Shown: positions 1 to 64,000 of the stretch, one piece after another
Layout: each line of letters starts with the position of its first letter
Position numbering within the stretch: position 1 is the first letter of the stretch
Source of the DNA: Syntrophales bacterium
Lineage (GTDB): Bacteria > Desulfobacterota > Syntrophia > Syntrophales > UBA2210
Assembly (NCBI GenBank): GCA_963662405.2
Contig: CAXXKT010000001.1
Span: 640,001 to 704,000 of the forward strand
DNA length: 64,000 nucleotides
Direction: 5' to 3'
Made by a program: the position numbers and the translations under genes
Notes under the pieces: model-generated
What the model saw: the letters and a program-made list of their open reading frames with translations, nothing else
Database searches by the model: none
Told to the model about the DNA's origin: nothing

Positions 1-229
1 GGGAAAACCGGAAAATTATGTCTATTCGGCCGAACTGATGAAGAGAGCGAAGGAATAATACCCCCCACCAGAAAGCGGGCCTCGCCGTCACTTGGGGAGG
101 TCCGCTTTCCACTTTTCAGCAACCCCCGTTTCATCGAATCGGGAGATCCGCATGGGTGTGTCATGTCCGCCTCCGCGAAGATCTCATGCACCGCTCCGGT
201 TTCTCACATCACGACACATCGCTCTCGAG

Positions 230-347
230 CGAGACTCCCGGGAAGAGAGAGATACCCAGGGCGTCACTCTGGCTCTGTTCAGACGAGGCCGCGTACATAA
301 TCGGCAAAGAGATCGCCATCGGCGGCGGGCAGGGGATCAAGCCCTGA
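230..347 (+). pseudogene. C-terminal remnant of a short-chain dehydrogenase/reductase
   Basis: Translation EIPRASLWLCSDEAAYIIGKEIAIGGG resembles the SDR C-terminal motif (lxLxSdxasyitGxxixvDGG). No upstream Rossmann part is in frame. Confidence 0.5.
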
Positions 348-710
348 CGGGTCGCGAAAAGCACCGTCCGTCCTCGTATAGTCTTTCATCATATAAACCG
401 TGCGATGTCAAAGGCATCGCACGGTTTGACGCTTCACCCACTTAGCAGCAATATCTCCCTGTTGTTTTTCATAATTCGACATCGATTTTCTTGGCACGCA
501 ATCGCGTATTACAAGCCTGTCGTATGTTCCCAGCAAGAAACCTGCTCCTTATTATATCAAGAAATGCGACAAGATCCCTGAATCGGTTGTAGGTCGACGT
601 AAAGACCTCAAGGCCTTGAAAAGGTTAACCCCTTTAAAGAAATTGATGAGCCTGCCAGTCGTTCAATCGAATGAGTTGTTCCGAAAAATAGTTTTGCGAA
701 AAATAACACC

Positions 711-750
711 TTGACATTTGCCTTTCTCGGCCATACAATAACATTGTTTT
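711..750 (+). promoter_or_regulatory. sigma70 promoter with overlapping palindromic operator
   Basis: TTGACA(711-716)-N17-TACAAT(734-739). ATAACATTGTTTT lies at 738-750. Confidence 0.75.
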
Positions 751-1301
751 CTATAAACTTACCTTCTAGCAATCAGCGGCACGTGTATTTTTCCTTCGTC
801 TCGCATGCGAATACAAGGATTATAAATAACGTATTACCGGTTACTTATTGCGTATATCGTTCAAGCAAAAAAGACCACCAGATAATACTGAATCAAGGCA
901 ACGAAAGGGTTACACCAAGGCCACACAAATTGCTCTTGATTTATAATAACGTTGTTACTGATTTCAACACAAGAGCACTTCTCAACATACACGTACCAAA
1001 AGAGCAAAATATTTCCACTCATGATGGCGAATAGTAATCAGAGAATAATCGCGACCACCCACCGGAGTAAAACGCATCAGGGACCCTGCAGACACAAACA
1101 TCGACGGAGCAACCGTTACAACCCATGACAACAGGAGCACGGAGAACCTATGGACCCGCATGCTTTTCCGACACATTCATCGAGCATCGATGATCCAAAA
1201 CCTGATTCCCTGTTGGGTTTGCAGGATGAACACACAGACAATTTGAGGGCAACATGCAACGACAGTTGCAACTACAATGATCAGGGAAGGAGTAATTACC
1301 G

Positions 1302-2675
1302 ATGGTAAGAAGATTCAGATTTGACTTGTGTGCGGTTGCAATACTCGTATTGACGTTCTGTTTTGCATCTCCCGGGGTGAGTGCCGTCCCGTCGGGAGAA
1401 CCGATCGTGATCGGGTATGCGGGGATGGTGCTTTCGCCGGGAACAAGACCCTGCATGGCGATCCAGAAGCTTGCGGTCCAGGAGATCAACGAGGCGGGCG
1501 GCGTTCTCGGGCGGCCCCTGAATTACGTAATCGCCGACAATAAGGGAGCCACCTCCCTGACAGTTGAAGGTACGCGTCGGTTGCTTCTCGAAGAAAAGGC
1601 AACGTTTATCTTTGTGGAGGGTCGGACGGAAATCTGTCTCGCCGCCCAGGAAAACGCAGCAGCCATGTTCAAGGACTACCCGCATATTATGATATTCAAC
1701 GGCGCCACAGGAAGTGAACTGACCGATCGGGTCATCGACAATTATGAAAAATACAAGTTCTGCTTCCGTGACGCAGACCCGGAAGCGTCCCAGTATGCCC
1801 AATTGAGATATTTCTGGGGAACATCGTGGCCTCAGATGCTCCCTGGCATTAAGAGGATAGCCCTCCTCTGGGAGGATCTTGAGTGGACCAAGCCATTCCA
1901 AGAAGGAATCCCTTCCATGCCGGGGTTTATACCCTGGGAGGAGATGATGGAAAAAGAATACGGTTATGAGATCGTCTACAGCAAAAAGGTCAAGCCGAGG
2001 GGAACGATGTATCTGCCCCTTTTACAACAGATGGCCATGGGAAAGCCCGATCTTATTTTTTACATCAGTTCGTGGTTCACCGATACGGAATCCTTCACCA
2101 AGCAGTGGGCCGACTCGGCCGCGCGTGATGTCCCTCTCTTTCTCTACAGTGGTATCTCGCAGACCCTCGATTTCTGGCAACTGACCGGCGGAAAGTGCTT
2201 GGGGGTATTTACTGGGTATGCAGAACCTATGCTTCCGCTGACAGAGAAAACCATCCCCTTTGTTGAGATGGCCAAGCAACACAACATTCCAGCCCAACTG
2301 CACGTTCACTATGCCTACGCTGGCATCTACTTCATCAAGAAGGTGATCGAGACCGCCGGAGGCGTGGATGACATCGACAAGCTGATCAAGGCGATGGAGA
2401 CGACGGAGACCACATACTCACTGGGTAAGTTATCCTACGAGCAGAAGAGGGTAAAACCCTTCTTCCACTCCAGGGTCAGGGTTGATGTTTCTGACCCTCT
2501 GAATAAGACCGTATCCGAGGCTTTTATTCAGGCTGTGGCTCAATTCCAGAACAACGGTAAAATCGTGTATATGGGAGCCACCTGCAAGGAACAAGAGCAT
2601 ATCACCGAGAAAATTGGATTGGGTAAACCGGAAAGCTATGTCTATCCGGCCGAGTTGAGGAAGAGGGAGAAATAG
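1302..2675 (+). CDS. ABC transporter substrate-binding protein, branched-chain amino acid (LivJ/Peripla_BP_6) type
   Basis: Signal peptide, motif AVQEINEAGGVLGRPL, RBS GGAG upstream. Confidence 0.85.
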   Translation: MVRRFRFDLCAVAILVLTFCFASPGVSAVPSGEPIVIGYAGMVLSPGTRPCMAIQKLAVQEINEAGGVLGRPLNYVIADNKGATSLTVEGTRRLLLEEKATFIFVEGRTEICLAAQENAAAMFKDYPHIMIFNGATGSELTDRVIDNYEKYKFCFRDADPEASQYAQLRYFWGTSWPQMLPGIKRIALLWEDLEWTKPFQEGIPSMPGFIPWEEMMEKEYGYEIVYSKKVKPRGTMYLPLLQQMAMGKPDLIFYISSWFTDTESFTKQWADSAARDVPLFLYSGISQTLDFWQLTGGKCLGVFTGYAEPMLPLTEKTIPFVEMAKQHNIPAQLHVHYAYAGIYFIKKVIETAGGVDDIDKLIKAMETTETTYSLGKLSYEQKRVKPFFHSRVRVDVSDPLNKTVSEAFIQAVAQFQNNGKIVYMGATCKEQEHITEKIGLGKPESYVYPAELRKREK

Positions 2676-2702
2676 CCTTCAAGCCATAAACAGCAGTTGA
2701 TA

Positions 2703-2740
2703 AAACGGGCTTTGTTGCATTGCGGCGAGGCCCGTTTTTT
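2703..2740 (+). terminator. Rho-independent terminator
   Basis: AAACGGGC...GCCCGTTT followed by a T-run, just after the binding-protein stop. Confidence 0.7.
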
Positions 2741-3002
2741 CATGACTTCAAACACAACAGATGAAACAAGGGGGAAGAGCGGATGCACCGCCGTGATTTG
2801 AAGCTAATACACGACAGGAAGGAACTATCTGGCCCACTGTAATCATCCGGATCCTCAGCGGGTTCTTGGCGTACCTCTCATGTTTCTGAAGGGATCACAA
2901 TAATTATCGGGAAAAATGATTGATACTGCCCTACACTTCTTAATCGTAGGGCAGTATCAATCGGGGGGTGGAGAGAAAGGAATCGTTCATAACACCATTC
3001 AT

Positions 3003-3815
3003 CTAATGCCCTTCGACAACCGAAGGGGTCATCAGCAAGACACCGCCGTCAATGACGATCTCCGCACCCGTCGTATAGCTGGAGGCCTCGGAGGCCAGAT
3101 ATACGGCGGCCCCAGCAATATCATCGGGTTGTCCGACGCGACGCATCGGTAAACCCGCTTCCAGCTTTTCCTTTGCCTTTTTAACTTCCTCGGGGGAAAG
3201 ATTCCACCAGTGAGAATCCATCATCTTCGTGCTGATCGGTCCCGGGATAATGGTGTTCACCTGGATATTAAAGGGGGCCAGCTCGGCGGCAAAGGCCTTT
3301 GTGACCATACGCACACCCGCCTTGGAGACCGAGTAGACACTGACGAAAGGCTCGGGCCTGAAACCGTCGATTGACGCCACATTGATGATCTTGCCGCCGC
3401 CCTGATCCTTCATCACCTTCGCCGCCGCCTGACTGAGGAAATACAATCCCTTCAGATTCAGGTTCATGATGGTATCCCAGAGACGTTCGTCGGAGTCGAG
3501 GACGGTCCCCATTGCGGGGCTGGCACCGGCATTATTCACCAGGACGTCAAACCGCCCGTACTTTTCCATCACAGTGCTGACGACCTTCTGAACCTCCTCC
3601 ATCTTTCCCAGGTGGGCGGGGAGGACAAACGCCTTACCACCGAAGGCCTCGATCGCCGCGGCCGTCGTTTCAAGATCGTGGGCCTTACGGCTGGTCACGA
3701 CAACCGTGGCACCGGCCCTGGCAAGACCGAAGGCGATGCCCTGCCCGATACCGCGGCTCCCGCCGGTGATAACAGCCACTTTATTTTTTAACGAAAAACT
3801 GGATACATCAAACAT
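3003..3815 (-). CDS. SDR family oxidoreductase (FabG/DHRS4-like)
   Basis: TGGSRGIG, NNAG and YSVSK motifs. Start moved to ATG 3815, which follows GAGGAGG. Confidence 0.92.
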   Translation of the reverse strand: MFDVSSFSLKNKVAVITGGSRGIGQGIAFGLARAGATVVVTSRKAHDLETTAAAIEAFGGKAFVLPAHLGKMEEVQKVVSTVMEKYGRFDVLVNNAGASPAMGTVLDSDERLWDTIMNLNLKGLYFLSQAAAKVMKDQGGGKIINVASIDGFRPEPFVSVYSVSKAGVRMVTKAFAAELAPFNIQVNTIIPGPISTKMMDSHWWNLSPEEVKKAKEKLEAGLPMRRVGQPDDIAGAAVYLASEASSYTTGAEIVIDGGVLLMTPSVVEGH

Positions 3816-3848
3816 AGGGATCGCCTCCTCTTTCTTCTGCACAACGCG

Positions 3849-4880
3849 TTATAGAATCGGATTGATGACCGGCAGATCCAGCGGATATCTCAGTCCCGGT
3901 TCCGCATCAACCACCCGCGGGATAACGTGGATGGTCGGAGCAACGCTGGTTTCAAAACTTTCATCATAGGGAGGCATCGTTCCTCTGATCTCCGCTTCAA
4001 TAACAGACGGCGACCCTTCAAAACGCATTTTCTCAACGATCTTGGGCGCATCAATCTGATCGTTGCAGACATTGTGGATATAGATCAGCGTGACCTTTTC
4101 CTCCTCACCCACCATGCCGTGCCATATGAACTTGTGCCCACAGATGGTGTCCGCCGGGATATCTCCCCAGGCTGTTTTCAGCGGAATGGACGTTGTAAAC
4201 ACCTCATCGGTGCAATAGACATCCGTCATGTTATACCCAAGCCTATCGCCGACCTCCCAGACACCATCTCCGTAATAGGTCGCGATTCCCCGTCGGATAG
4301 CTTCCACATCCACGTCTTCCGGTTTCGATCCATAGCCGAAGAACCGAACCCAGTCCGAGGTATTCCCCTGATCATCTTCGCCGCATTCCATAATGACGCG
4401 ATCCACCCGCTCCATAGCGGCACACAGAACAACGGGAAAATAGTTGGAATACAAACCGGGCATCAAACCGATCTGCAGGAAGGTCACGCCATTTTCCTTC
4501 GCTGCATCGTCCAGCATCTTGGTAACGGCCGGGTCGGAAAACTTCGAATAGGAAATCGGTATGGTCGTAATGACATTTTTCTTGGCCTTGATGGCCCGGA
4601 CGATATTATCCGCGCTGGGTTTGAGTGAGCCTTTTTTCATCAGGCAGGGGAGATAGCACATGATAACGTCGGCATCCATGGCGAACGTCTTTTCAACATC
4701 ATCCGTCACGACAACCCCGGTCTTTCCGAAGCCGAATACCTCGCCCGCGTCCTTGCCCAATTTGCTGGGATCCACATCAATTGCCCCGACCAGCTCCAGG
4801 CTTTCCTTTTCCATGCACATCTTGACGGCAACTCTTCCGACATTCCCCAAACCCCAAATAATGACACGATACTTCCTCAT
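3849..4880 (-). CDS. NAD(P)-dependent amine dehydrogenase / 2,4-diaminopentanoate dehydrogenase / DapB-like protein
   Basis: IWGLGNVG Rossmann motif, LELVGAID..KLGKDAGE, C-terminal IPRVVDAEPGL..LDLP. Confidence 0.75.
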   Translation of the reverse strand: MRKYRVIIWGLGNVGRVAVKMCMEKESLELVGAIDVDPSKLGKDAGEVFGFGKTGVVVTDDVEKTFAMDADVIMCYLPCLMKKGSLKPSADNIVRAIKAKKNVITTIPISYSKFSDPAVTKMLDDAAKENGVTFLQIGLMPGLYSNYFPVVLCAAMERVDRVIMECGEDDQGNTSDWVRFFGYGSKPEDVDVEAIRRGIATYYGDGVWEVGDRLGYNMTDVYCTDEVFTTSIPLKTAWGDIPADTICGHKFIWHGMVGEEEKVTLIYIHNVCNDQIDAPKIVEKMRFEGSPSVIEAEIRGTMPPYDESFETSVAPTIHVIPRVVDAEPGLRYPLDLPVINPIL

Positions 4881-5066
4881 AATACATCTCCCTTCATCCT
4901 TTTTGTTTGTATTAAAAAATGCTCATCGAACACAATCATGACGCTCTGATTCTCTTTGGTAGCGTCGCCGGGGAAATCCCCACCGACCAAAAATAATGTT
5001 TCTATCCATACAAAGATACAACTGATAATATTGTCCTATACTTTAAATATTAACCCTTATTTTTAG

Positions 5067-5106
5067 AAAACAATGTTTTTATATATGCCAAAGAACCAGC
5101 TGTCAA
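5067..5106 (-). promoter_or_regulatory. sigma70 promoter with operator for the amine dehydrogenase-SDR operon
   Basis: Minus strand TTGACA(5106-5101)-N17-TATAAA(5083-5078). Palindrome AAAACAATGTTTT at 5067-5079. Confidence 0.75.
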
Positions 5107-5389
5107 GGTTTTTTTCAGATACCGGGTAGAGGGGGCATTTCTGGAGATCCGGTATACGCAGACGGGAGTAAAATCCACCACGCCCATCGCTCCGTATGGA
5201 AAAAGTAAGCAGCGGCCATCCATACGATCAGCTCCCTTTTCATCAGTGTAATCAGGTTATTGCATACGAAGCTCCCGCAAAGATACCGAAAATACGTCGA
5301 GTAACACTTCCCCTGATCACATCCTCTCGACGCCTCCGCCAGACGGGCAGTGGATTTACCAATGGACATATCATTCACGGAAAAACACC

Positions 5390-5430
5390 TTGACTTTTCC
5401 TTTTTTGAGGGATATAAAAACATTGTTTTT
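5390..5430 (+). promoter_or_regulatory. sigma70 promoter with operator upstream of the second binding protein
   Basis: TTGACT(5390-5395)-N17-TATAAA(5413-5418). Perfect palindrome AAAAACATTGTTTTT at 5416-5430. Confidence 0.75.
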
Positions 5431-6087
5431 TAGATAAATATTTTTGTCTTCCGAGCTCTTATTACACATTCTGATCGGATATCTTTAATACTCAGGAAAA
5501 CTGTTCAAGAAAGAAGGTCAATATTAGCAAAAGTTTGAGTAAGAATTGGCGTGGCAGGAAATCCCAGGCCGGAAACAATCACATCTTCTGCAGCAAGGAA
5601 TATGATGATGAAACGGATAAATTGTGACATATTTAAAAACAATGTTCCTAATTCATTGATAACCAGTGCCCTCTCCTGCGCTTCATTCCCCGCCAGGAAA
5701 AATGCAACGGGGAAAGCAATGACGACCGCATCTCAAAGAACAGGCACAGGCATGAATAGTGTGTATCGGGCATTTCGGCTCTTTGCGAATGACTTGATTT
5801 TGCGCCTACCCATGGGTTTATGAATTACCTGGAGGGCTTAAATGTTCACATCATTTTTACGGAAGGGGGTGACATTCGGTTTTCAACCTCAGAAGCTCGA
5901 AAAGGCAGGAGAAGCGGTGCCCGTTTGCCTTGGAAGAGGTAGGGGCGTCCGCAGGTTCAATCCCACGAAAGCGGATGTGCACAAGAAGCAAGACAAGAAG
6001 GGGGCAATGGACCCGATGAGTTTTCGTAACCTGAGGGAACCATAAACTAAAAAAGGGATCGAGCAACAGGAAACAGGAGGTTTCACT

Positions 6088-7434
6088 ATGAGAAGCAGAT
6101 GTTTTGTAACAGCAACACTAATGGCAGCTGTTATCGTGATGCTGGCAGCTTTTGGTCACGCTCCGGCGGAAGGAGCTTCGACACCGTCTAATCAAGAACC
6201 GATAGTGATAGTGTATATATGCGATCTCAAATCGCAAGGAGTACCTGTTGAATGGATGAACGTGGCCGTAAAACAGATCAATGAATCCGGCGGCGTCCTG
6301 GGACGGGAATTGAAATTCATATACGAAGATTGTAAGGGTGAAACGACCTTGGCCGTGCAGGGATATGCACGGGCGCTGATGACCCATAAGGCTACGATCG
6401 TGGGAGTCTATCCCCGATCTGAAATAGCCCTCGCCTGTGAGGCAAAAGCCGGCGAGTTGTTTCCTGAATACCCGCATATTTTCCTCGCGGTAGATGCCGG
6501 GGCCGATCAGATTACCGATAGAATAGCCACCGATTACGATAAGTGGAAATTCGTCTTCAGAGATAACTGTGCGGAGCCGGGGAGAGCGCGCGCGTTTCTC
6601 GACATAGTAGATTTTTTCAGCAGTCTCGGGGCGAAAAAGATGGCCCTCCTGCGCGAAGACCTTATGTGGACCGAGAAGGCATTTAAAGGTATTCCGCCAA
6701 CGGCACTCTGTAAGGGCCTCCCAAGCATGAAGGAACGGGCGCATGAGCTCGGCATGGAGATCGTTTACGAAAAGGCTTTAAAATATCGAGCCGGGATGTA
6801 TTCTCCCATATTAGAAAAAATAGCCGCCGCAGGGGCTGACTGTTGTGTATTTATCGCTTCTGCCGGGAATGATTCGGATGTGTTTGTCAGGCAGTGGGCT
6901 ACTTCCAGTGCACGTAATATACACATGTCCATCACCGCAGCCTGCGGGAGCAAGTTCTGGCGAAGAACAGGTGGCCAAGCCCTGGGGGTCGTCTATACGT
7001 GGGGATTGGTTCCTCTGCTGGCCGGCGCTCAGACACCCGAAATTCCGGATATCTATGAAACAGCAATAAAATATAAATTGGACCTTGACGCCGCAGTCCT
7101 GTTCAGCGCCTATGCGGATATGTTCTTCATAAAAAAGGCCATAGAAAAGGCAGGCGGTACGGATGACATCAACGCCTTGATCACGGCAATGGAAGAAACA
7201 GAGATTGTGGGGCCCATGGGGACATTGCGCTATCAAACGGAACGTATCCCACCTTTCTGTCATTCCGCTGCGTTTTTGGATCCGAAAGACCCCATGAAAT
7301 ATGCTGAGCGGGGCTTCAGGATCGATACCGGCCAGTTCCAGAAAGGCGGGAAGATTGTGCTTCTCACGAAGCCATTCCCCGGGGTAGAGGGAAGTCCGAA
7401 TTACTACAAAACCCCGGCCGAACTGCGTAAGTAA
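6088..7434 (+). CDS. ABC transporter substrate-binding protein (LivJ type), paralogue of 1302-2675
   Basis: Signal peptide and AVKQINESGGVLGREL. Shares blocks with the first binding protein (YPHI, EDLxWT, QWAxSxAR, PAELRK). RBS GGAGG. Confidence 0.85.
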   Translation: MRSRCFVTATLMAAVIVMLAAFGHAPAEGASTPSNQEPIVIVYICDLKSQGVPVEWMNVAVKQINESGGVLGRELKFIYEDCKGETTLAVQGYARALMTHKATIVGVYPRSEIALACEAKAGELFPEYPHIFLAVDAGADQITDRIATDYDKWKFVFRDNCAEPGRARAFLDIVDFFSSLGAKKMALLREDLMWTEKAFKGIPPTALCKGLPSMKERAHELGMEIVYEKALKYRAGMYSPILEKIAAAGADCCVFIASAGNDSDVFVRQWATSSARNIHMSITAACGSKFWRRTGGQALGVVYTWGLVPLLAGAQTPEIPDIYETAIKYKLDLDAAVLFSAYADMFFIKKAIEKAGGTDDINALITAMEETEIVGPMGTLRYQTERIPPFCHSAAFLDPKDPMKYAERGFRIDTGQFQKGGKIVLLTKPFPGVEGSPNYYKTPAELRK

Positions 7435-7581
7435 AATATAAACGGTATACACGGGATGACATCGTAGAAACCATGGATTTTTCAAAAAGGCATGTTGTGG
7501 TTTTCAAAAGATATGCTGAGGAATCAGTGAGTTGACGGAAAAAAATAGATAATCCTTGATGATTTAGTCTAAAGACCTCTC

Positions 7582-7618
7582 TTGAGCGATCCTCGTTTGT
7601 AAGGCGAGGATCGCTCAA
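7582..7618. repeat. Perfect 14-bp inverted repeat (hairpin)
   Basis: TTGAGCGATCCTCG-N9-CGAGGATCGCTCAA, with no poly-T tail. Confidence 0.7.
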
Positions 7619-7803
7619 TCCGACCGTCACACGAGCGACCATAAACGACATCCGTTTCGGCAAGAGACACACAGTGTGGTCAGGGAGATATGCACAAGTA
7701 CCGGCCTTGTGAGGGGGAAGATACGAAAAAAGAGTGGTAGAAATTTACAGAAAGGTAAGATATATACAGATAAAAATATTGTTTTTGATTGGATACCCTT
7801 CAC

Positions 7804-8451
7804 ATGGCTAGTGATGCACCCACAACAAAAGAATTGAAACCTGAAACAAAATCTCGGCTGGAAGCGGCGGTGAAAGAGCTTTTCAGCTCAAAGGATTTTC
7901 ACCAAGTGAACATGAGATCCATCGCCCAAAAGGCCGGCGTGGGATTGAATACCATTTACCTGTATTATGAAAGCAAAGAAAAGATGCTTTTTTCGTTCGT
8001 CAACGAATGGATTATTCAACTGGATGACAGGATTGCCGATCACTTACAAGGACTCGAAACATTTAAAGAAAAAATGCGCAAAAGTATCTGGGTGATACTC
8101 GATTTTTACGAGAGAAATCCTGACATCGCCGAAATATTATTGCTGACGGTCCCCTTTAAAACCTGGATGACCGACGCGACCTTTAAGCAAAGAGATACCG
8201 CAATGCGTATCATCAATCTTTTTCGGGAAGGGCAGGACACGGGGAAGCTCAATCCCGATATCCCCGCAGAAGTCATGTTTGACATACTGTACGGCACGAT
8301 TCACCGCCTTACCTATATGTGGATCTACCTGGAGAAGGAGAAAAGCTTAACCGGTTATGCCGGCATGCTATTCGATATTATATGGTGGGGCATCGCCAAC
8401 AGAGATAACACCGGAGAAACACCCTCCGTTCCGAAAACGAGCACACATTGA
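7804..8451 (+). CDS. TetR/AcrR family transcriptional regulator
   Basis: HTH NMRSIAQKAGVGLNTIYLYYESKE. An operator-like AAAAATATTGTTTTT lies at 7772-7786, just upstream. Confidence 0.92.
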   Translation: MASDAPTTKELKPETKSRLEAAVKELFSSKDFHQVNMRSIAQKAGVGLNTIYLYYESKEKMLFSFVNEWIIQLDDRIADHLQGLETFKEKMRKSIWVILDFYERNPDIAEILLLTVPFKTWMTDATFKQRDTAMRIINLFREGQDTGKLNPDIPAEVMFDILYGTIHRLTYMWIYLEKEKSLTGYAGMLFDIIWWGIANRDNTGETPSVPKTSTH

Positions 8452-8569
8452 TTTGTTGTAACAACTCTTGAGAGTCGCGTCTGACCCCGTTTATATTGCT
8501 CGGTCTGCTGTCCTTTTCTTCTCAGGGAATTGACGGGGTCTGGTTGCAGGATCTCTGTTGCGACGGTGA

Positions 8570-9094
8570 TCAACGCTTCTGCCGTAATCGCGGGATCCAC
8601 ATGGGGACCTCCACCATATACGCCCGGTACGCATCCCCGAAGCGAGCGAGGAGGAGACGCTCCTCGTAACGCGATATGCAGTGCAGAAACAGGATCGCGA
8701 CACAGAACACCCCGGCGGCGGCCAGCGACAGGCTCAGCGCCAGGAGACCGAGGTACAGCAGGATCTCGCTCAGGTATATGGGGTGGCGGACAACGCCAAA
8801 CACACCCGTCCGGATCACCCCCGGAACCTCCCGCCTCTCACCGAAGACGATGGCAAGGCCCGTTCGAGCCAGGTAGCCGGAGAGAACCAGCAGGACGATC
8901 CCCAACGGTGCCCTGATCCAGAAGGGCACAGATTCATTGAGAACAGTCGTGTACTTCAGAAAGAAGGTGTCGAGAACCCACACCACCGCAAAAAGCACTG
9001 CCAGGACCGCCTGCCCGGCGTCACCCGCCGCATGCTCCCCGGCGAGATCATCCCTCTCTTCAAAATGCTCCCGGTATCTCCTTGTCCATCCCAT
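8570..9094 (-). CDS. Isoprenylcysteine carboxyl methyltransferase / PEMT family membrane protein
   Basis: TGVFGVVRHPIY and EERLLLARFGDAYRAY motifs, several TM segments. Confidence 0.85.
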   Translation of the reverse strand: MGWTRRYREHFEERDDLAGEHAAGDAGQAVLAVLFAVVWVLDTFFLKYTTVLNESVPFWIRAPLGIVLLVLSGYLARTGLAIVFGERREVPGVIRTGVFGVVRHPIYLSEILLYLGLLALSLSLAAAGVFCVAILFLHCISRYEERLLLARFGDAYRAYMVEVPMWIPRLRQKR

Positions 9095-9187
9095 TGTCTC
9101 TCCCCTCCCCCCTCATTCCCCGCACAAGACCTTCTCAGGTCATGAAAAGAATTGCGCCGCTGTGATTCCCTGTGAGCGTCCAGTCGT

Positions 9188-9742
9188 CTACACCGAACCG
9201 AGACTCACGGCCCTCGCCATCAGAAGATCACGCTGGAGGTCTTCCCCCAGTCGGAACGCCTGGGTCCCTCTCTCTACAAACCCCCATTTTTGATAGAAGG
9301 CGATAGCCCGCGCATTTCGTTCCCAGACATCCAGCCAGATCATATCGCATCCCGCATGCTCGGCTTCGTGCAGACAGGCCTGCATCAACGGTGCGCCAAT
9401 GCCCGTGCCGATCCACGGCTTCCGTGCGTAAAAACGGACTATCTCCAGCGGCTTTCGACCTGCGACAGCGGCCGGGGCCTTCGCCAACCTCAACTGGGCA
9501 TACCCGACCGTCAGGCCGTCCTCCTCGACAATCAGAAATCGGGTGGCGGGGTCGGCCAGTTCACGGGCCTGCTTCTCCGGTCCAAAGGATTCGGCCAGAT
9601 AGGCCGTCATATCCTCCGGGGTATTTTCGGCCGCAAAGCTGCCTGAGAAGGTCTCGGCCCCCACCTCGGCCAGAAGCATATTATCCGAAGGCCTTGCGGG
9701 GCGGATATGGAGGAGGGGATCGTGTTCTTTTTGCATGTTCAT
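9188..9742 (-). CDS. GNAT N-acetyltransferase (PaiA/spermidine acetyltransferase-like)
   Basis: GTGIGAPLM and IWLDVWERNARAIAFYQKWGF motifs. Confidence 0.88.
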   Translation of the reverse strand: MNMQKEHDPLLHIRPARPSDNMLLAEVGAETFSGSFAAENTPEDMTAYLAESFGPEKQARELADPATRFLIVEEDGLTVGYAQLRLAKAPAAVAGRKPLEIVRFYARKPWIGTGIGAPLMQACLHEAEHAGCDMIWLDVWERNARAIAFYQKWGFVERGTQAFRLGEDLQRDLLMARAVSLGSV

Positions 9743-9829
9743 GTCAGTCGTTCACCAAGTTTATCGTTCGCTGTCGGGTCACGCAGGGACAGGGTATGGC
9801 GAAAAGAGTCGTTGTTGTTACTGGTGTCG

Positions 9830-10345
9830 TCATTTATTCGAGATGTCCTCGTCCTTTTCTCGCAGTTTGTCTCCGCTCTCAGCAAGTTCTGCGAAGTTTT
9901 CCTTAAACCGATCACGTTGCGGAACAACGTTCCGGGAGAAACCACTGAGAAAGGTGCTACTATCCACTTTCATTGGAATATCGAGAAGATTCGTGAGGAC
10001 CTGGACTCTCGTTTGAAGACGAGTGGCTTCAACTTGGTCGTAAAGAACATGGGCTGATTCCTCGTGGGCCTCTCGAGCATGTTGCATTTCATCCCGTGTG
10101 CCCTTAAGATCTTCATGCTGAATCTGTAGGGATTTGCGTTGAAGGAATATAGCCCACAGGACACCCACGAAAGCCCAACCGGAGAACAGGGCTCCGACTG
10201 CACCAAACAGGTCACCAGCTCTCCCGGCGCCGTCTGGAGCGCCGAAAAGTCGGCTGACAATAAAGAAAGAAAGGAACCAGACAACCGTTACTGAAATGAA
10301 CACCGCCACCATAGTTACGGTCAGACGTGTGTCTTTTCTTTTCAT
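9830..10345 (-). CDS. Hypothetical membrane protein (2 TM plus coiled coil)
   Basis: GDLFGAVGALFSGWAFVGVLWAIFLQRK..Q..DL..TR motif. Start chosen at ATG 10345 after a purine-rich RBS. Confidence 0.65.
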   Translation of the reverse strand: MKRKDTRLTVTMVAVFISVTVVWFLSFFIVSRLFGAPDGAGRAGDLFGAVGALFSGWAFVGVLWAIFLQRKSLQIQHEDLKGTRDEMQHAREAHEESAHVLYDQVEATRLQTRVQVLTNLLDIPMKVDSSTFLSGFSRNVVPQRDRFKENFAELAESGDKLREKDEDISNK

Positions 10346-10556
10346 CCTCTCACCTCGATTCATCGCTTGGCAGGCAAATTCGCTTTGGTGCGATAATATA
10401 GAAGGGGTTCTCAGGCAGATTTGCCTTGCCCTCGTATCGGCAAGTTTGTTACTACCTTTTAGCAGTCAAATGCATCGTATGTCAACGTTAGGAAGTACCA
10501 TCAAAAACAATTGCTTATTCATGAAAGCGCGATGCATGAAACACAGGGAACGATCC

Positions 10557-12410
10557 ATGGGCGAACTGTCATCGAGTTTCGATATACTGAAAGAAAAATT
10601 CCCGCGGTATGAGGACCGCCCCCAGCAGCGGGAAATGGCCGAAGTGGTCCTGGATACCCTCCTGGAGCGCAAGACCCTCCTGGTCGAGGCGGGGACGGGG
10701 GTCGGAAAGTCCTTCGCTTATCTGATCCCCGCAATCCTCTCGCGCGAGAAGACCACCATCTCCACCTCCTCCCTGGCCCTTCAGGACCAACTTGTCAAGA
10801 AGGATCTCGTTTTTCTCAAGAAGGCCCTCCCTCTCGATTTTTCTTTCGGCGTCCTCAAGGGAAAAAACAACTATGTCTGCCTCAGGCGGGAGCGGGAGTA
10901 TGCGGGGGACGGCAAATCCTATATCCGCTTCCGGAAGTGGCTGTCGGAGACAAAGACGGGGGAGCGAAGCAATATACCCTTCACGCCGCGCTTCTGGGGC
11001 GAGGTCTGCGGCGATTCGCAGGACTGTGGGGGACGCACCTGTCCCTTCTACGGCCGCTGTTTTTACTACCACCACTATCGGCGGCTCCACGCCGTTGACA
11101 TCCTCGTCGTCAACCACCACCTCTTGCTCTACGATCTCCTCTCAGAGTTCAGCCTCTTCCCTTTTCACCGGCAGTTGATCATGGATGAGGCACCCGACAT
11201 AGAGGATGTCATATCGACGGTCCTCGGGAGCACCATGACCTACGCGCGGACGGCGTGGCTCCTCCACCGGTTGCGGGGGCTCAAGATAGTCGTCGAGCAT
11301 CTTTTTCCACGAGTGGAATCCTTCTTCAAGAAGGGCACTGTTCCCCCTTCCCCCGTCTGTCCCATCCCCCGGTCGATCATAGAAGCGCTGAAAAAACTGC
11401 GCGCGGATCTGACGCTGGAGACAACGGTCACGACCCTCGAGAAACGCAAGCAGTCCACCGAGGATGAGGAACTGCGTGATCGGATCGAGACGACCATCGC
11501 GTATATCGGATCATTTGCGGCGGATATGGACGACTTCATTGACCAGGGGAACGACGAGAAGGTCTATTATGCCGAGGGGACGGGGGGCAGCCTGGAGCTG
11601 AAGAGCAGTCTCGTGGAGGCGGGAAATGCCTTTGAAGAACTGTTGCGCGGGTATAGAGGCGTCGTCATGACCTCAGCCACCCTGGCCGCCGGGGGGACCT
11701 TTACCTTTCTGAAGCGGCGGTTGAGGATTGAGGACTGCGAGGAGCGCATTATCGGCTCTCCCTTCGACTACCCGCAACAGGCCCTCATCTATATCGACAG
11801 GGATCTTCCAAAACCCGACAATGGCGGGGACGGTCTGTTTCAGGAGGAAAGTCTCACGGTGATCGAACGGTTGATCGGGGCATCCCGGGGAAGGGCGCTG
11901 GTCCTCTTCACCTCGTACCGCCATCTCGCCTTCGTCGCTGAGCGCATAACAACCCCCTACCCTTTAAAGAAACAGGGGGAGATGCCGCCGGCAAAGCTGA
12001 TCTCCTGGTTCCGAGAAACGCCGGGATCGGTCCTCCTCGCGACGGCCACCTTCTGGCAAGGAATCGACATCAAGGGAGATGATCTCAGCCTGGTCATCAT
12101 CGTCAGACTCCCCTTCGCCTCGCCGGGGGACCCGGTATACCAGGAGCGGTGCAACCGGCTGAGAAATAGGTGGTTTTACGATCTGGCTCTCCCCCACGCC
12201 ACCCTCTTGCTGCGGCAGGGGTTCGGCCGGTTGATCAGGGGAAGCGACGAACACGGGGTGGTTGCGATCCTGGATACACGGCTTGTAAAAAACTCCTACG
12301 GTCGTTATATCGTCTCGTCACTGCCGCCCGCCCGGATCACCCACGCGATCGGAGATGTGGAGACTTTTTTCGCCGGGGCGGAGTCACAATCAGATACCGA
12401 CGCGGGGTGA
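10557..12410 (+). CDS. dinG: ATP-dependent DNA helicase, DinG/YoaA family (Fe-S)
   Basis: Q motif RPQQ, EAGTGVGKS, Cys cluster, TSATL, FWQGIDIKG, QGFGRLIR. The start is uncertain. Confidence 0.9.
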   Translation: MGELSSSFDILKEKFPRYEDRPQQREMAEVVLDTLLERKTLLVEAGTGVGKSFAYLIPAILSREKTTISTSSLALQDQLVKKDLVFLKKALPLDFSFGVLKGKNNYVCLRREREYAGDGKSYIRFRKWLSETKTGERSNIPFTPRFWGEVCGDSQDCGGRTCPFYGRCFYYHHYRRLHAVDILVVNHHLLLYDLLSEFSLFPFHRQLIMDEAPDIEDVISTVLGSTMTYARTAWLLHRLRGLKIVVEHLFPRVESFFKKGTVPPSPVCPIPRSIIEALKKLRADLTLETTVTTLEKRKQSTEDEELRDRIETTIAYIGSFAADMDDFIDQGNDEKVYYAEGTGGSLELKSSLVEAGNAFEELLRGYRGVVMTSATLAAGGTFTFLKRRLRIEDCEERIIGSPFDYPQQALIYIDRDLPKPDNGGDGLFQEESLTVIERLIGASRGRALVLFTSYRHLAFVAERITTPYPLKKQGEMPPAKLISWFRETPGSVLLATATFWQGIDIKGDDLSLVIIVRLPFASPGDPVYQERCNRLRNRWFYDLALPHATLLLRQGFGRLIRGSDEHGVVAILDTRLVKNSYGRYIVSSLPPARITHAIGDVETFFAGAESQSDTDAG

Positions 12411-12447
12411 ACCGCGTACAGCATACCAGCATGAAAGGGGGAACACG

Positions 12448-13695
12448 ATGTTTGATTACCTGCTGACGGAAGAACAGCTCAAGATTCGAGATGAGGCGCG
12501 CGACCTGGTCAAGTGGGTCCCCCGCCGGATGATTCTCGACATGGACAAGGACGCGATCAAGTTTCCGAAGGAGTTTCTCCGGGAGGCCGGACGGAGAAAC
12601 CTCCTGGGGTGCCGCTACCCGAAGGAATGGGGCGGCAGGGGAATGGACTGGGTGACGACCTGTACCATACTGGAGGAGATCGGGACCTTGGGGTATGAGT
12701 TTGCCTGCGTCTTCGGCGTGGGGGCGGAGCTGGTGTGCGACGCCATCGTCCAGCACGGGACCGACGAGCAGAAGGAAAAGTACGTCAAACCCCTCCTCAG
12801 GGGGGAGCTTTTCGCCGCCGAGTGCCTGACCGAACCGCGGGGCGGCTCCGATTTTTTCGGGGCCACCACCATCGCCGAGGATAAGGGGGATCACTTCCTC
12901 GTGAACGGCCAGAAGCGGTTCATCGTCGGCGGAGAGGGGGCGGACTTCTTCCTCCTGTACGCGAAGACCGATCAGAACGCCGCCACCCCGCAGCAGGCCC
13001 TCTCGGCCCTGATCGTGGACCGGGGGCCGGGAGTGGAAACTACGTACCAGTACGGCCTCATGGGCTGCCGGGGGGGCGGGACCGCGCGCCTCGTCTTCAG
13101 GGACGTCAAGGTGCCGAAGGAGAACGTGGTCGGGAAGATCCACGGGGCCTATGATGTCTTCAACACGATGATGATCCCCGAGCGGCTGGGGACCGCGGTG
13201 ATGACCATCGGGGCGGCCCGCCCCGCCGTCGATATCGCCACCAACTACACCTCGCGCCGGAAGGCCTTCGGGCAGGTCATCGCCCAGTTCGAGGGGGTCA
13301 GCTTTCAGGTGGCCGAGGCGGTCATGCTCCTCGACGCGGCCCGGGCGATGGGGTACGCCACGGCACGTGCCGTGGATGCGGGGATCGGCACGCACCGGAT
13401 CCGCCGGATGGTGTCCGAATCGAAGAAGTTCATCACGGAGTCGTGCCAGAAGGCCGTCCACAACGCGATGCAGGTCGTCGGGGGGATCGGTTACACCAAC
13501 ATTTTCCCCATCGAACGTATCTTCCGCGACGTACGCCTCGCCTCCATATGGACCGGGACCAGCGAGGTGATGTCGATGATCGTTGCACACGAATGGTACC
13601 GGGAATTCCTGATGGAGAAGAAGGGACACCTCGCGCGCGACTTCGAGGCCGACGCAGAGGAGGCGAATGCCGTCGATGAAAAAATATACGAGTGA
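12448..13695 (+). CDS. Acyl-CoA dehydrogenase family protein
   Basis: LTEPRGGSD, NGQKRFI, RKAFGQ and QVVGGIGY...ERIFRD motifs. Confidence 0.93.
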   Translation: MFDYLLTEEQLKIRDEARDLVKWVPRRMILDMDKDAIKFPKEFLREAGRRNLLGCRYPKEWGGRGMDWVTTCTILEEIGTLGYEFACVFGVGAELVCDAIVQHGTDEQKEKYVKPLLRGELFAAECLTEPRGGSDFFGATTIAEDKGDHFLVNGQKRFIVGGEGADFFLLYAKTDQNAATPQQALSALIVDRGPGVETTYQYGLMGCRGGGTARLVFRDVKVPKENVVGKIHGAYDVFNTMMIPERLGTAVMTIGAARPAVDIATNYTSRRKAFGQVIAQFEGVSFQVAEAVMLLDAARAMGYATARAVDAGIGTHRIRRMVSESKKFITESCQKAVHNAMQVVGGIGYTNIFPIERIFRDVRLASIWTGTSEVMSMIVAHEWYREFLMEKKGHLARDFEADAEEANAVDEKIYE

Positions 13696-13806
13696 CGGGC
13701 CAATCAGGTGGCATCACTTCGACCGAAGGGAGCTCTCATCCGCGTTAGGGTGAAAGCTTAGATTTATCAGTCGCCGGCAGTCCGTCGGGATACCCACGCG
13801 GCAACC

Positions 13807-14985
13807 CTACCTGACCAGCGCAGCGATGACCTCGATATGCTGCGTCTGAGGAAACATGTCGACCGGTTGGAGCGCCTCGAGGGAAAACCCTGTGTCGATG
13901 AGACGCCGGACATCGCGCGCCTGGGTGGCCGGGTTGCACGACACATAGACGACCCTATCCGGCCGGAGGCGATCGATAGCCGCGAGGGTTTCAGGGGTGC
14001 ACCCGGTCCGCGGCGGGTCGATGAGGACGGTATCGAATCTCATTCTCTCGCCTGCCAGCCTGGCCAGGGCCACATCCAGATCTCCCCGGCTGAAGTGTGT
14101 GTTGGTGATCCGATGCTTATCGGCATTGTTCTTCGCACATCGAACGGCAGCGCCGCTTATCTCCACCCCGATCACCTCCCGAACATGGGAGGCCATAAAG
14201 AGAGAGAAAAGACCCGAACCGCAGCAGGCATCCAAGATCCGGTCGGCCCCCTTTGGTACGCACATCTCGACGGCGCGCTCAACCAAGATCTCCGTGAGAG
14301 ACAGATTCCCTTGAAAAAATCCCCCGGAGGGGACAGTCAGTTCCATCTCTCCGATCCGTCTCGTAATGGTCTTCCCCGGGGGATAGGAGGTTCCGGACCA
14401 AGTGATGTACCGCGTACGGTGCGTGGGGGTCTTCCCGGCGACAAGTCGCTGCCGGAGACGGATGAGTTCGGTGTTGATCGATTCATCAACAATCGCACAT
14501 CGGTCGATATCGACAACCGTTCCCCCTGATCTGTCCATGAAACCCAGATGAAAGCCTCCGCCGGGGGCGGGAACACCGTGGAATTCTGCCTTTCCCCGAT
14601 AGCCGAAGGGGCGGGGCGAGGGGATGATGGCCTTCACCGGAGGGGCAGCAATCTTTCCGATCCGCTCGAAGGTCTCCGTCACCTGCCGCTCCTTGATCCG
14701 AAGCTGAACTTCGTACGGCAGGTGTTGGTACTGGCACCCCCCGCAGAGGGAAAAGTAGAGACAGATCGGCTCAACCCGATCGGGAGAAGCACACATGATC
14801 CGGACAGGCTCTCCCGTGCGGTAGTTCTTCTTGGCCTTCACGATCTCCACTTCGACGACATCGCCGGGAGCGGTGAAGGGAACGAAGACAACCAGGGGAC
14901 CGACACGGCCGACGCCATCCCCCCCGAAGGCGATCGTGTCGACAACGACCTCTATAATCTCTCCCGCGCTCAGTCTTTGTTCCAT
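13807..14985 (-). CDS. rlmD: 23S rRNA m5U1939 methyltransferase RlmD/TrmA family
   Basis: TRAM domain, CxxFxxCGGC, FFQxN, DPPRxG, YVSCNPAT, DMFPQT. Confidence 0.88.
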   Translation of the reverse strand: MEQRLSAGEIIEVVVDTIAFGGDGVGRVGPLVVFVPFTAPGDVVEVEIVKAKKNYRTGEPVRIMCASPDRVEPICLYFSLCGGCQYQHLPYEVQLRIKERQVTETFERIGKIAAPPVKAIIPSPRPFGYRGKAEFHGVPAPGGGFHLGFMDRSGGTVVDIDRCAIVDESINTELIRLRQRLVAGKTPTHRTRYITWSGTSYPPGKTITRRIGEMELTVPSGGFFQGNLSLTEILVERAVEMCVPKGADRILDACCGSGLFSLFMASHVREVIGVEISGAAVRCAKNNADKHRITNTHFSRGDLDVALARLAGERMRFDTVLIDPPRTGCTPETLAAIDRLRPDRVVYVSCNPATQARDVRRLIDTGFSLEALQPVDMFPQTQHIEVIAALVR

Positions 14986-15110
14986 AATGGCCCCCTTATA
15001 CCCCGCCGGGGGCGACCGGACAAGAAGAAAAGGTCCGGGATTTTCCTTTACAATCAGGGGGAATACTGATATTCCGTTCCCTCGGTTTTTGTGTGCCGAC
15101 AGACATGCCA

Positions 15111-16271
15111 ATGGATAACAATAACATACACCGTATTCAAAAAGACGACCGGGAAATCATCCTTATCGGGACGGCGCACGTCTCGCGGGACAGCGCCGAA
15201 CTGGTAGAGAAGGTCATTGAGGAGGAGCGCCCCGACACCGTCTGTGTCGAGCTGTGCCAGTCCCGGTATGACGCAATCATGCGAAAAACCGCCTGGGAAG
15301 AGATGGATATCCTGAAGATCATCCGCCAGAAGCGGACATCCCTTCTGTTATCGCAGCTCATCATGGCGTCGTTTCAAAAAAAGCTTGCGGAGAGATTCAA
15401 GATCAACCCCGGCGAAGAGATGCTCCGCGCGATCGGTAAGGCCGATCAGATCGGAGCACGAATTGTCCTGGCCGACCGCGACATCCGCACCACCCTGAAG
15501 AGGACATGGCGCAACATGCGCTTTTTCAGAAAGCTGCGGTTCATCTTCGAGCTGATCTCCTCCCTCTTTATCGATGAAGAGATCAGTGAAGAGGAGATCG
15601 AGAAGTTGAAGGAGCACGATGCCCTGGAGCTTGCCCTCCAGACCTTCGGGAAAGAACTCCCGGAGATCAAGGCCACGCTGATCGACGAACGGGACCGCTT
15701 CCTGGCCTGCTCCATCGGGGATGCACCGGGCGGCAAGATCGTTGCCGTCGTGGGGGCTGGGCACGTCCCGGGGATATTGGAAAATTTCGACAAGGAAACA
15801 GATCTTGCGACCCTCAATGAGGTGCCGCCCAAGGGCGTGGCGGGTCGGTTCATCGGGTGGGGAATCTCCGCCGCCGTCATCGGAATCATCGTCGCCGGCT
15901 TTTTCCACTCGGGGAGCGAGGCGAGTCTCAATATGATCAAGTGGTGGGTGCTGGTCAACGGCATTCTGGCGGGGTTAGGGGCACTCACGGTCCTGGCCCA
16001 CCCCCTGACGATCCTCGCCTCCATTGTGGCCGCCCCCTTGACTTCGATCAACCCCATGATAGCGGCCGGGTGGGTCGCGGGCCTTACGGAGGCGGCACTG
16101 AAAAGGCCTCAGGTGAAGGATTTCATGGATCTCAAGACGGATATTGCCTCGGTCAGAGGATTCTGGCACAATAAGATCACCCGCATCCTGCTCCTGATCA
16201 TGTTTGTCAATATCGGGAGCGCCATCGGGACCTTTCTTGCCATCCCGCTGATGATGCGGTTCCTGAGCTAG
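15111..16271 (+). CDS. TraB/GumN (PrgY-like) family membrane protein
   Basis: IGTAHVS, PDTVCVEL, LIDERD, VVGAGHVPG and C-terminal TM helices. Confidence 0.9.
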   Translation: MDNNNIHRIQKDDREIILIGTAHVSRDSAELVEKVIEEERPDTVCVELCQSRYDAIMRKTAWEEMDILKIIRQKRTSLLLSQLIMASFQKKLAERFKINPGEEMLRAIGKADQIGARIVLADRDIRTTLKRTWRNMRFFRKLRFIFELISSLFIDEEISEEEIEKLKEHDALELALQTFGKELPEIKATLIDERDRFLACSIGDAPGGKIVAVVGAGHVPGILENFDKETDLATLNEVPPKGVAGRFIGWGISAAVIGIIVAGFFHSGSEASLNMIKWWVLVNGILAGLGALTVLAHPLTILASIVAAPLTSINPMIAAGWVAGLTEAALKRPQVKDFMDLKTDIASVRGFWHNKITRILLLIMFVNIGSAIGTFLAIPLMMRFLS

Positions 16272-16285
16272 ACGGAAGGGCTGCC

Positions 16286-17128
16286 ATGGACCGTCCGGAA
16301 AAACAATCGATCCTCTGCCCCAACTGCCGGAGGCTGATCAACCGAGATGAACGGGTCTGCCCCTATTGCGGGATTTCTCGGCCCGGTTCGGGGTGGAAAC
16401 TGGCACTTCCCACGAATCTCCTGAGTTCACCGTACGATCTGATCAGATATATCATCTATGTAAACGCGGCCTTTTATGTCTTGGCCCTCCTGCTCAACCC
16501 GCGGGGGCTCGGGCTGTCCGCAAATCCCCTCGCCTTCCTGGCACCCTCCAATCACAGTCTCCTCCTCCTGGGGGCAACGGGAACCATCCCCATAGACAGG
16601 CTCCACGGCTGGTGGACACTCCTGTCGGCCTCGTACCTCCACGGCGGACTGCTTCACATCATCTTCAACATGCTGGCCATGAGGCAGTTGGGGGTCTTTG
16701 TCCTGAACGAGTACGGCCTCTACCGTTTCTTCATCATATACACACTGACCGGGATCGCGGGATTTTACCTCTCCTATCTCGCCGGCATTCCCCTGACCAT
16801 CGGGGCCTCCGCCAGCGTCTGCGGTCTGATCGGGGCAACGCTCTACTACGGAAAGAGCCGGGGGGGAATATACGGGGAGACCATTTATCGGCAGGTTATG
16901 GGGTGGGTCGTCGGACTCGTCCTGTTCGGCTTCATGATCCCGGGCATCAACAACTGGGCGCACGGGGGGGGGATTCTTTCGGGGATCCTCCTGGGATTAG
17001 CGATGGGATACCGGGAGAAGCGTCAGGAGAATCTCCTTCACCGGACACTCGCGATAGCCTGCATGGTGGTAACTGCGGGGGTCCTCGTCTGGGCCGTCCT
17101 GCAGGCCGTCTATTACTCTTTTATGTAG
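16286..17128 (+). CDS. Rhomboid family intramembrane serine protease with N-terminal Zn ribbon
   Basis: CPNC..CPYC, HIIFNM, GASA and NWAHGGG motifs. Confidence 0.92.
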   Translation: MDRPEKQSILCPNCRRLINRDERVCPYCGISRPGSGWKLALPTNLLSSPYDLIRYIIYVNAAFYVLALLLNPRGLGLSANPLAFLAPSNHSLLLLGATGTIPIDRLHGWWTLLSASYLHGGLLHIIFNMLAMRQLGVFVLNEYGLYRFFIIYTLTGIAGFYLSYLAGIPLTIGASASVCGLIGATLYYGKSRGGIYGETIYRQVMGWVVGLVLFGFMIPGINNWAHGGGILSGILLGLAMGYREKRQENLLHRTLAIACMVVTAGVLVWAVLQAVYYSFM

Positions 17129-17130
17129 CA

Positions 17131-18609
17131 ATGGCTGAAAGAGGGAGAAAACCATTGAAGGTCATCCTGGCAGGCCATAACGTCGATTATGAGGTGATCA
17201 AAGAGTGTCGCACAGACTCGGAGGGAGAAGATCGCCTTACCCCCGAGATCTTGTGCGCCGCGTACGCGCGGATCAGTCGAAATCCCCTCCCCGTCGACGG
17301 ACTCAGGGCTATCGCCCGGGGGGAGGTTGAAAAGGCGCGAAAATCCAACCAGGCGATCGTCTTCGGGATGGGACACAGTTCCATTGCCGAACATGCCGTC
17401 TTCAACGTCGATATCCTGGGCGTCTCGCGCCTCGCCGTGGAGGAGATTGAAAAATTTCGTCTCTGCTCCTACACGGAAAAATCCCAGCGTTACATCCGCC
17501 TGGAGGATGATTTCGTCATCCCTCCCGAGGTACGGGACGGGGGACTGGAAAGTCTCTTCGTCGATACGATCAGGGAGCAGAATGCCCTGTACCACGAGCT
17601 GTACGCCGCACTGAGAGAACATCTCTTCGAAAAATACCGGGACATGCTGGTCGATCCGTCGAACCGTCCGATGGTGGACGGGTGGGCAAAGGAAGATGCC
17701 CGGTACATCGTCTCTTTGGCAACGCACGCCCAGCTGGGCATGACCCTGAATGCGCGGAACCTCGAACTGATGCTCAGGCGCTCGGCGGCGCATCCTCTGC
17801 GGGAAGTCAACGAATACGGGACACGGCTCTACGAGGAGACCGGCGGGATCGCCCCCTCGCTGGTCCGGTATACTGCGGCGACGCCTTTCGACCGCGACAC
17901 ACGAGAAGACCTGAGAAAACTGGCCGTTTCCCTGGCAACGATTGACACTCCGGGAACGAATGACGCCATGGGGAGGGAGGGAAACGTGGTCCTCTTGCAC
18001 GCCACGCCGGAGGGCGACGAAACGATCATCGCTGCTTTGCTGCACGCATCATCCGATCTTTCCCTGGAGACCTGCGTGAAGGCCTCTCGCGCAATGAGCA
18101 GCGAGGAGAAGAAAGCGGTAATCCAAACCGCCTGTCGCCGGATGCAGGCGTACGACCCACCGCTCAGGGAATTTGAACATGCCGGTTTTCTCTTCGAGGC
18201 GATCGTCAGCGCCTCTTGCTTCGCGCAGTTGAAACGGCACCGGATGGCCACCATCACCTGTCAGGAGTATACCCCCGCGCTGGGCGTCACAATCCCGCCC
18301 TCGATATCAGAAATCGGAATGGCAAGCCGCTTCAGGGAGGTGACCTCCCTGACGGAGGAGACATACCACCGAATCAGAGAGATATTCCCTCCCGCTGCCC
18401 CGTACATCCTGACGAACGCACACCGGAAACGGGTGGCGCTCCGGGTCAATGTGAGGGAGCTGTACCATATCGCGCGCCTGCGCGAGGATAAGCACGCGCA
18501 GTGGGATATCAGAGAAACGGCTGAACGGATGGTGCGGCTGGGAAAAGACGCGATGCCGCTGGCGCTGATGCTGGCCGCGGGGAAGGATGCCTTTGTCCCA
18601 ATTTCCTAG
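17131..18609 (+). CDS. thyX: FAD-dependent thymidylate synthase ThyX (duplicated-domain form)
   Basis: GHSSIAEH, EKSQRY, EDARY and a second domain with QLKRHR and HAQWDIR. The true start is ATG 17131. Confidence 0.88.
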   Translation: MAERGRKPLKVILAGHNVDYEVIKECRTDSEGEDRLTPEILCAAYARISRNPLPVDGLRAIARGEVEKARKSNQAIVFGMGHSSIAEHAVFNVDILGVSRLAVEEIEKFRLCSYTEKSQRYIRLEDDFVIPPEVRDGGLESLFVDTIREQNALYHELYAALREHLFEKYRDMLVDPSNRPMVDGWAKEDARYIVSLATHAQLGMTLNARNLELMLRRSAAHPLREVNEYGTRLYEETGGIAPSLVRYTAATPFDRDTREDLRKLAVSLATIDTPGTNDAMGREGNVVLLHATPEGDETIIAALLHASSDLSLETCVKASRAMSSEEKKAVIQTACRRMQAYDPPLREFEHAGFLFEAIVSASCFAQLKRHRMATITCQEYTPALGVTIPPSISEIGMASRFREVTSLTEETYHRIREIFPPAAPYILTNAHRKRVALRVNVRELYHIARLREDKHAQWDIRETAERMVRLGKDAMPLALMLAAGKDAFVPIS

Positions 18610-18631
18610 ACAGCAAAGATCTTTCCTCCCT

Positions 18632-21151
18632 TTATAGGGACCTGAACATCAAAACAAAGGCTGTCCCCCTCGGCTGATTGTCTTGTGCATAGACATATCC
18701 GCCGTACTTCTCCATGGCCTTTTTGACGATGTGGAGTCCCAGACCGGTGTGTCCCGTCTCTCCATCCACAAACCCCTCCTCGAAGATAGCCTCCTTGATA
18801 TCATTCACAATGCCGGACCCGTTGTCGGCAATACGCACCTCACACATATCGTCCTGTCTCTCGATGGCAACCTCGATCGTATCGGCCTTCCCATGAATAA
18901 CGGCATTCCGCGTGATATTGTCGATAACGGAGATAAGGGCATCGTCGGCCATGACATGGGCTTTCCCATTGATTTTTATGTTGATAAAGGGATAGCTTTT
19001 TGCAATTTCTTTTACGATTTCATGTATCTTATACGCCTTGAGGTCCTTGTGCACCGACATAAAAAACTCCAGGCCCCTCATCTTATCGATCAAAGCCAAG
19101 CTTTTTCGAACACGTTCCTCCGTCTCTTCCAGAATTTCCTCTTCATGAGAGAGCTTGTATAAATTCAGGCCACCCCGTATGACCAGGAGATCATTCGTCA
19201 GGTCGTGACGCAGTATCTGGTTGATCAGGGCAAGGTGTTCACGGTGTGTTTTTATTTCCTCTTCGGCCTGCCGGCGGGCGGTCACATCTCGCGATACACC
19301 GCGAAATCCGACCGGGTTTCCTTCAGCATCTCTCATCAGTGAAACGTTCAGCTCATGGATCCCTCGGTTCCCGTCACCTTTCACTACCTCGAATTCCTCC
19401 ACCTCCGTTGACTGCCCCGTGCGGTATATCTCACGGAAGATCTCTCGTGCCCGCTCCGCGGTTTGAGGGGTGGCAAAATCGAGGGCGTGTCGCCCCATCG
19501 CCTTCTCACCGGGAATTTTCGTAATCCTGCCAAGGGCATCGTTGGAGAAGATATACCGCCCTTCAAGGTCAATCTCCCAATAGCCTTCCTCCATCTCCTC
19601 GAGAATGCTCCGGTACCGCTCCTCGCTCCGACGGAGTGCCCGTTCTGCCTCTTTGAGTGAGGTGATAGGGGTGGCTACGATCAGAAAACAACTTTCCCCG
19701 TGGAACCGAAGCATCCGGGCCGACACCAGGTCGTCCAGAACGGTCCCGTCTTTCACCCGGAAGGAAATCTCGAGCCCGTCTACCCGGCCCTCCTGTACCA
19801 GAATTTCAAAAAGCCCCTTCCGGTCCGCCGGATCGGCATATAATTTCAGCGCGGCGGAGGTCCGCCCGATGATCTCTTCGGCGGTGTATCCCGTCTGACG
19901 GCAGAAGGCGTCATTGACCTGCAGGTACCGGGCGTCCTTTCTCCTGACAATCGCGATCGCGTCGGGTGACAGTTCGAGAATATTCCGATAGTTCTCCTCA
20001 CTCTCCCGCAGAGCGGCTTCCATCATACGGCGCTCAGTGACATCGTGGGCAATGCCACGGAACCCGTTCGAACGCCCCGTATCGTCTTTCATGAGAGAGA
20101 CCGTTATCTGGAATACCCCCACGCTGCCATCCCTCCTGGCAATCTGATAATCTCCTACACCTGAAGGGTTTCCCGTCCGGGAGACATCTTCAAAGATCCG
20201 GCACATCTGTTCCCGCGTTTCGGAATCGGCATAGCGGCTGAGATTCACACCGCTCAGAAGTTCGTCCCGCTTCGCGTCCGCCATCCTGCACACCGCACTA
20301 TTCACGAAGGTCAGTTTCCCGGTCAGGTCGGTCTCCCAGTAACCGACCTCCAGCCCCTCAAGGACGGTTCGCAATTTTGATTCCTCTTCCTCCTCTTTCG
20401 CCCCGGCGATCCCGGCCGCCCGGCGCGCCGCACAGAAAAGAGAACCCTTCCCCCGGTACGTAAGTTTGTGTAGGCTGACCGCCACCGGAATCGTCCGCCC
20501 GTCAGCCGCTCGCAGCCCCAGGGGAAATCCCCGTTTCTCCTCACTGTCGCGCAGGCTGAGAATCGTAGCGACGTCCTCCTGCGACAGAATGAGAGACAGA
20601 TTCATCCCCAGGAGATCTTTCCTTCTGTATCCGAGGGTCAAGCAGCACGCCTCGTTGACCTCCATGATTGTGCCGGTAAAATTCGTTATGAACACATTAT
20701 CAGAGATGCTGTCGGAGATACGGGAGACGAATTCATCGGATGCGCAGCATCCCTGCAGCAACTTCCACAGGCGCAGGGTTCGCTCCACGGCGTGATACAG
20801 GTCCGCGAATGACCCGGAATCGATGACAAAATCGATCGCTCCCGCTCGGAGCGCCTCTTCCGCCGCCCGCTCGTCGCCAGGATCGGCCGTGATCAGAATG
20901 GGAAATGGATCGGTCTCCGGCGGTAATACCAGGCTGTCGGCGGCCTCTCCATCGGGAAGATGGAGGCCGACGAGGGCGACGTCAGGGGTTCGAACGCTCA
21001 CGATTGTGTGGTAGTCCCGGAGCGTATGCACCACATCAATCTCCCCATTCCACCCGGAGGTCAGAAGCACACGACACATAGCCTCCGCACGGGCCGGGTC
21101 TCCTTCAATAATGACAATATGTGGGCATTTCGATTCCATCGACTTTTCCAT
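18632..21151 (-). CDS. Receiver-like + multi-PAS sensor histidine kinase
   Basis: N-terminal REC-like domain, about 4 PAS/PAC repeats, H-box ILRHDLTNDL, DNGSG and TGLGL boxes. Confidence 0.9.
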   Translation of the reverse strand: MEKSMESKCPHIVIIEGDPARAEAMCRVLLTSGWNGEIDVVHTLRDYHTIVSVRTPDVALVGLHLPDGEAADSLVLPPETDPFPILITADPGDERAAEEALRAGAIDFVIDSGSFADLYHAVERTLRLWKLLQGCCASDEFVSRISDSISDNVFITNFTGTIMEVNEACCLTLGYRRKDLLGMNLSLILSQEDVATILSLRDSEEKRGFPLGLRAADGRTIPVAVSLHKLTYRGKGSLFCAARRAAGIAGAKEEEEESKLRTVLEGLEVGYWETDLTGKLTFVNSAVCRMADAKRDELLSGVNLSRYADSETREQMCRIFEDVSRTGNPSGVGDYQIARRDGSVGVFQITVSLMKDDTGRSNGFRGIAHDVTERRMMEAALRESEENYRNILELSPDAIAIVRRKDARYLQVNDAFCRQTGYTAEEIIGRTSAALKLYADPADRKGLFEILVQEGRVDGLEISFRVKDGTVLDDLVSARMLRFHGESCFLIVATPITSLKEAERALRRSEERYRSILEEMEEGYWEIDLEGRYIFSNDALGRITKIPGEKAMGRHALDFATPQTAERAREIFREIYRTGQSTEVEEFEVVKGDGNRGIHELNVSLMRDAEGNPVGFRGVSRDVTARRQAEEEIKTHREHLALINQILRHDLTNDLLVIRGGLNLYKLSHEEEILEETEERVRKSLALIDKMRGLEFFMSVHKDLKAYKIHEIVKEIAKSYPFINIKINGKAHVMADDALISVIDNITRNAVIHGKADTIEVAIERQDDMCEVRIADNGSGIVNDIKEAIFEEGFVDGETGHTGLGLHIVKKAMEKYGGYVYAQDNQPRGTAFVLMFRSL

Positions 21152-21171
21152 GTGGGCAATTACGACGCTGA

Positions 21172-21834
21172 TTATCTCACACGGGAGAAATAGTCTTCAT
21201 CGCTCTTGTCGAGGATGTAATCCCGGACAGGATCGGGGACAAGGTACCGGATGGAACGTCGTTCCCGCACCCGGTTTCGAATATCGGTGGACGATATATC
21301 CATCGGGGCGAGGGTCCTGAAAAAAACACAGCGGTCGGCGCCCCCCCTGAAACCGTCTGCAATGGGGTCATACGTCAAAAAGGATATCATATCGGGCGGC
21401 ACAATCCCTTCCAGTGTTCTTGTTTCATATCCCGGTCTGGTCATGACAACGAAGTTGCACAGCCGCAGCAACTCCCTCCATGCCTTCCACCGAGGAATCT
21501 CCTGAAAGGCGTCCTGTCCCAGGATGAAATAAAGCTTGGTATCCTCCGGCGAGTTGTCCAGAAAATACCGGACCGTCTCGATGGAGTAGGACCTCCCGCC
21601 CCTTGTCGCTTCAATGTCCGAAATGGCAAAGGAGGGATTATTCTCGATGGCCAGGCTGAGCATCCGTGAACGGTGTTGGAAGGGAAGTATGTCACCGGCC
21701 GTCTTGAGGGGTTGCACGTGGTTCGGGATAAAGAGAATCTTGTCGAGGGCGAACAGTTCGAGGACCTCCTCGGCGCACCGCAAGTGCCCGAGATGCACGG
21801 GGTCAAAGGTTCCTCCGAATAATCCCCACTTCAT
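21172..21834 (-). CDS. nadD: Nicotinate-nucleotide adenylyltransferase
   Basis: [11 protein letters not shown] and ISSTDIR motifs. Confidence 0.95.
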
Positions 21835-23087
21835 GTTCGTATCTGACCGTCACCGTAGATGATGAATTTTGTTGTCGTCAGCTCTTCGAGCCCCATGGGG
21901 CCGAAGGCATGGAGCTTGGTGGTACTGATTCCCATCTCCGCTCCCAGGCCCAGCTCGAATCCGTCGCTGAACCGGGTGGAGGCATTCACCACGACCGTGG
22001 ACGAATTGACCTTACTGAGGAAGGAGTGGGCGTTGGCGTAGTCACTCGTGACAATCGATTCCGTGTGGAGGGAACCGTACTTCTCGATATGCGCTACTGC
22101 CTCATCAAGGCTCTCGACTACCCGCACCGCGAGGATCAGATCAAGGTATTCCTCGTACCAGTCGGCCTCCGTCGCTGCCTCGATATCCGGGAGGATAGCC
22201 CGCGCCTTTTCACAACCCCTCAGGACAACACCTGCCTTGCGTAACGTGTCGGCGACGACGGGGAGAAATGAACCGGCGACGCCGTCGTGCACCAACAGGG
22301 TCTCCATGGCATTGCAGACACCCGGCCGCTGGGCCTTCGCATTGAGACAGATGGCTGTTGCCATGTTCATATCGGCACTCTCGTCCACGAATACATGACA
22401 GACCCCCTTGTAGTGCTTGATGACGGGAATCCGCGACATCTCGACCACCGCCCTGATCAACCCTTCCCCCCCACGGGGGATAATCAGGTCGATGTACTCT
22501 TCGAGCTTCAGCATCTCGCCGACGGCCTCCCGGTCGGTTGTAGAGATGATCTGTATGGCGCTCTCCGGTATGCCCGTTTCTTTCAGGACATCCTGTAGTA
22601 CCCGGGCTATGGCGAGATTGGAATGAATCGCTTCCGATCCACCCCGGAGTATGACGGCATTCCCCGATTTCAGGCATAAGGCCGCGGCATCCGCCGTCAC
22701 ATTCGGACGGGACTCATAGATTATCCCGATAACACCGAGGGGTATCCGCTTCTTTCCCACCAACAGGCCGTTGGGACGCCTTCTCATCCCGGTCACCTCA
22801 CCGACCGGATCGGGAAGAGCGGCGATCTGTTCGAGACCCTCAGCCATCCCCCTGACCGATTTTTCATCCAGCGTCAAACGGTCGATCATGGCGGATGTCA
22901 AGCCCTGTCCCCGTGCGTATTCGAGATCACGGATATTCTCTCGTATAATTTGTTCTGCTTCTTCCACCAGCCGTTCCGCCATTTTCACGAGCGCCTCGTT
23001 CTTTATAGTAGACGAAAGATTCGCGAGTATCCCGGCGGCTTTCCTGGCCTCAACCCCGACCCGTACAACCTCTGTCTTGATATCCAT
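21831..23087 (-). CDS. proA: Glutamate-5-semialdehyde dehydrogenase (gamma-glutamyl phosphate reductase)
   Basis: [26 protein letters not shown] and [12 protein letters not shown] motifs. Confidence 0.97.
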
Positions 23088-23216
23088 TGCCCAGCTCCTT
23101 CATTTCATGTGATTTTACCATTGAGAAGAATGTATCTATAGTATATGAGAGGTCCTGTCAAGAATTCCAAAATAATTCATCGTTTGAAGTGCCCCTACAG
23201 GAAAAGACAAATGCCT

Positions 23217-24281
23217 ATGAATAAGCTATGTGTCAGAGCGGGAGAGCAGGTATATCAAATCATACAGGACGGACATTTGTCGTTTGACGATATCACGACA
23301 TACATCGGAACTGCTGCAGGACCCCGGTGGCTTCTCGCCACCGGGTTCGATCGAGCCATCCTGAAGGGCAACGTGCTCGGAGTCAAGCGGCCCGTGATAC
23401 TCGCCGGCTCATCGGCGGGGGCGATGCGCCTCGCCGCATGGATGCAACCGGAGCCCGAAAAGAGTTACGAGAAACTCATTGAGGCGTATATCGCCATGCA
23501 CGTTACCAAAAAGGACACTCCCGAGACAATCATGCGGTCCATCCGCACCGTTATCGATTCCTATGTCGACGACGATGCCCTCCCTTTCGCATTGTCCAAC
23601 AAGCGATATCGGTTGGCGATCATTACGGCCCGGGCGAAGCGCCTTGCCGCCTCAAATGTGCGGTGGCTGCAGAGGCTGGGTCTTGGCACGGCATTCGCGT
23701 GCAATGCCCTCAGTCGAAATTCAATCCATCAGTTTTTCCAGCGGGTTGTGTTCCACAACAGTCCCCTTCTCCCCTATTTCTGTCTGAATCACGATTTTAG
23801 AGGTCAGGCGATCCCCCTGAACGAGGCCAATTTCAAACCCGCCCTCTTGGCCTCAGCAGCAACGCCGCTCCTCTGTACCGGCGTCAGAGACATATACGGT
23901 GCGCCGAGGGGTATGTATCGCGATGGAGGATTGACGGATTACCATCTCAATCAGAGATATTCGGGCTCCGGCTCTGTCACCCTCCTTTTCAACCATCAAC
24001 GGAGCTTGGTACCAACCGTTATGGATAAATCAATCCCTTCCCGGCAACCTTCACGGGATTACTTGGGGAATATCCTCCTGGTCTATCCCTCAAACGACTT
24101 TATCCGTCTCTTGCCCTATGAGCACCTCCCCGATCGGGATGATTTCAAAAAGTATGCCGACAATCCCATGAAAAGGATACGGTCCTGGAAAAGAGCGGTC
24201 ACGGTTTCGGAACACCTTGGAGATGAGTTCCTGGAACTGGTAGAAAGCGGCAAGCTTCGTGAGGTGACAGAGAGGTTATAG
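23217..24281 (+). CDS. Patatin-like phospholipase family protein
   Basis: AAGPRWL, GSSAG nucleophile elbow, YRDGGLTDYH. Confidence 0.8.
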   Translation: MNKLCVRAGEQVYQIIQDGHLSFDDITTYIGTAAGPRWLLATGFDRAILKGNVLGVKRPVILAGSSAGAMRLAAWMQPEPEKSYEKLIEAYIAMHVTKKDTPETIMRSIRTVIDSYVDDDALPFALSNKRYRLAIITARAKRLAASNVRWLQRLGLGTAFACNALSRNSIHQFFQRVVFHNSPLLPYFCLNHDFRGQAIPLNEANFKPALLASAATPLLCTGVRDIYGAPRGMYRDGGLTDYHLNQRYSGSGSVTLLFNHQRSLVPTVMDKSIPSRQPSRDYLGNILLVYPSNDFIRLLPYEHLPDRDDFKKYADNPMKRIRSWKRAVTVSEHLGDEFLELVESGKLREVTERL

Positions 24282-24285
24282 GACA

Positions 24286-25251
24286 ATGAGCCCAAGATAT
24301 CTCGGCAAGGGCAGGGAGGATACGTTAGGAAAGACGGCGGACACCCTTGCCGGCGTCCTGAAGAGTTGCGTCCTGTGCCCGCACCGGTGCCGCGTCGACA
24401 GGACGGTGGGGGAGCGGGGATTCTGCAATCTCGGCGCCCTCCCGATGGTCGACAGCGCCCTGCCACACCACGGCGAAGAGCCCGTTCTCTCGGGACATGG
24501 CGGCGCGGGGACCATCTTTTTTTCATCGTGCAACATGCGGTGTATCTATTGCCAGAACTGGCAGATCAGTCACCACGTTACGGGTAAAAACCTGGGCCCC
24601 TCTGAATTGTCACGCATAATGAGAAACCTCCAAGAGCAGGGATGCCACAACATCGATGCGGTGACGCCGACTCCCCATCTCCCGGGAATCATTGCGGCCC
24701 TCCTCGATGCCTCACGGTACGGCCTTTCGATCCCTCTCGTGTACAACTGCGGTGGGTATGAAAACCCGGATATCATCAGGCTCCTCGACGGGATTACCGA
24801 CATCTACCTTCCCGATCTCAAGTACGGGAACGATCACGACGCCCAGGCCTTTTCGGGGGTGGACGATTACGTCCGTCATGCCGACGCCGCGCTCCGGGAG
24901 ATGGTGCGACAGGTGGGAGAATCGCTGGAGACCGAGAACGGTATCGCCACGCGGGGGGTGATCATTCGCCACCTGGTCCTCCCCGGCAGGGTAGAAAACA
25001 GCCTGCAGGTCTTAAAGATTATCAAGGGAATATCAACCTCCCTGTCGCTCAGCCTCATGTCACAGTATACCCCCGTGCAACCCGTCGCACGACACCCCCT
25101 CCTCGGGCGGAGGGTAACAAAAGAAGAATATGAAACGGTAGTAAACACGGCAATCGAAATGGGCTTCGACAATCTCTTTGTGCAGGGGGTAAACGATCGC
25201 CACCTCGCCCCGGATTTCGACCGGGACGCCCCCTTCCAATGGGAAGATTAG
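24286..25251 (+). CDS. Radical SAM protein, PflX-like
   Basis: CVLCPHRC, GTIFFSSCNMRCIYCQN, DIYLPDLKY and IIRHLVLPG motifs. Confidence 0.88.
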   Translation: MSPRYLGKGREDTLGKTADTLAGVLKSCVLCPHRCRVDRTVGERGFCNLGALPMVDSALPHHGEEPVLSGHGGAGTIFFSSCNMRCIYCQNWQISHHVTGKNLGPSELSRIMRNLQEQGCHNIDAVTPTPHLPGIIAALLDASRYGLSIPLVYNCGGYENPDIIRLLDGITDIYLPDLKYGNDHDAQAFSGVDDYVRHADAALREMVRQVGESLETENGIATRGVIIRHLVLPGRVENSLQVLKIIKGISTSLSLSLMSQYTPVQPVARHPLLGRRVTKEEYETVVNTAIEMGFDNLFVQGVNDRHLAPDFDRDAPFQWED

Positions 25252-25287
25252 CAGAATACAGGGAGCAAACGCTCTCAGGCGGGGGGG

Positions 25288-25962
25288 TTATTTCCCTCCG
25301 ATGTCCTGAACCGTCACCCCCGGCGGCGGGGTGAATTCGAACAACTCATCCGGGGGGTCGGCATTGAAGATAATATGGTCGAAGGTAAGGCGTGTCTCGT
25401 TCTCGTAGAGATCGGTAAAGACACACCCCACAATATGATAGGTGCCTCTCTTTACAATCAGCAATAACTGTTTGATACCGGCTTCATACTCCTGTGGTTT
25501 CAGAAGGATCCGATAGTTGCCGGCTTCGTCGGTCGAGCCCTCTGCCGGAAAGCTCACCACGAAATCATCCGTGAGACGGCCGATACCGGTCAGAAAGCGG
25601 ATCGTCATCTTTGAGGACAAGACAACCCGTGCGTCCTGTACATACACGATCTTTTCATCCGGGACATATAACCACGCCTTTTGCGGGTTGATGACCAGCT
25701 TTTTCATCGAAGGGGCGGCATAGTCCCACAGCATCCTCTCCGGTTTTTTCAGGTAGACGGTTCCTTCCTCCCGCGTGGTCTTCCCCATCGACTTGATGGT
25801 CGCCTCCTGGACAAAAGCCGCCTTGAAATCCGCGGTACGGTCATAGGTCGCCTGGACCTTGCCTATCAGTTCATCGAGGGAGAGGGATTGGGCAAAGACC
25901 GGCAAACCCTTAACAATTAAGACAGAAATGAGGATCTGAATCAGGATCATCCTCTTCAGCAT
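25288..25962 (-). CDS. lolA: Outer membrane lipoprotein carrier protein LolA
   Basis: Signal peptide, GTVYLKKP..MLWDY, C-terminal FEFTPPPGV. Confidence 0.85.
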   Translation of the reverse strand: MLKRMILIQILISVLIVKGLPVFAQSLSLDELIGKVQATYDRTADFKAAFVQEATIKSMGKTTREEGTVYLKKPERMLWDYAAPSMKKLVINPQKAWLYVPDEKIVYVQDARVVLSSKMTIRFLTGIGRLTDDFVVSFPAEGSTDEAGNYRILLKPQEYEAGIKQLLLIVKRGTYHIVGCVFTDLYENETRLTFDHIIFNADPPDELFEFTPPPGVTVQDIGGK

Positions 25963-26091
25963 GAAATGGTTTACATAAGATGGGAACATCGATGAAAAGG
26001 TACCTATACAATAACGGCTATATAGACGTAAGCGTCTATTATTACTAATCATAAATCGATGCTCGCTTTGCAGGCAATCTGGTCTAAGATA

Positions 26092-26161
26092 TCGTCAACA
26101 GAATAGTTACTCGCCATATCAACAGCCTTATCAACAGGCATATCAACAGTTCTGTGGATTG
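26092..26161. promoter_or_regulatory. Cluster of DnaA-box-like 9-mers
   Basis: ATATCAACA(26116), TTATCAACA(26128) and ATATCAACA(26140) at a 12-bp period, plus inverted TGTGGATTG(26153) and TCGTCAACA(26092). Confidence 0.55.
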
Positions 26162-26197
26162 TTGCCCGGAAATCTTTTTCTTTTGCAACTGGACCGT

Positions 26198-27271
26198 TTA
26201 CGCAATTTTCACCCTCCATCCAAAGGGATCTTCTTTGTCGCCATACTGGATCTGAAGTATTTCGTTATACAGTTTCTCCGTCAATGATCCGGTCTTCCCT
26301 TCCCCGATCACATATTCCTTTCCTCGAAAGAAGATCTGCCCCACCGGTGAGACGATGGCGGCGGTTCCGGATGCAAAGACCTCCTTCAGGGTCCCGTCCG
26401 CTTCGGCACGCAGTATCTCATCCATCGACAACTGCTCCTCAAGGACGTTGACCCCCCATGATTGTGCCAATCGTATGACAGCATCGCGCGTGACACCGGG
26501 GAGAATGCTCCCCGACAGGGGTGGCGTGATCAGATTGTCCCCGATTACGAAGAAGATGTTGCTTGTTCCGACCTCTTCGATATATTTACGTTCTTTCGCG
26601 TCGAGCCAGAGGACCTGTGTGTAGCCCATCTCCGATGCCTCACGGCTCGCATAGAGACTGGCCGCGTAGTTCCCCGCCGCCTTGCGATCTCCCACTCCCC
26701 CGGGGGTCGAACGGGTGTACTTCTCGCTCACGTATATCTTGGTGGGACTGAACCCCTCCGGATAATAGGCCCCCACCGGTCCCACAATGATGAAGAAGAG
26801 ATACCGGTTTGAGGGATGAACCCCGAGAGCGACCTCGGTGGCGATCATCGTCGGCCTGATATACAGCGATGTTCCTTCACCGCGAGGTATCCAATCCTTT
26901 TCCAAGAGAACCAGTTGCTTCAACGCCTCCATGAACAGGGTTTCATCGACCTGGGGCATGCACAGACGGTCCGCCGAGCGGTTCATTCGCTTGATATTTT
27001 CTTCCGGTCTGAAAAGAAAGATCGATTCATCGTCTCCCCGGTAGGCCTTCATCCCCTCGAATATCTCCTGCCCGTAGTGGAGACACATGGAGGCCGGATC
27101 GAGATAGAGAGGGCGCATCGGCTCTATGGAGGGACCGTGCCAGCCCCTGCCCTCATCATAATTCATAATGAAGAAATGATCGGTAAATATCTTGCCGAAT
27201 CCGAGTGTCGATTCATCCTTCGGTTTTGGTTTCATACGATTCGGATCAGCTGGCGTGACTCTTATTTTCAT
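26198..27271 (-). CDS. ilvE: Branched-chain amino acid aminotransferase
   Basis: LHYGQEIFEGMKAY, SLYIRP, KAAGNYAAS, EEVGTSN and ILPGVTR motifs. Confidence 0.95.
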   Translation of the reverse strand: MKIRVTPADPNRMKPKPKDESTLGFGKIFTDHFFIMNYDEGRGWHGPSIEPMRPLYLDPASMCLHYGQEIFEGMKAYRGDDESIFLFRPEENIKRMNRSADRLCMPQVDETLFMEALKQLVLLEKDWIPRGEGTSLYIRPTMIATEVALGVHPSNRYLFFIIVGPVGAYYPEGFSPTKIYVSEKYTRSTPGGVGDRKAAGNYAASLYASREASEMGYTQVLWLDAKERKYIEEVGTSNIFFVIGDNLITPPLSGSILPGVTRDAVIRLAQSWGVNVLEEQLSMDEILRAEADGTLKEVFASGTAAIVSPVGQIFFRGKEYVIGEGKTGSLTEKLYNEILQIQYGDKEDPFGWRVKIA

Positions 27272-27493
27272 TGTGGTTTTCCTTTCAAAAGGTGTAATCC
27301 CCGACGGTGCTGTTTCTGATCGGTATCCCCTACGAGAATTGTAGAGAAATACCCGCAAATATACCGACCTGTCAAGGGTAAAAAGGGGTAAACAGGGGAT
27401 TGAGGATCTTCTCCCGCGCCTTGATTGAAGATGCGCTATCGAATGGTATTGGATACATGTGACACGGTGATTCACGAAAAAGTGGCATCCCCC

Positions 27494-27700
27494 AATAGAT
27501 GCGAGATTACCATTGCAGCAGACATGTGTCTACCCAAAGGCATAGATAAATCTAAGAAATATCCGGCCATCACTGTCGGCACGCCCTATGGCGGGGTGAA
27601 AGAGCAGGGGGCGGGTATCTCCGCGCAAACCATGGCAGAAGGAACCCTATATTGTCCCGGGCGCGAGACATATCGATTTGTACGACCGGTCTTGACAAGC
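27494..27700 (+). pseudogene. Internally deleted alpha/beta hydrolase (YcjY/peptidase S15-like) remnant
   Basis: The N-terminal motif KYPAITVGTPYGGVKEQGAG is joined out of frame directly to the C-terminal motif KEPYIVPGARHIDLYDR. Confidence 0.75.
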
Positions 27701-28007
27701 TCATCTTCTTTTTGACCACATCTCTGAAATAGGGTGATGCGCAAGACCTGTATCGATGACTGAACAGGGTGATTGGCATAACGCCCGTGGGAGAACTCCG
27801 CCTTGGCACGGCAATGGATACCGGGCCGATCCGCGTCCGGAGAAAGGATTTCATTTCCGTGGTTGAAGCAGCGGGCGGCAGGACCAAGACCGAAAGCGCT
27901 CGGAAGATACTGAACACGATGCTGTGCCGCGGGAAATAACCGGATCTTCCGAAGCCTGAACAAATCATACGATAAGATCAGATAAGAAGAAGGGAAGATT
28001 GCCGCTT

Positions 28008-29534
28008 CTATATCACATCCCGATCAAGGGAACGGTACTGGATGGCTTCCGACACGTGTGACGGGCCGATCTCTTTTTCACCATCGAGATCGGCGATGGT
28101 CCGTGCCACCTTCAGGATTCGGGTATAGGCCCGGGCGCTCAGACCAAGCCGATCGACCGCCATCTCGATGAGCCGCCTCGATTCATCGTCCAGGACACAG
28201 TGTCTCCTGATCTGCCGGGCGGTCATCCCTGCATTGGACTGAAGAGATGTCTTGAAACGCTTTTCCTGAATCGCCCGTGCCCCGCCCACTCGTTTCCTGA
28301 TTGTCTCTGATGTCTCTCCGCCCCCACTCCCCGCAAGCTCCCGGTACCTGACGGCGGGGACCTCGATGTGGATATCGATCCGGTCGAGGAGAGGACCGGA
28401 GATCTTCGCCCGGTACTGGCGTATCTGATTGGGAGTACACCGGCACTGCCGCCGACTGTCGGTAAAGTACCCGCAGGGGCAGGGGTTCATGGCGGCTACC
28501 AGCATGAATCGCGCGGGATAGGTTGCCGAGGCGGACGAGCGGGAGACGGTAATGGAGCCGCTCTCCAGGGGCTGCCGCAGGACCTCCAGGACGTTCCGTC
28601 TGAACTCCGGCAACTCATCGAGGAACAGGATTCCGTTATGGGCAAGACTGATCTCACCCGGCCTCGGGACGCGTCCTCCTCCCACCAGCCCCGCGTCGGA
28701 TATGGAGTGATGGGGCGCGCGAAAGGGGCGCGCAACCAGGATCGGCTCCTTCCTCCCGAGGAGTCCGGCGACGGAGTGGACCTTCGTCGTCTCCACGGCC
28801 TCTTCAAAGGAGAGATCGGGGAGGATCGTCAGGAGTCGCTGTGCCAGCATGGTCTTCCCGGAACCGGGGGGACCGACCATCAGGATATTGTGATTCCCGG
28901 CCGCCGCCACCTCCAGGGCCCGTTTTGCCTGATTCTGCCCGGCGACCTCGCTGAAATCAAAGGGATACCGACACCGCTGAGAGAAGAGTCGGGAGAGGTC
29001 CGTCTTCAAGGGAACGACCTCCCGTGCCCCGTTCAGGAATTCAACCGCGTCGTGCAGGTAGTCAACGGGGATTACCTCGATCGATTCGACCATCGACCCT
29101 TCCGCGGCGTTTTCACGGGGAAGCACGATCCCCCTGAGTCCTTTCTCCCCCGCCTGAATTGCAGCGGGGAGGGCGCCGCTGACACCCTTGACGCTCCCGT
29201 CGAGGGACAGTTCACCCGTGAAGAGATATTCGGAGAGGCAATCCGGTGAGACAACCCCCTGCGCCGCGAGTATCCCGATGGCGATGGGGAGGTCAAACCC
29301 CGTTCCCTCTTTCTTGATGTCGGCGGGGGCGAGATTGACGGTCACACGGGTGCCGGGGAAGGTATAGCCGGAATTATGTATGGCAGCCTTGATTCGATCC
29401 TTGCTCTCCTTGACGGACAGGTCGGGGAGACCGACCGTGAAGAACTGCGGGAGACCACGCGACACATCGACCTCCACCTCCACCGGCCAGGAATCGATAC
29501 CCAGTATGGCACTGCTCGTAACCTTGACGATCAC
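28008..29534 (-). CDS. comM: YifB/ComM family Mg-chelatase-like AAA+ ATPase
   Basis: [35 protein letters not shown] and AMNPCPCG motifs. Confidence 0.93.
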
Positions 29535-29650
29535 TATCCATACCTCGCAGATACGGTTCTCGTCATACAGCGCGAAACATAGTGTCTATGCTATTGAATA
29601 AAGAGCGGTATGGCAAGGGTTTTTATTGCCTTACCACAGTCGTACCGGTG

Positions 29651-30127
29651 TCATATCTTCCCTTCGCGCTCCAGTGCGGCGCACGTGGTCATGACAAATT
29701 CGAGAAAGACATCACAGGTTGTTTTCCAGTCCTCGTTGTGCATCCGCCGCTCAATATCAGCGGAATTCGAGTAGTCACAACCGGAGAGCGCGTGGCAATC
29801 CGTACTCCCGAATTCCTTCAGAAATAAGCGGTAGAGCCGCGCCACCCCCGCGATGGCCCGTTCCCGCTCTTTCGGGGACTCTTCGGGGATGCCTTGTCTG
29901 CCGCTGCAACACTTCAGACCGATAGCGACGCTGCTCCCGATCAGGAGACCGCAGGTCGTCTGTCCCGTTCCGATGGCCCCCATGTACCCCGCCGTGGCCC
30001 ACGAAAATTCCTCCTTGGGAAGGTCCCACAGATCCTGCAGCCCCTGCAGGGTGGCCTCGGCTCAGGTATACAGGTGCATTCGGGTCAATGCATCGTCAAG
30101 TATCCCGTCAAGTCTGTCCTCGCCCAT
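29651..30127 (-). CDS. C-GCAxxG-C-C family redox protein, selenocysteine-containing (U22)
   Basis: RBS GAGGAGG and ATG 30127. An in-frame TGA at 30064-30062 gives YT-U-AEA in the slot of the family's first Cys. The frame continues into TCG, FGSTDC and a final Cys. A hairpin starts 11 nt after the UGA. Confidence 0.85.
30026..30054 (-). promoter_or_regulatory. Bacterial SECIS-like hairpin
   Basis: Minus strand CCAC-CCTGCAG-GGG-CTGCAGG-ATCT-GTGG. The core stem starts 11 nt 3' of the UGA. Confidence 0.7.
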
Positions 30128-30160
30128 ACCGCCTCCTCTTGTCCGTGACTGATGAGACAA

Positions 30161-30913
30161 CTATTTCTCCGAAGGGATTGTGAACCGCCAGGCGCAGAAC
30201 CACTCATCGGGATGGGGATCCGGGGGACACCCAATGCACTCGGTCCGGATCCTCACATCGACTCCCTCGGCAAAGCGACCATACTCAACCAGACCGACCG
30301 ATTTGCAGGGATAATCTTCGAGTCCCCTGCGCTTGCGCGCCGACTGGACACGGCAGTCATTCATCTGAAAGACAATACTGTCCGGCCCCTCATCGACGAT
30401 GGACTGGACATTGACGCTGGCGTACATCCGGAACCGGAGCGCCTTTTTCAACCCCTCCAGTCCCGGACACTCGTCCAACCCCAAGAACTGTTTGATCGAC
30501 CATGCCTCGAAGGGAGAAAAACGCGTCCAGCAGGTGTCGTTGCACCGCTTGGCATCGTTCATCCCGTAGACGCTCTCCATCGCCTGAAACCAGACACCGT
30601 CCCCGGCGATCCAGTTCGCGCCGAGGCTGTCGACCAATTTGAGGAGTTTTTCGCGCGGCATATCGAGTAGGGGCGTGGGGATTCCTTCTTTCATCTCGAA
30701 ATCGAGGGTCCGCGAGAGCCGCTTCATCTGCACATCATAACTCCCACGGTAGGCGGTCTTCATGACATCCAGAGCCTTCTCGAACCCCATCTGGTGCTCC
30801 ACTTCCCTGAACCAAAGGGTGTGGTGCACAATGGTACGGTGCAGCATATCCACAATAAAACGGGCCAGATCCTCATGGCCCAGGTCTTTAATGTTCTGTA
30901 CATCACTATCCAT
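30161..30913 (-). CDS. DUF6125-like protein
   Basis: WIAGDGVWF, CRVQSARKRRGL..YPCKSVG and CPPDPHPDEWFCAWRF motifs. Confidence 0.75.
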   Translation of the reverse strand: MDSDVQNIKDLGHEDLARFIVDMLHRTIVHHTLWFREVEHQMGFEKALDVMKTAYRGSYDVQMKRLSRTLDFEMKEGIPTPLLDMPREKLLKLVDSLGANWIAGDGVWFQAMESVYGMNDAKRCNDTCWTRFSPFEAWSIKQFLGLDECPGLEGLKKALRFRMYASVNVQSIVDEGPDSIVFQMNDCRVQSARKRRGLEDYPCKSVGLVEYGRFAEGVDVRIRTECIGCPPDPHPDEWFCAWRFTIPSEK

Positions 30914-30940
30914 CGTATTTCCTTTCTCGACGTGCCGGGG

Positions 30941-31498
30941 CTACAACCCTTCAGGCACTTGATATTCCATGTAGAACCGGTAGAAGGCGGCGAGAATCAG
31001 GGAATTGGTAATCGAACCTCCGCGGATCAGGTCGGGGATCTCCTTCAATGGGTACAGCACTACTTCGATATCTTCCTTCTCATCCAGTTGCTGGCGCCCC
31101 TCCAGGACCACATTTGTGGCAACAAAGGTGTAGCAGCGGTTGTTCTGGAGCGCGGGGTTCGGGTGGACCCAACTGAGGGGGATCATCTTCTCCTCGCGGT
31201 ACCCGGTCTCCTCCCGCAACTCCCGGCTGGCCGCAACCGCGGGGGTGTCATGGTCTTCGATGAGTCCTCCGGGGATCTCCAGCGTGACATCCCTCACACC
31301 GTGGCGGTACTGCTCGATCAGGACCACCTCGTTGTCGGGGGTAATCGGGATAACGTTCACCCAGTCGGACGATTCGACAACAAAGAAATCGTGAGCCTCC
31401 CCCGTCCGGGGTGAACGCGCCCGATCGGTGCGGACATTGAACACGCGATACGACTTTTCGTCTGTCGTTGACAGGATTTTCCACAATTCAGGAGCCAT
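30941..31498 (-). CDS. NUDIX hydrolase (ADP-ribose pyrophosphatase-like)
   Basis: Nudix box PGG...AASRELREETGY. Confidence 0.92.
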   Translation of the reverse strand: MAPELWKILSTTDEKSYRVFNVRTDRARSPRTGEAHDFFVVESSDWVNVIPITPDNEVVLIEQYRHGVRDVTLEIPGGLIEDHDTPAVAASRELREETGYREEKMIPLSWVHPNPALQNNRCYTFVATNVVLEGRQQLDEKEDIEVVLYPLKEIPDLIRGGSITNSLILAAFYRFYMEYQVPEGL

Positions 31499-31737
31499 GA
31501 GCCTCCTCCCTCTTCATACATGGATTTCCCGCCGATGACCGGCGGAGAGTAACGCGATTACCGTAATTGAAAAAGCGCGGTCGGTCAAGGGGAATGGACG
31601 ATCATATCGAATGGGCTTTGTTCGATCGGTTATCTCCTCCTCCAATTCGCACCAAAGACTGCTTGACAGGCAGGACAGAAGCGTCTACATAATCAAACTC
31701 CATAGTTTAACAAAGATGTTGGACAGAGGTGTCAGAC

Positions 31738-32394
31738 ATGACGTACACGCAGGAAGATTCCCCGGACAAGGATCAACTTATCCTCGAGGCGGCAAAACGG
31801 GTATTCGTTCGGAAGGGGCTGGACGGCGCCGTTATGCAGGATATCGCCGATGAAGCCGGGATCCACCGTACGGCCCTCCATTACTATTTCCGCAGCAAGA
31901 AAAAACTCTTTGAGGCCGTTTTCGACAACCTTTTCGACCGTTTCATCCCTGAAGTGGAAGAAATCATCTCCGGGACAATGCCCTTTCAAGAAAAGATCGA
32001 ATGGTTCGTGGACCATTATCTTGACCTCCTGAAAGAAAATCCCTATCTGCCCAACTTTATCATGAACGAACTCAACAAGAACCCCGACAAGATCATCGAG
32101 CGGTTCACCATGAAGGGGATCCTGTCAGATCATATGCGACGGTGGATAGAGGATGAACTGGACTACTTCCAATCGGACATTCCCCCTTCCCAGTTTATGG
32201 CGAATCTGATCAGCATGTGTGTCTTCCCCTTTATCGCCAAACCCCTGTTAAAAGAGTTCTTTATCGATGATAAACCTGAAGCTTTTAACCGCTTTATCAA
32301 CGAGAGGAAGAGAATCATTGTTGAGACCCTGATGTCCAGCATCAGGAATTCCTCTTTGCCGAAGCCTGTGAATATCAAAAATTCCAGCACCTGA
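31738..32394 (+). CDS. TetR/AcrR family transcriptional regulator
   Basis: HTH MQDIADEAGIHRTALHYYFRSK. TTGACA at 31663 and short palindromes at 31695-31721 upstream. Confidence 0.92.
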   Translation: MTYTQEDSPDKDQLILEAAKRVFVRKGLDGAVMQDIADEAGIHRTALHYYFRSKKKLFEAVFDNLFDRFIPEVEEIISGTMPFQEKIEWFVDHYLDLLKENPYLPNFIMNELNKNPDKIIERFTMKGILSDHMRRWIEDELDYFQSDIPPSQFMANLISMCVFPFIAKPLLKEFFIDDKPEAFNRFINERKRIIVETLMSSIRNSSLPKPVNIKNSST

Positions 32395-32418
32395 GGGTGA
32401 TGTTTCGGAGAAACGTCC

Positions 32419-35400
32419 ATGAAACGAGAGTGTCTGGGAGCCGGTGTCGATGTGGGTTCCACCACGGCGAAACTCATCCTGCTGGATGATTCCGGCTCGG
32501 TGAAATTTTCCTCTTACCGTCGTCACAGTTCCGATATTATCAACACCCTCACGATCATCTTTGAAGAGGCGGCCGAGGCTCTCGGCGATCCCCCGACAGA
32601 GTTTTCCATTACCGGGTCGGCCGGCATGGGAGTGGCGGAAAGGATGGGTGTGCCCTTCGTCCAGGAGGTCGTCGCCGCCGGTGAGGTGGCCCGACGGCAC
32701 TTTCCGGACATCAGGACACTGATCGATATCGGCGGCGAAGACAGCAAAATGATGTTCTTTTCACCGCACCGACCACCGGATATCCGCATGAATGGAAGCT
32801 GCGCCGGAGGGACAGGGGCCTTTATCGACCAGATGGCGACACTGCTCAACCTCTCCGTCAACGATCTCGACCGCTTGGCGGGCCGCTATCAGCGCATCTA
32901 CCCTATCGCCTCCCGATGCGGGGTCTTCGCCAAGACCGATGTGCAGAATCTGATCAGCCGCAAGATCGACCTGCCCGATATCTGCGCATCCATCCTGCAG
33001 GCAGTGGCCCTGCAAAATCTCAACTCGCTGGCCCGCGGCGTCACCATACGACCAAAGGTCCTCTTCTGCGGTGGCCCCCTGACCTTCCTTCCCAGTCTGC
33101 AGGACTGTTTCTGCCGCCTGCTCCACCTCTCACCCTGGGACATCGTCCTTCCGACCAACGGGCTCTTCTTCCCCGCCTGGGGGGCAGCCCTTATCACAGA
33201 AGGTGATGGCACGCCGGACCGTCTCAGCACGTGGTGCCGCCGTATACACTCTCTCGATACTGATGCGGAGCATCCCCAAGAGGAGCACCATCGGCTTCCT
33301 CCACTCTTCGCAAATGAAGATGCGTATCGCCAGTGGGAACACGATCGGACGGTCATGTCCCTGACTGACACCCCCTGTCACCTGGCTGAGCCTCCGCTCT
33401 TTCTCGGCGTCGACTGCGGGTCGACCACCACAAAGGTCATGGTGATCGACTCCCGTCAGCGCGTTATCTTCAGCGACTATCGCCCCAACCGCGGCAATCC
33501 CATCGACGCCGTCATGAAGGCACTGATCACGTTTCGCGCACAAAACACCGATTTCCTCCCCCTCGCCGTCGGAAAGGCCACCGGCTACGGGGAAGATCTG
33601 ATTAGCGCCGCCTTCGATCTCGACAGGGGCGTGGTGGAGACGATGGCCCACTGGCGGGCCGCGGCTGAGTGTGACCCGAATGTTTCCTTCATCCTCGACA
33701 TCGGCGGGCAGGACATGAAGGCCCTCTTCATCAGAGACCAGGCGATCAGCCGTATGGAAATAAACGAGGCCTGTTCTTCCGGATGCGGCTCCTTCATCGA
33801 AGGCTTTGCCCAGTCCCTCGGATTGACAGCGGAGTCGTTTGCCGAGAGGGCGTGCCATTCCGGAGCACCCTGTGATCTCGGAACACGATGCACGGTCTTC
33901 ATGAATTCCCGTATCAAACAGGCCCAGAGAGAGAACGCATCCATCGAGGATATCGCCGCGGGTCTTGCCTACGCGGTCATCAAGAACAGCCTCTATAAGG
34001 TCCTCAAGCTGCGAGACCCTGCCGAATTGGGAGACCACATCCTGGTCCAGGGAGGAACCTTCCGGAATCCGGCGGTCCTGAGGGCCTTTGAAGCACTTAC
34101 CGGTTCCCCGATCGTCTCTTCCGACAGGCCCGAGATGATGGGGGCATACGGTGCGGCTCTCCTTGCCAAAGAGGCATACAATGCCGATCCCGCGTCGGTC
34201 CATCCCTTCGATCTGAACAGCCTCGAGAGGTGCACCGACTACCGGACCCGCGAGATGGAATGTCACGGCTGCACCAACCGGTGTCGTGTAACCGTTTTTT
34301 CCTTCTCCGGGGGGAGACGATTCTTCACCGGGAACAAGTGCGAGCGCCTCTTCGGCAATCGCGGAAGCGCCACCGGGCGGGGGACCAATCTCTTCTCCGC
34401 GCGGAACGACCTGTTGTTCGATGAGATACCCCGACCGGAAAAACCGCCGGCCGGGGTCAGGATCGGCATCCCCCGCATCCTGGAGATGTATGAGACATTC
34501 CCCTTCTGGAGTACCCTACTGGCCGCGTGCGGGTTCGACGTCGTCCTCTCCGACAAATCAAGCCAGGCCCTGTATGAAAAGGGGCTCGGATCGATCATGG
34601 CAGACAACATCTGTTTTCCCGCAAAGATTGCCCATGGCCACGTCATTGATCTGATCGAGAAAGGGGTGGATCGTATCCTGTATCCGCTCACAATCCATGA
34701 AATCATGGAAGAAGCCGGCGCCGCCAACAGCTACAACTGCCCCATCGTGGCGAGCTATGCCGAGGTGCTGAAAGGTTCCATCGGCACCGATGGAACAGGG
34801 CCGCTCTTTGATGCGCCGACAATCTCCTTCCGCGACGAGGGACTGCTCCGAAAGGCCTGCGTGAGATACCTGAAATCCCTGGGTGTGTCCCGCCGCCGAG
34901 CCGCGGAGGCCTTCCTCCGGGCACTGGTCGCGCAGGAGCAGTTTCGCGCAACCCTTGCAAAGCAGGGAGGCGAACTCCTCGAGAGGGCGCGCCGTGAAGG
35001 ACGAACCGTGATCGTCTTGGCCGGCAGGCCCTACCATGCCGACCCCTTCATCGAACACCAGACTTCGGAAATGCTGGCCGATCTGGGCGCAGACGTGCTG
35101 CCCTGCGACGTGGCCTCGCACCTCTGCCGGAAGAGCATCCGCGAAATCCAGACGATCTCCCAGTGGACCTTTCCCAACCGGCTCATGAAGGCCGCGCAGT
35201 GGGTCGCCGACCAGCCCGAACGGAATATCCAGTACGTCATGCTCAACTCGTTCGGATGCGGTCCCGACGCCTTCATCATGGATGAGATCCGGGACATCCT
35301 TTCGGCAGCGGGGAAGACCTTCACCCTGATCAAGATCGACGAGATCTCCAGCACCGGCTCCGTCCGGCTCCGCCTCCGCTCTCTCATGGAGACGCTGGAA

Positions 35401-36705
35401 CGACGCCCTCCGAGGAACGAGACCCTCACGATACACCGCCACACCACCCCTTCCTTCTCTGCCGAAGACCGCGTCAAACAGATCATTGCCCCCTATTTCG
35501 CCGACTGTTACTCTCCCTTCATATCACCCATATTCCGCCTTGCCGGGTATGATCTGGCGGTCCTCCCCCCCTCGGACAGGGAATCCGTGGAATACGGATT
35601 GCAATACGCCAACAACGAGATCTGCTACCCCGCCATCGTGATTATCGGCGATATCATCAAGGCGTTTAAACAGGGCCGCTTCGACCCGGGGAAAACCGTG
35701 GTCGGCATGACCCAGACGGGGGGACAGTGCCGGGCCACCAACTACATTGCCCTGATCAAGAAAGCGCTGATCAGTGCCGGGTACGGGGAAGTCCCCGTCA
35801 TCGCCGTGGCCAGCACCGACAGCCTGATCAATGATCAGCCCGGCTTTGAATTTGAGTTACGGGACATCATGAAACCGACCTTTGCCAGCATTCTCTATGC
35901 GGATGGCATAGCCCGTATGTATTACAAGACGGTGGTTCGCCAGCGCACGGTCGGTCTGGCCGAAACCGTCCGGGACCACTACCTCGAAGCAGGACGGGCC
36001 TGCGTCGAGCAAGGCGATATCAGCGGGCTCATGGAACATCTCAAAAAGGCGGTCGTCGCCTTCAACGATACACTGACGGGGGATGATCCACGGCCGAGAA
36101 TCGGTATCGTCGGAGAGATCTTCCTGAAATATAACCGCTTCAGTCATATGAATGTCGTTGACTGGATGATTGCGCAGGATGTGGAGGTGACTGTCCCCTC
36201 ACTGACCGATTTCGCAATGCAGTTTTTTGTCAATACACGGGAAAATCGACAGAGCCATCTCGAACGATCAGATGGCAACTCGCGGCTGTTCGAGGCATTT
36301 CTCGCCTTTCAGGCGGGTCGCTTGATAGACCGTTTCGAGTCGATCCTCACCGGGTTCCGCTGTTACGAACCACCCGTCAGCATTCACCAGAAAGCCCGGT
36401 TGGCGTCACAGGTCATAAGCCTCTCGAATCAGTTCGGGGAGGGGTGGCTCATCCCGGCCGAAATTGCCGGGTTTGCCCGCGAAGGGATCTGGGATGTGGT
36501 CTGTCTCCAACCCTTTGGCTGCATTGCCAACCAGATCATCGCCAAGGGAATCGAGAACCGGATCCAGCAGATCTACCCCATGATGAACATGCTCTTTCTC
36601 GATTTCGACGCCAGCACCAGCGAGGTCAATATCCTCAACCGCCTGCACTTCATGATCGAAAATGCCCGCCACCACCACCGGACAGCCGTGAAACAATATG
36701 CCTGA
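32419..36705 (+). CDS. Fused 2-hydroxyacyl-CoA dehydratase activator/reductase protein (2x BadF/BcrAD ATPase + DUF2229 + dehydratase-like domain), PlsA/Ger-like
   Basis: Two ASKHA modules (DVGSTT/DIGGED/CAGGTG and DCGSTT/DIGGQD/CSSGCG), then CFPAK, GRPYH, SFGCGPD, CYPA, GGQCRA, GEGW and QPFGC. Confidence 0.88.
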   Translation: MKRECLGAGVDVGSTTAKLILLDDSGSVKFSSYRRHSSDIINTLTIIFEEAAEALGDPPTEFSITGSAGMGVAERMGVPFVQEVVAAGEVARRHFPDIRTLIDIGGEDSKMMFFSPHRPPDIRMNGSCAGGTGAFIDQMATLLNLSVNDLDRLAGRYQRIYPIASRCGVFAKTDVQNLISRKIDLPDICASILQAVALQNLNSLARGVTIRPKVLFCGGPLTFLPSLQDCFCRLLHLSPWDIVLPTNGLFFPAWGAALITEGDGTPDRLSTWCRRIHSLDTDAEHPQEEHHRLPPLFANEDAYRQWEHDRTVMSLTDTPCHLAEPPLFLGVDCGSTTTKVMVIDSRQRVIFSDYRPNRGNPIDAVMKALITFRAQNTDFLPLAVGKATGYGEDLISAAFDLDRGVVETMAHWRAAAECDPNVSFILDIGGQDMKALFIRDQAISRMEINEACSSGCGSFIEGFAQSLGLTAESFAERACHSGAPCDLGTRCTVFMNSRIKQAQRENASIEDIAAGLAYAVIKNSLYKVLKLRDPAELGDHILVQGGTFRNPAVLRAFEALTGSPIVSSDRPEMMGAYGAALLAKEAYNADPASVHPFDLNSLERCTDYRTREMECHGCTNRCRVTVFSFSGGRRFFTGNKCERLFGNRGSATGRGTNLFSARNDLLFDEIPRPEKPPAGVRIGIPRILEMYETFPFWSTLLAACGFDVVLSDKSSQALYEKGLGSIMADNICFPAKIAHGHVIDLIEKGVDRILYPLTIHEIMEEAGAANSYNCPIVASYAEVLKGSIGTDGTGPLFDAPTISFRDEGLLRKACVRYLKSLGVSRRRAAEAFLRALVAQEQFRATLAKQGGELLERARREGRTVIVLAGRPYHADPFIEHQTSEMLADLGADVLPCDVASHLCRKSIREIQTISQWTFPNRLMKAAQWVADQPERNIQYVMLNSFGCGPDAFIMDEIRDILSAAGKTFTLIKIDEISSTGSVRLRLRSLMETLERRPPRNETLTIHRHTTPSFSAEDRVKQIIAPYFADCYSPFISPIFRLAGYDLAVLPPSDRESVEYGLQYANNEICYPAIVIIGDIIKAFKQGRFDPGKTVVGMTQTGGQCRATNYIALIKKALISAGYGEVPVIAVASTDSLINDQPGFEFELRDIMKPTFASILYADGIARMYYKTVVRQRTVGLAETVRDHYLEAGRACVEQGDISGLMEHLKKAVVAFNDTLTGDDPRPRIGIVGEIFLKYNRFSHMNVVDWMIAQDVEVTVPSLTDFAMQFFVNTRENRQSHLERSDGNSRLFEAFLAFQAGRLIDRFESILTGFRCYEPPVSIHQKARLASQVISLSNQFGEGWLIPAEIAGFAREGIWDVVCLQPFGCIANQIIAKGIENRIQQIYPMMNMLFLDFDASTSEVNILNRLHFMIENARHHHRTAVKQYA

Positions 36706-36855
36706 GGGTCGGACATCGTGAAGATCCTGCCTTTCTCTTCGATAGACCCGCGCGGCACGGTGAACCCTGTTCGTGCCATTTCTTCGGCGCGTCCTTGACT
36801 CCCGTCCCTTTTCGCGTATAGTCTTTCGGAAAATACAGAAACGAGGGGGAACCTG

Positions 36856-37377
36856 ATGAAGAAAGAAATTCCTGCGTACGAACAGTATCCGGTCAGCGAG
36901 GAAGTCATGGGGAAACGGTACAAGAACTGGACCGAGGGTCTGGCACGGCAGATGGTGATGCTGTACCGGGTGGGGAAAGAGGTCGGCGGTGAGCGGTTCG
37001 TCGAGCGGCTGAAGGAAGAGTACTACAAGAGCGGGCAGAAGGGCGCTCACCTGTGGATGTCCCTGACCGGCACAACGAAGGAAGATTTCAAGGACTGTTC
37101 GAACCTGCCGAAGGTCCACGATCTCATCGACGACACCTTCGCGAATTACTGGGACGGCTACATAGAACAGACACCGAAGGCATTCGAGAAAGAACTCACA
37201 ACCTGCCCGGTCGTCAGACAGTGGTCCAAGGAACCGGAACTCTGTGAGATCCTCCTGGCGGAATCCCTCAGAGGGATGGCGACGGAACTCAACCCGAAGT
37301 TCAAGACCTCGGGATTCAGCAAGCTCCTCACCAAGGGCGATCCCGTCTGCCGTTTCAGGGTGGAGATGGAAGAATAA
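36856..37377 (+). CDS. L-2-amino-thiazoline-4-carboxylate hydrolase-like (V4R-fold) protein
   Basis: TTCP...W....LC, NPK...KLLTKGDPVCRF motif. RBS GAGGGG. Confidence 0.65.
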   Translation: MKKEIPAYEQYPVSEEVMGKRYKNWTEGLARQMVMLYRVGKEVGGERFVERLKEEYYKSGQKGAHLWMSLTGTTKEDFKDCSNLPKVHDLIDDTFANYWDGYIEQTPKAFEKELTTCPVVRQWSKEPELCEILLAESLRGMATELNPKFKTSGFSKLLTKGDPVCRFRVEMEE

Positions 37378-37464
37378 TTCTGTTGGATGATCGCATGTCG
37401 ATCATTTCTTGCTGATCAGTGCATCGGCAACGCGTGCGCCGTCGGGAAAGACCAAGAGTGGAGG

Positions 37465-37585
37465 GACGGGGGCCGAGATCGCGGGGGATATGGTGATCCT
37501 GCACTTCATCGACGGCCAGCGGGGGGACGATGACCTTGACGGAGGGAACGGGGTGATCGTCGACAACGGCGACCCGTCCGCGCCT
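37465..37585 (+). pseudogene. Remnant of a choice-of-anchor U-like C-terminal domain
   Basis: Translation TGAEIAGDMVILHFIDGQRGDDDLDGGNGVIVDNGDP, with no credible start. Confidence 0.55.
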
Positions 37586-37724
37586 GCTTCGGTAATCCCT
37601 GCATCCTCGCGGTGAGGCGTGATGATCTTTGTGGCCCTCCTGTCCCTGATTGCCTGTCTGATTATACGAACGCGAAAGAAAGAATCATATTGATCCGTGG
37701 CCGCTCCAGGAGGGCACAGGGGTC

Positions 37725-38660
37725 TCATATTGTGGCTTGTTCCGCTGTGCACGCGGGTTCTTCCGTTCCCATTTCGCATATAATGTGGCGAACCATTGAG
37801 GGATATACCTCTTGGAGGATATCAGGTGAGAGGAAGTATTCCTTGTGAAGCGCGAACGTATACTTGACCATCCGTTTGACCGTTTTTTCGACCGATCCCG
37901 CTCTGCGGTATACCGCCTTTATCATGGCGCAGAACTGATCTGACATCTGGATCGTTTTGGATATGAATTCGTTCGCCTCAGGACCGGTAATGTAGCCAAA
38001 GTGATCCGCGCACAGGTATTCAACATCCAAACGGCTTAATTTTCCGAGGCTTTTTTGAAACTCGGTGTAGTTCCAATTACCCGACGGGATAATCCCGTCC
38101 TTGAGAGGGATGCCCCCGCTGTCCGAGGGGAAGAGGGCCTTGATCTGGGGGATATAGGCGGATATGGAGCATTCGGAATGCCCCGGTGTCTCAAGGATCT
38201 CGACGTGAAATCCACCCAGATCGATGGAATCTCCTTCGAAAACGGTGATTCCATCGAGATCATTGCGCCAGAGCAGGTCGTACCGTGAAAGATCAAAGGG
38301 GGCGTTTGCCCTCTTCATTTCAATGGTATTGAACGAGTTGATTTCCTTGATTTTATCTGTGTCGTGAAGCACATCCCAGGCATGGCGTGAGGCGTAGACG
38401 GTCAGGTCTTCAAGACGTTTGCTGAACAGCGGAACGAGGCCGACATGGTCGAAGTGGCTATGGAGGATCAACAATTTTCGTATCTTGTTTACATCGATAG
38501 CGAATTCCCTGAGTTGATTCAGGACGTCGTAAGCGATACGACTCATGCCGCCGCTGATGATCATGGAACAGTCTGATCCCTCAACGAGATAGAGACCGGA
38601 TTCCTCCCGACCGAGGTACCACACGTGCTCACATATTTTTCCGGGGTTTCGGTGCCTCAT
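37725..38660 (-). CDS. MBL-fold metallo-hydrolase
   Basis: HSHFDHVG, TPGHS, SDS and ADH motifs. Start at ATG 38660 after AGGAG. Confidence 0.88.
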   Translation of the reverse strand: MRHRNPGKICEHVWYLGREESGLYLVEGSDCSMIISGGMSRIAYDVLNQLREFAIDVNKIRKLLILHSHFDHVGLVPLFSKRLEDLTVYASRHAWDVLHDTDKIKEINSFNTIEMKRANAPFDLSRYDLLWRNDLDGITVFEGDSIDLGGFHVEILETPGHSECSISAYIPQIKALFPSDSGGIPLKDGIIPSGNWNYTEFQKSLGKLSRLDVEYLCADHFGYITGPEANEFISKTIQMSDQFCAMIKAVYRRAGSVEKTVKRMVKYTFALHKEYFLSPDILQEVYPSMVRHIICEMGTEEPACTAEQATI

Positions 38661-38782
38661 ACGAATGTCTAAGTAGCTCCTTTCGGTTCTCTTATAATAG
38701 TTGTACCCTGCCAAAGATTGCTGTCCCGATCATGCCAACAATAAGGAAGATCTCTGCTCGTACACTGTGAGATGGGTACCTT

Positions 38783-40150
38783 TCAAGAGAGTTTTTTCCT
38801 TCGATAACGGAAGGTATGATGGTTTAAGTTGAGAAGCTTCGCCGCCTTGGATTCATTCCCCTTCGCGATACGTAATGCCTCGGAAATGTAGTAATCTTCC
38901 ACGGTGCTTTCAATCGAAGAAATATCGACCCCTTCCTCCGTCAAGGGCGGGAAAGAAAAATTCTTTGGGTCGAATGTTTCTGTTTCCACAATGCCGAGGT
39001 CATTTTTTTCTATGGATGGCTCTTGCGCTGTCAGGACGGCTCGTTCGATCATATTCTTGAGCTCTCTGATATTGCCGGTCCAGCGATGGGTTGCGAGTGC
39101 CTCAATCGCCCCATCTGAAAAGTTGGTGAATATTCTCCCGAATTTATCGGAAAAGTGAAGCAGAAAGTGGTGTGCGAGGGGAAGGATATCATCTGGACGG
39201 TCGTTCAGCGAAGGGATAGTCACGACAATGACGGCGAGGCGGAAGTACAGATCCTGGCGGAAGAGTTTGTTATCTATAAGGGTATGGAGATCTTTGTTGG
39301 TTGCGGAGACGACCCGTGTGTGCACCTGCAGCTTCGCGGTTCCCCCAACCCGATAGAACTCACCCTCTTCGAGGAAGCGAAGAAGTTTTGCCTGGGCTTC
39401 CATACTGAGGTCTCCCACTTCATCCAGGAAGAGGGTTCCTCCTCCTGCCGCCTCGATGAGGCCTTTCTTCCCGCTCGTGCTGGCACCACTGAAGGCGCCT
39501 TTCTCATATCCAAAGAGTTCGCTTTCTATCAGATCTTTCGGGATGGCCGCACAGTTGACCGTTATAAAAGGGCCCTTGAAGTTAGGACTTCTATGGTGAA
39601 TGGCGCTGGCGATCAGTTCTTTCCCGGTGCCGGTTTCACCGAGGATCAGTATCGGGGTGTCGGGGCTTTTTGCGACCATCCCGATAAACTTGAGCACATT
39701 ATGTATCTCATTGCTCTCGGCAACAAAACAGGGGATATTCTCTGCGAGATATTCTTCCTGGAGATCCTGGACTTCCTTGCGTAATCGAATCGTACTGAGT
39801 GCATTGCGAATGGTAATTTCAAGTCCATCCATGACGATGGGTTTGACGACATAATCATATGCGCCGAGCTTCATGGCGGAGATGACCGTTTGGATATCCT
39901 CGTACGCGGTGATCATAATCACCAGGATATCGTGACATTCCTTTCTGATATGGTGGAGGGCCTTGATACCGTCCATCCCGGGCAATCCAATGTCAAGGAG
40001 TATCAGGTCCGGAGGGTTTGATTGCATCGACTCGAGGGCGGATTCCGCTGTTGCGAAGGTATATATACGATATTCTGATTCAAGGGAAAAGCGGATACCG
40101 GTTCGTATTATTTCGTCGTCGTCGATGATGTATATGGAGTATTGTGTCAT
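38783..40150 (-). CDS. Sigma54-dependent response regulator (NtrC family)
   Basis: REC domain, GETGTGKE, ESELFGYEKGAFSGA, LFLDE, GNIREL and Fis HTH. Confidence 0.95.
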   Translation of the reverse strand: MTQYSIYIIDDDEIIRTGIRFSLESEYRIYTFATAESALESMQSNPPDLILLDIGLPGMDGIKALHHIRKECHDILVIMITAYEDIQTVISAMKLGAYDYVVKPIVMDGLEITIRNALSTIRLRKEVQDLQEEYLAENIPCFVAESNEIHNVLKFIGMVAKSPDTPILILGETGTGKELIASAIHHRSPNFKGPFITVNCAAIPKDLIESELFGYEKGAFSGASTSGKKGLIEAAGGGTLFLDEVGDLSMEAQAKLLRFLEEGEFYRVGGTAKLQVHTRVVSATNKDLHTLIDNKLFRQDLYFRLAVIVVTIPSLNDRPDDILPLAHHFLLHFSDKFGRIFTNFSDGAIEALATHRWTGNIRELKNMIERAVLTAQEPSIEKNDLGIVETETFDPKNFSFPPLTEEGVDISSIESTVEDYYISEALRIAKGNESKAAKLLNLNHHTFRYRRKKLS

Positions 40151-42207
40151 GCCGTTCGGTTCCCTTGTGTGATCGGAATCTGAAAGACAAATTCAGCCCC
40201 GCCCCACTTACTGTCATGAACCACGATTGAACCCCGATGATCGGTAACGATACGCTGGCATATGCTCAGTCCGATACCCGAACCGTCGTGTTTTGTTGTA
40301 TAAAATGGTTCGAAGATCTTGTCTCTCAGGTAATGGGGGATTCCGGGTCCCGAATCGGCGATCCTGGTAGCAATGATGCCGTTTTCACATGCCGTTGTGA
40401 TAGTGATTATTTTTTCTCCCTCTGAGTGGCTCATTGCTTCGGCGGCATTTGAAATGAGGTTTAAGATCAATTCCTCAATCAGTTGGGGGTTGAGCAGAAC
40501 GTCGGAGAGATTCCCATCGATATCCACCTCAAGTGCGATTTTACTTTTCCGCAGACTGACGGAAGAGAGTTCAACGGCATCCAGTATGGGCTTTTTTATA
40601 TTTCCTGCAATGAGTTTGTGCTCGGTCGGCTTGGAAAAATCCATAACCCGTTTGATAACGGATTCGATTTTTTTTGATGCGGAATGGATCTGCTTATAAA
40701 TTTCAGACGCATTTTCCGGAGGTCCACCTTGCTCATGGGATTTTTCAAGGAGATTCAGGTAGATGTTGATCCCCGAGAGAGGATTCCTTATTTCGTGGGC
40801 AATGCCGGCGGCCACCCGCCCCAGGGATGCCATCTTGTCCTGGATCCGCATGAGTTGGTCCACCTCCTTGCTTCTGGTGACGTCCATCATATTCAGCAGG
40901 AAGGCATCTTCCCCATCGTATTTGATCGATGTTCCATGACAGTGGACCCATCGGAAGTGTGATCCTGTATCGAGGGGAAGCAACCGAAATTCTATGTCTA
41001 TGGAGTCTGAGGCATTCGAAGCGATATCATGAAAAAGCTGTTGCACTCTATCGAGGTCCTCCGGATAAATCATTCTCAGATCGACGGGATGTATCTGCCG
41101 TTCTGGTTGCCCGAACAACCGTTGATGCTCGTGATTGCTATAGACAACGGTCTCGTCCTGGATGATGGAGATCCCTGTCGAGGCGTTTTCCGCGAGATCG
41201 CGGAATCGCTGTTCACTTTCGCGCAACCTGTCCTGGTAATTCTTATGCTCGATCAGCCGCAGCATCCCCTGCATAAGCAGCGTTAACTGCCTGACGTCCG
41301 ATTGATCATAATCTCCCTTCTTGTTCGCAACCCCTGCGATGGCATAAATCGTGTCATTGTTAAAGACAGGGATTCCCATATGCCGACTGAGTTTGACATG
41401 CCCCTTTGGATATCCTCTTTTAAAGTAATTCGGGGCGGTATAGTCGTTGGTGACGATGGGCCTGCGTTGCCGAATGGGCTCTCCCCATAATCCCATACTG
41501 TCAAGGTCAAAAATCCGGGATGGATTTTGAATTTTGGATGTCTTCGCCAAACAGGCGTACAGGGTAACCTTTTTCCCCTCTTCATCGACAAGGGCGATAT
41601 ACCCGTACCGGCTTTTCGTCAGTTTGATCCCTTCAGCGACGGCATAGTTGATGAGATCCTCGAGAGAAGCCCCGTCTGCCATCTGATTCAGTTTCAACTG
41701 TGTCTCAAGGCGCGCTTCGTCGAGGCGCAGGGCCTCTTCATTCTGTTTTCTTTCGGTGATATCAAGGTACGAGGCAATGCTTTGATTAGATCCGGCAATA
41801 ACGGCGACTGTTGCCATGATATCCTTGACATTTCCCTGCTTGTCTCTGAATTTGAATTCGTAGTTGCGTGGGACAAGTTGGGGGGCGATCCTCCGGACGG
41901 TGTGATATGCGATCATCGTATCCAGCATATCTTCATCCGCCACGAAGGTATTCCAGCTTATCTTTCCTTCCATCTCTTCCTTGGAGTAACCGGAGAGTTT
42001 TTCAAATTCACGGTTGGTTAAGGAGATGGTCATGTCGTTTTCCGAAATAATCATTGCCGTTCCGGTGTTTTCAAAAATGGTCCGGTACTTATACAGATCT
42101 GCGGTAGTGATATTCTGGTCCCTCAGCGTTTCCTCGTAGTTCAATCTCTGACGAAGTTTGTTGAGTTCACGAATCAATTGCCGTTTTGTTTTCTTTTCAT
42201 CTCTCAT
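40147..42207 (-). CDS. Cytoplasmic PAS-GAF-PAS sensor histidine kinase
   Basis: AHEIRNPL H-box, DSGPG and GSGIGL boxes, no TM segments. ATGA overlap with the regulator. Confidence 0.93.
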   Translation of the reverse strand: MRDEKKTKRQLIRELNKLRQRLNYEETLRDQNITTADLYKYRTIFENTGTAMIISENDMTISLTNREFEKLSGYSKEEMEGKISWNTFVADEDMLDTMIAYHTVRRIAPQLVPRNYEFKFRDKQGNVKDIMATVAVIAGSNQSIASYLDITERKQNEEALRLDEARLETQLKLNQMADGASLEDLINYAVAEGIKLTKSRYGYIALVDEEGKKVTLYACLAKTSKIQNPSRIFDLDSMGLWGEPIRQRRPIVTNDYTAPNYFKRGYPKGHVKLSRHMGIPVFNNDTIYAIAGVANKKGDYDQSDVRQLTLLMQGMLRLIEHKNYQDRLRESEQRFRDLAENASTGISIIQDETVVYSNHEHQRLFGQPERQIHPVDLRMIYPEDLDRVQQLFHDIASNASDSIDIEFRLLPLDTGSHFRWVHCHGTSIKYDGEDAFLLNMMDVTRSKEVDQLMRIQDKMASLGRVAAGIAHEIRNPLSGINIYLNLLEKSHEQGGPPENASEIYKQIHSASKKIESVIKRVMDFSKPTEHKLIAGNIKKPILDAVELSSVSLRKSKIALEVDIDGNLSDVLLNPQLIEELILNLISNAAEAMSHSEGEKIITITTACENGIIATRIADSGPGIPHYLRDKIFEPFYTTKHDGSGIGLSICQRIVTDHRGSIVVHDSKWGGAEFVFQIPITQGNRTA

Positions 42208-42249
42208 CGTTTCAACTGCCTGATAGGTCGCGGTTACTGCGTTGCAGAA

Positions 42250-42266
42250 AGCAAGGAGCATGCCAA
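42250..42266 (-). promoter_or_regulatory. sigma54 promoter for the kinase/regulator operon
   Basis: Minus strand TTGGCATGCTCCTTGCT, matching GG-N10-GC. Confidence 0.7.
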
Positions 42267-42402
42267 TCCGGATGGTATATTAGTCCAAGTCACCTGGTTC
42301 TGTCAAACAAATGGCATGAATAGGATTTTTGCTACTTTTCCCTTCAAGAGGAACGCCCATAACCATAAGGAAAGAGAAAATATCGATGTTGATACAAAAT
42401 AC

Positions 42403-42437
42403 TTTCGCAAATTTGCAAAATATTTTCGCAAAATTTC
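42403..42437. promoter_or_regulatory. Putative enhancer (UAS) repeats
   Basis: TTTCGCAAATTTGCAAAA followed by TTTTCGCAAAA, between the two divergent sigma54 promoters. Confidence 0.5.
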
Positions 42438-42526
42438 TACATGTGAAGGGCGAGTACGACGGGCTATGAAAAGACGGCTTGATCTAACATGCTGATATAA
42501 TAGATAATATTTTTAGGGTGCAGGGG

Positions 42527-42542
42527 TGGCATAGCTTGTGCT
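42527..42542 (+). promoter_or_regulatory. sigma54 promoter for the rightward operon
   Basis: TGGCATAGCTTGTGCT, matching GG-N10-GC. Confidence 0.62.
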
Positions 42543-42590
42543 CAGGGGGTGGGGAGAGCTTCTATTATTGCAAAAGGATCATCAGGCGAC

Positions 42591-42983
42591 GTGAATAACC
42601 CAACGGCCCTTCATGGAACAAGAATATTGCTTATCGATGATGACCAGTGGATCAGAGACTCCATGACTTTGTACTTTGAAGCGGAAGGATGTCATGTCCG
42701 ATCTTTTGCCACGGCTGAGGAAGGCCTGCCTGTCTTTCAGGACGATATGTGGGATGTGATCATAGTCGATTATCACCTGCCGGGTATGGATGGATTGATG
42801 ATGCTCGATCAGATTCAGAACCGCCAGGAAGGAGTCATAAAGGTCCTGATTACCGCGTATACAAGTGATACGGCTATTTCACGTGCCCGTGACGTCGGTG
42901 TCAACGCTTTTATCGAAAAACCATTTACGGCGGATGACATTGAGACGACGCTTGTGCGACTGCTTCACGAGCGAAGTGCCTGA
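42591..42983 (+). CDS. Single-domain response regulator
   Basis: LLIDDD, VDYHLPGMDG, ITAY and EKPF motifs. Confidence 0.88.
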   Translation: MNNPTALHGTRILLIDDDQWIRDSMTLYFEAEGCHVRSFATAEEGLPVFQDDMWDVIIVDYHLPGMDGLMMLDQIQNRQEGVIKVLITAYTSDTAISRARDVGVNAFIEKPFTADDIETTLVRLLHERSA

Positions 42984-43060
42984 GAGGCGGGCGATGGATT
43001 GGTCCGGTAAGACTGTCCATGGTGCGTTGAACGAATATCATGTGATGAGAGGTAGAAACC

Positions 43061-44896
43061 ATGAATAGAAAATCTTATGTCAGATCTGTTCTTCTGATCG
43101 TAGCCGGCATACTGCTGAACCTGGGCATTACATATGTGATCGAATGCTTGGAGGGATCAGTGCCGTTCGATCATGTCGGGACTGTCTTTGTGGCAATCCT
43201 TGGCGGACCGATTGTGGGTGCTGTGGTGGGGCTGGTGAGTGTTCTGCTGTCTGCATTGCTGCAGTATGGGATTGGACTCATCGATGGGATGAACAGTGTC
43301 AACGGGGCCATATTGGGATGCCTTGTTGGCTGGCTGGCAGGACGCGGATTTTTCAAGGAATTTTGGAAAGCGATCGTCCTGGCCGTCGTGGCGGTGTTTG
43401 TGTATGCCTCCATTGTCATGCTCATTGTCACCTATGTCAGGATGACCGGATTCGGTGTGGGGTTCTGGTCCGGTATTGCCGAAGCATTCGCTTACCCCCT
43501 GGCGGTCATGAAAGATTTTATGGGGACCCTCTGGTTTGTCTTTCTCGATAAATTCTTCACCGTCCTGATCTTGTGGGCCTTTTTCAAACTGGTAGGGACG
43601 ATGCTTTTTCGGGGTGTGGCCCAAAATCCACCCACCCTTCCGGCAGCCATTAACACACAGAAGCTCGGAACAAAGCTTGCGGAAATCCCGATCGTGGGTC
43701 CTGTCTGGAAGAAGTTCGTACGTCTGGTCACTATCGTATATGTCGATTATGTTCCCCAATTTCAAAAAGGGAGCGAAACGGTAAAAACGCTCAAGACCTC
43801 GGAGGAGGAACAATACATGTTTAATCAGTACAGAGGATATGGTTTCAGATTACCGCAAAACATTTCGGAGTGGAACAAGGTCAAGGTGCAACTTGTTATC
43901 GGAACGATTCAGTTCGCCGGGGCGAATCATGATCTGCTCAATAAGGAGACAGTGGCACAACAGCTGAATCTCGGCATCGATGAAGTCACCAAGCGGATCG
44001 TCAGGATGTATAACGATCATCTTCTCTTGGTCCCCACCGATGCGGCGTTACAGACTGTTGGTTTTGCGCTGTTCTACATGGTGGTGAAACTGAAGAAGGG
44101 GACGTCTGACAAAAGGAAACAGGAAATATCAGCAATGATCCGCGACAACGATTATGCCTGCACCAGTTTTGAAACAGCGGGTGATTATGATTTCTTCCTG
44201 GGTGCTCATATTACGACCATTGATAACCTCTATAAAACTGTTTTGAAAGAGCTGTATGCCTTACCGGAGCTTGAGGAGCTGACACTGCTTCCGGTCCAGC
44301 GCATGTTGCGGCAGGAGCGTTTGAATCACTGGGATATGAAGACGGATCTGTGGCGGGAAGCGGCATTGATCGAGGGGGAATTGGATAAGCTGGCAGCGAT
44401 TCAGAGTGCACTGGACAAGACGGATCTCAAGATCCTTGAGGTGCTGATGAAGAAACGGGAGATCACCGAATATCTGAATGTCAATTTCCTGTCGAAGAAA
44501 AAAGAGGCAGGCGAGGCGATACTGCGGACACTTGATGAGAAGCGCCTTTTCGTATCACCGGTATTCCTGAATTGGATGAAGCTCAATTATAAGCCCTATT
44601 TCTTTGTCGTCAAATTCAATGAAAAGACCGACTGTGACAAAAAGATAGAACTATCGGACCATCTGGTTGAGACATATCCGGAGTTCAATCTCGCCCTTCA
44701 AGTGACTGATACTTACTATGATTTGTTCCTCGGGAGTTATCAAGGATTGGCGAATGTCGAGGCCGTGAAGAAGGCACTCAAAGAAACACCGGGAGTTGAA
44801 GATGTCAGAGAGATGGTTGCGACACGGCAGCATCGGATGTGGACGACCAAACTATCGGAAGAGAACTGGGGTGAATGCGTCATGATGTGGGAGTAG
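43061..44896 (+). CDS. ECF S-component-like membrane domain fused to tandem Lrp/AsnC-fold domains
   Basis: N-terminal 5-6 TM with DHVGTVFVAILGGP..G and LDK..T. C-terminal HTH-like VAQQLNLGIDEVTKRI, RAM-like ETAGDYDF and a second LDKTDLKILEVL unit. Confidence 0.7.
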   Translation: MNRKSYVRSVLLIVAGILLNLGITYVIECLEGSVPFDHVGTVFVAILGGPIVGAVVGLVSVLLSALLQYGIGLIDGMNSVNGAILGCLVGWLAGRGFFKEFWKAIVLAVVAVFVYASIVMLIVTYVRMTGFGVGFWSGIAEAFAYPLAVMKDFMGTLWFVFLDKFFTVLILWAFFKLVGTMLFRGVAQNPPTLPAAINTQKLGTKLAEIPIVGPVWKKFVRLVTIVYVDYVPQFQKGSETVKTLKTSEEEQYMFNQYRGYGFRLPQNISEWNKVKVQLVIGTIQFAGANHDLLNKETVAQQLNLGIDEVTKRIVRMYNDHLLLVPTDAALQTVGFALFYMVVKLKKGTSDKRKQEISAMIRDNDYACTSFETAGDYDFFLGAHITTIDNLYKTVLKELYALPELEELTLLPVQRMLRQERLNHWDMKTDLWREAALIEGELDKLAAIQSALDKTDLKILEVLMKKREITEYLNVNFLSKKKEAGEAILRTLDEKRLFVSPVFLNWMKLNYKPYFFVVKFNEKTDCDKKIELSDHLVETYPEFNLALQVTDTYYDLFLGSYQGLANVEAVKKALKETPGVEDVREMVATRQHRMWTTKLSEENWGECVMMWE

Positions 44897-44964
44897 CAAT
44901 CTCCTCGGCAGCGATGGCATATGAGCGTGGGTGGATGAGTAGTCGGTAGATTTGAGGTTGTAAA

Positions 44965-46191
44965 GTGACAAGCTTCAAGCAGTTTGCAGCACGACAGGCA
45001 TTAAAATTTTATCCTGATTTTCCGGAAGAATTTATAGAATACCTGGTTGAAAAACTTCGATGGGAAAGACTTGGATGGTTCCAGGGGAGAGTGATTATTA
45101 ATTCATATTTCCCTCCCATTCCCAGCAGGGCCGTGAATAGTGTCGTGAAGGCCTGGCGTTCAGGGATGAAGGGACGGGTTGTCCCCGAGGTAGCCACGGT
45201 AGCCGTGACCAATAAATGTCCTTATAACTGTCTGTATTGCAGCGTTCCTGACAAGACCGTCAGCGATATGTCTGCAGATCTTCTCAAACGTACGATCGGG
45301 CAGATCCAGGATATGGGAAGTTTCCATATCTCATTGACCGGCGGAGAACCGCTGTTACGCGATGATCTTGAAGATATTATCGCCTCCGTAGACGATCGCT
45401 CCGTGGTAAAGCTCTTTACGACAGGGTATTCTTTGACGAAAGAGCGGGCAAAGGCACTGAAAAAAGCGGGGCTCTTCTCGATCAACATCTCTCTCGACAG
45501 CGGTGATCAAGACATTCACGACCATGGGTGTGGATTTGATGGGGCATTCGATATCGCGTTGCGGGCGATCGAACATGCGAAACAGGCATCTCTCCTGACC
45601 TGCGTGGCGACTGTGGCGTCGCACAACGGTGTCTTGGGTGGAGAAATGAATCAGTTCTTGCGGTTTCTAAAAAAACAAGGTGTCGATGAGGTGTCGATAT
45701 TTGAACCGGCACCGACGGGGAAAATGTCGTTTCATGAGGAACTGCTCTTGAGTGATGACGAGCGAGAGGCATTGCACGATCTGCATAAGGAGATCAACGA
45801 AAGCGCGGACAAGAGATATCCGCGGGTCTTTTCATTCCCCTATGTGGAAGGCGCGGATTATATGGGATGTGGGGCCGGTTGCACACGGTTACATGTGACC
45901 GCACTGGGCCACGTGACGCCCTGTGATTTCACCTCGATTTCGTTCGGAAATATTCAACGAGAAAACATTGAAACGATATGGGACCGGATGAAGAGGTATT
46001 TCAATCAGCCGGACTGCGGTTGTTTTATATGCCATAATTTCAAGGAATTGAGAGGCATGTATGACGATCGGTCCGGTATGGCTGATGGTGATATGCTGGT
46101 AAAGAGAGGTAAGATGATGAAGGAAAGTCATCCACCGGCATTTTATAAATTGTTGATGGTGACGCAAGATACAAAACCAACGATATTTTAG
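44965..46191 (+). CDS. Radical SAM protein with SPASM/twitch domain
   Basis: TNKCPYNCLYC, LTGGEPLLR, ISLDS, GCGAG...VTPCDF...GNI and CGCFIC. Confidence 0.9.
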   Translation: MTSFKQFAARQALKFYPDFPEEFIEYLVEKLRWERLGWFQGRVIINSYFPPIPSRAVNSVVKAWRSGMKGRVVPEVATVAVTNKCPYNCLYCSVPDKTVSDMSADLLKRTIGQIQDMGSFHISLTGGEPLLRDDLEDIIASVDDRSVVKLFTTGYSLTKERAKALKKAGLFSINISLDSGDQDIHDHGCGFDGAFDIALRAIEHAKQASLLTCVATVASHNGVLGGEMNQFLRFLKKQGVDEVSIFEPAPTGKMSFHEELLLSDDEREALHDLHKEINESADKRYPRVFSFPYVEGADYMGCGAGCTRLHVTALGHVTPCDFTSISFGNIQRENIETIWDRMKRYFNQPDCGCFICHNFKELRGMYDDRSGMADGDMLVKRGKMMKESHPPAFYKLLMVTQDTKPTIF

Positions 46192-46201
46192 GAGGAACGA
46201 C

Positions 46202-46450
46202 ATGTCGAATGAGAATGAGGGGAAAATTATAGCAATTATTGCCGAAGTGTTTGAAATGAGTAAGAAAGCAGTGACGAGAGACAAGGATTTCGTCAAGGAT
46301 TTCAAGGCAAAATCGATCAAAATCATAGAGATGTGTGCGATGCTCGAAGATGAGTTCGATATTGAGATCGATATGGAAGACGCGCGAAAAAATGCGACGG
46401 TTGGTGAAGCTATTGACTATACGCTGGAACTTATCGATGCGCAACAGTGA
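46202..46450 (+). CDS. Acyl carrier protein (atypical AKS motif)
   Basis: 82 aa with DFKAKSI..E..AMLEDEFDIEI...TVGEAIDY. RBS AGGAGG. Confidence 0.85.
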   Translation: MSNENEGKIIAIIAEVFEMSKKAVTRDKDFVKDFKAKSIKIIEMCAMLEDEFDIEIDMEDARKNATVGEAIDYTLELIDAQQ

Positions 46451-46480
46451 TACGCGGTTGCTAAGGAGGTGACGCTCTTA

Positions 46481-47482
46481 ATGGAGAAGAATAATACATT
46501 CATAGATGATTTGAAGGTTCGTGTCCAGGGAAAAGGAATACGGGTTGTGTTCCCTGAAGCCGAAGAACCTCGTATCCTGAAAGCCGCATCGATCGCACGG
46601 GCTCAAAATATCGCCATTCCCATACTGGTAGGAGATCCGCAAAAGGCACATGATATTGCAAAAGACCACGGCATCGATATTACCGGGATGGAGATCATTC
46701 TTCCCGAGGAATCCGTACAGTTTGATGCCTATGCGGAGACATATCGTGCATCAACGACACTCCGCGAGGGAGCTGTGAGAAGATTGTTAAAAAAACCGGT
46801 TTTCTACGCGGATATGATGGTGAAGGTGGGAGATGCGGATGCCATGGTCGGCGGTGCGGTGTACGAAACGGCGACCGTGATTATGGCGGGAACCATGGTA
46901 ATCGGGATGAAAGAGGGAGCATCCACTCCGTCGAGTTTCTTTGTCATGGATATCCCCGGATTTGAAGGAGGAGAGAACGGCAAACTCATATTCGCGGATT
47001 GTGCTGTGGTCCCGGACCCGAGTGCCGAGGAGTTGGCTGACATCGCCATAGCGAGTGCGGATAGTGCGAAAAAGCTCCTGGGTTGTGTTCCCCGGGTCGC
47101 CATGCTCTCGTTTTCGACGAAGGGGAGCAGCCTGGAGCCCCCGGTTGAAAAGGTTATTCGTGCAACGGAAATAATCAAGGAACGGAGGTCGGATATATTG
47201 GTGGACGGGGAATTACAGGTAGATACCGCCATTGTTCCCGCGATCGCTCAGAAAAAGATCAAGGGGAAAAGCCCCGTTGCCGGTCAGGCCAACGTACTGA
47301 TCTTCCCGGATTTGAACTCGGGGAACATCGGGTACAAACTGGTCCAGCGCCTGGCGGGGGCCGACGCGATCGGTCCTCTCTTGCAGGGATTTGCGAAACC
47401 GGTGTGTGATCTGTCCCGCGGTGCAACCGTGGAGGATATCATTGGTTCGATCGTAATGACGGCGATACAGGCGATCGATTAG
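46481..47482 (+). CDS. pta: Phosphate acetyltransferase
   Basis: VVFPEAEEPR, FADCAV, VAMLSFSTKGS, DGELQVD, GNIGYKL and DLSRG motifs. Confidence 0.93.
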   Translation: MEKNNTFIDDLKVRVQGKGIRVVFPEAEEPRILKAASIARAQNIAIPILVGDPQKAHDIAKDHGIDITGMEIILPEESVQFDAYAETYRASTTLREGAVRRLLKKPVFYADMMVKVGDADAMVGGAVYETATVIMAGTMVIGMKEGASTPSSFFVMDIPGFEGGENGKLIFADCAVVPDPSAEELADIAIASADSAKKLLGCVPRVAMLSFSTKGSSLEPPVEKVIRATEIIKERRSDILVDGELQVDTAIVPAIAQKKIKGKSPVAGQANVLIFPDLNSGNIGYKLVQRLAGADAIGPLLQGFAKPVCDLSRGATVEDIIGSIVMTAIQAID

Positions 47483-47492
47483 GTTCAGGAAG

Positions 47493-47882
47493 GTGAATCC
47501 CGTGATTTATGGTGTTGGGATCGATATCGAAAAAAAAGATCGTTTGCGAAAGGCATTGGAGCTCAATGAGCGGGCGTTTCTGAAGTATGTGTTCGCCCCG
47601 CAGGAGGTGTCCTATGCACGGAGGCAGGAGGATCTGGTGTCGCATCTGACGGCTATTTTTTCTGCGAAAGAAGCGGTTCTCAAGACCGTGGGTACCGGTT
47701 GGAAAGGCGGGGTCAGGTTGACCGATATTGAGATCTGCCATGATTCTCATGGGAAGCCGGAGGTCGTCTTGTCCGGGAATCTTCAAAGGATAGCTGCCTC
47801 ACGTCATATCACGACAATCATGGTGTCGCTTTCTTATGAGGATACCTATGCGGTTTCTTACGCCGTCGCCCTGACCGGGTAA
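47493..47882 (+). CDS. acpS: Holo-ACP synthase (4'-phosphopantetheinyl transferase)
   Basis: GVGIDI, FSAKEAVLK, GKPEV and VSLS motifs. Confidence 0.9.
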   Translation: MNPVIYGVGIDIEKKDRLRKALELNERAFLKYVFAPQEVSYARRQEDLVSHLTAIFSAKEAVLKTVGTGWKGGVRLTDIEICHDSHGKPEVVLSGNLQRIAASRHITTIMVSLSYEDTYAVSYAVALTG

Positions 47883-47955
47883 GAGCATGTAGCAATAGAG
47901 GGTAGGGAACGTGAAACAAAAGATAAACAAAACGACTGTAAGAGAGGAGAGTCAC

Positions 47956-49137
47956 ATGGGAAAGATTCAAAAAAGATTTGGGTTGCTGTTTGCATTGATT
48001 GTTGCGTGTGTCTTTTTAGTGAGTGTCTCGGTTGTCGGCGCGGAAGATAAGTATTACTGGCCGCCTGAGAGAGGCTACCATAAGCTTTTACCGTTTGCGA
48101 AAGAGTATCTGAAGAAGGAAAACACATCGGGCTATGCATTGGCCAAGGCAACGAGAACGGCGGATATCGTCAACCTCGACTATGTGACGCAAAAGGTAGG
48201 GATCAGCAAGAAAGAGGCGGCAAAACGAATTAACAGAATGTTCGACGAGCACCTCATTCGACTGACGGCGGATTCTCCCATCGATAATCGAGGATTCGGA
48301 CTTTATTATACCGCTATAAAGCTGAAACCCGAAGCAACCCCGGAACAGAAGGCGAAACTATCCGAGATTATGCAGAATGAAGATCATGTCTGCACCGGGT
48401 ACGAGGTGGAAGGTGACTTTGACTTTGTTCCGGCGTTCCATGTGACGACACTGGAGGTGTCCGAAAAATATGTCAGGTCCTATTTCGAAAAGTCAGGTGT
48501 CCTTGAGTCGTATCAGTTGCTTCCCATTCAGAGAATTCTCCGTCAGGAACGTATTAATCATTGGGGTGCTCCGATTTCGATGTGGAATGAGGTCGTATAT
48601 GCCCCCAACGAATTCGAAAAACTTGCCAAGATCCAGGACAAACTGGATATAACGGACCTGAAGATCATAGAGGCGATGCAGGAAAAACGAGCGGCAAAGG
48701 ATTTTTACAACTGGGATTTTGTTGCCAAGAAGACCGGTCTCAAAAAAGACGGCCTGATCAATGGACTTGAGCACGCCTGGGCTGAGCGGATGTTTGTGCT
48801 GCCGGTTTTTATGAACTGGATGAAATTAGGGTACACGAATCACATCTTCTTCGTCAAGATGAGCAGGAAGCTGACCTCGGATGAGAAACTCGCAATCGGT
48901 GACAAATTTGCTGAAAATCCTTCATTTAATCTGGTTTTCCAGTTCAACGACTGTGAGTTCACCTATGCCCTTGGCGCCTGGACAAAACTGACCGACATCG
49001 ATGCCCTCAGAGATGCAATCAAGGGTGTCAGTGGTGTAGAGGGAATCAAGGAAGTCAACCTGACCAGACAGTGGAGGCAGTGGACGTGCCGCCTGGATGA
49101 TGACAACTGGGATAACTGCAAGTATTGCGTCGATTAA
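47956..49137 (+). CDS. Tandem Lrp/AsnC-fold protein with N-terminal signal peptide/TM anchor, paralogue of the C-terminal part of 43061-44896
   Basis: MGKIQKR, hydrophobic stretch, VGA|ED. Shares LLPxQRxLRQERxNHW, PVFxNWMKLxY and TRQxRxWTxxL..NW..C with the 611-aa protein. Confidence 0.75.
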   Translation: MGKIQKRFGLLFALIVACVFLVSVSVVGAEDKYYWPPERGYHKLLPFAKEYLKKENTSGYALAKATRTADIVNLDYVTQKVGISKKEAAKRINRMFDEHLIRLTADSPIDNRGFGLYYTAIKLKPEATPEQKAKLSEIMQNEDHVCTGYEVEGDFDFVPAFHVTTLEVSEKYVRSYFEKSGVLESYQLLPIQRILRQERINHWGAPISMWNEVVYAPNEFEKLAKIQDKLDITDLKIIEAMQEKRAAKDFYNWDFVAKKTGLKKDGLINGLEHAWAERMFVLPVFMNWMKLGYTNHIFFVKMSRKLTSDEKLAIGDKFAENPSFNLVFQFNDCEFTYALGAWTKLTDIDALRDAIKGVSGVEGIKEVNLTRQWRQWTCRLDDDNWDNCKYCVD

Positions 49138-49150
49138 TGAGTCCTCTATC

Positions 49151-49187
49151 GAAGTGGGTGAGGGATGTGTGTCCCCTCGCCCACTTC
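49151..49187 (+). repeat. Intercistronic hairpin
   Basis: GAAGTGGGTGAGGGA...TCCCCTCGCCCACTTC, with no U-tract. Confidence 0.6.
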
Positions 49188-49238
49188 ACCCCCTGCAGTA
49201 TGAAAGAAATTCGAATTAGTTGGTAAGGAGTTTGTAAT

Positions 49239-50459
49239 ATGAATATCCTGACGTTTAACTGCGGAAGCTCATCGCTGACGTACAAGATATTTCGAGCCGG
49301 GTCCGATGACGATATAGAGATCGCCGTATCCGGAAAGGCTCACCGTGTCGGTGTTACCGGAAGTGAACCATCTTTCATTGAACACAACTATAACGGACAA
49401 TATGAAAAAAATACACTGCCCATAGCGAGTCATCGGGAAGCCGCGGCGCTTGTATTTCAATATGTAAAAAAAAACGGCATACCCATTGACCTTATCGGTC
49501 ACCGGTTTGTTCATGGTGCAACATATTTCCCGAGGACCGCGATCATTACGGATGAAGCGTTAGAGACGCTTGAAATTTGCCTTCCTTTTGCCCCCCTGCA
49601 CAATCCTATCTCCATGAGTGTCATTAAAGAGTCACGCGCGACGCTCCCTTCGGTGAAGGAATATATTACATTTGACGGGGCATTTCATTCAACCATACCG
49701 GATTATGCCTATACCTATGCGCTACCGGATGAGGTTATCGAACAATATGGATACCGGAAATACGGTTTTCACGGTTTATCCTTCCAGTATGTCAGTGGGG
49801 AATCGGCACGATTTCTGAACGTCCCGCTGGAAGAGTTGAAGTTGGTGATGTGTCATCTCGGTACCGGGGGATCAAGCGTCTGTGCCGTAAAAGACGGTTA
49901 TTCCATAGACAATTCTCTCGGATACACGCCTCTCCCGGGGCTCATCATGAGTACCAGATCGGGTGACATCGATCCAATGGCCGTCATCTTTCTGATGAAC
50001 AACTATGGATATACCCCGGATAACCTGGAGGCCCTTTTGAACAAAAAGGGGGGAATCTTGGGAATATCAGGATTCTCGAGTGATCCGCGCGATATTATCG
50101 AAGCGATCAAGACGGATGAGACAAAACGGGATATCGCACAGCTCGCCCTTGATATGTATGTACAACGGCTGAAAAAATATATCGGCGCCTATATTGCGGT
50201 CATGGGGGGGATTGATGCACTGGTATTTACCGATGATGTCGGGGTCCTGAGCGCGGTGATACGGGAAGAGGTGTGCAAGAGCATGGGCTGGTGCGGAGTT
50301 GAGCTTGATTATGATCTCAATCGAACCGTCGACCCGAAACAGGATTCCATCGTGAGTACGGAGCAATCAAAGGTATACGTCATGACGGTTCCCACAGCCG
50401 AAGAACTGGTTATCTGCCGGGAGGGCCTGAAACTACAAAGAGAAGGAGAAGCAGCATGA
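49239..50459 (+). CDS. ackA: Acetate kinase, Entamoeba-like (putatively PPi-dependent) subtype
   Basis: NCGSSS, GHRFVHG, APLHN, YGFHG, MSTRSGDIDP and EEL motifs, with variant loops HLGTGGSS and FTDDVG. Confidence 0.9.
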   Translation: MNILTFNCGSSSLTYKIFRAGSDDDIEIAVSGKAHRVGVTGSEPSFIEHNYNGQYEKNTLPIASHREAAALVFQYVKKNGIPIDLIGHRFVHGATYFPRTAIITDEALETLEICLPFAPLHNPISMSVIKESRATLPSVKEYITFDGAFHSTIPDYAYTYALPDEVIEQYGYRKYGFHGLSFQYVSGESARFLNVPLEELKLVMCHLGTGGSSVCAVKDGYSIDNSLGYTPLPGLIMSTRSGDIDPMAVIFLMNNYGYTPDNLEALLNKKGGILGISGFSSDPRDIIEAIKTDETKRDIAQLALDMYVQRLKKYIGAYIAVMGGIDALVFTDDVGVLSAVIREEVCKSMGWCGVELDYDLNRTVDPKQDSIVSTEQSKVYVMTVPTAEELVICREGLKLQREGEAA

Positions 50460-51499
50460 TTGTAATTTTTGATCCTCAGCCGCCTTTCATCCGATGGTAC
50501 AAAATGACAGAGAGCGGCTTCACAGAGAAGCAGTGTATATATCAGAACGGTTGGGAAAAAGAAGTCTCGGCTGATCTCGAAGGGATCACCGGTGCCGCCT
50601 ATGTCTTGTATAACGGGGGCGATGAAATCGTCACATCACCGGTCACTATTGATCGGAGTCTTATGGCAACAGTTGAAAAGACTGTTCCCTTGTCACCTGA
50701 GCGTAATAAGATGACCCTTGAGGCAATTCGTTACTGCTATGAACAGATGCCCGGAATTCGGCATACCATTGTCTGTGAAACGGCATTGTATGGTGCCCTC
50801 CCGCCAAAATCCCGAAATTATGCAGTCCCCCTGGAACTCAGAGAGAAGGGAATAAAGCGCTACGGTGGATATGGGCTGGAACATGGATACATGGTGGAAA
50901 AGGTAAAACCGGTATTAGGAGATGCGCATCATAAGGTGATCAGTGTCTTCCTGGGGCCTGAAACCAATGTGACGGCCTTTGAAGATGGCTGTCCATTGGA
51001 GACATCAATCGGTTTTAGTACTGCGGAGGGGATCCCTTCCCTCCATGGTTGCGGTGATACCGACGCCTCGTTTGTCTTTCTGATGCAGGAGGCCGGTTGG
51101 GCACTCAAGGATATCGCCCCGGTTTTTTCTCAAAAAGGTGGACTCTGTGCGTTGATGGGAAAAGAAGATAGTACCTTAGGCGATATCCTCCATGCCGGAG
51201 TAGACACTATCGCCTACAAGGTGCTCCGATATTCCGTAATAAAATATATGGGAAATGCTGTCGCGCAACTGAGAGGGGCTGATGCCTTTCTCATACACGG
51301 CGAGAATCCGATTAAAACGGTGGGGCCGTTTATTCGGGATGTATGCCGGAATTTTGAGTTCATCGGCCTGACCTGTGCAGAGACAGATGAAGAATTGCCG
51401 GGAGGTTTGTTCATTCTTTCCGGGAAAGAATCATCGATAAAGGTGTTGTATGTCCAGTGCGCCAGGCCCGAACTGCTCGGAACATGCGTCAATCAGTAG
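50456..51499 (+). CDS. Degenerate acetate-kinase-like protein (pseudokinase)
   Basis: Collinear with AckA (YAVP..L...GIKRYG, ETSIGFS..EG, GDTD) but the catalytic motifs are replaced. Intact 347-aa ORF with an ATGA overlap with ackA. Confidence 0.75.
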   Translation: MIVIFDPQPPFIRWYKMTESGFTEKQCIYQNGWEKEVSADLEGITGAAYVLYNGGDEIVTSPVTIDRSLMATVEKTVPLSPERNKMTLEAIRYCYEQMPGIRHTIVCETALYGALPPKSRNYAVPLELREKGIKRYGGYGLEHGYMVEKVKPVLGDAHHKVISVFLGPETNVTAFEDGCPLETSIGFSTAEGIPSLHGCGDTDASFVFLMQEAGWALKDIAPVFSQKGGLCALMGKEDSTLGDILHAGVDTIAYKVLRYSVIKYMGNAVAQLRGADAFLIHGENPIKTVGPFIRDVCRNFEFIGLTCAETDEELPGGLFILSGKESSIKVLYVQCARPELLGTCVNQ

Positions 51500-51742
51500 T
51501 GCACCGAGCTTCCCCGCATCCGTTTTTTCGTTCTCCTTCAGCGGGTGGGGGGGCCGATATATAGGCAGATATAACAAGCAGATTCTGTACCTTTGAAGTC
51601 CTGCCTCGCTTGGATCGGGGGGGTATTTACACAACAATCATTCCGGTTGAGGAAATACCCCCCGATCCTTTTTTCCTGTATAGGTGTGTTGCCAGGATGG
51701 AAGCAACATGCGTGGGTACGGCAGGCTCCCCTGTCCTTCCCG

Positions 51743-52189
51743 TTACGCCGGATCCGTTCCGGTCGGCAGGGGTTCATCTCCAAGAACCAGTTCGGGTTGT
51801 CCACGCGAGCGGCGAAGATGATTGATGAATCGGAGCGTGGAACCGCGGGTGACAAGCCACCGTTCGAACCGGAACTTCCCGGGGAAATTCATGAGCGCGA
51901 TCCCGAGCAGGATCGTCAGGATACCCTGGCCGGGAAGCACCAGCAGGGTAATGCCGGACAGGACAAACACGACGCCGAAAAAGTTTTTCACGATCTGGAG
52001 CAACAGCCATATAGCTGGCCGCTCCCGGTGTATCGTGGACAACCCGGGCCGTCTCCGCCCGGAGAAATAATCTTCCGGAATTCGGACCACCACCCACGGA
52101 ACGGCCGCCAGGGCTCCCGCGAACACCACGAGCGAGACCCCCGCTATCCCGAAAAAAAGCATCTCATGGTTCTGAATCCAGCCGAACAT
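51743..52189 (-). CDS. PGPGW-domain membrane protein
   Basis: RIPEDYF and LVLPGQGILTILLG..FPGK..ER motifs. Confidence 0.8.
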   Translation of the reverse strand: MFGWIQNHEMLFFGIAGVSLVVFAGALAAVPWVVVRIPEDYFSGRRRPGLSTIHRERPAIWLLLQIVKNFFGVVFVLSGITLLVLPGQGILTILLGIALMNFPGKFRFERWLVTRGSTLRFINHLRRSRGQPELVLGDEPLPTGTDPA

Positions 52190-52600
52190 TTACCCTCTCT
52201 TGCTCATCAGTTCAAAGATAGCGCCCCCCGGCCCTCCCGCGTCGAGATAGGCAAAACGTCCCGGGTCATGGATGAGAAGATTGGCGCCCTCCTCGACCAG
52301 CCGGGCGACTTCCGCGTCGACATCGTCGACGAAAAACCCGAGGTGATGGACCCCTTCGCCCCACTTGTCGATAAATTTCGACTGGAAGATTCGACCTTCC
52401 AGGGACTGCACCAATTCGATTTCCACCGGTCCCACATAGGCGAAGGCCATGCGGATCTTCCAAGGCCGCCCTTTGACATCCGTTCCCCCGTTTTCCTGAA
52501 ACGTCCAGGGACCGATGCCGTAGAGCCGGGACCAGGTCTCGATAGTCGCATCGATGTCGGTGACTGCGTAACTGATGTGATCAATAGATTGAATCTTCAT
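52190..52600 (-). CDS. VOC family protein (methylmalonyl-CoA epimerase/glyoxalase-like)
   Basis: IDHISYAV, EIELVQ, GEGVHHLGF and IFEL motifs. RBS GAGGAGG. Confidence 0.88.
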   Translation of the reverse strand: MKIQSIDHISYAVTDIDATIETWSRLYGIGPWTFQENGGTDVKGRPWKIRMAFAYVGPVEIELVQSLEGRIFQSKFIDKWGEGVHHLGFFVDDVDAEVARLVEEGANLLIHDPGRFAYLDAGGPGGAIFELMSKRG

Positions 52601-52612
52601 AACACCTCCTCT

Positions 52613-52673
52613 TGCTAATATGCTTTTCAGCAGTCGCGGTTTTTTCTGGTCCGCTGTAAAAGTCTTGTTAGGC
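52613..52673 (-). mobile_element. Integron attC site (R' degenerate)
   Basis: Minus strand GCCTAAC (R'', overlapping the stop), then CTTTT-A-CAGC...GCTG-AAAAG with one extrahelical base, then ATTAGCA. Length 61 bp. Confidence 0.7.
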
Positions 52674-53486
52674 TATTTTGCTACATTCAATTTCGTATCG
52701 TGTTTTTGAAATAGATATGCCATAAACCTCAGCATCCAGTCCATTTTTATGCACTATGTCTATTACTTCTGATTCTAAATTTGGAGCAGCATGCGCACCA
52801 ATATAAATACTTTTAATGCTGTCTTTGGGAATATCGAACAGATAAATTGGATACCCTGATTCATCTACGTTTGGCGACCTTTTAGTGCGTTCAGTAAAAA
52901 TCCTGAGCACCCTTACTTCTTCTTCATACGCCCAGTCGATTGGTTTTTCACACAACAACTTCTCATAGTAATCAAAGTCTTGCAGGGTAGGAGCGCTACG
53001 TTGCTTGGTATATCTTACTTGGCTTGGGCATGTTCCAAGGCCAAGATATGATTTTTGATAAAAGAATTCATGTGATTCATCGAAACCAATCACAAAACCT
53101 TTGTGGCGATCGGCATAATGAGTCCACATCAATAAATTACTAAATGTTCTTGAAAGAGAAAGTATACCGATCCTTTTATTTAACCAATCCATCAGTTCAC
53201 GTCCCACATTTGATGAGGACATTTTTTCAAGGAGATGAGATTTTAATGATCGAACTTCTTCATCCAATATTTTACAGTTCTCTGATGTTTTTTCTTCACC
53301 TACCGTGTTTTCACACAAATCAAATCTGTAACGTTCTATTTGATCCATTAAATCACTAATACTAGAACTCATGTCTATCAAAGGTGACCCCTCAAAAGGA
53401 TCATTTAATGCTCTAGGCTGGGAAAATCGAATCTCTAAATTCTTCAGAACTTGGACTCTATTTGGAGGTAAGTATTTATAAAACAT
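52668..53486 (-). CDS. DUF2971 domain protein carried as an integron-type cassette
   Basis: FYKY, LNDPFE, NLLMWTHYADRHKGFVIGF and K..DWAYEEEVR motifs. Visibly AT-rich. A GTTAGGT core site lies just 5' of the start. Confidence 0.85.
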   Translation of the reverse strand: MFYKYLPPNRVQVLKNLEIRFSQPRALNDPFEGSPLIDMSSSISDLMDQIERYRFDLCENTVGEEKTSENCKILDEEVRSLKSHLLEKMSSSNVGRELMDWLNKRIGILSLSRTFSNLLMWTHYADRHKGFVIGFDESHEFFYQKSYLGLGTCPSQVRYTKQRSAPTLQDFDYYEKLLCEKPIDWAYEEEVRVLRIFTERTKRSPNVDESGYPIYLFDIPKDSIKSIYIGAHAAPNLESEVIDIVHKNGLDAEVYGISISKTRYEIECSKIA

Positions 53487-53584
53487 GAGTTATCTTTATT
53501 GACCTAACAACCATCGTTTATCTGGATCCTGACAAAAACCCCAACACGGCAAACTTGCCGAATGAAACTCCTCACAAAAAACAA

Positions 53585-53617
53585 AAAGCCCATTTCTCAT
53601 CGTGAGAACAGGGCTTT
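53585..53617 (-). terminator. Terminator-like hairpin
   Basis: Minus strand AAAGCCC-TGTTCTCA-CGA-TGAGAAAT-GGGCTTT followed by a T-rich run. Confidence 0.55.
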
Positions 53618-54182
53618 CGGCAATCCGATCATAATCTCCCCCCTTGGACTACGATTAAGGGAATATACATGAGACATGGTTAATGAAGCAACGATACCGA
53701 TCTCTTAGCGTCATCATCGTATCCTGTCAAGAAATATTGCCGGCAACATGATGGATGTACGAGGCTCTCCGGAGATGTCGATGGAGACACCCGTGGTGCG
53801 CGCCGGGTCGCTGGCATTGTTTGTATTGGATAAGGATATTCCCGCTCAGATACACTGTATTCGGATCCCTGGAAACGGAACGTTCGCGATGCCCCCGAGG
53901 AGCCCCGGCAGGTTCAATCGGGGAAAGTGATCTGCATATCAGCCGAAAACCTTTTGAATTTGTTTTTAAAATTCGCGTTTACCTGCAGCCGTTTGTATGA
54001 TGTTGTTTCTCTCCGAGGCCGTTGCACGGAGATTGGTCAAATATCTGGTAGCATTCAAACGAAAATCATGATAGGCGCTACAGGGTAAAATGAACGGGGG
54101 TCATTCTTTCTTGAGTTGCCGGAGACAATAGGTATTTCGGTGCCTTTAACCATCAAAACATAGTATTAGGAGGAGGTAAAGT

Positions 54183-56057
54183 ATGTCAGTGAACACATTG
54201 GTTGATTCTCGTGATGTCCGCTTTGTTCTCTTCGAGCTGTTGGAAATGGAAAAGTTGAATCGGTATGAGTGCTTCCAGGATTTCGACCGCTCCGTTTACG
54301 AAGACACCCTGGAACTTGCGGAAAAGATTGCCGTCGAGCAATTCTATCCGTCCAACGTCGACGGAGACCAGATAGGGCTCAAGTACGATGCCAAGGAGCA
54401 CACCGTCACCGTACCCGAATCGTTTCACAAGGGATTCCAAGCGTATGTCGAAGCCGGCTTCCACATCCTGGCATTTCCTCAGGATGTCGGTGGAGTGGGT
54501 ATCCCCACCACGATCTCCATGGCGGCCGCGGAGTATTTTAACGCGGGGAACACGGCGCTGACCATGTACGGAGGTTCGATCACCGGCGCCATGGCCCTTA
54601 TCCTGAATTTCGGGTCCGACGAGCTGAAGGAGATGTTTCTCCCCAAGATGTTCGAGGGGACCTGGGGCGGCACCATGTGTCTGACCGAGCCGAGCGCCGG
54701 CTCCGACGTGGGCGCACTCAAGAGCAAGGCGGTCAAGCAGGCCGACGGCACCTATCTCATTACCGGCCAGAAGATCTTCATCAGCAACGGCGAGTCCGAT
54801 CTGACCGAGAACATCATCCATCCTGTCCTGGCCAGGATCGAGGGTGATCCTCCGGGGACAAAGGGGATCTCTATCTTCATCGTTCCGAAGTACCTGGTCA
54901 ATCCGGACGGCTCCCTGGGCGAGCGCAACGACATGTACTGCGCCGGCGTCGAGCACAAGATGGGGCTCAAGGGAAACGCCACCTCGTCGCTGGCCTTCGG
55001 CGAAGAGGGCAAGTGTGTCGGCTACCTCCTGGGTGAGGAGCGTCAGGGGATGCCGATCATGTTTCAGCTCATGAATTCGGCCCGCATCCACACGGGCGTT
55101 CAGGCCGAGGCTTGTTCCAGCGCCGGCTACATGCACGCCGTCACCTACGCCCGCAACAGGGTCCAGAGCGTTCATATCACCCAATCCATGAATAAGGCCG
55201 CCCCGCCTGTCAACATCATCGAGCACCCCGACGTCAAGCGGATGCTGCTGTACATGAAGAGCACCGTCGAGGGAATGCGGATGCTCTGCCTCTTCCTCGC
55301 CTATCACGAGGACGTCATGCACGCCTCGAAGGACCCCGAGGAGGTGAAGGCGGCGAAGGGGATCGTCGAGATCCTGACCCCCATCGTGAAGGCGGGCATA
55401 TCCGACGAGGCCTGGCTGGTCACGTCCGAGGCAATCCAGGTGTATGGCGGTTACGGGTACTGCAGTGAATACCCGGTCGAGCAGTACGCCCGCGACGTCA
55501 AGGTCCTCTCCGTCTATGAGGGTACGAACGCCATTCAGTCCCTCGACCTCCAGATGCGCAAGATCCTCATGAACCCCGAGATGTACAACTACGGGCAGCT
55601 CAGGAAGTGGATGAACGGGACAATCGACAAGGCCAAGGGTGTGGTGGACGAGAAGTACATCTCCCCCGTCGTCAAGGGGCTCGCGAAGCTCGACGAGATC
55701 ATTGAGATGATGAAGGGACAGCTGGGTGAAGGCAAGATCTTGGCCCTGGTCCTCAACGCCACGCCGTTCCAGCAGGCCATGTTCCCCCTCGTCCTGGCCT
55801 GGCTGCACCTGTGGAGTCTCACGATCACGACCCCCAAGGCGAAGGAACTCCTGGGCGACGCAAAGGGCGAGGAGCGCCAGAAGAAGATCGCGGAAGACGC
55901 CGAGGCGGCGTACTACAGCGGCAGGATGCTCTCGTCGCAGTTCTACATCGGCGCGGAATTCCCCAAATTCTTCGGCCGGGTGGAATGCATTATGAACAAC
56001 GAAGGGGCGGCCCTGAAGGTCGATTCGGCGAACTTCACCGGAGCGCCTCTGGAATAG
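54183..56057 (+). CDS. Acyl-CoA dehydrogenase (long about 600-aa type)
   Basis: GTMCLTEPSAGSD, GQKIFIS, EHKMGLKG, QVYGGYGY and YEGTNAIQ motifs. RBS AGGAGGAGG. Confidence 0.94.
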   Translation: MSVNTLVDSRDVRFVLFELLEMEKLNRYECFQDFDRSVYEDTLELAEKIAVEQFYPSNVDGDQIGLKYDAKEHTVTVPESFHKGFQAYVEAGFHILAFPQDVGGVGIPTTISMAAAEYFNAGNTALTMYGGSITGAMALILNFGSDELKEMFLPKMFEGTWGGTMCLTEPSAGSDVGALKSKAVKQADGTYLITGQKIFISNGESDLTENIIHPVLARIEGDPPGTKGISIFIVPKYLVNPDGSLGERNDMYCAGVEHKMGLKGNATSSLAFGEEGKCVGYLLGEERQGMPIMFQLMNSARIHTGVQAEACSSAGYMHAVTYARNRVQSVHITQSMNKAAPPVNIIEHPDVKRMLLYMKSTVEGMRMLCLFLAYHEDVMHASKDPEEVKAAKGIVEILTPIVKAGISDEAWLVTSEAIQVYGGYGYCSEYPVEQYARDVKVLSVYEGTNAIQSLDLQMRKILMNPEMYNYGQLRKWMNGTIDKAKGVVDEKYISPVVKGLAKLDEIIEMMKGQLGEGKILALVLNATPFQQAMFPLVLAWLHLWSLTITTPKAKELLGDAKGEERQKKIAEDAEAAYYSGRMLSSQFYIGAEFPKFFGRVECIMNNEGAALKVDSANFTGAPLE

Positions 56058-56082
56058 ACACACTTTCAACATCAAAGCTCAC

Positions 56083-56116
56083 ATGGCCTCACGTCCTCTC
56101 GGCGTGGGGCCATTTT
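56083..56116 (+). terminator. Rho-independent terminator
   Basis: ATGGCCTCACG...CGTGGGGCCAT followed by TTT. Confidence 0.6.
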
Positions 56117-56394
56117 ATGATGAGTGGGGAAATCTCGCCGTTTTTGATTCGGGATACGATATCGTGATCCTTGCGTGGTTCAAAAAAATCCGGTGGCACG
56201 GAGTGCCGGGCTGTTACCTTCACTTCTGCCCGGATACACTGGGGCAGAAATGATAAGCCCAAACAGATCTTTTTGCTAGAAAACATTTCTTGCATACTAA
56301 AGAGAATATTGTTAGTAGCTCTGGGGTTACTTTCGAGAAAGGGCATAGCAGCGGTGAAGGTAGCACAATAAAGAAAAGCGTGAAAGGATAAATT

Positions 56395-57576
56395 ATGAGA
56401 GAAGTAGTGATTGTGAGCGGAGCAAGAACGGCCATTGGGGATTATTTAGGATCGCTTTCGAGTCTTAATGCGGTGCAATTGGGCATTATTGCGCTCAATG
56501 GCGCGCTGGAAAAGGTGGGGGTTGATAAAAACCTGATTCAGGAACTGATCTGCGGCCATGTCAACCAGGCCGGTGCACCGGGAAACACCGCGCGCCACAT
56601 TGCAATGAACGTAGAATTGCCGGTGGAATCATTTGCCTTTACCGTGCATCAGCAGTGTGCCTCGTCGATGCGCGGCGCCGAGCTGCTGGCGCAGGAGATT
56701 ATGCTGGGCAAGGTCGATGCCGGCGCGGTTGTCGGTGTGGAGAGCATGAGCAGCGCCCCCTATCTGCTCTTCGGCGCCCGCAAGGGATATCGCCTCAATG
56801 ACGGCGAGCAGATCAAGGACAGTCTGATGATCGGCGGTCTGGTGGATGAGCTCCTCGGGTATCATATGGGGATCACGGCGGACAACATCGCCGATAAATA
56901 CAACATCTCCCGTCAGGAGCAGGACGAATGGGCACTGATGAGCCATCAGCGCGCCTGCGCCGCCATCGAAAAGGGCTGGTTCAAGGACGAAATCATCCCG
57001 GTCGAGATCAAGACCAAGAAGGGCACGACCATCTTCGATACGGATGAGCACCCCCGGGCCGACACGAACATGGAGGCGCTGAGCAAGCTCAGACCCGTCT
57101 TCAAAAAAGACGGCACGGTCACGGCCGGCAACGCATCCGGCCTGAATGACGCCGGTTCCTGCCTGATTCTGATGGCCGCCGAAAAGGCGAAAGAACTGGG
57201 ACTCACCCCCATTGCAAAAGTCGTCGCGTCGGCTCCCGGTTCGGTCGAGCCCCGCGTCATGGGGTTGGGCGTCGTTCCGGCGGTACAGAACGCCCTGAAA
57301 TTCGCCGACATGAAACTGGAAGACATCGATTACTTCGAGTTGAACGAGGCCTTTGCCGCGCAGGTAATCGGCTGCAACCGCGAGTTCAAGCTTGATGTTG
57401 AGAAGATCAACGCGGTCGGTTCCGGCATCAGCATGGGGCACCCCGTCGGCGCGACCGGTGCCCGCCTGATCGTGACCATGATGAACGAATTGAAACGGCA
57501 AGGCAAGAAATTCGGTTGTGCCTCTCTGTGCGCCAGCGGCGGACCGGGCCACGCGTTTATTATAGAAATGCTGTAA
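56395..57576 (+). CDS. Acetyl-CoA acyltransferase (thiolase)
   Basis: QCASS, TAGNASGLND, NEAFA, GHPVGATG and LCASGG motifs. Confidence 0.95.
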   Translation: MREVVIVSGARTAIGDYLGSLSSLNAVQLGIIALNGALEKVGVDKNLIQELICGHVNQAGAPGNTARHIAMNVELPVESFAFTVHQQCASSMRGAELLAQEIMLGKVDAGAVVGVESMSSAPYLLFGARKGYRLNDGEQIKDSLMIGGLVDELLGYHMGITADNIADKYNISRQEQDEWALMSHQRACAAIEKGWFKDEIIPVEIKTKKGTTIFDTDEHPRADTNMEALSKLRPVFKKDGTVTAGNASGLNDAGSCLILMAAEKAKELGLTPIAKVVASAPGSVEPRVMGLGVVPAVQNALKFADMKLEDIDYFELNEAFAAQVIGCNREFKLDVEKINAVGSGISMGHPVGATGARLIVTMMNELKRQGKKFGCASLCASGGPGHAFIIEML

Positions 57577-57580
57577 TACA

Positions 57581-57622
57581 TCGTTTGGGTCGGGCCAATA
57601 TCTCTTGGCCCGACCCAAACGA
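57581..57622. terminator. Perfect 18-bp hairpin between convergent genes (likely bidirectional terminator)
   Basis: TCGTTTGGGTCGGGCCAA-N6-TTGGCCCGACCCAAACGA. Confidence 0.75.
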
Positions 57623-57688
57623 TTTCCTTGTTTCCTCCTCGAATTCCTTATCGAAGAAGATCTGATCCAGAATGGCAAGAGAGGGAAA

Positions 57689-58222
57689 TTACATCCTCCC
57701 TTGGCGACCCTTTTCCAACCTGGCCCGCAGCCACTGTCTTTCGATTTCCTTGTATATGTTAACCAACGATTCAGGGGGGTTCAGTTCCCCCTCTCTCAGT
57801 GAATCAAGAAACAGAATGCCGTACCGATTATTGTTTCGCCGGCGGACAAGTCCCATGAGCGTCGAGACTTTCTCGTTTAATCGAAGTTCTATGCTGAGTG
57901 TGGTATCTATCGGTAAGTCTATCACCGCTGATGGGGAAAGCTCGATCAGAATCCCTACCAGGCTGATATCCACAGGGGTTGCCGACCTGGTTTTCCCCTT
58001 CAGTGTAAATCGAACCATAAGACCGGCCGAGCGGGGAACAGCGACTCGAAATGCCCTCCGTCGTTCAGTCGCATCCTGATTCAGCAAGCTCAGGAAATCG
58101 ATAAGCTCATCTATTGCGCTGGTTGGCAGAGTAATCGGTGCATCCGGTTTATCTTCACGCAGGAAAGTTACAGCATTGTTCTCCCAAAAGACCTTGATGT
58201 TTTTTATCGTAATCTCCGGCAT
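57689..58222 (-). CDS. PilZ domain protein
   Basis: ERRRAFR and DISLVG (RxxxR, D/NxSxxG) motifs, plus YGILF. Confidence 0.8.
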   Translation of the reverse strand: MPEITIKNIKVFWENNAVTFLREDKPDAPITLPTSAIDELIDFLSLLNQDATERRRAFRVAVPRSAGLMVRFTLKGKTRSATPVDISLVGILIELSPSAVIDLPIDTTLSIELRLNEKVSTLMGLVRRRNNNRYGILFLDSLREGELNPPESLVNIYKEIERQWLRARLEKGRQGRM

Positions 58223-58767
58223 CGGTTCCCCCTCCCGATATCAGATAGTTACCCCTGTCTTGCTTTACCTCAAAACCGGAAAGACTCCCCCTGTGAGACT
58301 TTTATATCTGATTCTGAAATGCAAAAAAAGGTCTTGGGTAGCAGGTGGGGTTTTATAACAAACACATCGGTTTGTTTGGTGAAATCTTTAGCGGTGACAA
58401 TTTATTGTTGCTCCAACAGAAAGAGAGGTTTTGAGACAGACGAAAATGGCTGGGAAAGCTTTTCATGTCCAAAAGAGGCGTAGGCCACGGGCCTGAAGAG
58501 TAGACATCACACCCCCGCCGCTTTTCACAAAATCGTGGAGAGTGCCATATACAATGTGGATGGGGAAAATACTCCTCATCTGCCATCTAGCGCCAGTGAC
58601 CGTCGATCCATCGTCCTTTGGATCCGCAATGTCCCGGAACCCACACGGCCCCCGGCTTGGGGGGTCTGATATAGCACGAGGTTGCTAAAAACGCGGGCAT
58701 GACCGCGAAGCACACGAAAAAGGCGATCCTTGATTTTCTGAACATTCTATTCTCCTTGATACATGGT

Positions 58768-59460
58768 TTACATTGCGCCGGACCTTACAACCCCGAGTCG
58801 TAACATCAGCAGGCCCCCTTTGGAGATTGACAGTCCTTTACCCACAGGCAGTGGTCCTTCCATGCCCTTGAGGAGGACGGAGAGATCGTATGTCCCGGGG
58901 GGGACCGCAAAGACCTTCCAGAGAGGGTAGTTGTTGTCCCATCTCCTCCGCACCTGCAGAGCGGGTGTCTCGCCTCCGGCCGGAACGAGATTCCAACCCT
59001 GGACATTGACATCCTTCCCCGTCGGTTTCTGCAGTCCGATACCTGAATCGATCGTGACAATGGATTCCCTGCCCGTTTCTATCGTGATGTCGTGTGCGAC
59101 AGCAGTGGGGCCAGGGCTTCTCGAATAGGCAAAAGAGAGCGAGTACGCACCCAGGGGGAGAGGTTTTGGTTTGAAGAGATAGCAACCATTCCCGTGGTGG
59201 TGGAGGGTCAAGAGGGGATCAGGTGCCCCCTTTCGGTAGACATTGACGGCGTCGACGGGTATTCCCTTCAGCGAGTCAGCGACATTGAAAGTCATAACCC
59301 CCAGTTCTAATGTGGCGGTTTCTCCCCCCGTAACAGTGACAGTCCCGAAGGATACCTCTGTGGATTCCTGGTAATTGGGATTGGCGAATGCCGCGACGAT
59401 CTCGTAATCTCCGGCGAGGAGGGGATGCGTCGAATCCCACGACACAAGAGGTCCACGCAC
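58768..59460 (-). pseudogene. Probable truncated C-terminal part of a larger extracellular beta-rich protein
   Basis: Repeated (L/P)xGxYx(I/L) beta-sandwich-like motifs. No RBS or signal peptide, and it starts just after the upstream ligase stop. Confidence 0.45.
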
Positions 59461-59532
59461 AACACGCGTTCCTTGGTATCATTTCCGAATACGTTCTGGT
59501 TTCTCGGAGATATAACGGCGTTGACCGGCGGA

Positions 59533-61548
59533 TCAGTTGACATACATGCGTGCTATCTCATCGTGAAATTTCTCAAAGATAACCCTGCGCTTGAGCTTTA
59601 ACGTGGGAGTCAATTCACCCGATTCGATGCTGAAGGATCTCCGCAGCACCGTATAATACTGGATTCGTTCATGATGAGACAGTGTTGCGTTGACTTCATC
59701 CACCTGCCGCTTGATCAGCTCCTGAGCCTGCTCATGTATGATAAGGTCTCCATCGGGACATGTCGGGATGCCGTTCTGCTTGAAAAAACGACGGATCTCC
59801 TGGAAGTCAGGAACGATCAAAGCGGAGATATATTTGCGCGCGTCGCCGACGAGACAGGCCTGATCTATATAAGGTCTGGCCGTCACTGCCAGCTCGATGG
59901 GATGCGGGGCTATATTCTTACCGCCCGAGGTAACCATAAGATCTTTTTTCCTATCAGTAATCACGAGGAATCCTTCGTGATCGAATCCTCCGATATCACC
60001 GGTCTTGAACCATCCGTCATCGGTGAAGGCCTCGGCGGTTGCCTCAGGTAAATTCCAGTATTCTCTGAACACTTGAGGACCCTTGACCAAGATTTCACCG
60101 TCTTCTGCAATTTTTTCCTCTGTCCAGAGGACCGGCTTGCCGACGGTGCCGGGTTTGATCTGGAGTTTGTGGGCAACCGTATTATATGCCAGGGCAAGAC
60201 CCAGGGAACGGATCGGATTGGTATAGGGTGATAATCCTCGGGACTGCTTGGTAACCATCAAGTCGACCGTCAGATCGATCATCTTGCCGCCAAACCACCC
60301 GACCTTGTCGATATCGAAGCTGCCGGTGAATTCGGGCTCGTTGAAGTTGATAACTGGCGACGTTTCCGTCAGTCCGTACCCTTCACTGAGTTGAATGCCC
60401 AGGGCACGGATGAAAATGCATACATCTCTGGAGAGTTTGCCGCCCCCTGATATGCCCAGTACGACGCGATCGAGGCCTGCTATTTTCCTGATTTTATTAA
60501 AGACAACCCTGTTGGCCAGGGCGAATTGCATCAGGTCGAATTGACCCATGCGTGTGGCAGTCGCCATGGCGTTGGTATATTCCCCGCCAAGACCCATCGC
60601 CCAGTGAAAAACGGATCGAGCGGTTTTGCTCCGCCGGGAGACAATTGATCGTGTGAAATCATATATTTTTTCCCATAACCGGGGAATACTGGCAATGACA
60701 TTCGGTCTGACTTCCCGAAGATTTTCCGGTATTTTTTCAAAACTTTCAGCGAATACGAGGATACTTCCCTGTCGAAGCGCACCCACGTGGTAATCGCTTG
60801 TTCTGCCGAACACGTGACACAGCGGCAGATGAACAAGGTGTGTCATGTGAAGGTCTTTTTCTCGCTGACGACGCATGAGCGTGGAACCGGAGCACTGGTG
60901 AAGATTGGATACCCAATTCTTCTGGGTAAGGACAACGCCCTTCGGGATTCCCGTGGTTCCCGATGTATATATGATGGAGGCGACATCTTCGGGGGCAACG
61001 GTCCGTATCCTGTTCTCCAGTTCTCGATCGCTGATTCCTTGTTTCCCCAGAGTCATGACGTCGTCAAAGGTGAAAACCCCTTCCGGCTTGGCGTCATCCC
61101 AACGACCCATGACGACGATTATTTCCACAGGGGTTCCCTGCGCCTGTGCCTTAAGGACCATTTCCCCCTTCTCAGAGGTAGAGACGATAACAACCCGGGC
61201 CTGGCTGTCCGATGTCATGTATCTCAGTTCTTCCACGGTCAATGAGGGATAGAGCGGAACACCAATCGCCCCGCAGGCCTGAATAGCCTGATCGGCGATG
61301 ATCCATCTTGGTCTGCTTTCTGAAAAAAGAATGACGCGATCCCCTCGGTTTAATCCGAGGCAAATCAAACCCTTGGCAAGGGACATCACTTCCCGGCGCG
61401 TTTCCGCCCAGTTTCGTGAATGCCATGTGCTGCTTGGATCTCCATTCCGGTCAAACTTGGCACGGAGCATCTCGACCTGATCCCCATAACGCAGCGCCTG
61501 ATTATGAAACATACCGCATATGGTATCCTCTCCGTACGTCATGCTCAT
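59533..61548 (-). CDS. Long-chain fatty acid-CoA ligase (AMP-dependent synthetase)
   Basis: YTSGTTGIPKGV, EGYGLTET, WFKTGDIG, DRKKD and ELTPTLKLKR motifs. Confidence 0.93.
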   Translation of the reverse strand: MSMTYGEDTICGMFHNQALRYGDQVEMLRAKFDRNGDPSSTWHSRNWAETRREVMSLAKGLICLGLNRGDRVILFSESRPRWIIADQAIQACGAIGVPLYPSLTVEELRYMTSDSQARVVIVSTSEKGEMVLKAQAQGTPVEIIVVMGRWDDAKPEGVFTFDDVMTLGKQGISDRELENRIRTVAPEDVASIIYTSGTTGIPKGVVLTQKNWVSNLHQCSGSTLMRRQREKDLHMTHLVHLPLCHVFGRTSDYHVGALRQGSILVFAESFEKIPENLREVRPNVIASIPRLWEKIYDFTRSIVSRRSKTARSVFHWAMGLGGEYTNAMATATRMGQFDLMQFALANRVVFNKIRKIAGLDRVVLGISGGGKLSRDVCIFIRALGIQLSEGYGLTETSPVINFNEPEFTGSFDIDKVGWFGGKMIDLTVDLMVTKQSRGLSPYTNPIRSLGLALAYNTVAHKLQIKPGTVGKPVLWTEEKIAEDGEILVKGPQVFREYWNLPEATAEAFTDDGWFKTGDIGGFDHEGFLVITDRKKDLMVTSGGKNIAPHPIELAVTARPYIDQACLVGDARKYISALIVPDFQEIRRFFKQNGIPTCPDGDLIIHEQAQELIKRQVDEVNATLSHHERIQYYTVLRRSFSIESGELTPTLKLKRRVIFEKFHDEIARMYVN

Positions 61549-61705
61549 CCTCGTCCCACATTTTTTGCATAACACAATCTCTTTTGAGAGAATACTCCCC
61601 TTCCTCCCTATGTTCAAGTATCCCGGACCGGATCCGGATCATGCCCGGTACGGCAAGGTGGGGTTTCCTTCGTCACGCATGGCGGAACCGCGCGCTATGC
61701 GTCAC

Positions 61706-61736
61706 AAAAAAGCCCCCGTCTTTTGAGACGGGGGCC
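61706..61736 (-). terminator. Rho-independent terminator
   Basis: Minus strand GCCCCCGTC-TCAAAA-GACGGGGGC-TTTTTT. Confidence 0.8.
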
Positions 61737-61764
61737 GTAATGTTGCTGTGATTTTTCTATTTGG

Positions 61765-62025
61765 CTACCATCGTTCCTTCTTCTGCCGCTCCATGGTGAG
61801 CTTGGCCTCTCCGTAGAGCCTCCAGATGCACAGACCGACGGCGAGAAAGAAAAGCCCGAACATGAAGCCGGGTTCGGTATTGAACCGGGTGTCGATCCAG
61901 CGGCCCACGTAGAGGAACAGAAACGAAGAAGCGACGATCACGAACCCCCATACGCTGATCTGCAATATCTGAGTCAGGTTCGATCTCCAGTTTATCGCAC
62001 TATGGTGGTGATGTGTGGCGATCAT
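61765..62025 (-). CDS. AtpZ/AtpI (ATPase gene 1)-like small membrane protein
   Basis: Two TM helices joined by GRWIDTRFNTEP. RBS AGGAGG. Confidence 0.75.
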   Translation of the reverse strand: MIATHHHHSAINWRSNLTQILQISVWGFVIVASSFLFLYVGRWIDTRFNTEPGFMFGLFFLAVGLCIWRLYGEAKLTMERQKKERW

Positions 62026-62060
62026 TGTTCGTGTCCTCCTTTCGTATATGCTTACCCTCT

Positions 62061-62336
62061 CTAGCTGACGATGCCCTTGAGCGCACCCACGACCGGGGCC
62101 GTGAAGAGGGCCACCAGGACGGCGTAGAGCGCGAAGGAGCCGACCGCCTCGCTGAGATACAGTTTCGTGTATTTGTGTTTGAGCGAGGTGATGATCATCC
62201 CGCCGACGATGAGGCATCCGAGATGGAAATAGGGGAAACCCGCCGCGTTGGTTGCGGTATACTCGGCATAGCCGAAGGAAGCGGTGACGAGCACCACGAA
62301 GGCCGCCATGATGATTGTCTGCACTGTCCGTTTCAT
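62061..62336 (-). CDS. Small hypothetical membrane protein with signal peptide
   Basis: RBS GGAGG, signal-like N-terminus, two further hydrophobic helices. Confidence 0.7.
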   Translation of the reverse strand: MKRTVQTIIMAAFVVLVTASFGYAEYTATNAAGFPYFHLGCLIVGGMIITSLKHKYTKLYLSEAVGSFALYAVLVALFTAPVVGALKGIVS

Positions 62337-62795
62337 GATTATATCCTCCTTTTGGTAGTCCCTTTTGTTTGTTTCTTTTGCCTTCTGGTAACGAAAGAAG
62401 CGTGCCATACAGGGGATTCGGGGAAAAGTAGTTGCAACCAGCTGAATGAAGGATGGTTTCTGAGATGATCATCTGGGAGGAAGCGGGCGAATCCGGGCGC
62501 TGAAAGCCCGGATCTTTAAAGAAACGTCCAATCTGATTCCATGAAATGTTCAGAAAAAAGATCAGAGAAACGAAAAAATCCTCAGCAACAGATATTTTAT
62601 TGAAAAATATCAGCTTCAAATAAATATGGAGGGTATGGGGTCGAGTGCTTTCCGGGGATACGTGCACCATCGGTTCGCATATGACGGAAGAGGAAGTGTC
62701 TTTCGATGGTAAAGAGACCGTTGTCAAAGACGACCTACACCGTCGCATACCGTTCCACCGTAGCAGGCGCGAGATGGCCTTCTCGTGGGATATGG

Positions 62796-63209
62796 TTATG
62801 CCGAGATAAAGAAGGAGATATATGCGTATCCGGATATCTGAATATGCCGCAGGTCCATAACGGTGTTTTGCAGGACGAGGGGCCCCAGTTTTGACATTTC
62901 ATCAATACCGGCATCAAGGGAGCGCGGCGGTCGCACGATCTGGTCGATGTCTTCGATCGCCGCCCCGCTGATCAGTTCCACAAACAGCACATCTTCGTCA
63001 CGGTTGATCTTTAATATAATCTCACCCTCTCTGTGCTCATGCGAAATCATGTGGAGGAAGGCCTCTTCGCAGGCCAGTTGCAGCTTGATATATTCTCTGT
63101 CGGTGAGTTTGAGTTTTTTAACGCTTCCCTCCAGCGCTTTCATCAGTTCGGTCAGGCCCGCCATATCCGCCGGGACGGAAAAGGACCCGCCGGGGTTTTG
63201 GCATGACAT
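62796..63209 (-). CDS. HATPase_c (anti-sigma factor RsbW-like) domain, probably the frameshifted C-terminus of the upstream permease
   Basis: LQLACEEAFLH N-box-like motif and a degenerate KLGPLVL G-box. Overlaps the permease ORF by 92 nt. Confidence 0.6.
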   Translation of the reverse strand: MSCQNPGGSFSVPADMAGLTELMKALEGSVKKLKLTDREYIKLQLACEEAFLHMISHEHREGEIILKINRDEDVLFVELISGAAIEDIDQIVRPPRSLDAGIDEMSKLGPLVLQNTVMDLRHIQISGYAYISFFISA

Positions 63210-64000
63210 GGATCAGCGTGTTGAGGAAAAAGGCGCTGAACCCGCCGACCGCCACACCGTTCTCCAGCAGCGGTTTCATGTAAACTGGCATCAGATCGGG
63301 GAAAAATTGGCCGGAGTCCGCGACCAGACCGGCGCACAGGGAAAATCCCATGATGAGCCCCTTCTGAAACGTCATCCCGGAGGATTGAACCAGGGAGATC
63401 CCGGCGTAAAAGAGCATGGCGGCAATCACCACCAGCACGCCACCCACCACGGGAGGGGGCATGTCCAGTATGAGTCCGCCGATCTTGGGTATGAAGGCAG
63501 CGCACAGGAGTATCGCCGCCCCGCATATGCCGATGCGCCGCGAGGAGACCCCGGTCATCTCTATGAGCGGAATATTGTCGCAGTATGTGGCGTTGGGGGT
63601 TGTCCCCGCCACCCCTGCCAACAGCTTCACCAGCCCGTCGCAGAACAGTCCCCCCTGGACACGGTCGTATCTGACCTTGTGGAAATCACGCTCAGAAACC
63701 TTCTGCACCAGCATGATGTTTCCCGTCCCCTCGATGGCGCTGACCAGGGCGACCATGAGAAAGGCGGCGGCAAGGGGGAGGTGCTTTATGTCCAGATCCA
63801 CGGCAATCCCGGACCAGTGGCCCTGGGGCATGCCAAACAGGGGCGCACTGTGAAAGTGGGTCAGTTCCAGGAGCCCGAAGCTCCACGCGGTAAGATACCC
63901 AACCCCCATGCCAATGATCGGGGTCCAGAGCCTGATGACTCTGTTCCCGGTGATCATCAGGACCATCAAGGCGACGATGGTGACGGTGCCGGTCAAATAG
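63118..64000 (-). CDS. Xanthine/uracil permease (NCS2/SLC23 family), 5'-truncated by the window edge
   Basis: SAIEGTG, GGLFCDGL, TTPNATY..N...IEMTGVSSR and MPPPVVGG motifs. Confidence 0.85.
   Translation of the reverse strand, partial: YLTGTVTIVALMVLMITGNRVIRLWTPIIGMGVGYLTAWSFGLLELTHFHSAPLFGMPQGHWSGIAVDLDIKHLPLAAAFLMVALVSAIEGTGNIMLVQKVSERDFHKVRYDRVQGGLFCDGLVKLLAGVAGTTPNATYCDNIPLIEMTGVSSRRIGICGAAILLCAAFIPKIGGLILDMPPPVVGGVLVVIAAMLFYAGISLVQSSGMTFQKGLIMGFSLCAGLVADSGQFFPDLMPVYMKPLLENGVAVGGFSAFFLNTLIHVMPKPRRVLFRPGGYGGPDRTDESAGGKR

Follow-up and report, generated by a model that had tools for sequence, protein, structure and literature searches.

The window analysed here is a 64,000-nucleotide stretch of a Syntrophales bacterium genome, in which nine ORFs, all on the + strand, occupy positions 42549–51499 downstream of a GG-N10-GC motif (Table 1). 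Intergenic gaps measure 10–101 bp, and the last two ORFs share a 4 bp overlap. Two of the products are uncharacterised proteins, termed here ECFS-Lrp2 and SP-Lrp2, where ‘Lrp2’ is a label for the NirDL-like tandem Lrp/AsnC fold of both. The sequence-only reading of this DNA had described nine close co-directional genes behind a GG-N10-GC promoter and had named a family for each; the ORF coordinates and the motif bear out the former, and Pfam and NCBIfam matches the latter.

Table 1. Genes and signals of the nine-gene operon and its divergent control genes (window coordinates)
Feature	Position	Strand	Description and evidence
Sigma54 enhancer-binding response regulator	38783..40150	-	REC, AAA+, HTH_8; Pfam Sigma54_activat 216.3 bits, Response_reg 96 bits, HTH_8 30.5 bits
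Sensor histidine kinase	40147..42261	-	PAS, GAF, PAS, HisKA, HATPase_c; Pfam
Second sigma54-like -24/-12 motif	42250..42265	-	TGGCATGCTCCTTGCT; faces kinase/activator genes; pattern scan
Tandem 21-nt direct repeat	42395..42436		86% alike; ~90-130 bp upstream of promoter 42527
Sigma54-type promoter motif (GG-N10-GC)	42527..42542	+	TGGCATAGCTTGTGCT; pattern scan
Single-domain receiver protein (CheY-like)	42549..42983	+	Pfam Response_reg 84.5 bits
ECFS-Lrp2	43061..44896	+	S-component-fold membrane domain (~1-186), disordered linker (181-246), C-terminal tandem Lrp/AsnC (NirDL-like) domain
Radical SAM (rSAM) enzyme	44965..46191	+	CX3CX2C and C-terminal auxiliary-cluster domain; Pfam Radical_SAM 87.3 bits, SPASM 29.7 bits
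Dedicated acyl carrier protein (ACP)	46202..46450	+	PP-binding 37.6 bits (cut-off 20.8); Ser in ‘AKSI’ conserved (alignment)
Phosphotransacetylase Pta	46469..47482	+	PTA_PTB 352.7 bits; TIGR00651 327.9 bits (cut-off 311.2)
Holo-ACP synthase AcpS	47493..47882	+	Second genome copy; Pfam ACPS 68.8 bits; TIGR00516 60.7 bits (cut-off 59.8)
SP-Lrp2	47911..49137	+	Tandem Lrp/AsnC (NirDL-like) paralogue, 408 aa; basic-then-hydrophobic signal-like N-terminus; database start 47956
Acetate kinase AckA, Entamoeba type	49239..50459	+	Pfam Acetate_kinase 392.6 bits; closest solved match 4h0o, E 2.4e-106
Degenerate AckA paralogue AckA2	50456..51499	+	Acetate_kinase 114.2 bits, profile 76-383 only
Long GC-rich hairpin then U run	51612..51674	+	MFE -31.3 kcal/mol, z -2.57

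The histidine kinase and sigma54 activator genes run opposite to the operon. A scan of the window for TGGCAY-N6-TGCW gives two matches where 0.37 are expected, and at least as many arise in 6 of 100 shuffles. The start of the kinase ORF overlaps the second motif, and the real start of the kinase may lie downstream of 42261; this motif would have a sigma54-type function for the kinase and activator genes, and the 21-nt repeat is, from its position, a candidate activator-binding site. With a −24 GG/−12 GC motif, an activator nearby and sigma54 (rpoN) encoded in the genome, the operon is predicted to be sigma54-dependent. At its distal end, the hairpin is a candidate intrinsic terminator; it is absent from the output of a terminator consensus scan, whose + strand matches all lie within genes, with none between operon genes. 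The block has a GC content of 0.490, below the genome value of 0.536 and the 0.577 and 0.542 of its flanks. The block is thus AT-rich relative to both flanks, as had been claimed by eye, but the shift is modest: 12.65% of 9-kb genome windows have a lower GC.

AlphaFold (AF2) models show both uncharacterised proteins as NirDL-like tandem Lrp/AsnC folds, in line with the earlier assignment of both to this fold: NirDL is the top Foldseek match of SP-Lrp2 (4czc, E 1.6e-10; pLDDT 89.0, pTM 0.86) and of ECFS-Lrp2 (4ch7, E 1.2e-8; pLDDT 82.5, only 57–90 in the S-component part). The modelled N-terminal domain of ECFS-Lrp2 shows a six-helix S-component fold and matches TmRibU (5kbw_B, E 5.8e-3). Family profiles are weaker, with ECFS-Lrp2 scoring 25.7 bits for Pfam ECF_trnsprt (cut-off 30.7), 16.4 bits for AsnC_trans_reg (cut-off 25) and 21 bits for the NCBIfam ECF-S CD3073 family (cut-off 180), while SP-Lrp2 receives no Pfam family and just LysM/AhbA-type Lrp models from NCBIfam (E 5e-5 and 1e-3). 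By Pfam, neither protein is placed among the Lrp/AsnC regulators. SP-Lrp2 is 35% identical to the C-terminal domain of ECFS-Lrp2 and, like its 72% relative, has an N-terminus that appears signal-like by eye. The two had been described as membrane-tethered; from these sequence features, it is likely that the Lrp2 domain of ECFS-Lrp2 is cytoplasmic, held on the S-component fold, and that SP-Lrp2 is exported instead.

The rSAM enzyme had been called an rSAM-SPASM protein. Its CX3CX2C motif and SPASM match agree with this name, but only four Cys of the C-terminal domain are conserved across three orthologues, against the seven-Cys motif of a full SPASM domain with two auxiliary clusters; one auxiliary cluster, as in twitch-like domains, would fit better. 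The closest solved relatives (SkfB, BlsE, MoaA and PqqE; twitch-type enzymes) match at only E ~1e-10. ACP, which scores below the housekeeping AcpP cut-off (59.4 vs 70.45), lies immediately upstream of Pta in 3/3 loci having both. The genome holds three further PP-binding matches and another AcpS, 36% identical, at C1:2530146, so the idea of a dedicated ACP/AcpS pair is upheld in the form of extra copies, in which the PP-binding protein has the Ser to be modified and AcpS is the phosphopantetheinyl transferase. Pta is the sole PTA_PTB member of the genome; solved Pta proteins match it at E 7.9e-79, and it scores like an ordinary CoA-dependent enzyme.

Acetate kinases carry a PHOSPHATE1 N-x-G-S-S-S loop and catalytic Arg, His, Arg and Glu residues. 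AckA2 is degenerate in these motifs, as the earlier label of pseudokinase implied: in the alignment, both the window protein and its counterpart on metagenome contig L020 have FDPQPP for FNCGSS, AAYVLYNG for GHRFVHG, GYGLE for FHGLS and LHGCGD for STRSGD, and lack PT-x-EE. AckA itself is the sole full-length copy of the genome, which also encodes an H+-pyrophosphatase (H+-PPase); full-length AckA is found in 0/7 same-genus and 2/24 same-family genomes. The Entamoeba type is defined, in the available part of PMC5517563, by two features, a second Gly within an extended PHOSPHATE2 loop and an Asp-bearing ADENOSINE motif that has lost the invariant Gly, and the same part reports a strong preference of the Entamoeba enzyme for acetate formation and lists bacterial AckAs with an Asp-Asp ADENOSINE motif (Anaerolineaceae) as Pi/PPi candidates by motif only. 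Both features appear in the aligned AckA of the window and of L020 (HLGTGGSS and FTDDVG), so the motif part of the earlier ‘PPi-type’ claim stands, and AckA may be a Pi/PPi-dependent acetate kinase. The AckA of a second metagenome contig, L019, is ATP-type (HLGN-GAS, FTAGIGEN), and PPi is therefore not essential to the module.

Gene order from ECFS-Lrp2 through rSAM and ACP to Pta is preserved on L019 and L020, which also carry AckA; identities run from 36 to 73%. In L019, ECFS-Lrp2 (71%), rSAM (59%), ACP (73%) and Pta (72%) accompany AckA (36%), with no AcpS between Pta and AckA; in L020, AckA (55%) and AckA2 (36%) are divergent from ECFS-Lrp2 (59%), rSAM (58%), ACP (73%) and Pta (67%), and no receiver gene heads the locus. 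Six contig sizes (15932, 12657, 13673, 23274, 11235 and 9867) coincide among the homologues of rSAM, AckA2, SP-Lrp2 and ECFS-Lrp2, and from these matching sizes we infer linkage on further contigs. The neighbourhood comparison thus finds co-occurrence kept elsewhere, with the same mixed set in a different arrangement, and full-text literature searches returned no described pathway with this gene set, consistent with the earlier view of an undescribed system. The families themselves are rare: AckA2 forms 19 clusters and Lrp2 11 clusters among 5.77e9, and a search of 1.84e9 representatives with Lrp2 gives 160 at E<=1e-3, 30 of them at E<=1e-30. Lrp2 is absent from 40 relatives and from 400 genomes sampled across the phylum, and because it is missing in all relatives searched, the nine-gene module appears to have been gained from outside. 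Given the short gaps, the lack of an intergenic terminator match, the terminal hairpin, the sigma54 motif, the divergent kinase/activator pair and the sigma54 gene, the nine genes are best treated as one inducible functional unit, and the support extends to calling the set conserved and undescribed.

In a sister form, which goes beyond the sequence-only reading, the gene for a soluble Lrp2 is immediately followed by that for an orphan alpha subunit of ADP-forming acyl-CoA synthetase (ACD) in 22/22 informative other loci, usually with a sigma54 activator upstream and without rSAM, ACP or exported partner. The alpha subunit retains the phospho-histidine motif and scores below the TIGR02717 cut-off (420 vs 567); a beta (ATP-grasp) gene adjoins it in 0/22 loci, and 3/4 genomes checked contain no convincing ATP-grasp beta subunit. 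Lrp2 is therefore linked to acyl-CoA/acyl-phosphate chemistry in two settings, in the operon and beside ACD alpha. Since the soluble relatives operate without rSAM and ACP, its role is independent of both, an observation that sits against the pathway proposed next.

The explanation we favour, tentatively, is an inducible route in which a carboxylated substrate is imported and processed on ACP by the rSAM enzyme, ending in the conversion of acetyl-phosphate to acetate with formation of PPi or ATP. The PAS/GAF kinase and sigma54 activator would turn on the promoter via the 21-nt repeats. Exported SP-Lrp2 would capture the carboxylated small substrate, and the S-component-like domain would move it into the cell, to the cytoplasmic Lrp2 domain of the same protein, the Lrp2 domains serving as ligand-binding or cofactor-free catalytic modules and not as DNA-binding regulators. 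The dedicated ACP, made holo by AcpS, would carry the substrate in thioester linkage, the rSAM enzyme would perform the difficult radical step, and Pta would release the acetyl unit as acetyl-phosphate. This last role is assigned to Pta because it adjoins ACP and is the sole enzyme of the set that could shift an acyl group between pantetheine thiol and phosphate; that it acts on ACP is put forward purely by inference. AckA, probably dimerised with dead AckA2, would then turn acetyl-phosphate into acetate, the phosphoryl group going to Pi to yield PPi for the H+-pyrophosphatase, and to ADP in some relatives. The sole genome copies of Pta and AckA, the preference of the Entamoeba enzyme for acetate formation, the H+-PPase and the scarcity of AckA in relatives point to the catabolic direction; against it, catabolic ACPs with an AcpS-type arm are unusual. 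In a bolder and rather improbable version, the Lrp2 proteins would be a new family, either of enzymes that need no cofactor or of subunits that handle substrate, and would work in two forms, one in an ACP-radical pathway with Pta as an acyl-ACP:phosphate acyltransferase and a PPi-making Entamoeba-type AckA, the other with ACD alpha and no ATP-grasp subunit. The first form, if true, would represent bacterial substrate-level phosphorylation at the PPi level.

The same genes could instead work outward, by analogy with Dlt systems: AckA and Pta would make acetyl-ACP, the rSAM enzyme would modify the acyl group, and the membrane domain would hand it via the exported Lrp2 to an envelope or periplasmic acceptor. 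Such a biosynthetic reading suits an operon that encodes a carrier protein and an AcpS to serve it beside a membrane protein and an exported paralogue; it also suits the constant adjacency of ACP and Pta and the lack of another ACP-loading enzyme in the set. We nevertheless consider it unlikely, since Entamoeba-type AckA favours acetate formation (in the available part of PMC5517563), the soluble Lrp2–ACD alpha pairs do without exported partner and ACP, and Pfam and NCBIfam recognise no acceptor-specific transferase family. The neighbourhood could also be fortuitous, an ordinary pta-ackA acetate operon interleaved with unrelated genes. Sulfate reducers have sigma54-controlled pta-ackA operons, and Pta and AckA are here the only genome copies; this account is disfavoured and highly improbable, given that the mixed set recurs in another arrangement, that the very rare Lrp2 and AckA2 appear to share contigs, and that most relatives are without any AckA.

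Two further readings turn on what Lrp2 is. It could supply ligand-sensing regulatory subunits or membrane-tethered transcription factors that respond to an amino-acid-like ligand and tune flux through Pta/Ack or ACD alpha, with rSAM, ACP and AcpS forming a separate sub-function. The profile similarity to the Lrp/AsnC regulator PH1519 (E 6.1e-5), which includes the RAM-domain G-D-x-D turn, the HTH-like segments that Lrp2 keeps, the regulator-like tandem Lrp/AsnC proteins that form its next tier of relatives (6/6 tested) and the database name ‘AsnC family transcriptional regulator’ all speak for this. It is nonetheless a doubtful account: with its signal-like N-terminus, SP-Lrp2 would be an HTH protein sited beyond the cytoplasm, the operon is already provided with kinase, activator and receiver, Cys146, His162 and motifs at both termini are conserved in this family but are not part of the generic Lrp pattern, and NirDL is an enzyme with the same fold. 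Nor is Lrp2 likely to be a plain regulator in this operon, given the N-terminus of one copy and the membrane domain fused to the other. Alternatively, Lrp2 could bind a carboxylated macrocycle delivered by the S-component-like transporter, with an AhbC/AhbD/NirJ-like rSAM trimming side chains in tetrapyrrole or vitamin salvage. NirDL heads the structural matches of both Lrp2 proteins, the membrane domain resembles a vitamin-binding S component, and the rSAM has sub-threshold NCBIfam matches to AhbD (102.6 bits), NirJ2 (90.1) and AhbC (70.9). These are no better than its matches to MoaA or PqqE, SP-Lrp2 reaches only 18.9 bits against an AhbA cut-off of 140, and ACP, Pta, AckA, AckA2 and the ACD alpha partner are left unexplained, which makes salvage very unlikely.

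Among known systems, carrier-protein handling in the operon may have functional analogues in PlsX, which moves acyl groups between carrier-protein pantetheine and phosphate, and in DltABCD, where a dedicated carrier protein works with an exported partner and a protein in the membrane. The likeness would be one of function only; Pfam and NCBIfam find no PlsX, DltA, DltB or DltD family in the operon. With the ECF S component TmRibU (PDB 5KBW), the likeness is structural: ~186 N-terminal residues of the ECFS-Lrp2 model superpose on all of RibU (TM 0.71 on target, rmsd 4.2 Å, 178 columns, 19% identity). The domain differs from S components in falling under the family cut-offs and in its fusion to a 370-residue Lrp-fold domain, and no EcfA or EcfT gene lies in the operon, with one EcfT-family match elsewhere in the genome; solitary S components, such as BtuM, exist. 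S components normally bind trace vitamins, which fits salvage better than bulk catabolism and so runs against the favoured catabolic route. The siroheme decarboxylases NirDL and AhbA-AhbB share with Lrp2 the tandem wHTH and RAM fold and an adjoining rSAM gene. Lrp2 also has one family-specific conserved His. The decarboxylases differ in that TM-scores are just 0.43–0.53 with rmsd >10 Å, AhbA is far from matched by SP-Lrp2, ECFS-Lrp2 matches neither AhbA nor AhbB, and Pfam finds no tetrapyrrole gene in the operon; they also have no equivalent of the fused membrane domain, of the export signal or of ACP, Pta and Ack as partners.

Acetate-forming Pta-AckA substrate-level phosphorylation has in common with the operon a canonical Pta and a full-length AckA, here under a sigma54 promoter with a divergent kinase/activator pair; in Desulfovibrio vulgaris, pta-ackA is under sigma54 and two-component control. 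In the operon, by contrast, acpS and an Lrp-fold gene separate pta from ackA, rSAM and ACP precede them, and AckA is of the Entamoeba type and followed by a dead paralogue. The window AckA, with HLGTGGSS, has the extended PHOSPHATE2 loop and second Gly of the Entamoeba histolytica enzyme (PDB 4H0O), and has in its ADENOSINE motif the Asp followed by Asp, replacing the invariant Gly of ATP enzymes, of the bacterial candidates in the available text of PMC5517563, where such an operon context is not mentioned. The alpha subunit of the sister form differs from ACD (PDB 4XYL) in having no adjoining beta gene and in always standing behind an Lrp2 gene; it combines CoA-binding with ligase domains and retains the His motif (E 1.1e-84), and the overall ACD chemistry parallels that of Pta plus AckA.

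The operon comprises nine + strand genes with intergenic gaps of 10–101 bp and a 4-bp overlap between the final two (see the table). The sequence-only reading of nine co-directional, closely spaced genes behind a GG-N10-GC promoter is borne out by the ORF calls, the gaps and a sigma54-type motif at the head of the block. Two motifs of the form TGGCAY-N6-TGCW are present in the 64-kb window, where 0.37 would be expected; 6 of 100 shuffles contain two or more. The genome encodes sigma54, and a tandem repeat lies at the position expected for an activator site. A second sigma54-like motif faces the divergent kinase and activator genes, which may themselves be sigma54-dependent; the kinase may start further downstream than its longest ORF. 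A consensus terminator scan returned 12 sites against 9.0 ± 3.2 expected, with every + strand site inside a gene, and ~115 nt past the last stop codon the sequence is predicted to fold into a hairpin (−31.3 kcal/mol, z −2.57) with a run of U behind it. Together, the promoter motif, the confinement of + strand terminator matches to genes and the terminal hairpin make co-transcription of the nine genes plausible at the sequence level. An ORF beyond this hairpin was rejected as a tenth gene, as it has no family match and overlaps two − strand ORFs with Pfam matches.

Features of the operon region, the remaining window and related loci (window positions unless another sequence is named)
Feature	Coordinates	Strand	Remarks
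747-aa ORF, two ThyX (Thy1) stretches	16366-18609	+	
BadF/BcrA-type CoA-enzyme activase, 1428 aa, with DUF2229	32419-36705	+	adjoins TetR gene
PAS/GAF histidine kinase and REC-AAA+-HTH_8 sigma54 activator			divergent, upstream of operon; Pfam
Sigma54-like motif TGGCATGCTCCTTGCT	42250-42265	-	overlaps longest-ORF start of kinase
Tandem 21-nt repeat	42395-42436		candidate activator site
Sigma54-type motif TGGCATAGCTTGTGCT	42527-42542		immediately upstream of first operon gene
Operon	42549-51499	+	nine ORFs
Receiver		+	gene 1; single-domain (Pfam, NCBIfam)
ECFS-Lrp2, 611 aa		+	gene 2; weak N-terminal ECF-S matches, weak Lrp/AsnC RAM match
Radical SAM enzyme (rSAM)		+	gene 3; SPASM-type match
ACP		+	gene 4; Pfam/NCBIfam
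Pta, canonical		+	gene 5; TIGR00651, 327.9 bits vs cut-off 311.2
AcpS		+	gene 6; Pfam/NCBIfam
SP-Lrp2, 408 aa		+	gene 7; without any Pfam family
AckA, full-length acetate kinase		+	gene 8; Pfam/NCBIfam
AckA2, 347 aa		+	gene 9; acetate kinase profile positions 76-383 only
ORF rejected as tenth gene	51593-52618	+	
DUF2971 gene	52668-53486	-	
Most AT-rich kilobase of window	53001-54000		GC 0.41
Partial acetate-kinase-family match	G000:C3:331962-332258		profile positions 2-102, E 5e-10
Free 181-aa membrane protein	L018:11274-11819	-	
Free 181-aa membrane protein	L017:1302-1847	-	
FolE2-type GTP cyclohydrolase-like gene	L020:5387-6163	-	PF02649, 84.8 bits

The impression that the block is AT-rich holds in direction, its GC content being 0.490 against 0.536 for the genome, but the dip is hardly extreme, with 12.65% of 9-kb windows below it. 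When the two operon-flanking genes were searched in four related genomes, their closest counterparts (74% and 84% identity) lay on separate contigs of a single genome, and counterparts from the same genus reached just 40–47%; this comparison defines no insertion site, and no tRNA was found in the 64-kb window. The DUF2971 gene just past the operon, in the window's most AT-rich kilobase, may belong to the same acquired stretch. Elsewhere in the window, the very large activase has a 74%-identical copy in one related genome, and the ORF with ThyX stretches is far longer than the usual flavin-dependent thymidylate synthase.

The two proteins of uncertain family share a tandem Lrp/AsnC domain (Lrp2): SP-Lrp2, which carries a signal-like N-terminus, and the C-terminal 370 residues of ECFS-Lrp2, an S-component fusion, are paralogues of 35% identity. 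Confident AlphaFold models built with family alignments (SP-Lrp2, pLDDT 89.0 and pTM 0.86; ECFS-Lrp2, pLDDT 82.5) predict two winged helix-turn-helix and beta-alpha-beta-beta-alpha-beta units in each. The Lrp fold proposed for both from sequence was thus upheld by structure search, in which the siroheme decarboxylase NirDL is the top solved match of both models (E 1.6e-10 for SP-Lrp2, 1.2e-8 for ECFS-Lrp2); the likeness is loose, however, with TM-scores of 0.43–0.53 and rmsd above 10 Å, and single Lrp/AsnC regulators rank next. Searched against the PDB, the family profile finds Lrp/AsnC regulators at E 6.1e-5 at best, through the generic RAM-domain turn, and Cys146 and His162 of Lrp2 align to Val and Arg in them. 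Also family-specific are a conserved N-terminal P-R-G-x-G-F motif and a C-terminal W-x-C-R-L-D...W-x-E-C tail. A Cys-His-Asp acyl-transfer triad was considered; a simple hairpin register would place Cys146 on the opposite sheet face from Asp143 and His162, and the idea was dropped as unsupported.

The two paralogues probably face opposite sides of the membrane. Over its first ~186 residues, ECFS-Lrp2 superposes on the riboflavin S component TmRibU along the full length of the latter (TM 0.71, rmsd 4.2 Å, 178 columns); a linker predicted to be disordered comes next (residues 181–246). Since both termini of S components are cytoplasmic, the fused Lrp2 domain is probably cytoplasmic as well. SP-Lrp2, in turn, begins with a basic stretch, then a hydrophobic segment of ~20 residues and a site of small residues. 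The same layout recurs in a 72% identical relative and in the divergent copies at L017 and L018, two related loci in other genomes or metagenomes, which makes export, or anchoring with an outward orientation, probable for SP-Lrp2.

Lrp2 is very rare. It forms 11 clusters at E ≤ 1e-3 among 5.77 billion, and its profile finds 160 matches at E ≤ 1e-3, 52 at 1e-10 and 30 at 1e-30 among 1.84 billion representatives, about a dozen of them full-length; the tier beyond consists of generic tandem Lrp/AsnC proteins (6/6 tested). It was found in none of 40 relatives, from genus to order, and in none of 400 genomes sampled from the phylum. A search of the ESM Atlas gave only unnamed or generic clusters for Lrp2 and rSAM, and no NCBIfam model scores above its cut-off for Lrp2, rSAM or AckA2. 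Short contigs 90–98% identical to parts of all operon regions occur in four DNA runs from three other studies, although two of these runs possibly represent a single data set. In a tree, 31 Lrp2 domains fall into four groups: a clade of soluble proteins (98/96 support), a clade of fusions, the signal-bearing pair of the window, and L017/L018 copies on long branches.

Run once against genomes and once against metagenomes, the family alignment recovered 28 loci, four of them of the window's type. At L020, AckA (55%) and AckA2 (36%) diverge from ECFS-Lrp2 (59%), rSAM (58%), ACP (73%) and a Pta cut by the contig end (67%); L019 carries a cut ECFS-Lrp2 (71%), rSAM (59%), ACP (73%), Pta (72%) and an ATP-type AckA (36%). 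The gene set thus co-occurs on other contigs, at 36–73% identity, as the sequence-only reading would require, with AcpS and the receiver outside the conserved core. L017 and L018 pair ECFS-Lrp2 (60–69%) with a nearby divergent signal-bearing Lrp2 (29–32%), and sequence ends shortly beyond. Between these two genes lies a free membrane protein with a weak 21% alignment to the S-component-like domain, which suggests split and fused versions of one pair. Homologues of different operon genes also sit on equal-sized contigs of six sizes (15932, 12657, 13673, 23274, 11235 and 9867), and this equality of size suggests six further linked loci. At L020, a FolE2-like gene lies 1 bp after AckA2, followed by a CMD-family gene; neither has a counterpart adjoining the window's operon.

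The rSAM enzyme has a CX3CX2C motif and four conserved C-terminal Cys. Its nearest solved relatives (SkfB, the decarboxylase BlsE, MoaA and PqqE) match at merely ~E 1e-10, and all NCBIfam models fall well short of their cut-offs. Eighteen clusters share at least 52% identity, after which a broad family begins at 45% or less (1149 at E ≤ 1e-40); many members at 35–45%, from Latescibacterota and unnamed metagenome proteins, are ~670-aa fusions with a SAM-dependent methyltransferase domain. The ACP retains its Ser and is 73% identical to those of L019 and L020; the genome holds three further PP-binding matches and a second AcpS. Pta is the genome's sole PTA_PTB member. Full-length AckA was found in 0/7 same-genus genomes, 2/24 of the same family and 8/16 other families of the order.

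The best solved match of AckA is 4h0o (E 2.4e-106), the Entamoeba histolytica acetate kinase, which PMC5517563 describes as the only one known to use Pi/PPi, with acetate formation its favoured direction. Two features of this enzyme recur in four bacterial candidates, namely a second Gly that extends the PHOSPHATE2 loop and an ADENOSINE-motif Asp, and the candidates have an additional Asp at the position of an invariant Gly in ATP enzymes (PMC5517563). AckA of the window (HLGTGGSS, FTDDVG) and of L020 bear both Entamoeba-type marks; L019 AckA, in contrast, has ATP-type motifs. AckA2 is likewise rare, with 19 clusters at E ≤ 1e-20. Both its window and its L020 copies depart from the kinase in the PHOSPHATE1 loop and in the Arg, His, Arg and Glu motifs. 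Elsewhere in the genome, a 346-aa open frame contains a third, partial match to the family, which has an in-frame TGA. The genome also encodes an H+-pyrophosphatase.

The remaining 24 loci encode a soluble Lrp2 of ~410 aa. Two of them are too short to show a downstream gene; in all 22 others the next gene, often overlapping, encodes the alpha subunit of an ADP-forming acyl-CoA synthetase (ACD; CoA_binding_2, Succ_CoA_lig, Ligase_CoA_2). A PAS-AAA+-HTH_8 sigma54 activator lies immediately upstream of Lrp2 in 15/22, and no other conserved neighbour was found in the 22 loci. The alpha subunits are 66–79% identical to one another and retain the phospho-histidine motif of the solved enzyme, yet score below the curated cut-off (420 vs 567). 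No ATP-grasp beta gene adjoins the pair at the 22 loci; in 3/4 genomes searched, ATP-grasp_5 finds nothing better than E 4e-6, the top matches lying in ORFs of 428–905 aa. A complex prediction for the pair scored 0.01 against a mark of 0.32, a value with no bearing on binding either way. Named hosts are a Clostridium, Syntrophomonas wolfei subsp. methylbutyratica, a Clostridiaceae isolate, a Solibacteraceae MAG and a KSB3 MAG; this sister module, in Clostridia, Syntrophomonas, the Solibacteraceae MAG and KSB3, is catalogued as L001–L004 and L021–L039. The Pta/AckA operon and the ACD alpha pairing thus connect Lrp2, by two unrelated routes, with enzymes that convert acyl thioesters, acyl phosphates and acids into one another.

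The reading we tentatively favour, as a possibility, is an inducible uptake-and-breakdown route from a carboxylated substrate to acetate. The Lrp2 and S-component-like domains would import the substrate, which would be carried on ACP for a radical step by rSAM; Pta and AckA/AckA2 would then release the acetyl unit as acetate and form PPi or ATP. An acid-forming, energy-conserving end is indicated by Pta and AckA being sole copies in a mostly AckA-less lineage, by the preference of the Entamoeba enzyme for acetate, and by ACDs, which usually operate in the acid direction. An exported paralogue would lack access to ATP, CoA and DNA, so the simplest function for the whole family to share is the binding of a ligand or, as with NirDL, catalysis without a cofactor. 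Among the operon proteins, only Pta could in principle transfer acyl groups between phosphate and the thiol of pantetheine. In 3/3 loci with both genes it stands directly behind ACP; by analogy with PlsX, it may serve ACP. The same parts fit equally well a reverse flow, a Dlt-like outward relay, which we consider unlikely. Against import and breakdown count the soluble Lrp2 relatives, which do without rSAM and ACP, the ATP-type AckA apparent in one relative, the want of an assayed bacterial Asp-Asp AckA, and the normal task of S components, the scavenging of trace nutrients.

That task, and the NirDL match, would sit with a tetrapyrrole or vitamin role for the operon, which would not account for the acyl-group enzymes; we hold this role very unlikely. 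Lrp2 goes in databases by the names AsnC-family regulator or hypothetical protein; a regulatory role, in keeping with the first of these, is distinctly unlikely. Chance juxtaposition is extremely unlikely beside the L019 and L020 neighbourhoods.

The system matters on several counts. The operon offers a bacterial candidate for a Pi/PPi acetate kinase in a conserved genetic context, and with an H+-pyrophosphatase in the host, PPi-level energy conservation from acetyl-CoA becomes directly testable. A very rare family of siroheme-decarboxylase fold, labelled in databases as a transcription regulator, is now defined and has two independent ties to acyl-CoA and acyl-phosphate enzymes. If Pta serves the carrier protein, it would provide a new route for ACP loading or unloading; if the orphan ACD alpha works with Lrp2, the pair would be a new version of a central fermentation enzyme. 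The sequence-only reading knew of no pathway with this gene set, and a search for a characterised counterpart in NCBIfam and the full-text literature likewise returned none; neither the set nor the Lrp2 and ACD alpha pair is described in that literature, which included PMC6615313 and PMC9324843, few subscription journals and no supplements. Every part of the operon belongs to a known family or fold while their combination matched nothing, and on this ground, together with the lack of covering models and of a published description, we rate the system as lying outside the known kinds.

Follow-up and report, generated by a model that had tools for sequence, protein, structure and literature searches.

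The window, a stretch of 64,000 nucleotides of Syntrophales DNA, encodes a full-length acetate kinase (P0001; Table 1) of the type known from Entamoeba histolytica (EhACK; EC 2.7.2.12), in a cluster with a phosphotransacetylase (Pta) and directly upstream of a catalytically degenerate paralog (P0290). Judged by its residues, P0001 is probably a functional kinase, and we see about an even chance that Pta and P0001 make PPi from acetyl-CoA. To our knowledge, EhACK is still described as the sole acetate kinase shown to use PPi/Pi. If PPi is indeed made, P0001 would be the first acetate kinase from a bacterium to form PPi and would give organisms that live close to the thermodynamic limit a substrate-level PPi source; if ATP is used after all, the PHOSPHATE2 and ADENOSINE signatures fail to predict donor choice.

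Table 1. Features of the acetate kinase cluster and its surroundings (positions in the window)
Feature	Position	Strand	Evidence
Strain-specific island carrying the cluster, approximate extent	37377..52204	.	DNA comparison with 5 same-genus genomes; GC
Divergent sensor kinase (PAS/GAF/HisKA) and sigma-54 activator pair	38783..42261	-	profile matches
Stand-alone response-regulator receiver	42549..42983	+	PF00072 84.5 bits
611-aa membrane protein, ECF-S-like N-terminus and AsnC-like C-terminal part	43061..44896	+	profile matches
Radical SAM/SPASM protein	44965..46191	+	PF04055 87.3 bits, PF13186; under every NCBIfam equivalog cut-off
Phosphotransacetylase (Pta)	46469..47482	+	PF01515 352.7 bits; TIGR00651 327.9 bits, cut-off 311.2
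Holo-ACP synthase (AcpS), extra copy	47493..47882	+	PF01648 68.8 bits
408-aa protein, N-terminal hydrophobic segment, tandem AsnC/NirDL-like wHTH features	47911..49137	+	weak Pfam/NCBIfam matches only
Entamoeba-type acetate kinase P0001	49239..50459	+	PF00871 392.6 bits; best PDB match 4H0O
PHOSPHATE2 loop HLGTGGSS: Thr replaces Asn211, one Gly inserted	49854..49877	+	alignment columns
ADENOSINE motif VFTDDVG: Asp332 = EhACK D322; Asp333 at MtACK Gly331 position	50223..50243	+	alignment columns
Catalytically degenerate ACK paralog P0290, 347 aa	50456..51499	+	PF00871 114 bits, profile positions 76-383

Family assignment and catalytic residues

The open reading frame of P0001 starts with ATG and encodes 406 amino acids with zero internal stops. 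The product is a full-length member of the acetate/propionate kinase family, covering positions 2-391 of 392 of the Pfam profile Acetate_kinase (PF00871; cut-off 22 bits) and scoring 393.1 bits against TIGR00016 (cut-off 293.4). The PDB ranking is headed by EhACK (4H0O; 359 bits, 2.4e-106; 46 % identity), the best solved relative, followed by the enzymes of T. maritima (2IIR, 319 bits) and Methanosarcina thermophila (MtACK; 1G99, 292 bits). In the alignment from the 4H0O search, the catalytic residues N7, R91, H123, D148, H180, R241 and E384 of MtACK correspond to N7, R89, H121, D146, H178, R240 and E388 of P0001; N7 is nearly and the other six are fully invariant in a 25-sequence alignment of the clade. 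The acetate pocket is likewise kept, since V93, L122, F179 and P232, named as its residues in MtACK (PMC5517563), read V91, L120, F177 and P231 in the alignment. P0001 has fold family, catalytic residues and acetate pocket in common with the canonical acetate kinases (M. thermophila 1G99/1TUY, T. maritima 2IIR, AckA/TdcD), but departs from them at the donor site.

Donor site

P0001 lacks the signatures of ATP-dependent acetate kinases (EC 2.7.2.1), i.e., HLGNGxS with Asn211 and without insertion, Gly331 and Gly239, and the GEN of FT(A/G)GIGEN is missing as well. The inserted PHOSPHATE2 column is a gap in 100/100 canonical representatives. The column of MtACK Gly331 holds Gly in all 100 of these; 89 % of 46 extended-loop proteins have Asp there. 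The column of Gly239 (LOOP3) is Gly in 87 % of the 100 canonical representatives and Ser238 in P0001. Alteration of Asn211, Gly239 and Gly331 greatly cut catalysis in MtACK (PMC4390882); their positions are occupied in P0001 by Thr plus Gly, Ser and Asp, respectively. The Asp replaces the glycine that opens the adenosine pocket in every ATP-dependent acetate kinase examined.

The first-pass annotation had picked out the PHOSPHATE2 loop (residues 206-213), the ADENOSINE motif (residues 329-335) and the N-terminus (MNILTFNCGSSSLTYK...SGKAHRVGVTGSEPSFIEHNYNGQ...GHRFVHGATYF) as resembling EhACK. All three are present as read, and the amoebal motifs given there are correct: in the HMMER alignment the same columns of 4H0O hold HLGTGGSS and FTDQMG, and the two proteins also match closely at the N-terminus. 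The motifs of P0001 do not reflect chance, because HLGTGG[SA]S is present in 120/120 and FTDD[IV]G in 104/120 of the best 120 database homologs.

The numbering used in the literature fits the E. histolytica protein P0271 (T201, G203, D272, R274, D322-Q323-M324, E327). On this basis, the extended PHOSPHATE2 loop of EhACK (T201 with the extra Gly203) is kept as T209-G210-G211 in P0001, as are D322 (D332) and the LOOP4 pair D272/R274 (D282 and R284 in SSDPRD); D332 and D282 are invariant and R284 nearly so in the 25-sequence clade alignment. Relative to MtACK, both enzymes also share the exchanges K14 to T, T182 to L, H184 to an aromatic residue and G239 to S. However, occlusion of the ATP cleft in EhACK is ascribed to five residues (T201, D322, Q323, M324 and E327; PMC5931981), and P0001 keeps only T201 and D322 of these, the other three being replaced by D333, V334 and L337.

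Mutant studies limit what these motifs can tell. The extra Gly203 is needed, the deletion variant of EhACK being inactive, and the Q323G-M324I variant still used Pi/PPi (PMC5517563), so that Gln323, Met324 and Glu327 are not proven requirements. Neither the reciprocal mutants of Dang & Ingram-Smith 2017 nor, as told in the same paper, those of Yoshioka et al. switched donor specificity (PMC5517563), and the motifs are therefore weak donor predictors. The idea of a bacterial PPi-dependent acetate kinase is not new either, since Dang & Ingram-Smith 2017 already described the bacterial FTDD variant as possible PPi- or other-donor enzymes (PMC5517563). By that description, the putative PPi-dependent acetate kinases of Anaerolineaceae (Ornatilinea, Longilinea, Flexilinea and Leptolinea) resemble P0001 in the extended PHOSPHATE2 loop, the conserved Asp and the Asp at the Gln323 position; their hosts belong to a different phylum, and the account in PMC5517563 is of the enzymes, with neither a paired paralog nor gene context among the points it mentions. 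A protein from an Anaerolineaceae MAG (P0092, 55 % identity) is among the homologs of P0001.

Phylogenetic position

Phylogenetic analysis groups P0001 with the Entamoeba clade and apart from canonical AckA, as the first-pass annotation had expected: the core clade has support of 100/96 in a careful tree of 55 rows, and a quick tree of 140 rows recovers the clade containing Entamoeba and Mastigella with an SH-aLRT of 96. All extended-loop proteins lie on one side of a single branch of the careful tree (97/88), and the label requires one change, a result recovered in 96 % of the 200 bootstrap trees. A tie to the lineage of the amoebal gene, also raised as possible at first, stands as far as the common clade: other bacterial proteins are closer to the amoebal genes than P0001, since P0138 and P0230 form a group with Entamoeba and Mastigella (98/88) and the subclade of P0001 (14 rows, 99/90) is their sister. 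P0001 is filed as a member of the EhACK clade with putative use of Pi/PPi.

Degenerate paralog

The start of the gene for P0290, on the same strand directly downstream, overlaps the stop of the kinase gene by 4 nt. P0290 aligns to the acetate kinase clade with an hhalign probability of 100, but is devoid of equivalents of Arg89, His178, His206, Arg240 and Glu388 and of the PHOSPHATE1 GSSS. The same pairing of kinase and degenerate paralog was found in 36/50 informative metagenome loci by HMM scan of the loci; a word-based homolog search with P0290 returned only 19 proteins and understates the size of this family. In 13 metagenome loci a FolE2-like gene follows right after the degenerate paralog. 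Such a third gene was sought in locus L005 and not found, and the cluster of the window contains neither a FolE2-like (PF02649) nor an M20-like one; it carries Pta, AcpS, the radical SAM gene and AsnC-like membrane proteins in their place, and PF02649 matches the genome just once, at a high-scoring FolE2 (335.8 bits) remote from the cluster.

Structure prediction for the complex of P0001 and P0290 yielded an ipSAE of 0.94 (best control 0.00), a mark reached by 116/157 solved complexes and 2/215 mismatched pairs; at least 99 % of contacts are common to the runs, with a partner pLDDT of at least 91. The high score may simply reflect resemblance to the solved homodimers of acetate kinases. P0001 probably pairs with the translationally coupled P0290 as a heterodimer. 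This would differ from EhACK, which was assayed and crystallised alone and whose structure 4H0O comprises two chains of one sequence. Since most bacterial members carry the dead partner, often with a FolE2-like third gene, the bacterial system may differ from EhACK also in function. The literature searched yielded neither a characterised bacterial PPi-dependent acetate kinase nor a paired acetate kinase paralog, and if the PPi reading is true, the conserved dead partner would add a new case to the pseudoenzymes that serve as subunits in central metabolism.

Proposed function in acetate and PPi metabolism

P0001 is the only intact acetate kinase of the genome, which is rated 100 % complete; an intact canonical one was not found. 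A third family match, on contig 3, was rejected as a second kinase: it is a canonical-type N-terminal relic (GGSSSIK) of about 100 residues that contains an in-frame TGA and runs into unrelated membrane sequence. Pta is likewise the genome's only PTA_PTB match. In same-genus genomes, an acetate kinase match is absent in 7/7 and a PTA_PTB match in 6/7. The only intact acetate kinase of a complete genome, beside the only Pta and in a host lineage whose energy metabolism turns on PPi, makes a good test case.

Pta, encoded two genes upstream, and P0001 would most likely convert acetyl-CoA via acetyl phosphate to acetate. In the proposed reaction the phosphoryl group would be passed to orthophosphate, as shown for EhACK, and PPi rather than ATP would be formed (acetyl-P + Pi -> acetate + PPi). 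This PPi could in turn drive ATP synthesis of the Acs type (acetyl-CoA + AMP + PPi -> ATP) or a proton pump, since the genome has a membrane H+-PPase (852 bits), for which the first-pass annotation had suggested looking, and two AMP-forming acetyl-CoA synthetases (AcsA, both above cut-off), and has no PF00719 match for a family I soluble PPase. These features are reminiscent of Syntrophus aciditrophicus, which is without pta/ack and where Acs1 makes ATP using acetyl-CoA together with AMP and PPi (James et al. 2016, PMC4992975); there, PPi from substrate activation falls short of the acetyl-CoA formed (PMC4992975). Unlike S. aciditrophicus, the present genome adds Pta and an Entamoeba-type acetate kinase, and we infer the link to Acs. 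One may speculate further that P0001 and P0290 form a heterodimeric substrate-level PPi synthase closing a PPi deficit of the S. aciditrophicus type, the amoebal enzyme being a partner-less offshoot of the bacterial system; we regard this extended scheme as tentative and rather doubtful. Its net reaction would be 2 acetyl-CoA + AMP + 2 Pi -> 2 acetate + 2 CoA + ATP.

Three other readings compete with PPi formation. P0001 may act on acetyl phosphate and acetate as a phosphotransferase with neither ATP/ADP nor PPi/Pi as donor or acceptor; a different nucleotide, polyphosphate or a substrate that the dead paralog or further partners present are candidates. Enzymes of this kind were explicitly raised by Dang & Ingram-Smith for Asp at the Gln323 position (PMC5517563), the state typical of the bacterial members (the 89 % of 46 given above), and the conserved accessory genes, which have no counterpart in the Entamoeba account, hint at additional chemistry or regulation. 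We consider this unlikely, as the sole characterised member of the clade uses Pi/PPi, P0001 has the clade-specific extended loop and D322 in common with EhACK, and the cluster of the window is without the FolE2-like gene.

Less probable still is an ordinary ATP-forming acetate kinase with divergent but neutral loops, in which Pta and kinase would make ATP. The bona fide Pta recalls classic pta-ack operons, no catalytic or acetate-pocket residue is lost, and Val334 fits the Ile/Val of ATP-dependent enzymes; yet the invariant glycine of the canonical representatives is Asp in P0001, Asn211 and Gly239, important for catalysis in MtACK (PMC4390882), are replaced too, and EhACK, which carries this loop insertion as well, is unable to use ATP/ADP (PMC5517563). 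About as improbable, or slightly more so, is that the kinase pair, instead of serving bulk catabolism, is a regulatory or housekeeping device for acetyl-phosphate levels or has some other short acyl phosphate as substrate, perhaps in connection with the radical SAM, membrane AsnC-like and AcpS neighbours. For E. histolytica the role of the enzyme is still undefined and no source of acetyl phosphate is known (PMC9983610; PMC8136499); in addition, a two-component/sigma-54 regulator pair flanks the cluster, and orthologs of the 611-aa membrane protein (802.7 bits) and the radical SAM protein (517.7 bits) recur beside another kinase pair in locus L025. Against such a device stand the conserved acetate pocket and the adjacent Pta, and the recurrence of the radical SAM gene amounts to one independent locus.

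Gene neighbourhood and genomic island

Apart from the window and L005, Pta adjoins the acetate kinase in only 1/80 metagenome loci (L048), a point against the PPi reading of Pta and P0001. The AcpS gene between Pta and the kinase is accompanied by two more ACPS matches elsewhere in the genome. The 408-aa protein is paralogous to the C-terminal part of the 611-aa membrane protein (36 % identity to residues 247-607), and protein-atlas leads assign it to the HTH/AsnC type (0.89-0.91).

The cluster was horizontally acquired by a Syntrophaceae-like genome. It lies on an island of about 15 kb that is absent from 5 same-genus genomes: within positions 36500-56400, these match the window at the DNA level (84-90 %) only at 36793-37376 and 54040-56056, and the island centre gives conserved-domain matches only. 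The GC content is 0.45-0.53 within the island and about 0.55 outside. No tRNA was found as island marker in 36000-55000, and an Rfam scan of 42000-54500 (E<=0.01) gave zero matches.

Scans for sigma-70 promoters and terminators did not rise above shuffled sequence, and the sigma-54 promoter pattern had 30 matches versus 22.5 expected, 8/100 shuffles doing as well. Upstream of the response regulator gene lies a sigma-54-like site (42527-42542) that counts only as a lead. An ORF of 341 aa (51593-52618, +) was considered as last gene of the operon and rejected, as it has no family match even at E=1 and low atlas recognition (943); on the opposite strand lie genes for Glyoxalase_4 (52190-52600) and PGPGW (51743-52189).

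Identity and donor site of the kinase

The match of kinase P0001 to Pfam Acetate_kinase (392.6 bits) spans profile positions 2–391 of 392, identifying a full-length acetate kinase (ACK); TIGR00016 scores 393.1 bits (cut-off 293.4), and no NCBIfam equivalog cut-off is reached. Its top match among all solved structures is the Entamoeba histolytica enzyme EhACK (PDB 4H0O; 2.4e-106, 359 bits), with lower scores for the relatives from T. maritima (2IIR, 319 bits) and M. thermophila (1G99, MtACK, 292 bits). In the alignment to the solved relatives, the catalytic residues N7, R91, H123, D148, H180, R241 and E384 of MtACK correspond to N7, R89, H121, D146, H178, R240 and E388 of P0001, which are invariant or nearly so in a 25-sequence clade alignment. 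The acetate pocket described for MtACK (V93, L122, F179, P232; PMC5517563) has its equivalents in V91, L120, F177 and P231. Since catalytic and pocket residues are conserved, we read P0001 as an active enzyme for acetate or acetyl phosphate.

The first-pass annotation had singled out the loops HLGTGGSS and VFTDDVG and compared them with amoebal HLGTGGSS and FTDQMG; both loops lie in the open reading frame where it had placed them, and the amoebal motifs it cited are right, occupying the same columns in the 4H0O alignment. Literature numbering fits the stored E. histolytica sequence P0271 (T201, G203, D272, R274, D322-Q323-M324, E327). Changes of Asn211, Gly239 and Gly331 in MtACK strongly lowered catalysis or altered NTP use (PMC4390882); all three are replaced in P0001 (by Thr209 with one extra Gly, by Ser238 and by Asp333). 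An alignment was made of 46 proteins with the extended, HLGTGGSS-type PHOSPHATE2 loop and 100 canonical representatives. At the Gly331 position, 100/100 canonical proteins have Gly, against Asp in 89 % of the extended-loop set; at Gly239, 87 % of the former have Gly and 93 % of the latter Ser. Because that loop defined the two groups, the columns of the Thr and the inserted Gly involve a circularity from which the remaining columns are free. Five EhACK residues are reported to block the ATP cleft (T201, D322, Q323, M324, E327; PMC5931981); P0001 keeps Thr and Asp, the other three being D, V and L. Deletion of Gly203 yields an inactive EhACK variant (PMC5517563), i.e., the insertion matters.

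Features of the kinase gene cluster in the window
Feature	Position	Strand	Remarks
Response-regulator receiver	start 42549	+	
611-aa membrane protein	43061-44896	+	ECF-S-like N-terminus, AsnC/NirDL-like C-terminal part
Radical SAM/SPASM gene	44965-46191	+	
Pta	46469-47482	+	TIGR00651 327.9 bits (cut-off 311.2); 278-nt gap before gene
AcpS	start 47493	+	
408-aa protein	47911-49137	+	36 % identity to C-terminal part of 611-aa protein (paralog)
Entamoeba-type acetate kinase P0001	49239-50459	+	uninterrupted ORF, 406 aa
PHOSPHATE2 loop HLGTGGSS	49854-49877	+	P0001 residues 206-213
ADENOSINE motif VFTDDVG	50223-50243	+	P0001 residues 329-335
ACK paralog P0290, predicted catalytically dead	50456-51499	+	347 aa; overlaps kinase stop codon

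Phylogenetic position

HLGTGG[SA]S is present in all 120 best matches of P0001 in a search of 5.8 billion proteins, and FTDD[IV]G in 104 of them. Those named are proteins from metagenome-assembled genomes of Omnitrophota, Elusimicrobia, Phycisphaerae, Brevinematales, Anaerolineaceae and Bacteroidota; each bears the plain annotation acetate/propionate family kinase. Of the top 150 representatives at 50 % identity, 17 have the extended loop, including those of E. dispar/E. histolytica and Mastigella eilhardi. In a quick tree of 140 rows (P0001–P0003, every ninth of P0004–P0120, P0271 and all representatives of 375–450 aa), 28 extended-loop rows form one clade (SH-aLRT 96). A careful tree of 55 hand-chosen rows (27 extended-loop, 28 canonical; LG+G4), with bootstrap incompletely settled (correlation 0.962), places every extended-loop protein on the same side of one branch (97/88; 96 % of 200 bootstrap trees), with a core clade at 100/96. 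Grouping with canonical AckA, named beforehand as the contrary outcome, was thus not obtained, and P0001 falls with the Entamoeba clade as anticipated. The suggested relationship to the amoebal gene holds at the level of this clade and fails for nearest kinship: P0001 lies within a subclade of 14 rows (99/90), the Entamoeba and Mastigella proteins cluster with two others (98/88), and therefore P0001 is, by this tree, an Entamoeba-type clade member but not the protein nearest to the amoebal ones. According to Zarsky et al. 2021 (PMC8136499), acetate kinase is among the laterally acquired genes of the archamoebal ancestor.

Degenerate paralog

P0290 belongs to the ACK family (114 bits; hhalign probability 100 against the kinase clade), and its motifs suggest that it has lost ACK chemistry: PxPPF replaces GSSS of PHOSPHATE1 and N7 is D; a YNGG stretch lacking Arg replaces GHRFVHG; FHG has become GYG and HLG F/YLG; the TRSGD equivalent lacks Arg; and the Glu388 region is unconserved. 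Pairing was surveyed in 80 metagenome loci encoding extended-loop kinases (L020–L099), using our own ORF calls and HMMs. The paralog directly follows the kinase in 36 of 50 informative loci, the other 14 lacking it despite at least 900 nt of room; 18 further loci were too short to judge, and 12 without a called ACK ORF were dropped. No paper on such an ACK paralog was found in the literature searched.

Complex prediction for kinase and paralog scored 0.94 (best control 0.00; 116 of 157 solved complexes attain that mark, versus 2 of 215 mismatched pairs), a value that may stem from likeness to ACK homodimers alone, because such homodimers are solved. The runs share at least 99 % of contacts with partner pLDDT of at least 91, and the predicted interface lies in the C-terminal domains (kinase residues 155–174, 228–278, 302–324 and 348–352).

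Metabolic setting and proposed function

The host genome spans 3.8 Mb in 3 contigs and has a completeness rating of 100 %; it contains no second intact ACK by family search, and the cluster's Pta is its only PTA_PTB gene. A third ACK-family match on contig 3 (~331940–332290; L003:1480–1830) was rejected as an intact kinase, comprising ~100 N-terminal residues of the canonical GGSSSIK type with an in-frame TGA and continuing into unrelated membrane-protein sequence. This relic suggests that an ordinary ackA was once present in the lineage and then lost. The H+-PPase that the first-pass annotation proposed looking for is encoded (852 bits), as are two AcsA proteins above the equivalog cut-off (1007.7 and 996.4 bits); a search for family I soluble pyrophosphatases found none. 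None of seven same-genus genomes has an ACK match and six have no PTA_PTB match, the seventh carrying paired ptb-like genes, one pair beside a butyrate-kinase-like match. This is the pattern described by James et al. 2016 (PMC4992975) for S. aciditrophicus, which lacks pta and ack, gains ATP through Acs1 with acetyl-CoA, AMP and PPi as substrates and has no detectable cytoplasmic PPase; the genus of the host may accordingly be Syntrophus. According to the same account, benzoate provides only one PPi per three acetyl-CoA, so that extra PPi is needed from elsewhere, for which membrane PPases operating in reverse are suggested.

The setting of P0001 is informative: a sole ACK adjoining a sole Pta, in a PPi-centred syntroph and with a conserved, presumably dead partner. 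Pta would convert acetyl-CoA and Pi to acetyl phosphate, the phosphoryl group of which P0001, probably paired with P0290, would transfer to Pi, giving acetate and PPi. The latter could drive Acs (net 2 acetyl-CoA + AMP + 2 Pi -> 2 acetate + 2 CoA + ATP) or, alternatively, be used by the H+-PPase. We consider the chances even that Pta and kinase, probably with the paralog, make PPi from acetyl-CoA for one of these two outlets. The free energy of acetyl-phosphate hydrolysis is roughly twice that of PPi hydrolysis, and the reaction should therefore run towards PPi. EhACK strongly prefers the PPi-forming direction, in agreement with these energetics (PMC5517563, PMC5931981).

Dang & Ingram-Smith 2017 (PMC5517563), in a paper with a section "Other possible PPi-dependent ACKs", describe four Anaerolineaceae and some digester metagenome sequences with extended PHOSPHATE2 loop, conserved Asp, and Asp at Gln323, and leave undecided there whether PPi or neither of the two donors serves these enzymes. 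In the same paper, opening the EhACK pocket or closing that of MtACK did not switch specificity. No characterised bacterial PPi-dependent ACK was found in the literature searched. The interpretation given in the first-pass annotation is partly supported; as an idea it is an already published hypothesis, not new in principle, and P0001 adds a new member to the putative set. That P0001 uses another donor or acceptor is rather unlikely. Ordinary use of ATP appears distinctly improbable with the donor site described here. Least probable of these readings is that the kinase acts in regulation or on another substrate in connection with the accessory genes.

Of the 80 metagenome loci, a single one has Pta beside the kinase; a divergent PF02649 (FolE2 family) ORF comes straight after the paralog in 13 (77–104 bits), and in further subgroups an M20-like gene lies upstream, accompanied by an XylR-type activator or XRE-cupin regulator. 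The 611-aa protein and radical SAM gene recur beside another kinase pair in one single unrelated locus (L025:1123–4202; 802.7 and 517.7 bits). The Pta-linked arrangement returns in the closest public relative, contig L005 (labelled uncultured Syntrophaceae; kinase 90 % identical), where radical SAM, Pta, AcpS, kinase and paralog follow one another as here; the latter two are the only ACK-family genes of its incomplete genome.

Cluster boundaries and probable horizontal origin

A horizontal origin of the kinase cluster is suggested by sequence comparison. The extended-loop kinase is present in none of 40 sampled relatives (7 of the same genus, 17 of the same family, 16 of the same order), the best matches having 31–43 % identity and, in 12 of 12 loci checked, canonical HLGxGxS and FT[AG]GIG. 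Compared with five same-genus genomes, window positions 36500–56400 yield 84–90 % DNA matches only at 36793–37376 and 54040–56056, and only conserved-domain matches in the centre. GC content is 0.45–0.53 over 38–53 kb versus ~0.55 outside.

Upstream of the cluster, the genes of a sensor kinase and of a sigma-54 activator are oriented divergently from it; the downstream genes are convergent. Beside the activator, directly upstream of the response-regulator gene, a sigma-54-like -24/-12 element (42527–42542, +) keeps the GG-N10-GC spacing with 2 consensus mismatches, the pattern count in the window not being above chance. No equivalog cut-off is reached by the radical SAM protein, for which MoaA-archaeal, GeoRSP and AhbD score best. 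A 341-aa ORF (51593–52618, +) was rejected as the operon's last gene; it matches no family, its recognition is low, and it is probably spurious. On the opposite strand lie genes for a PGPGW membrane protein (51743–52189, -) and a Glyoxalase_4 protein (52190–52600, -), the latter gene being 70–78 % identical in DNA to same-genus genomes.

Within an AT-rich gap, an intergenic stretch of ~127 nt (53516–53642) has 74–79 % identity to several contigs of same-genus genomes and gives no hit to Rfam or to tRNAs; it may represent a repeated element or unannotated small RNA. Outside the island (54183–57576, 59533–61617) are genes for a 624-aa acyl-CoA dehydrogenase, a thiolase and a FadD-type acyl-CoA ligase, typical of syntrophic β-oxidation of fatty or aromatic acids.
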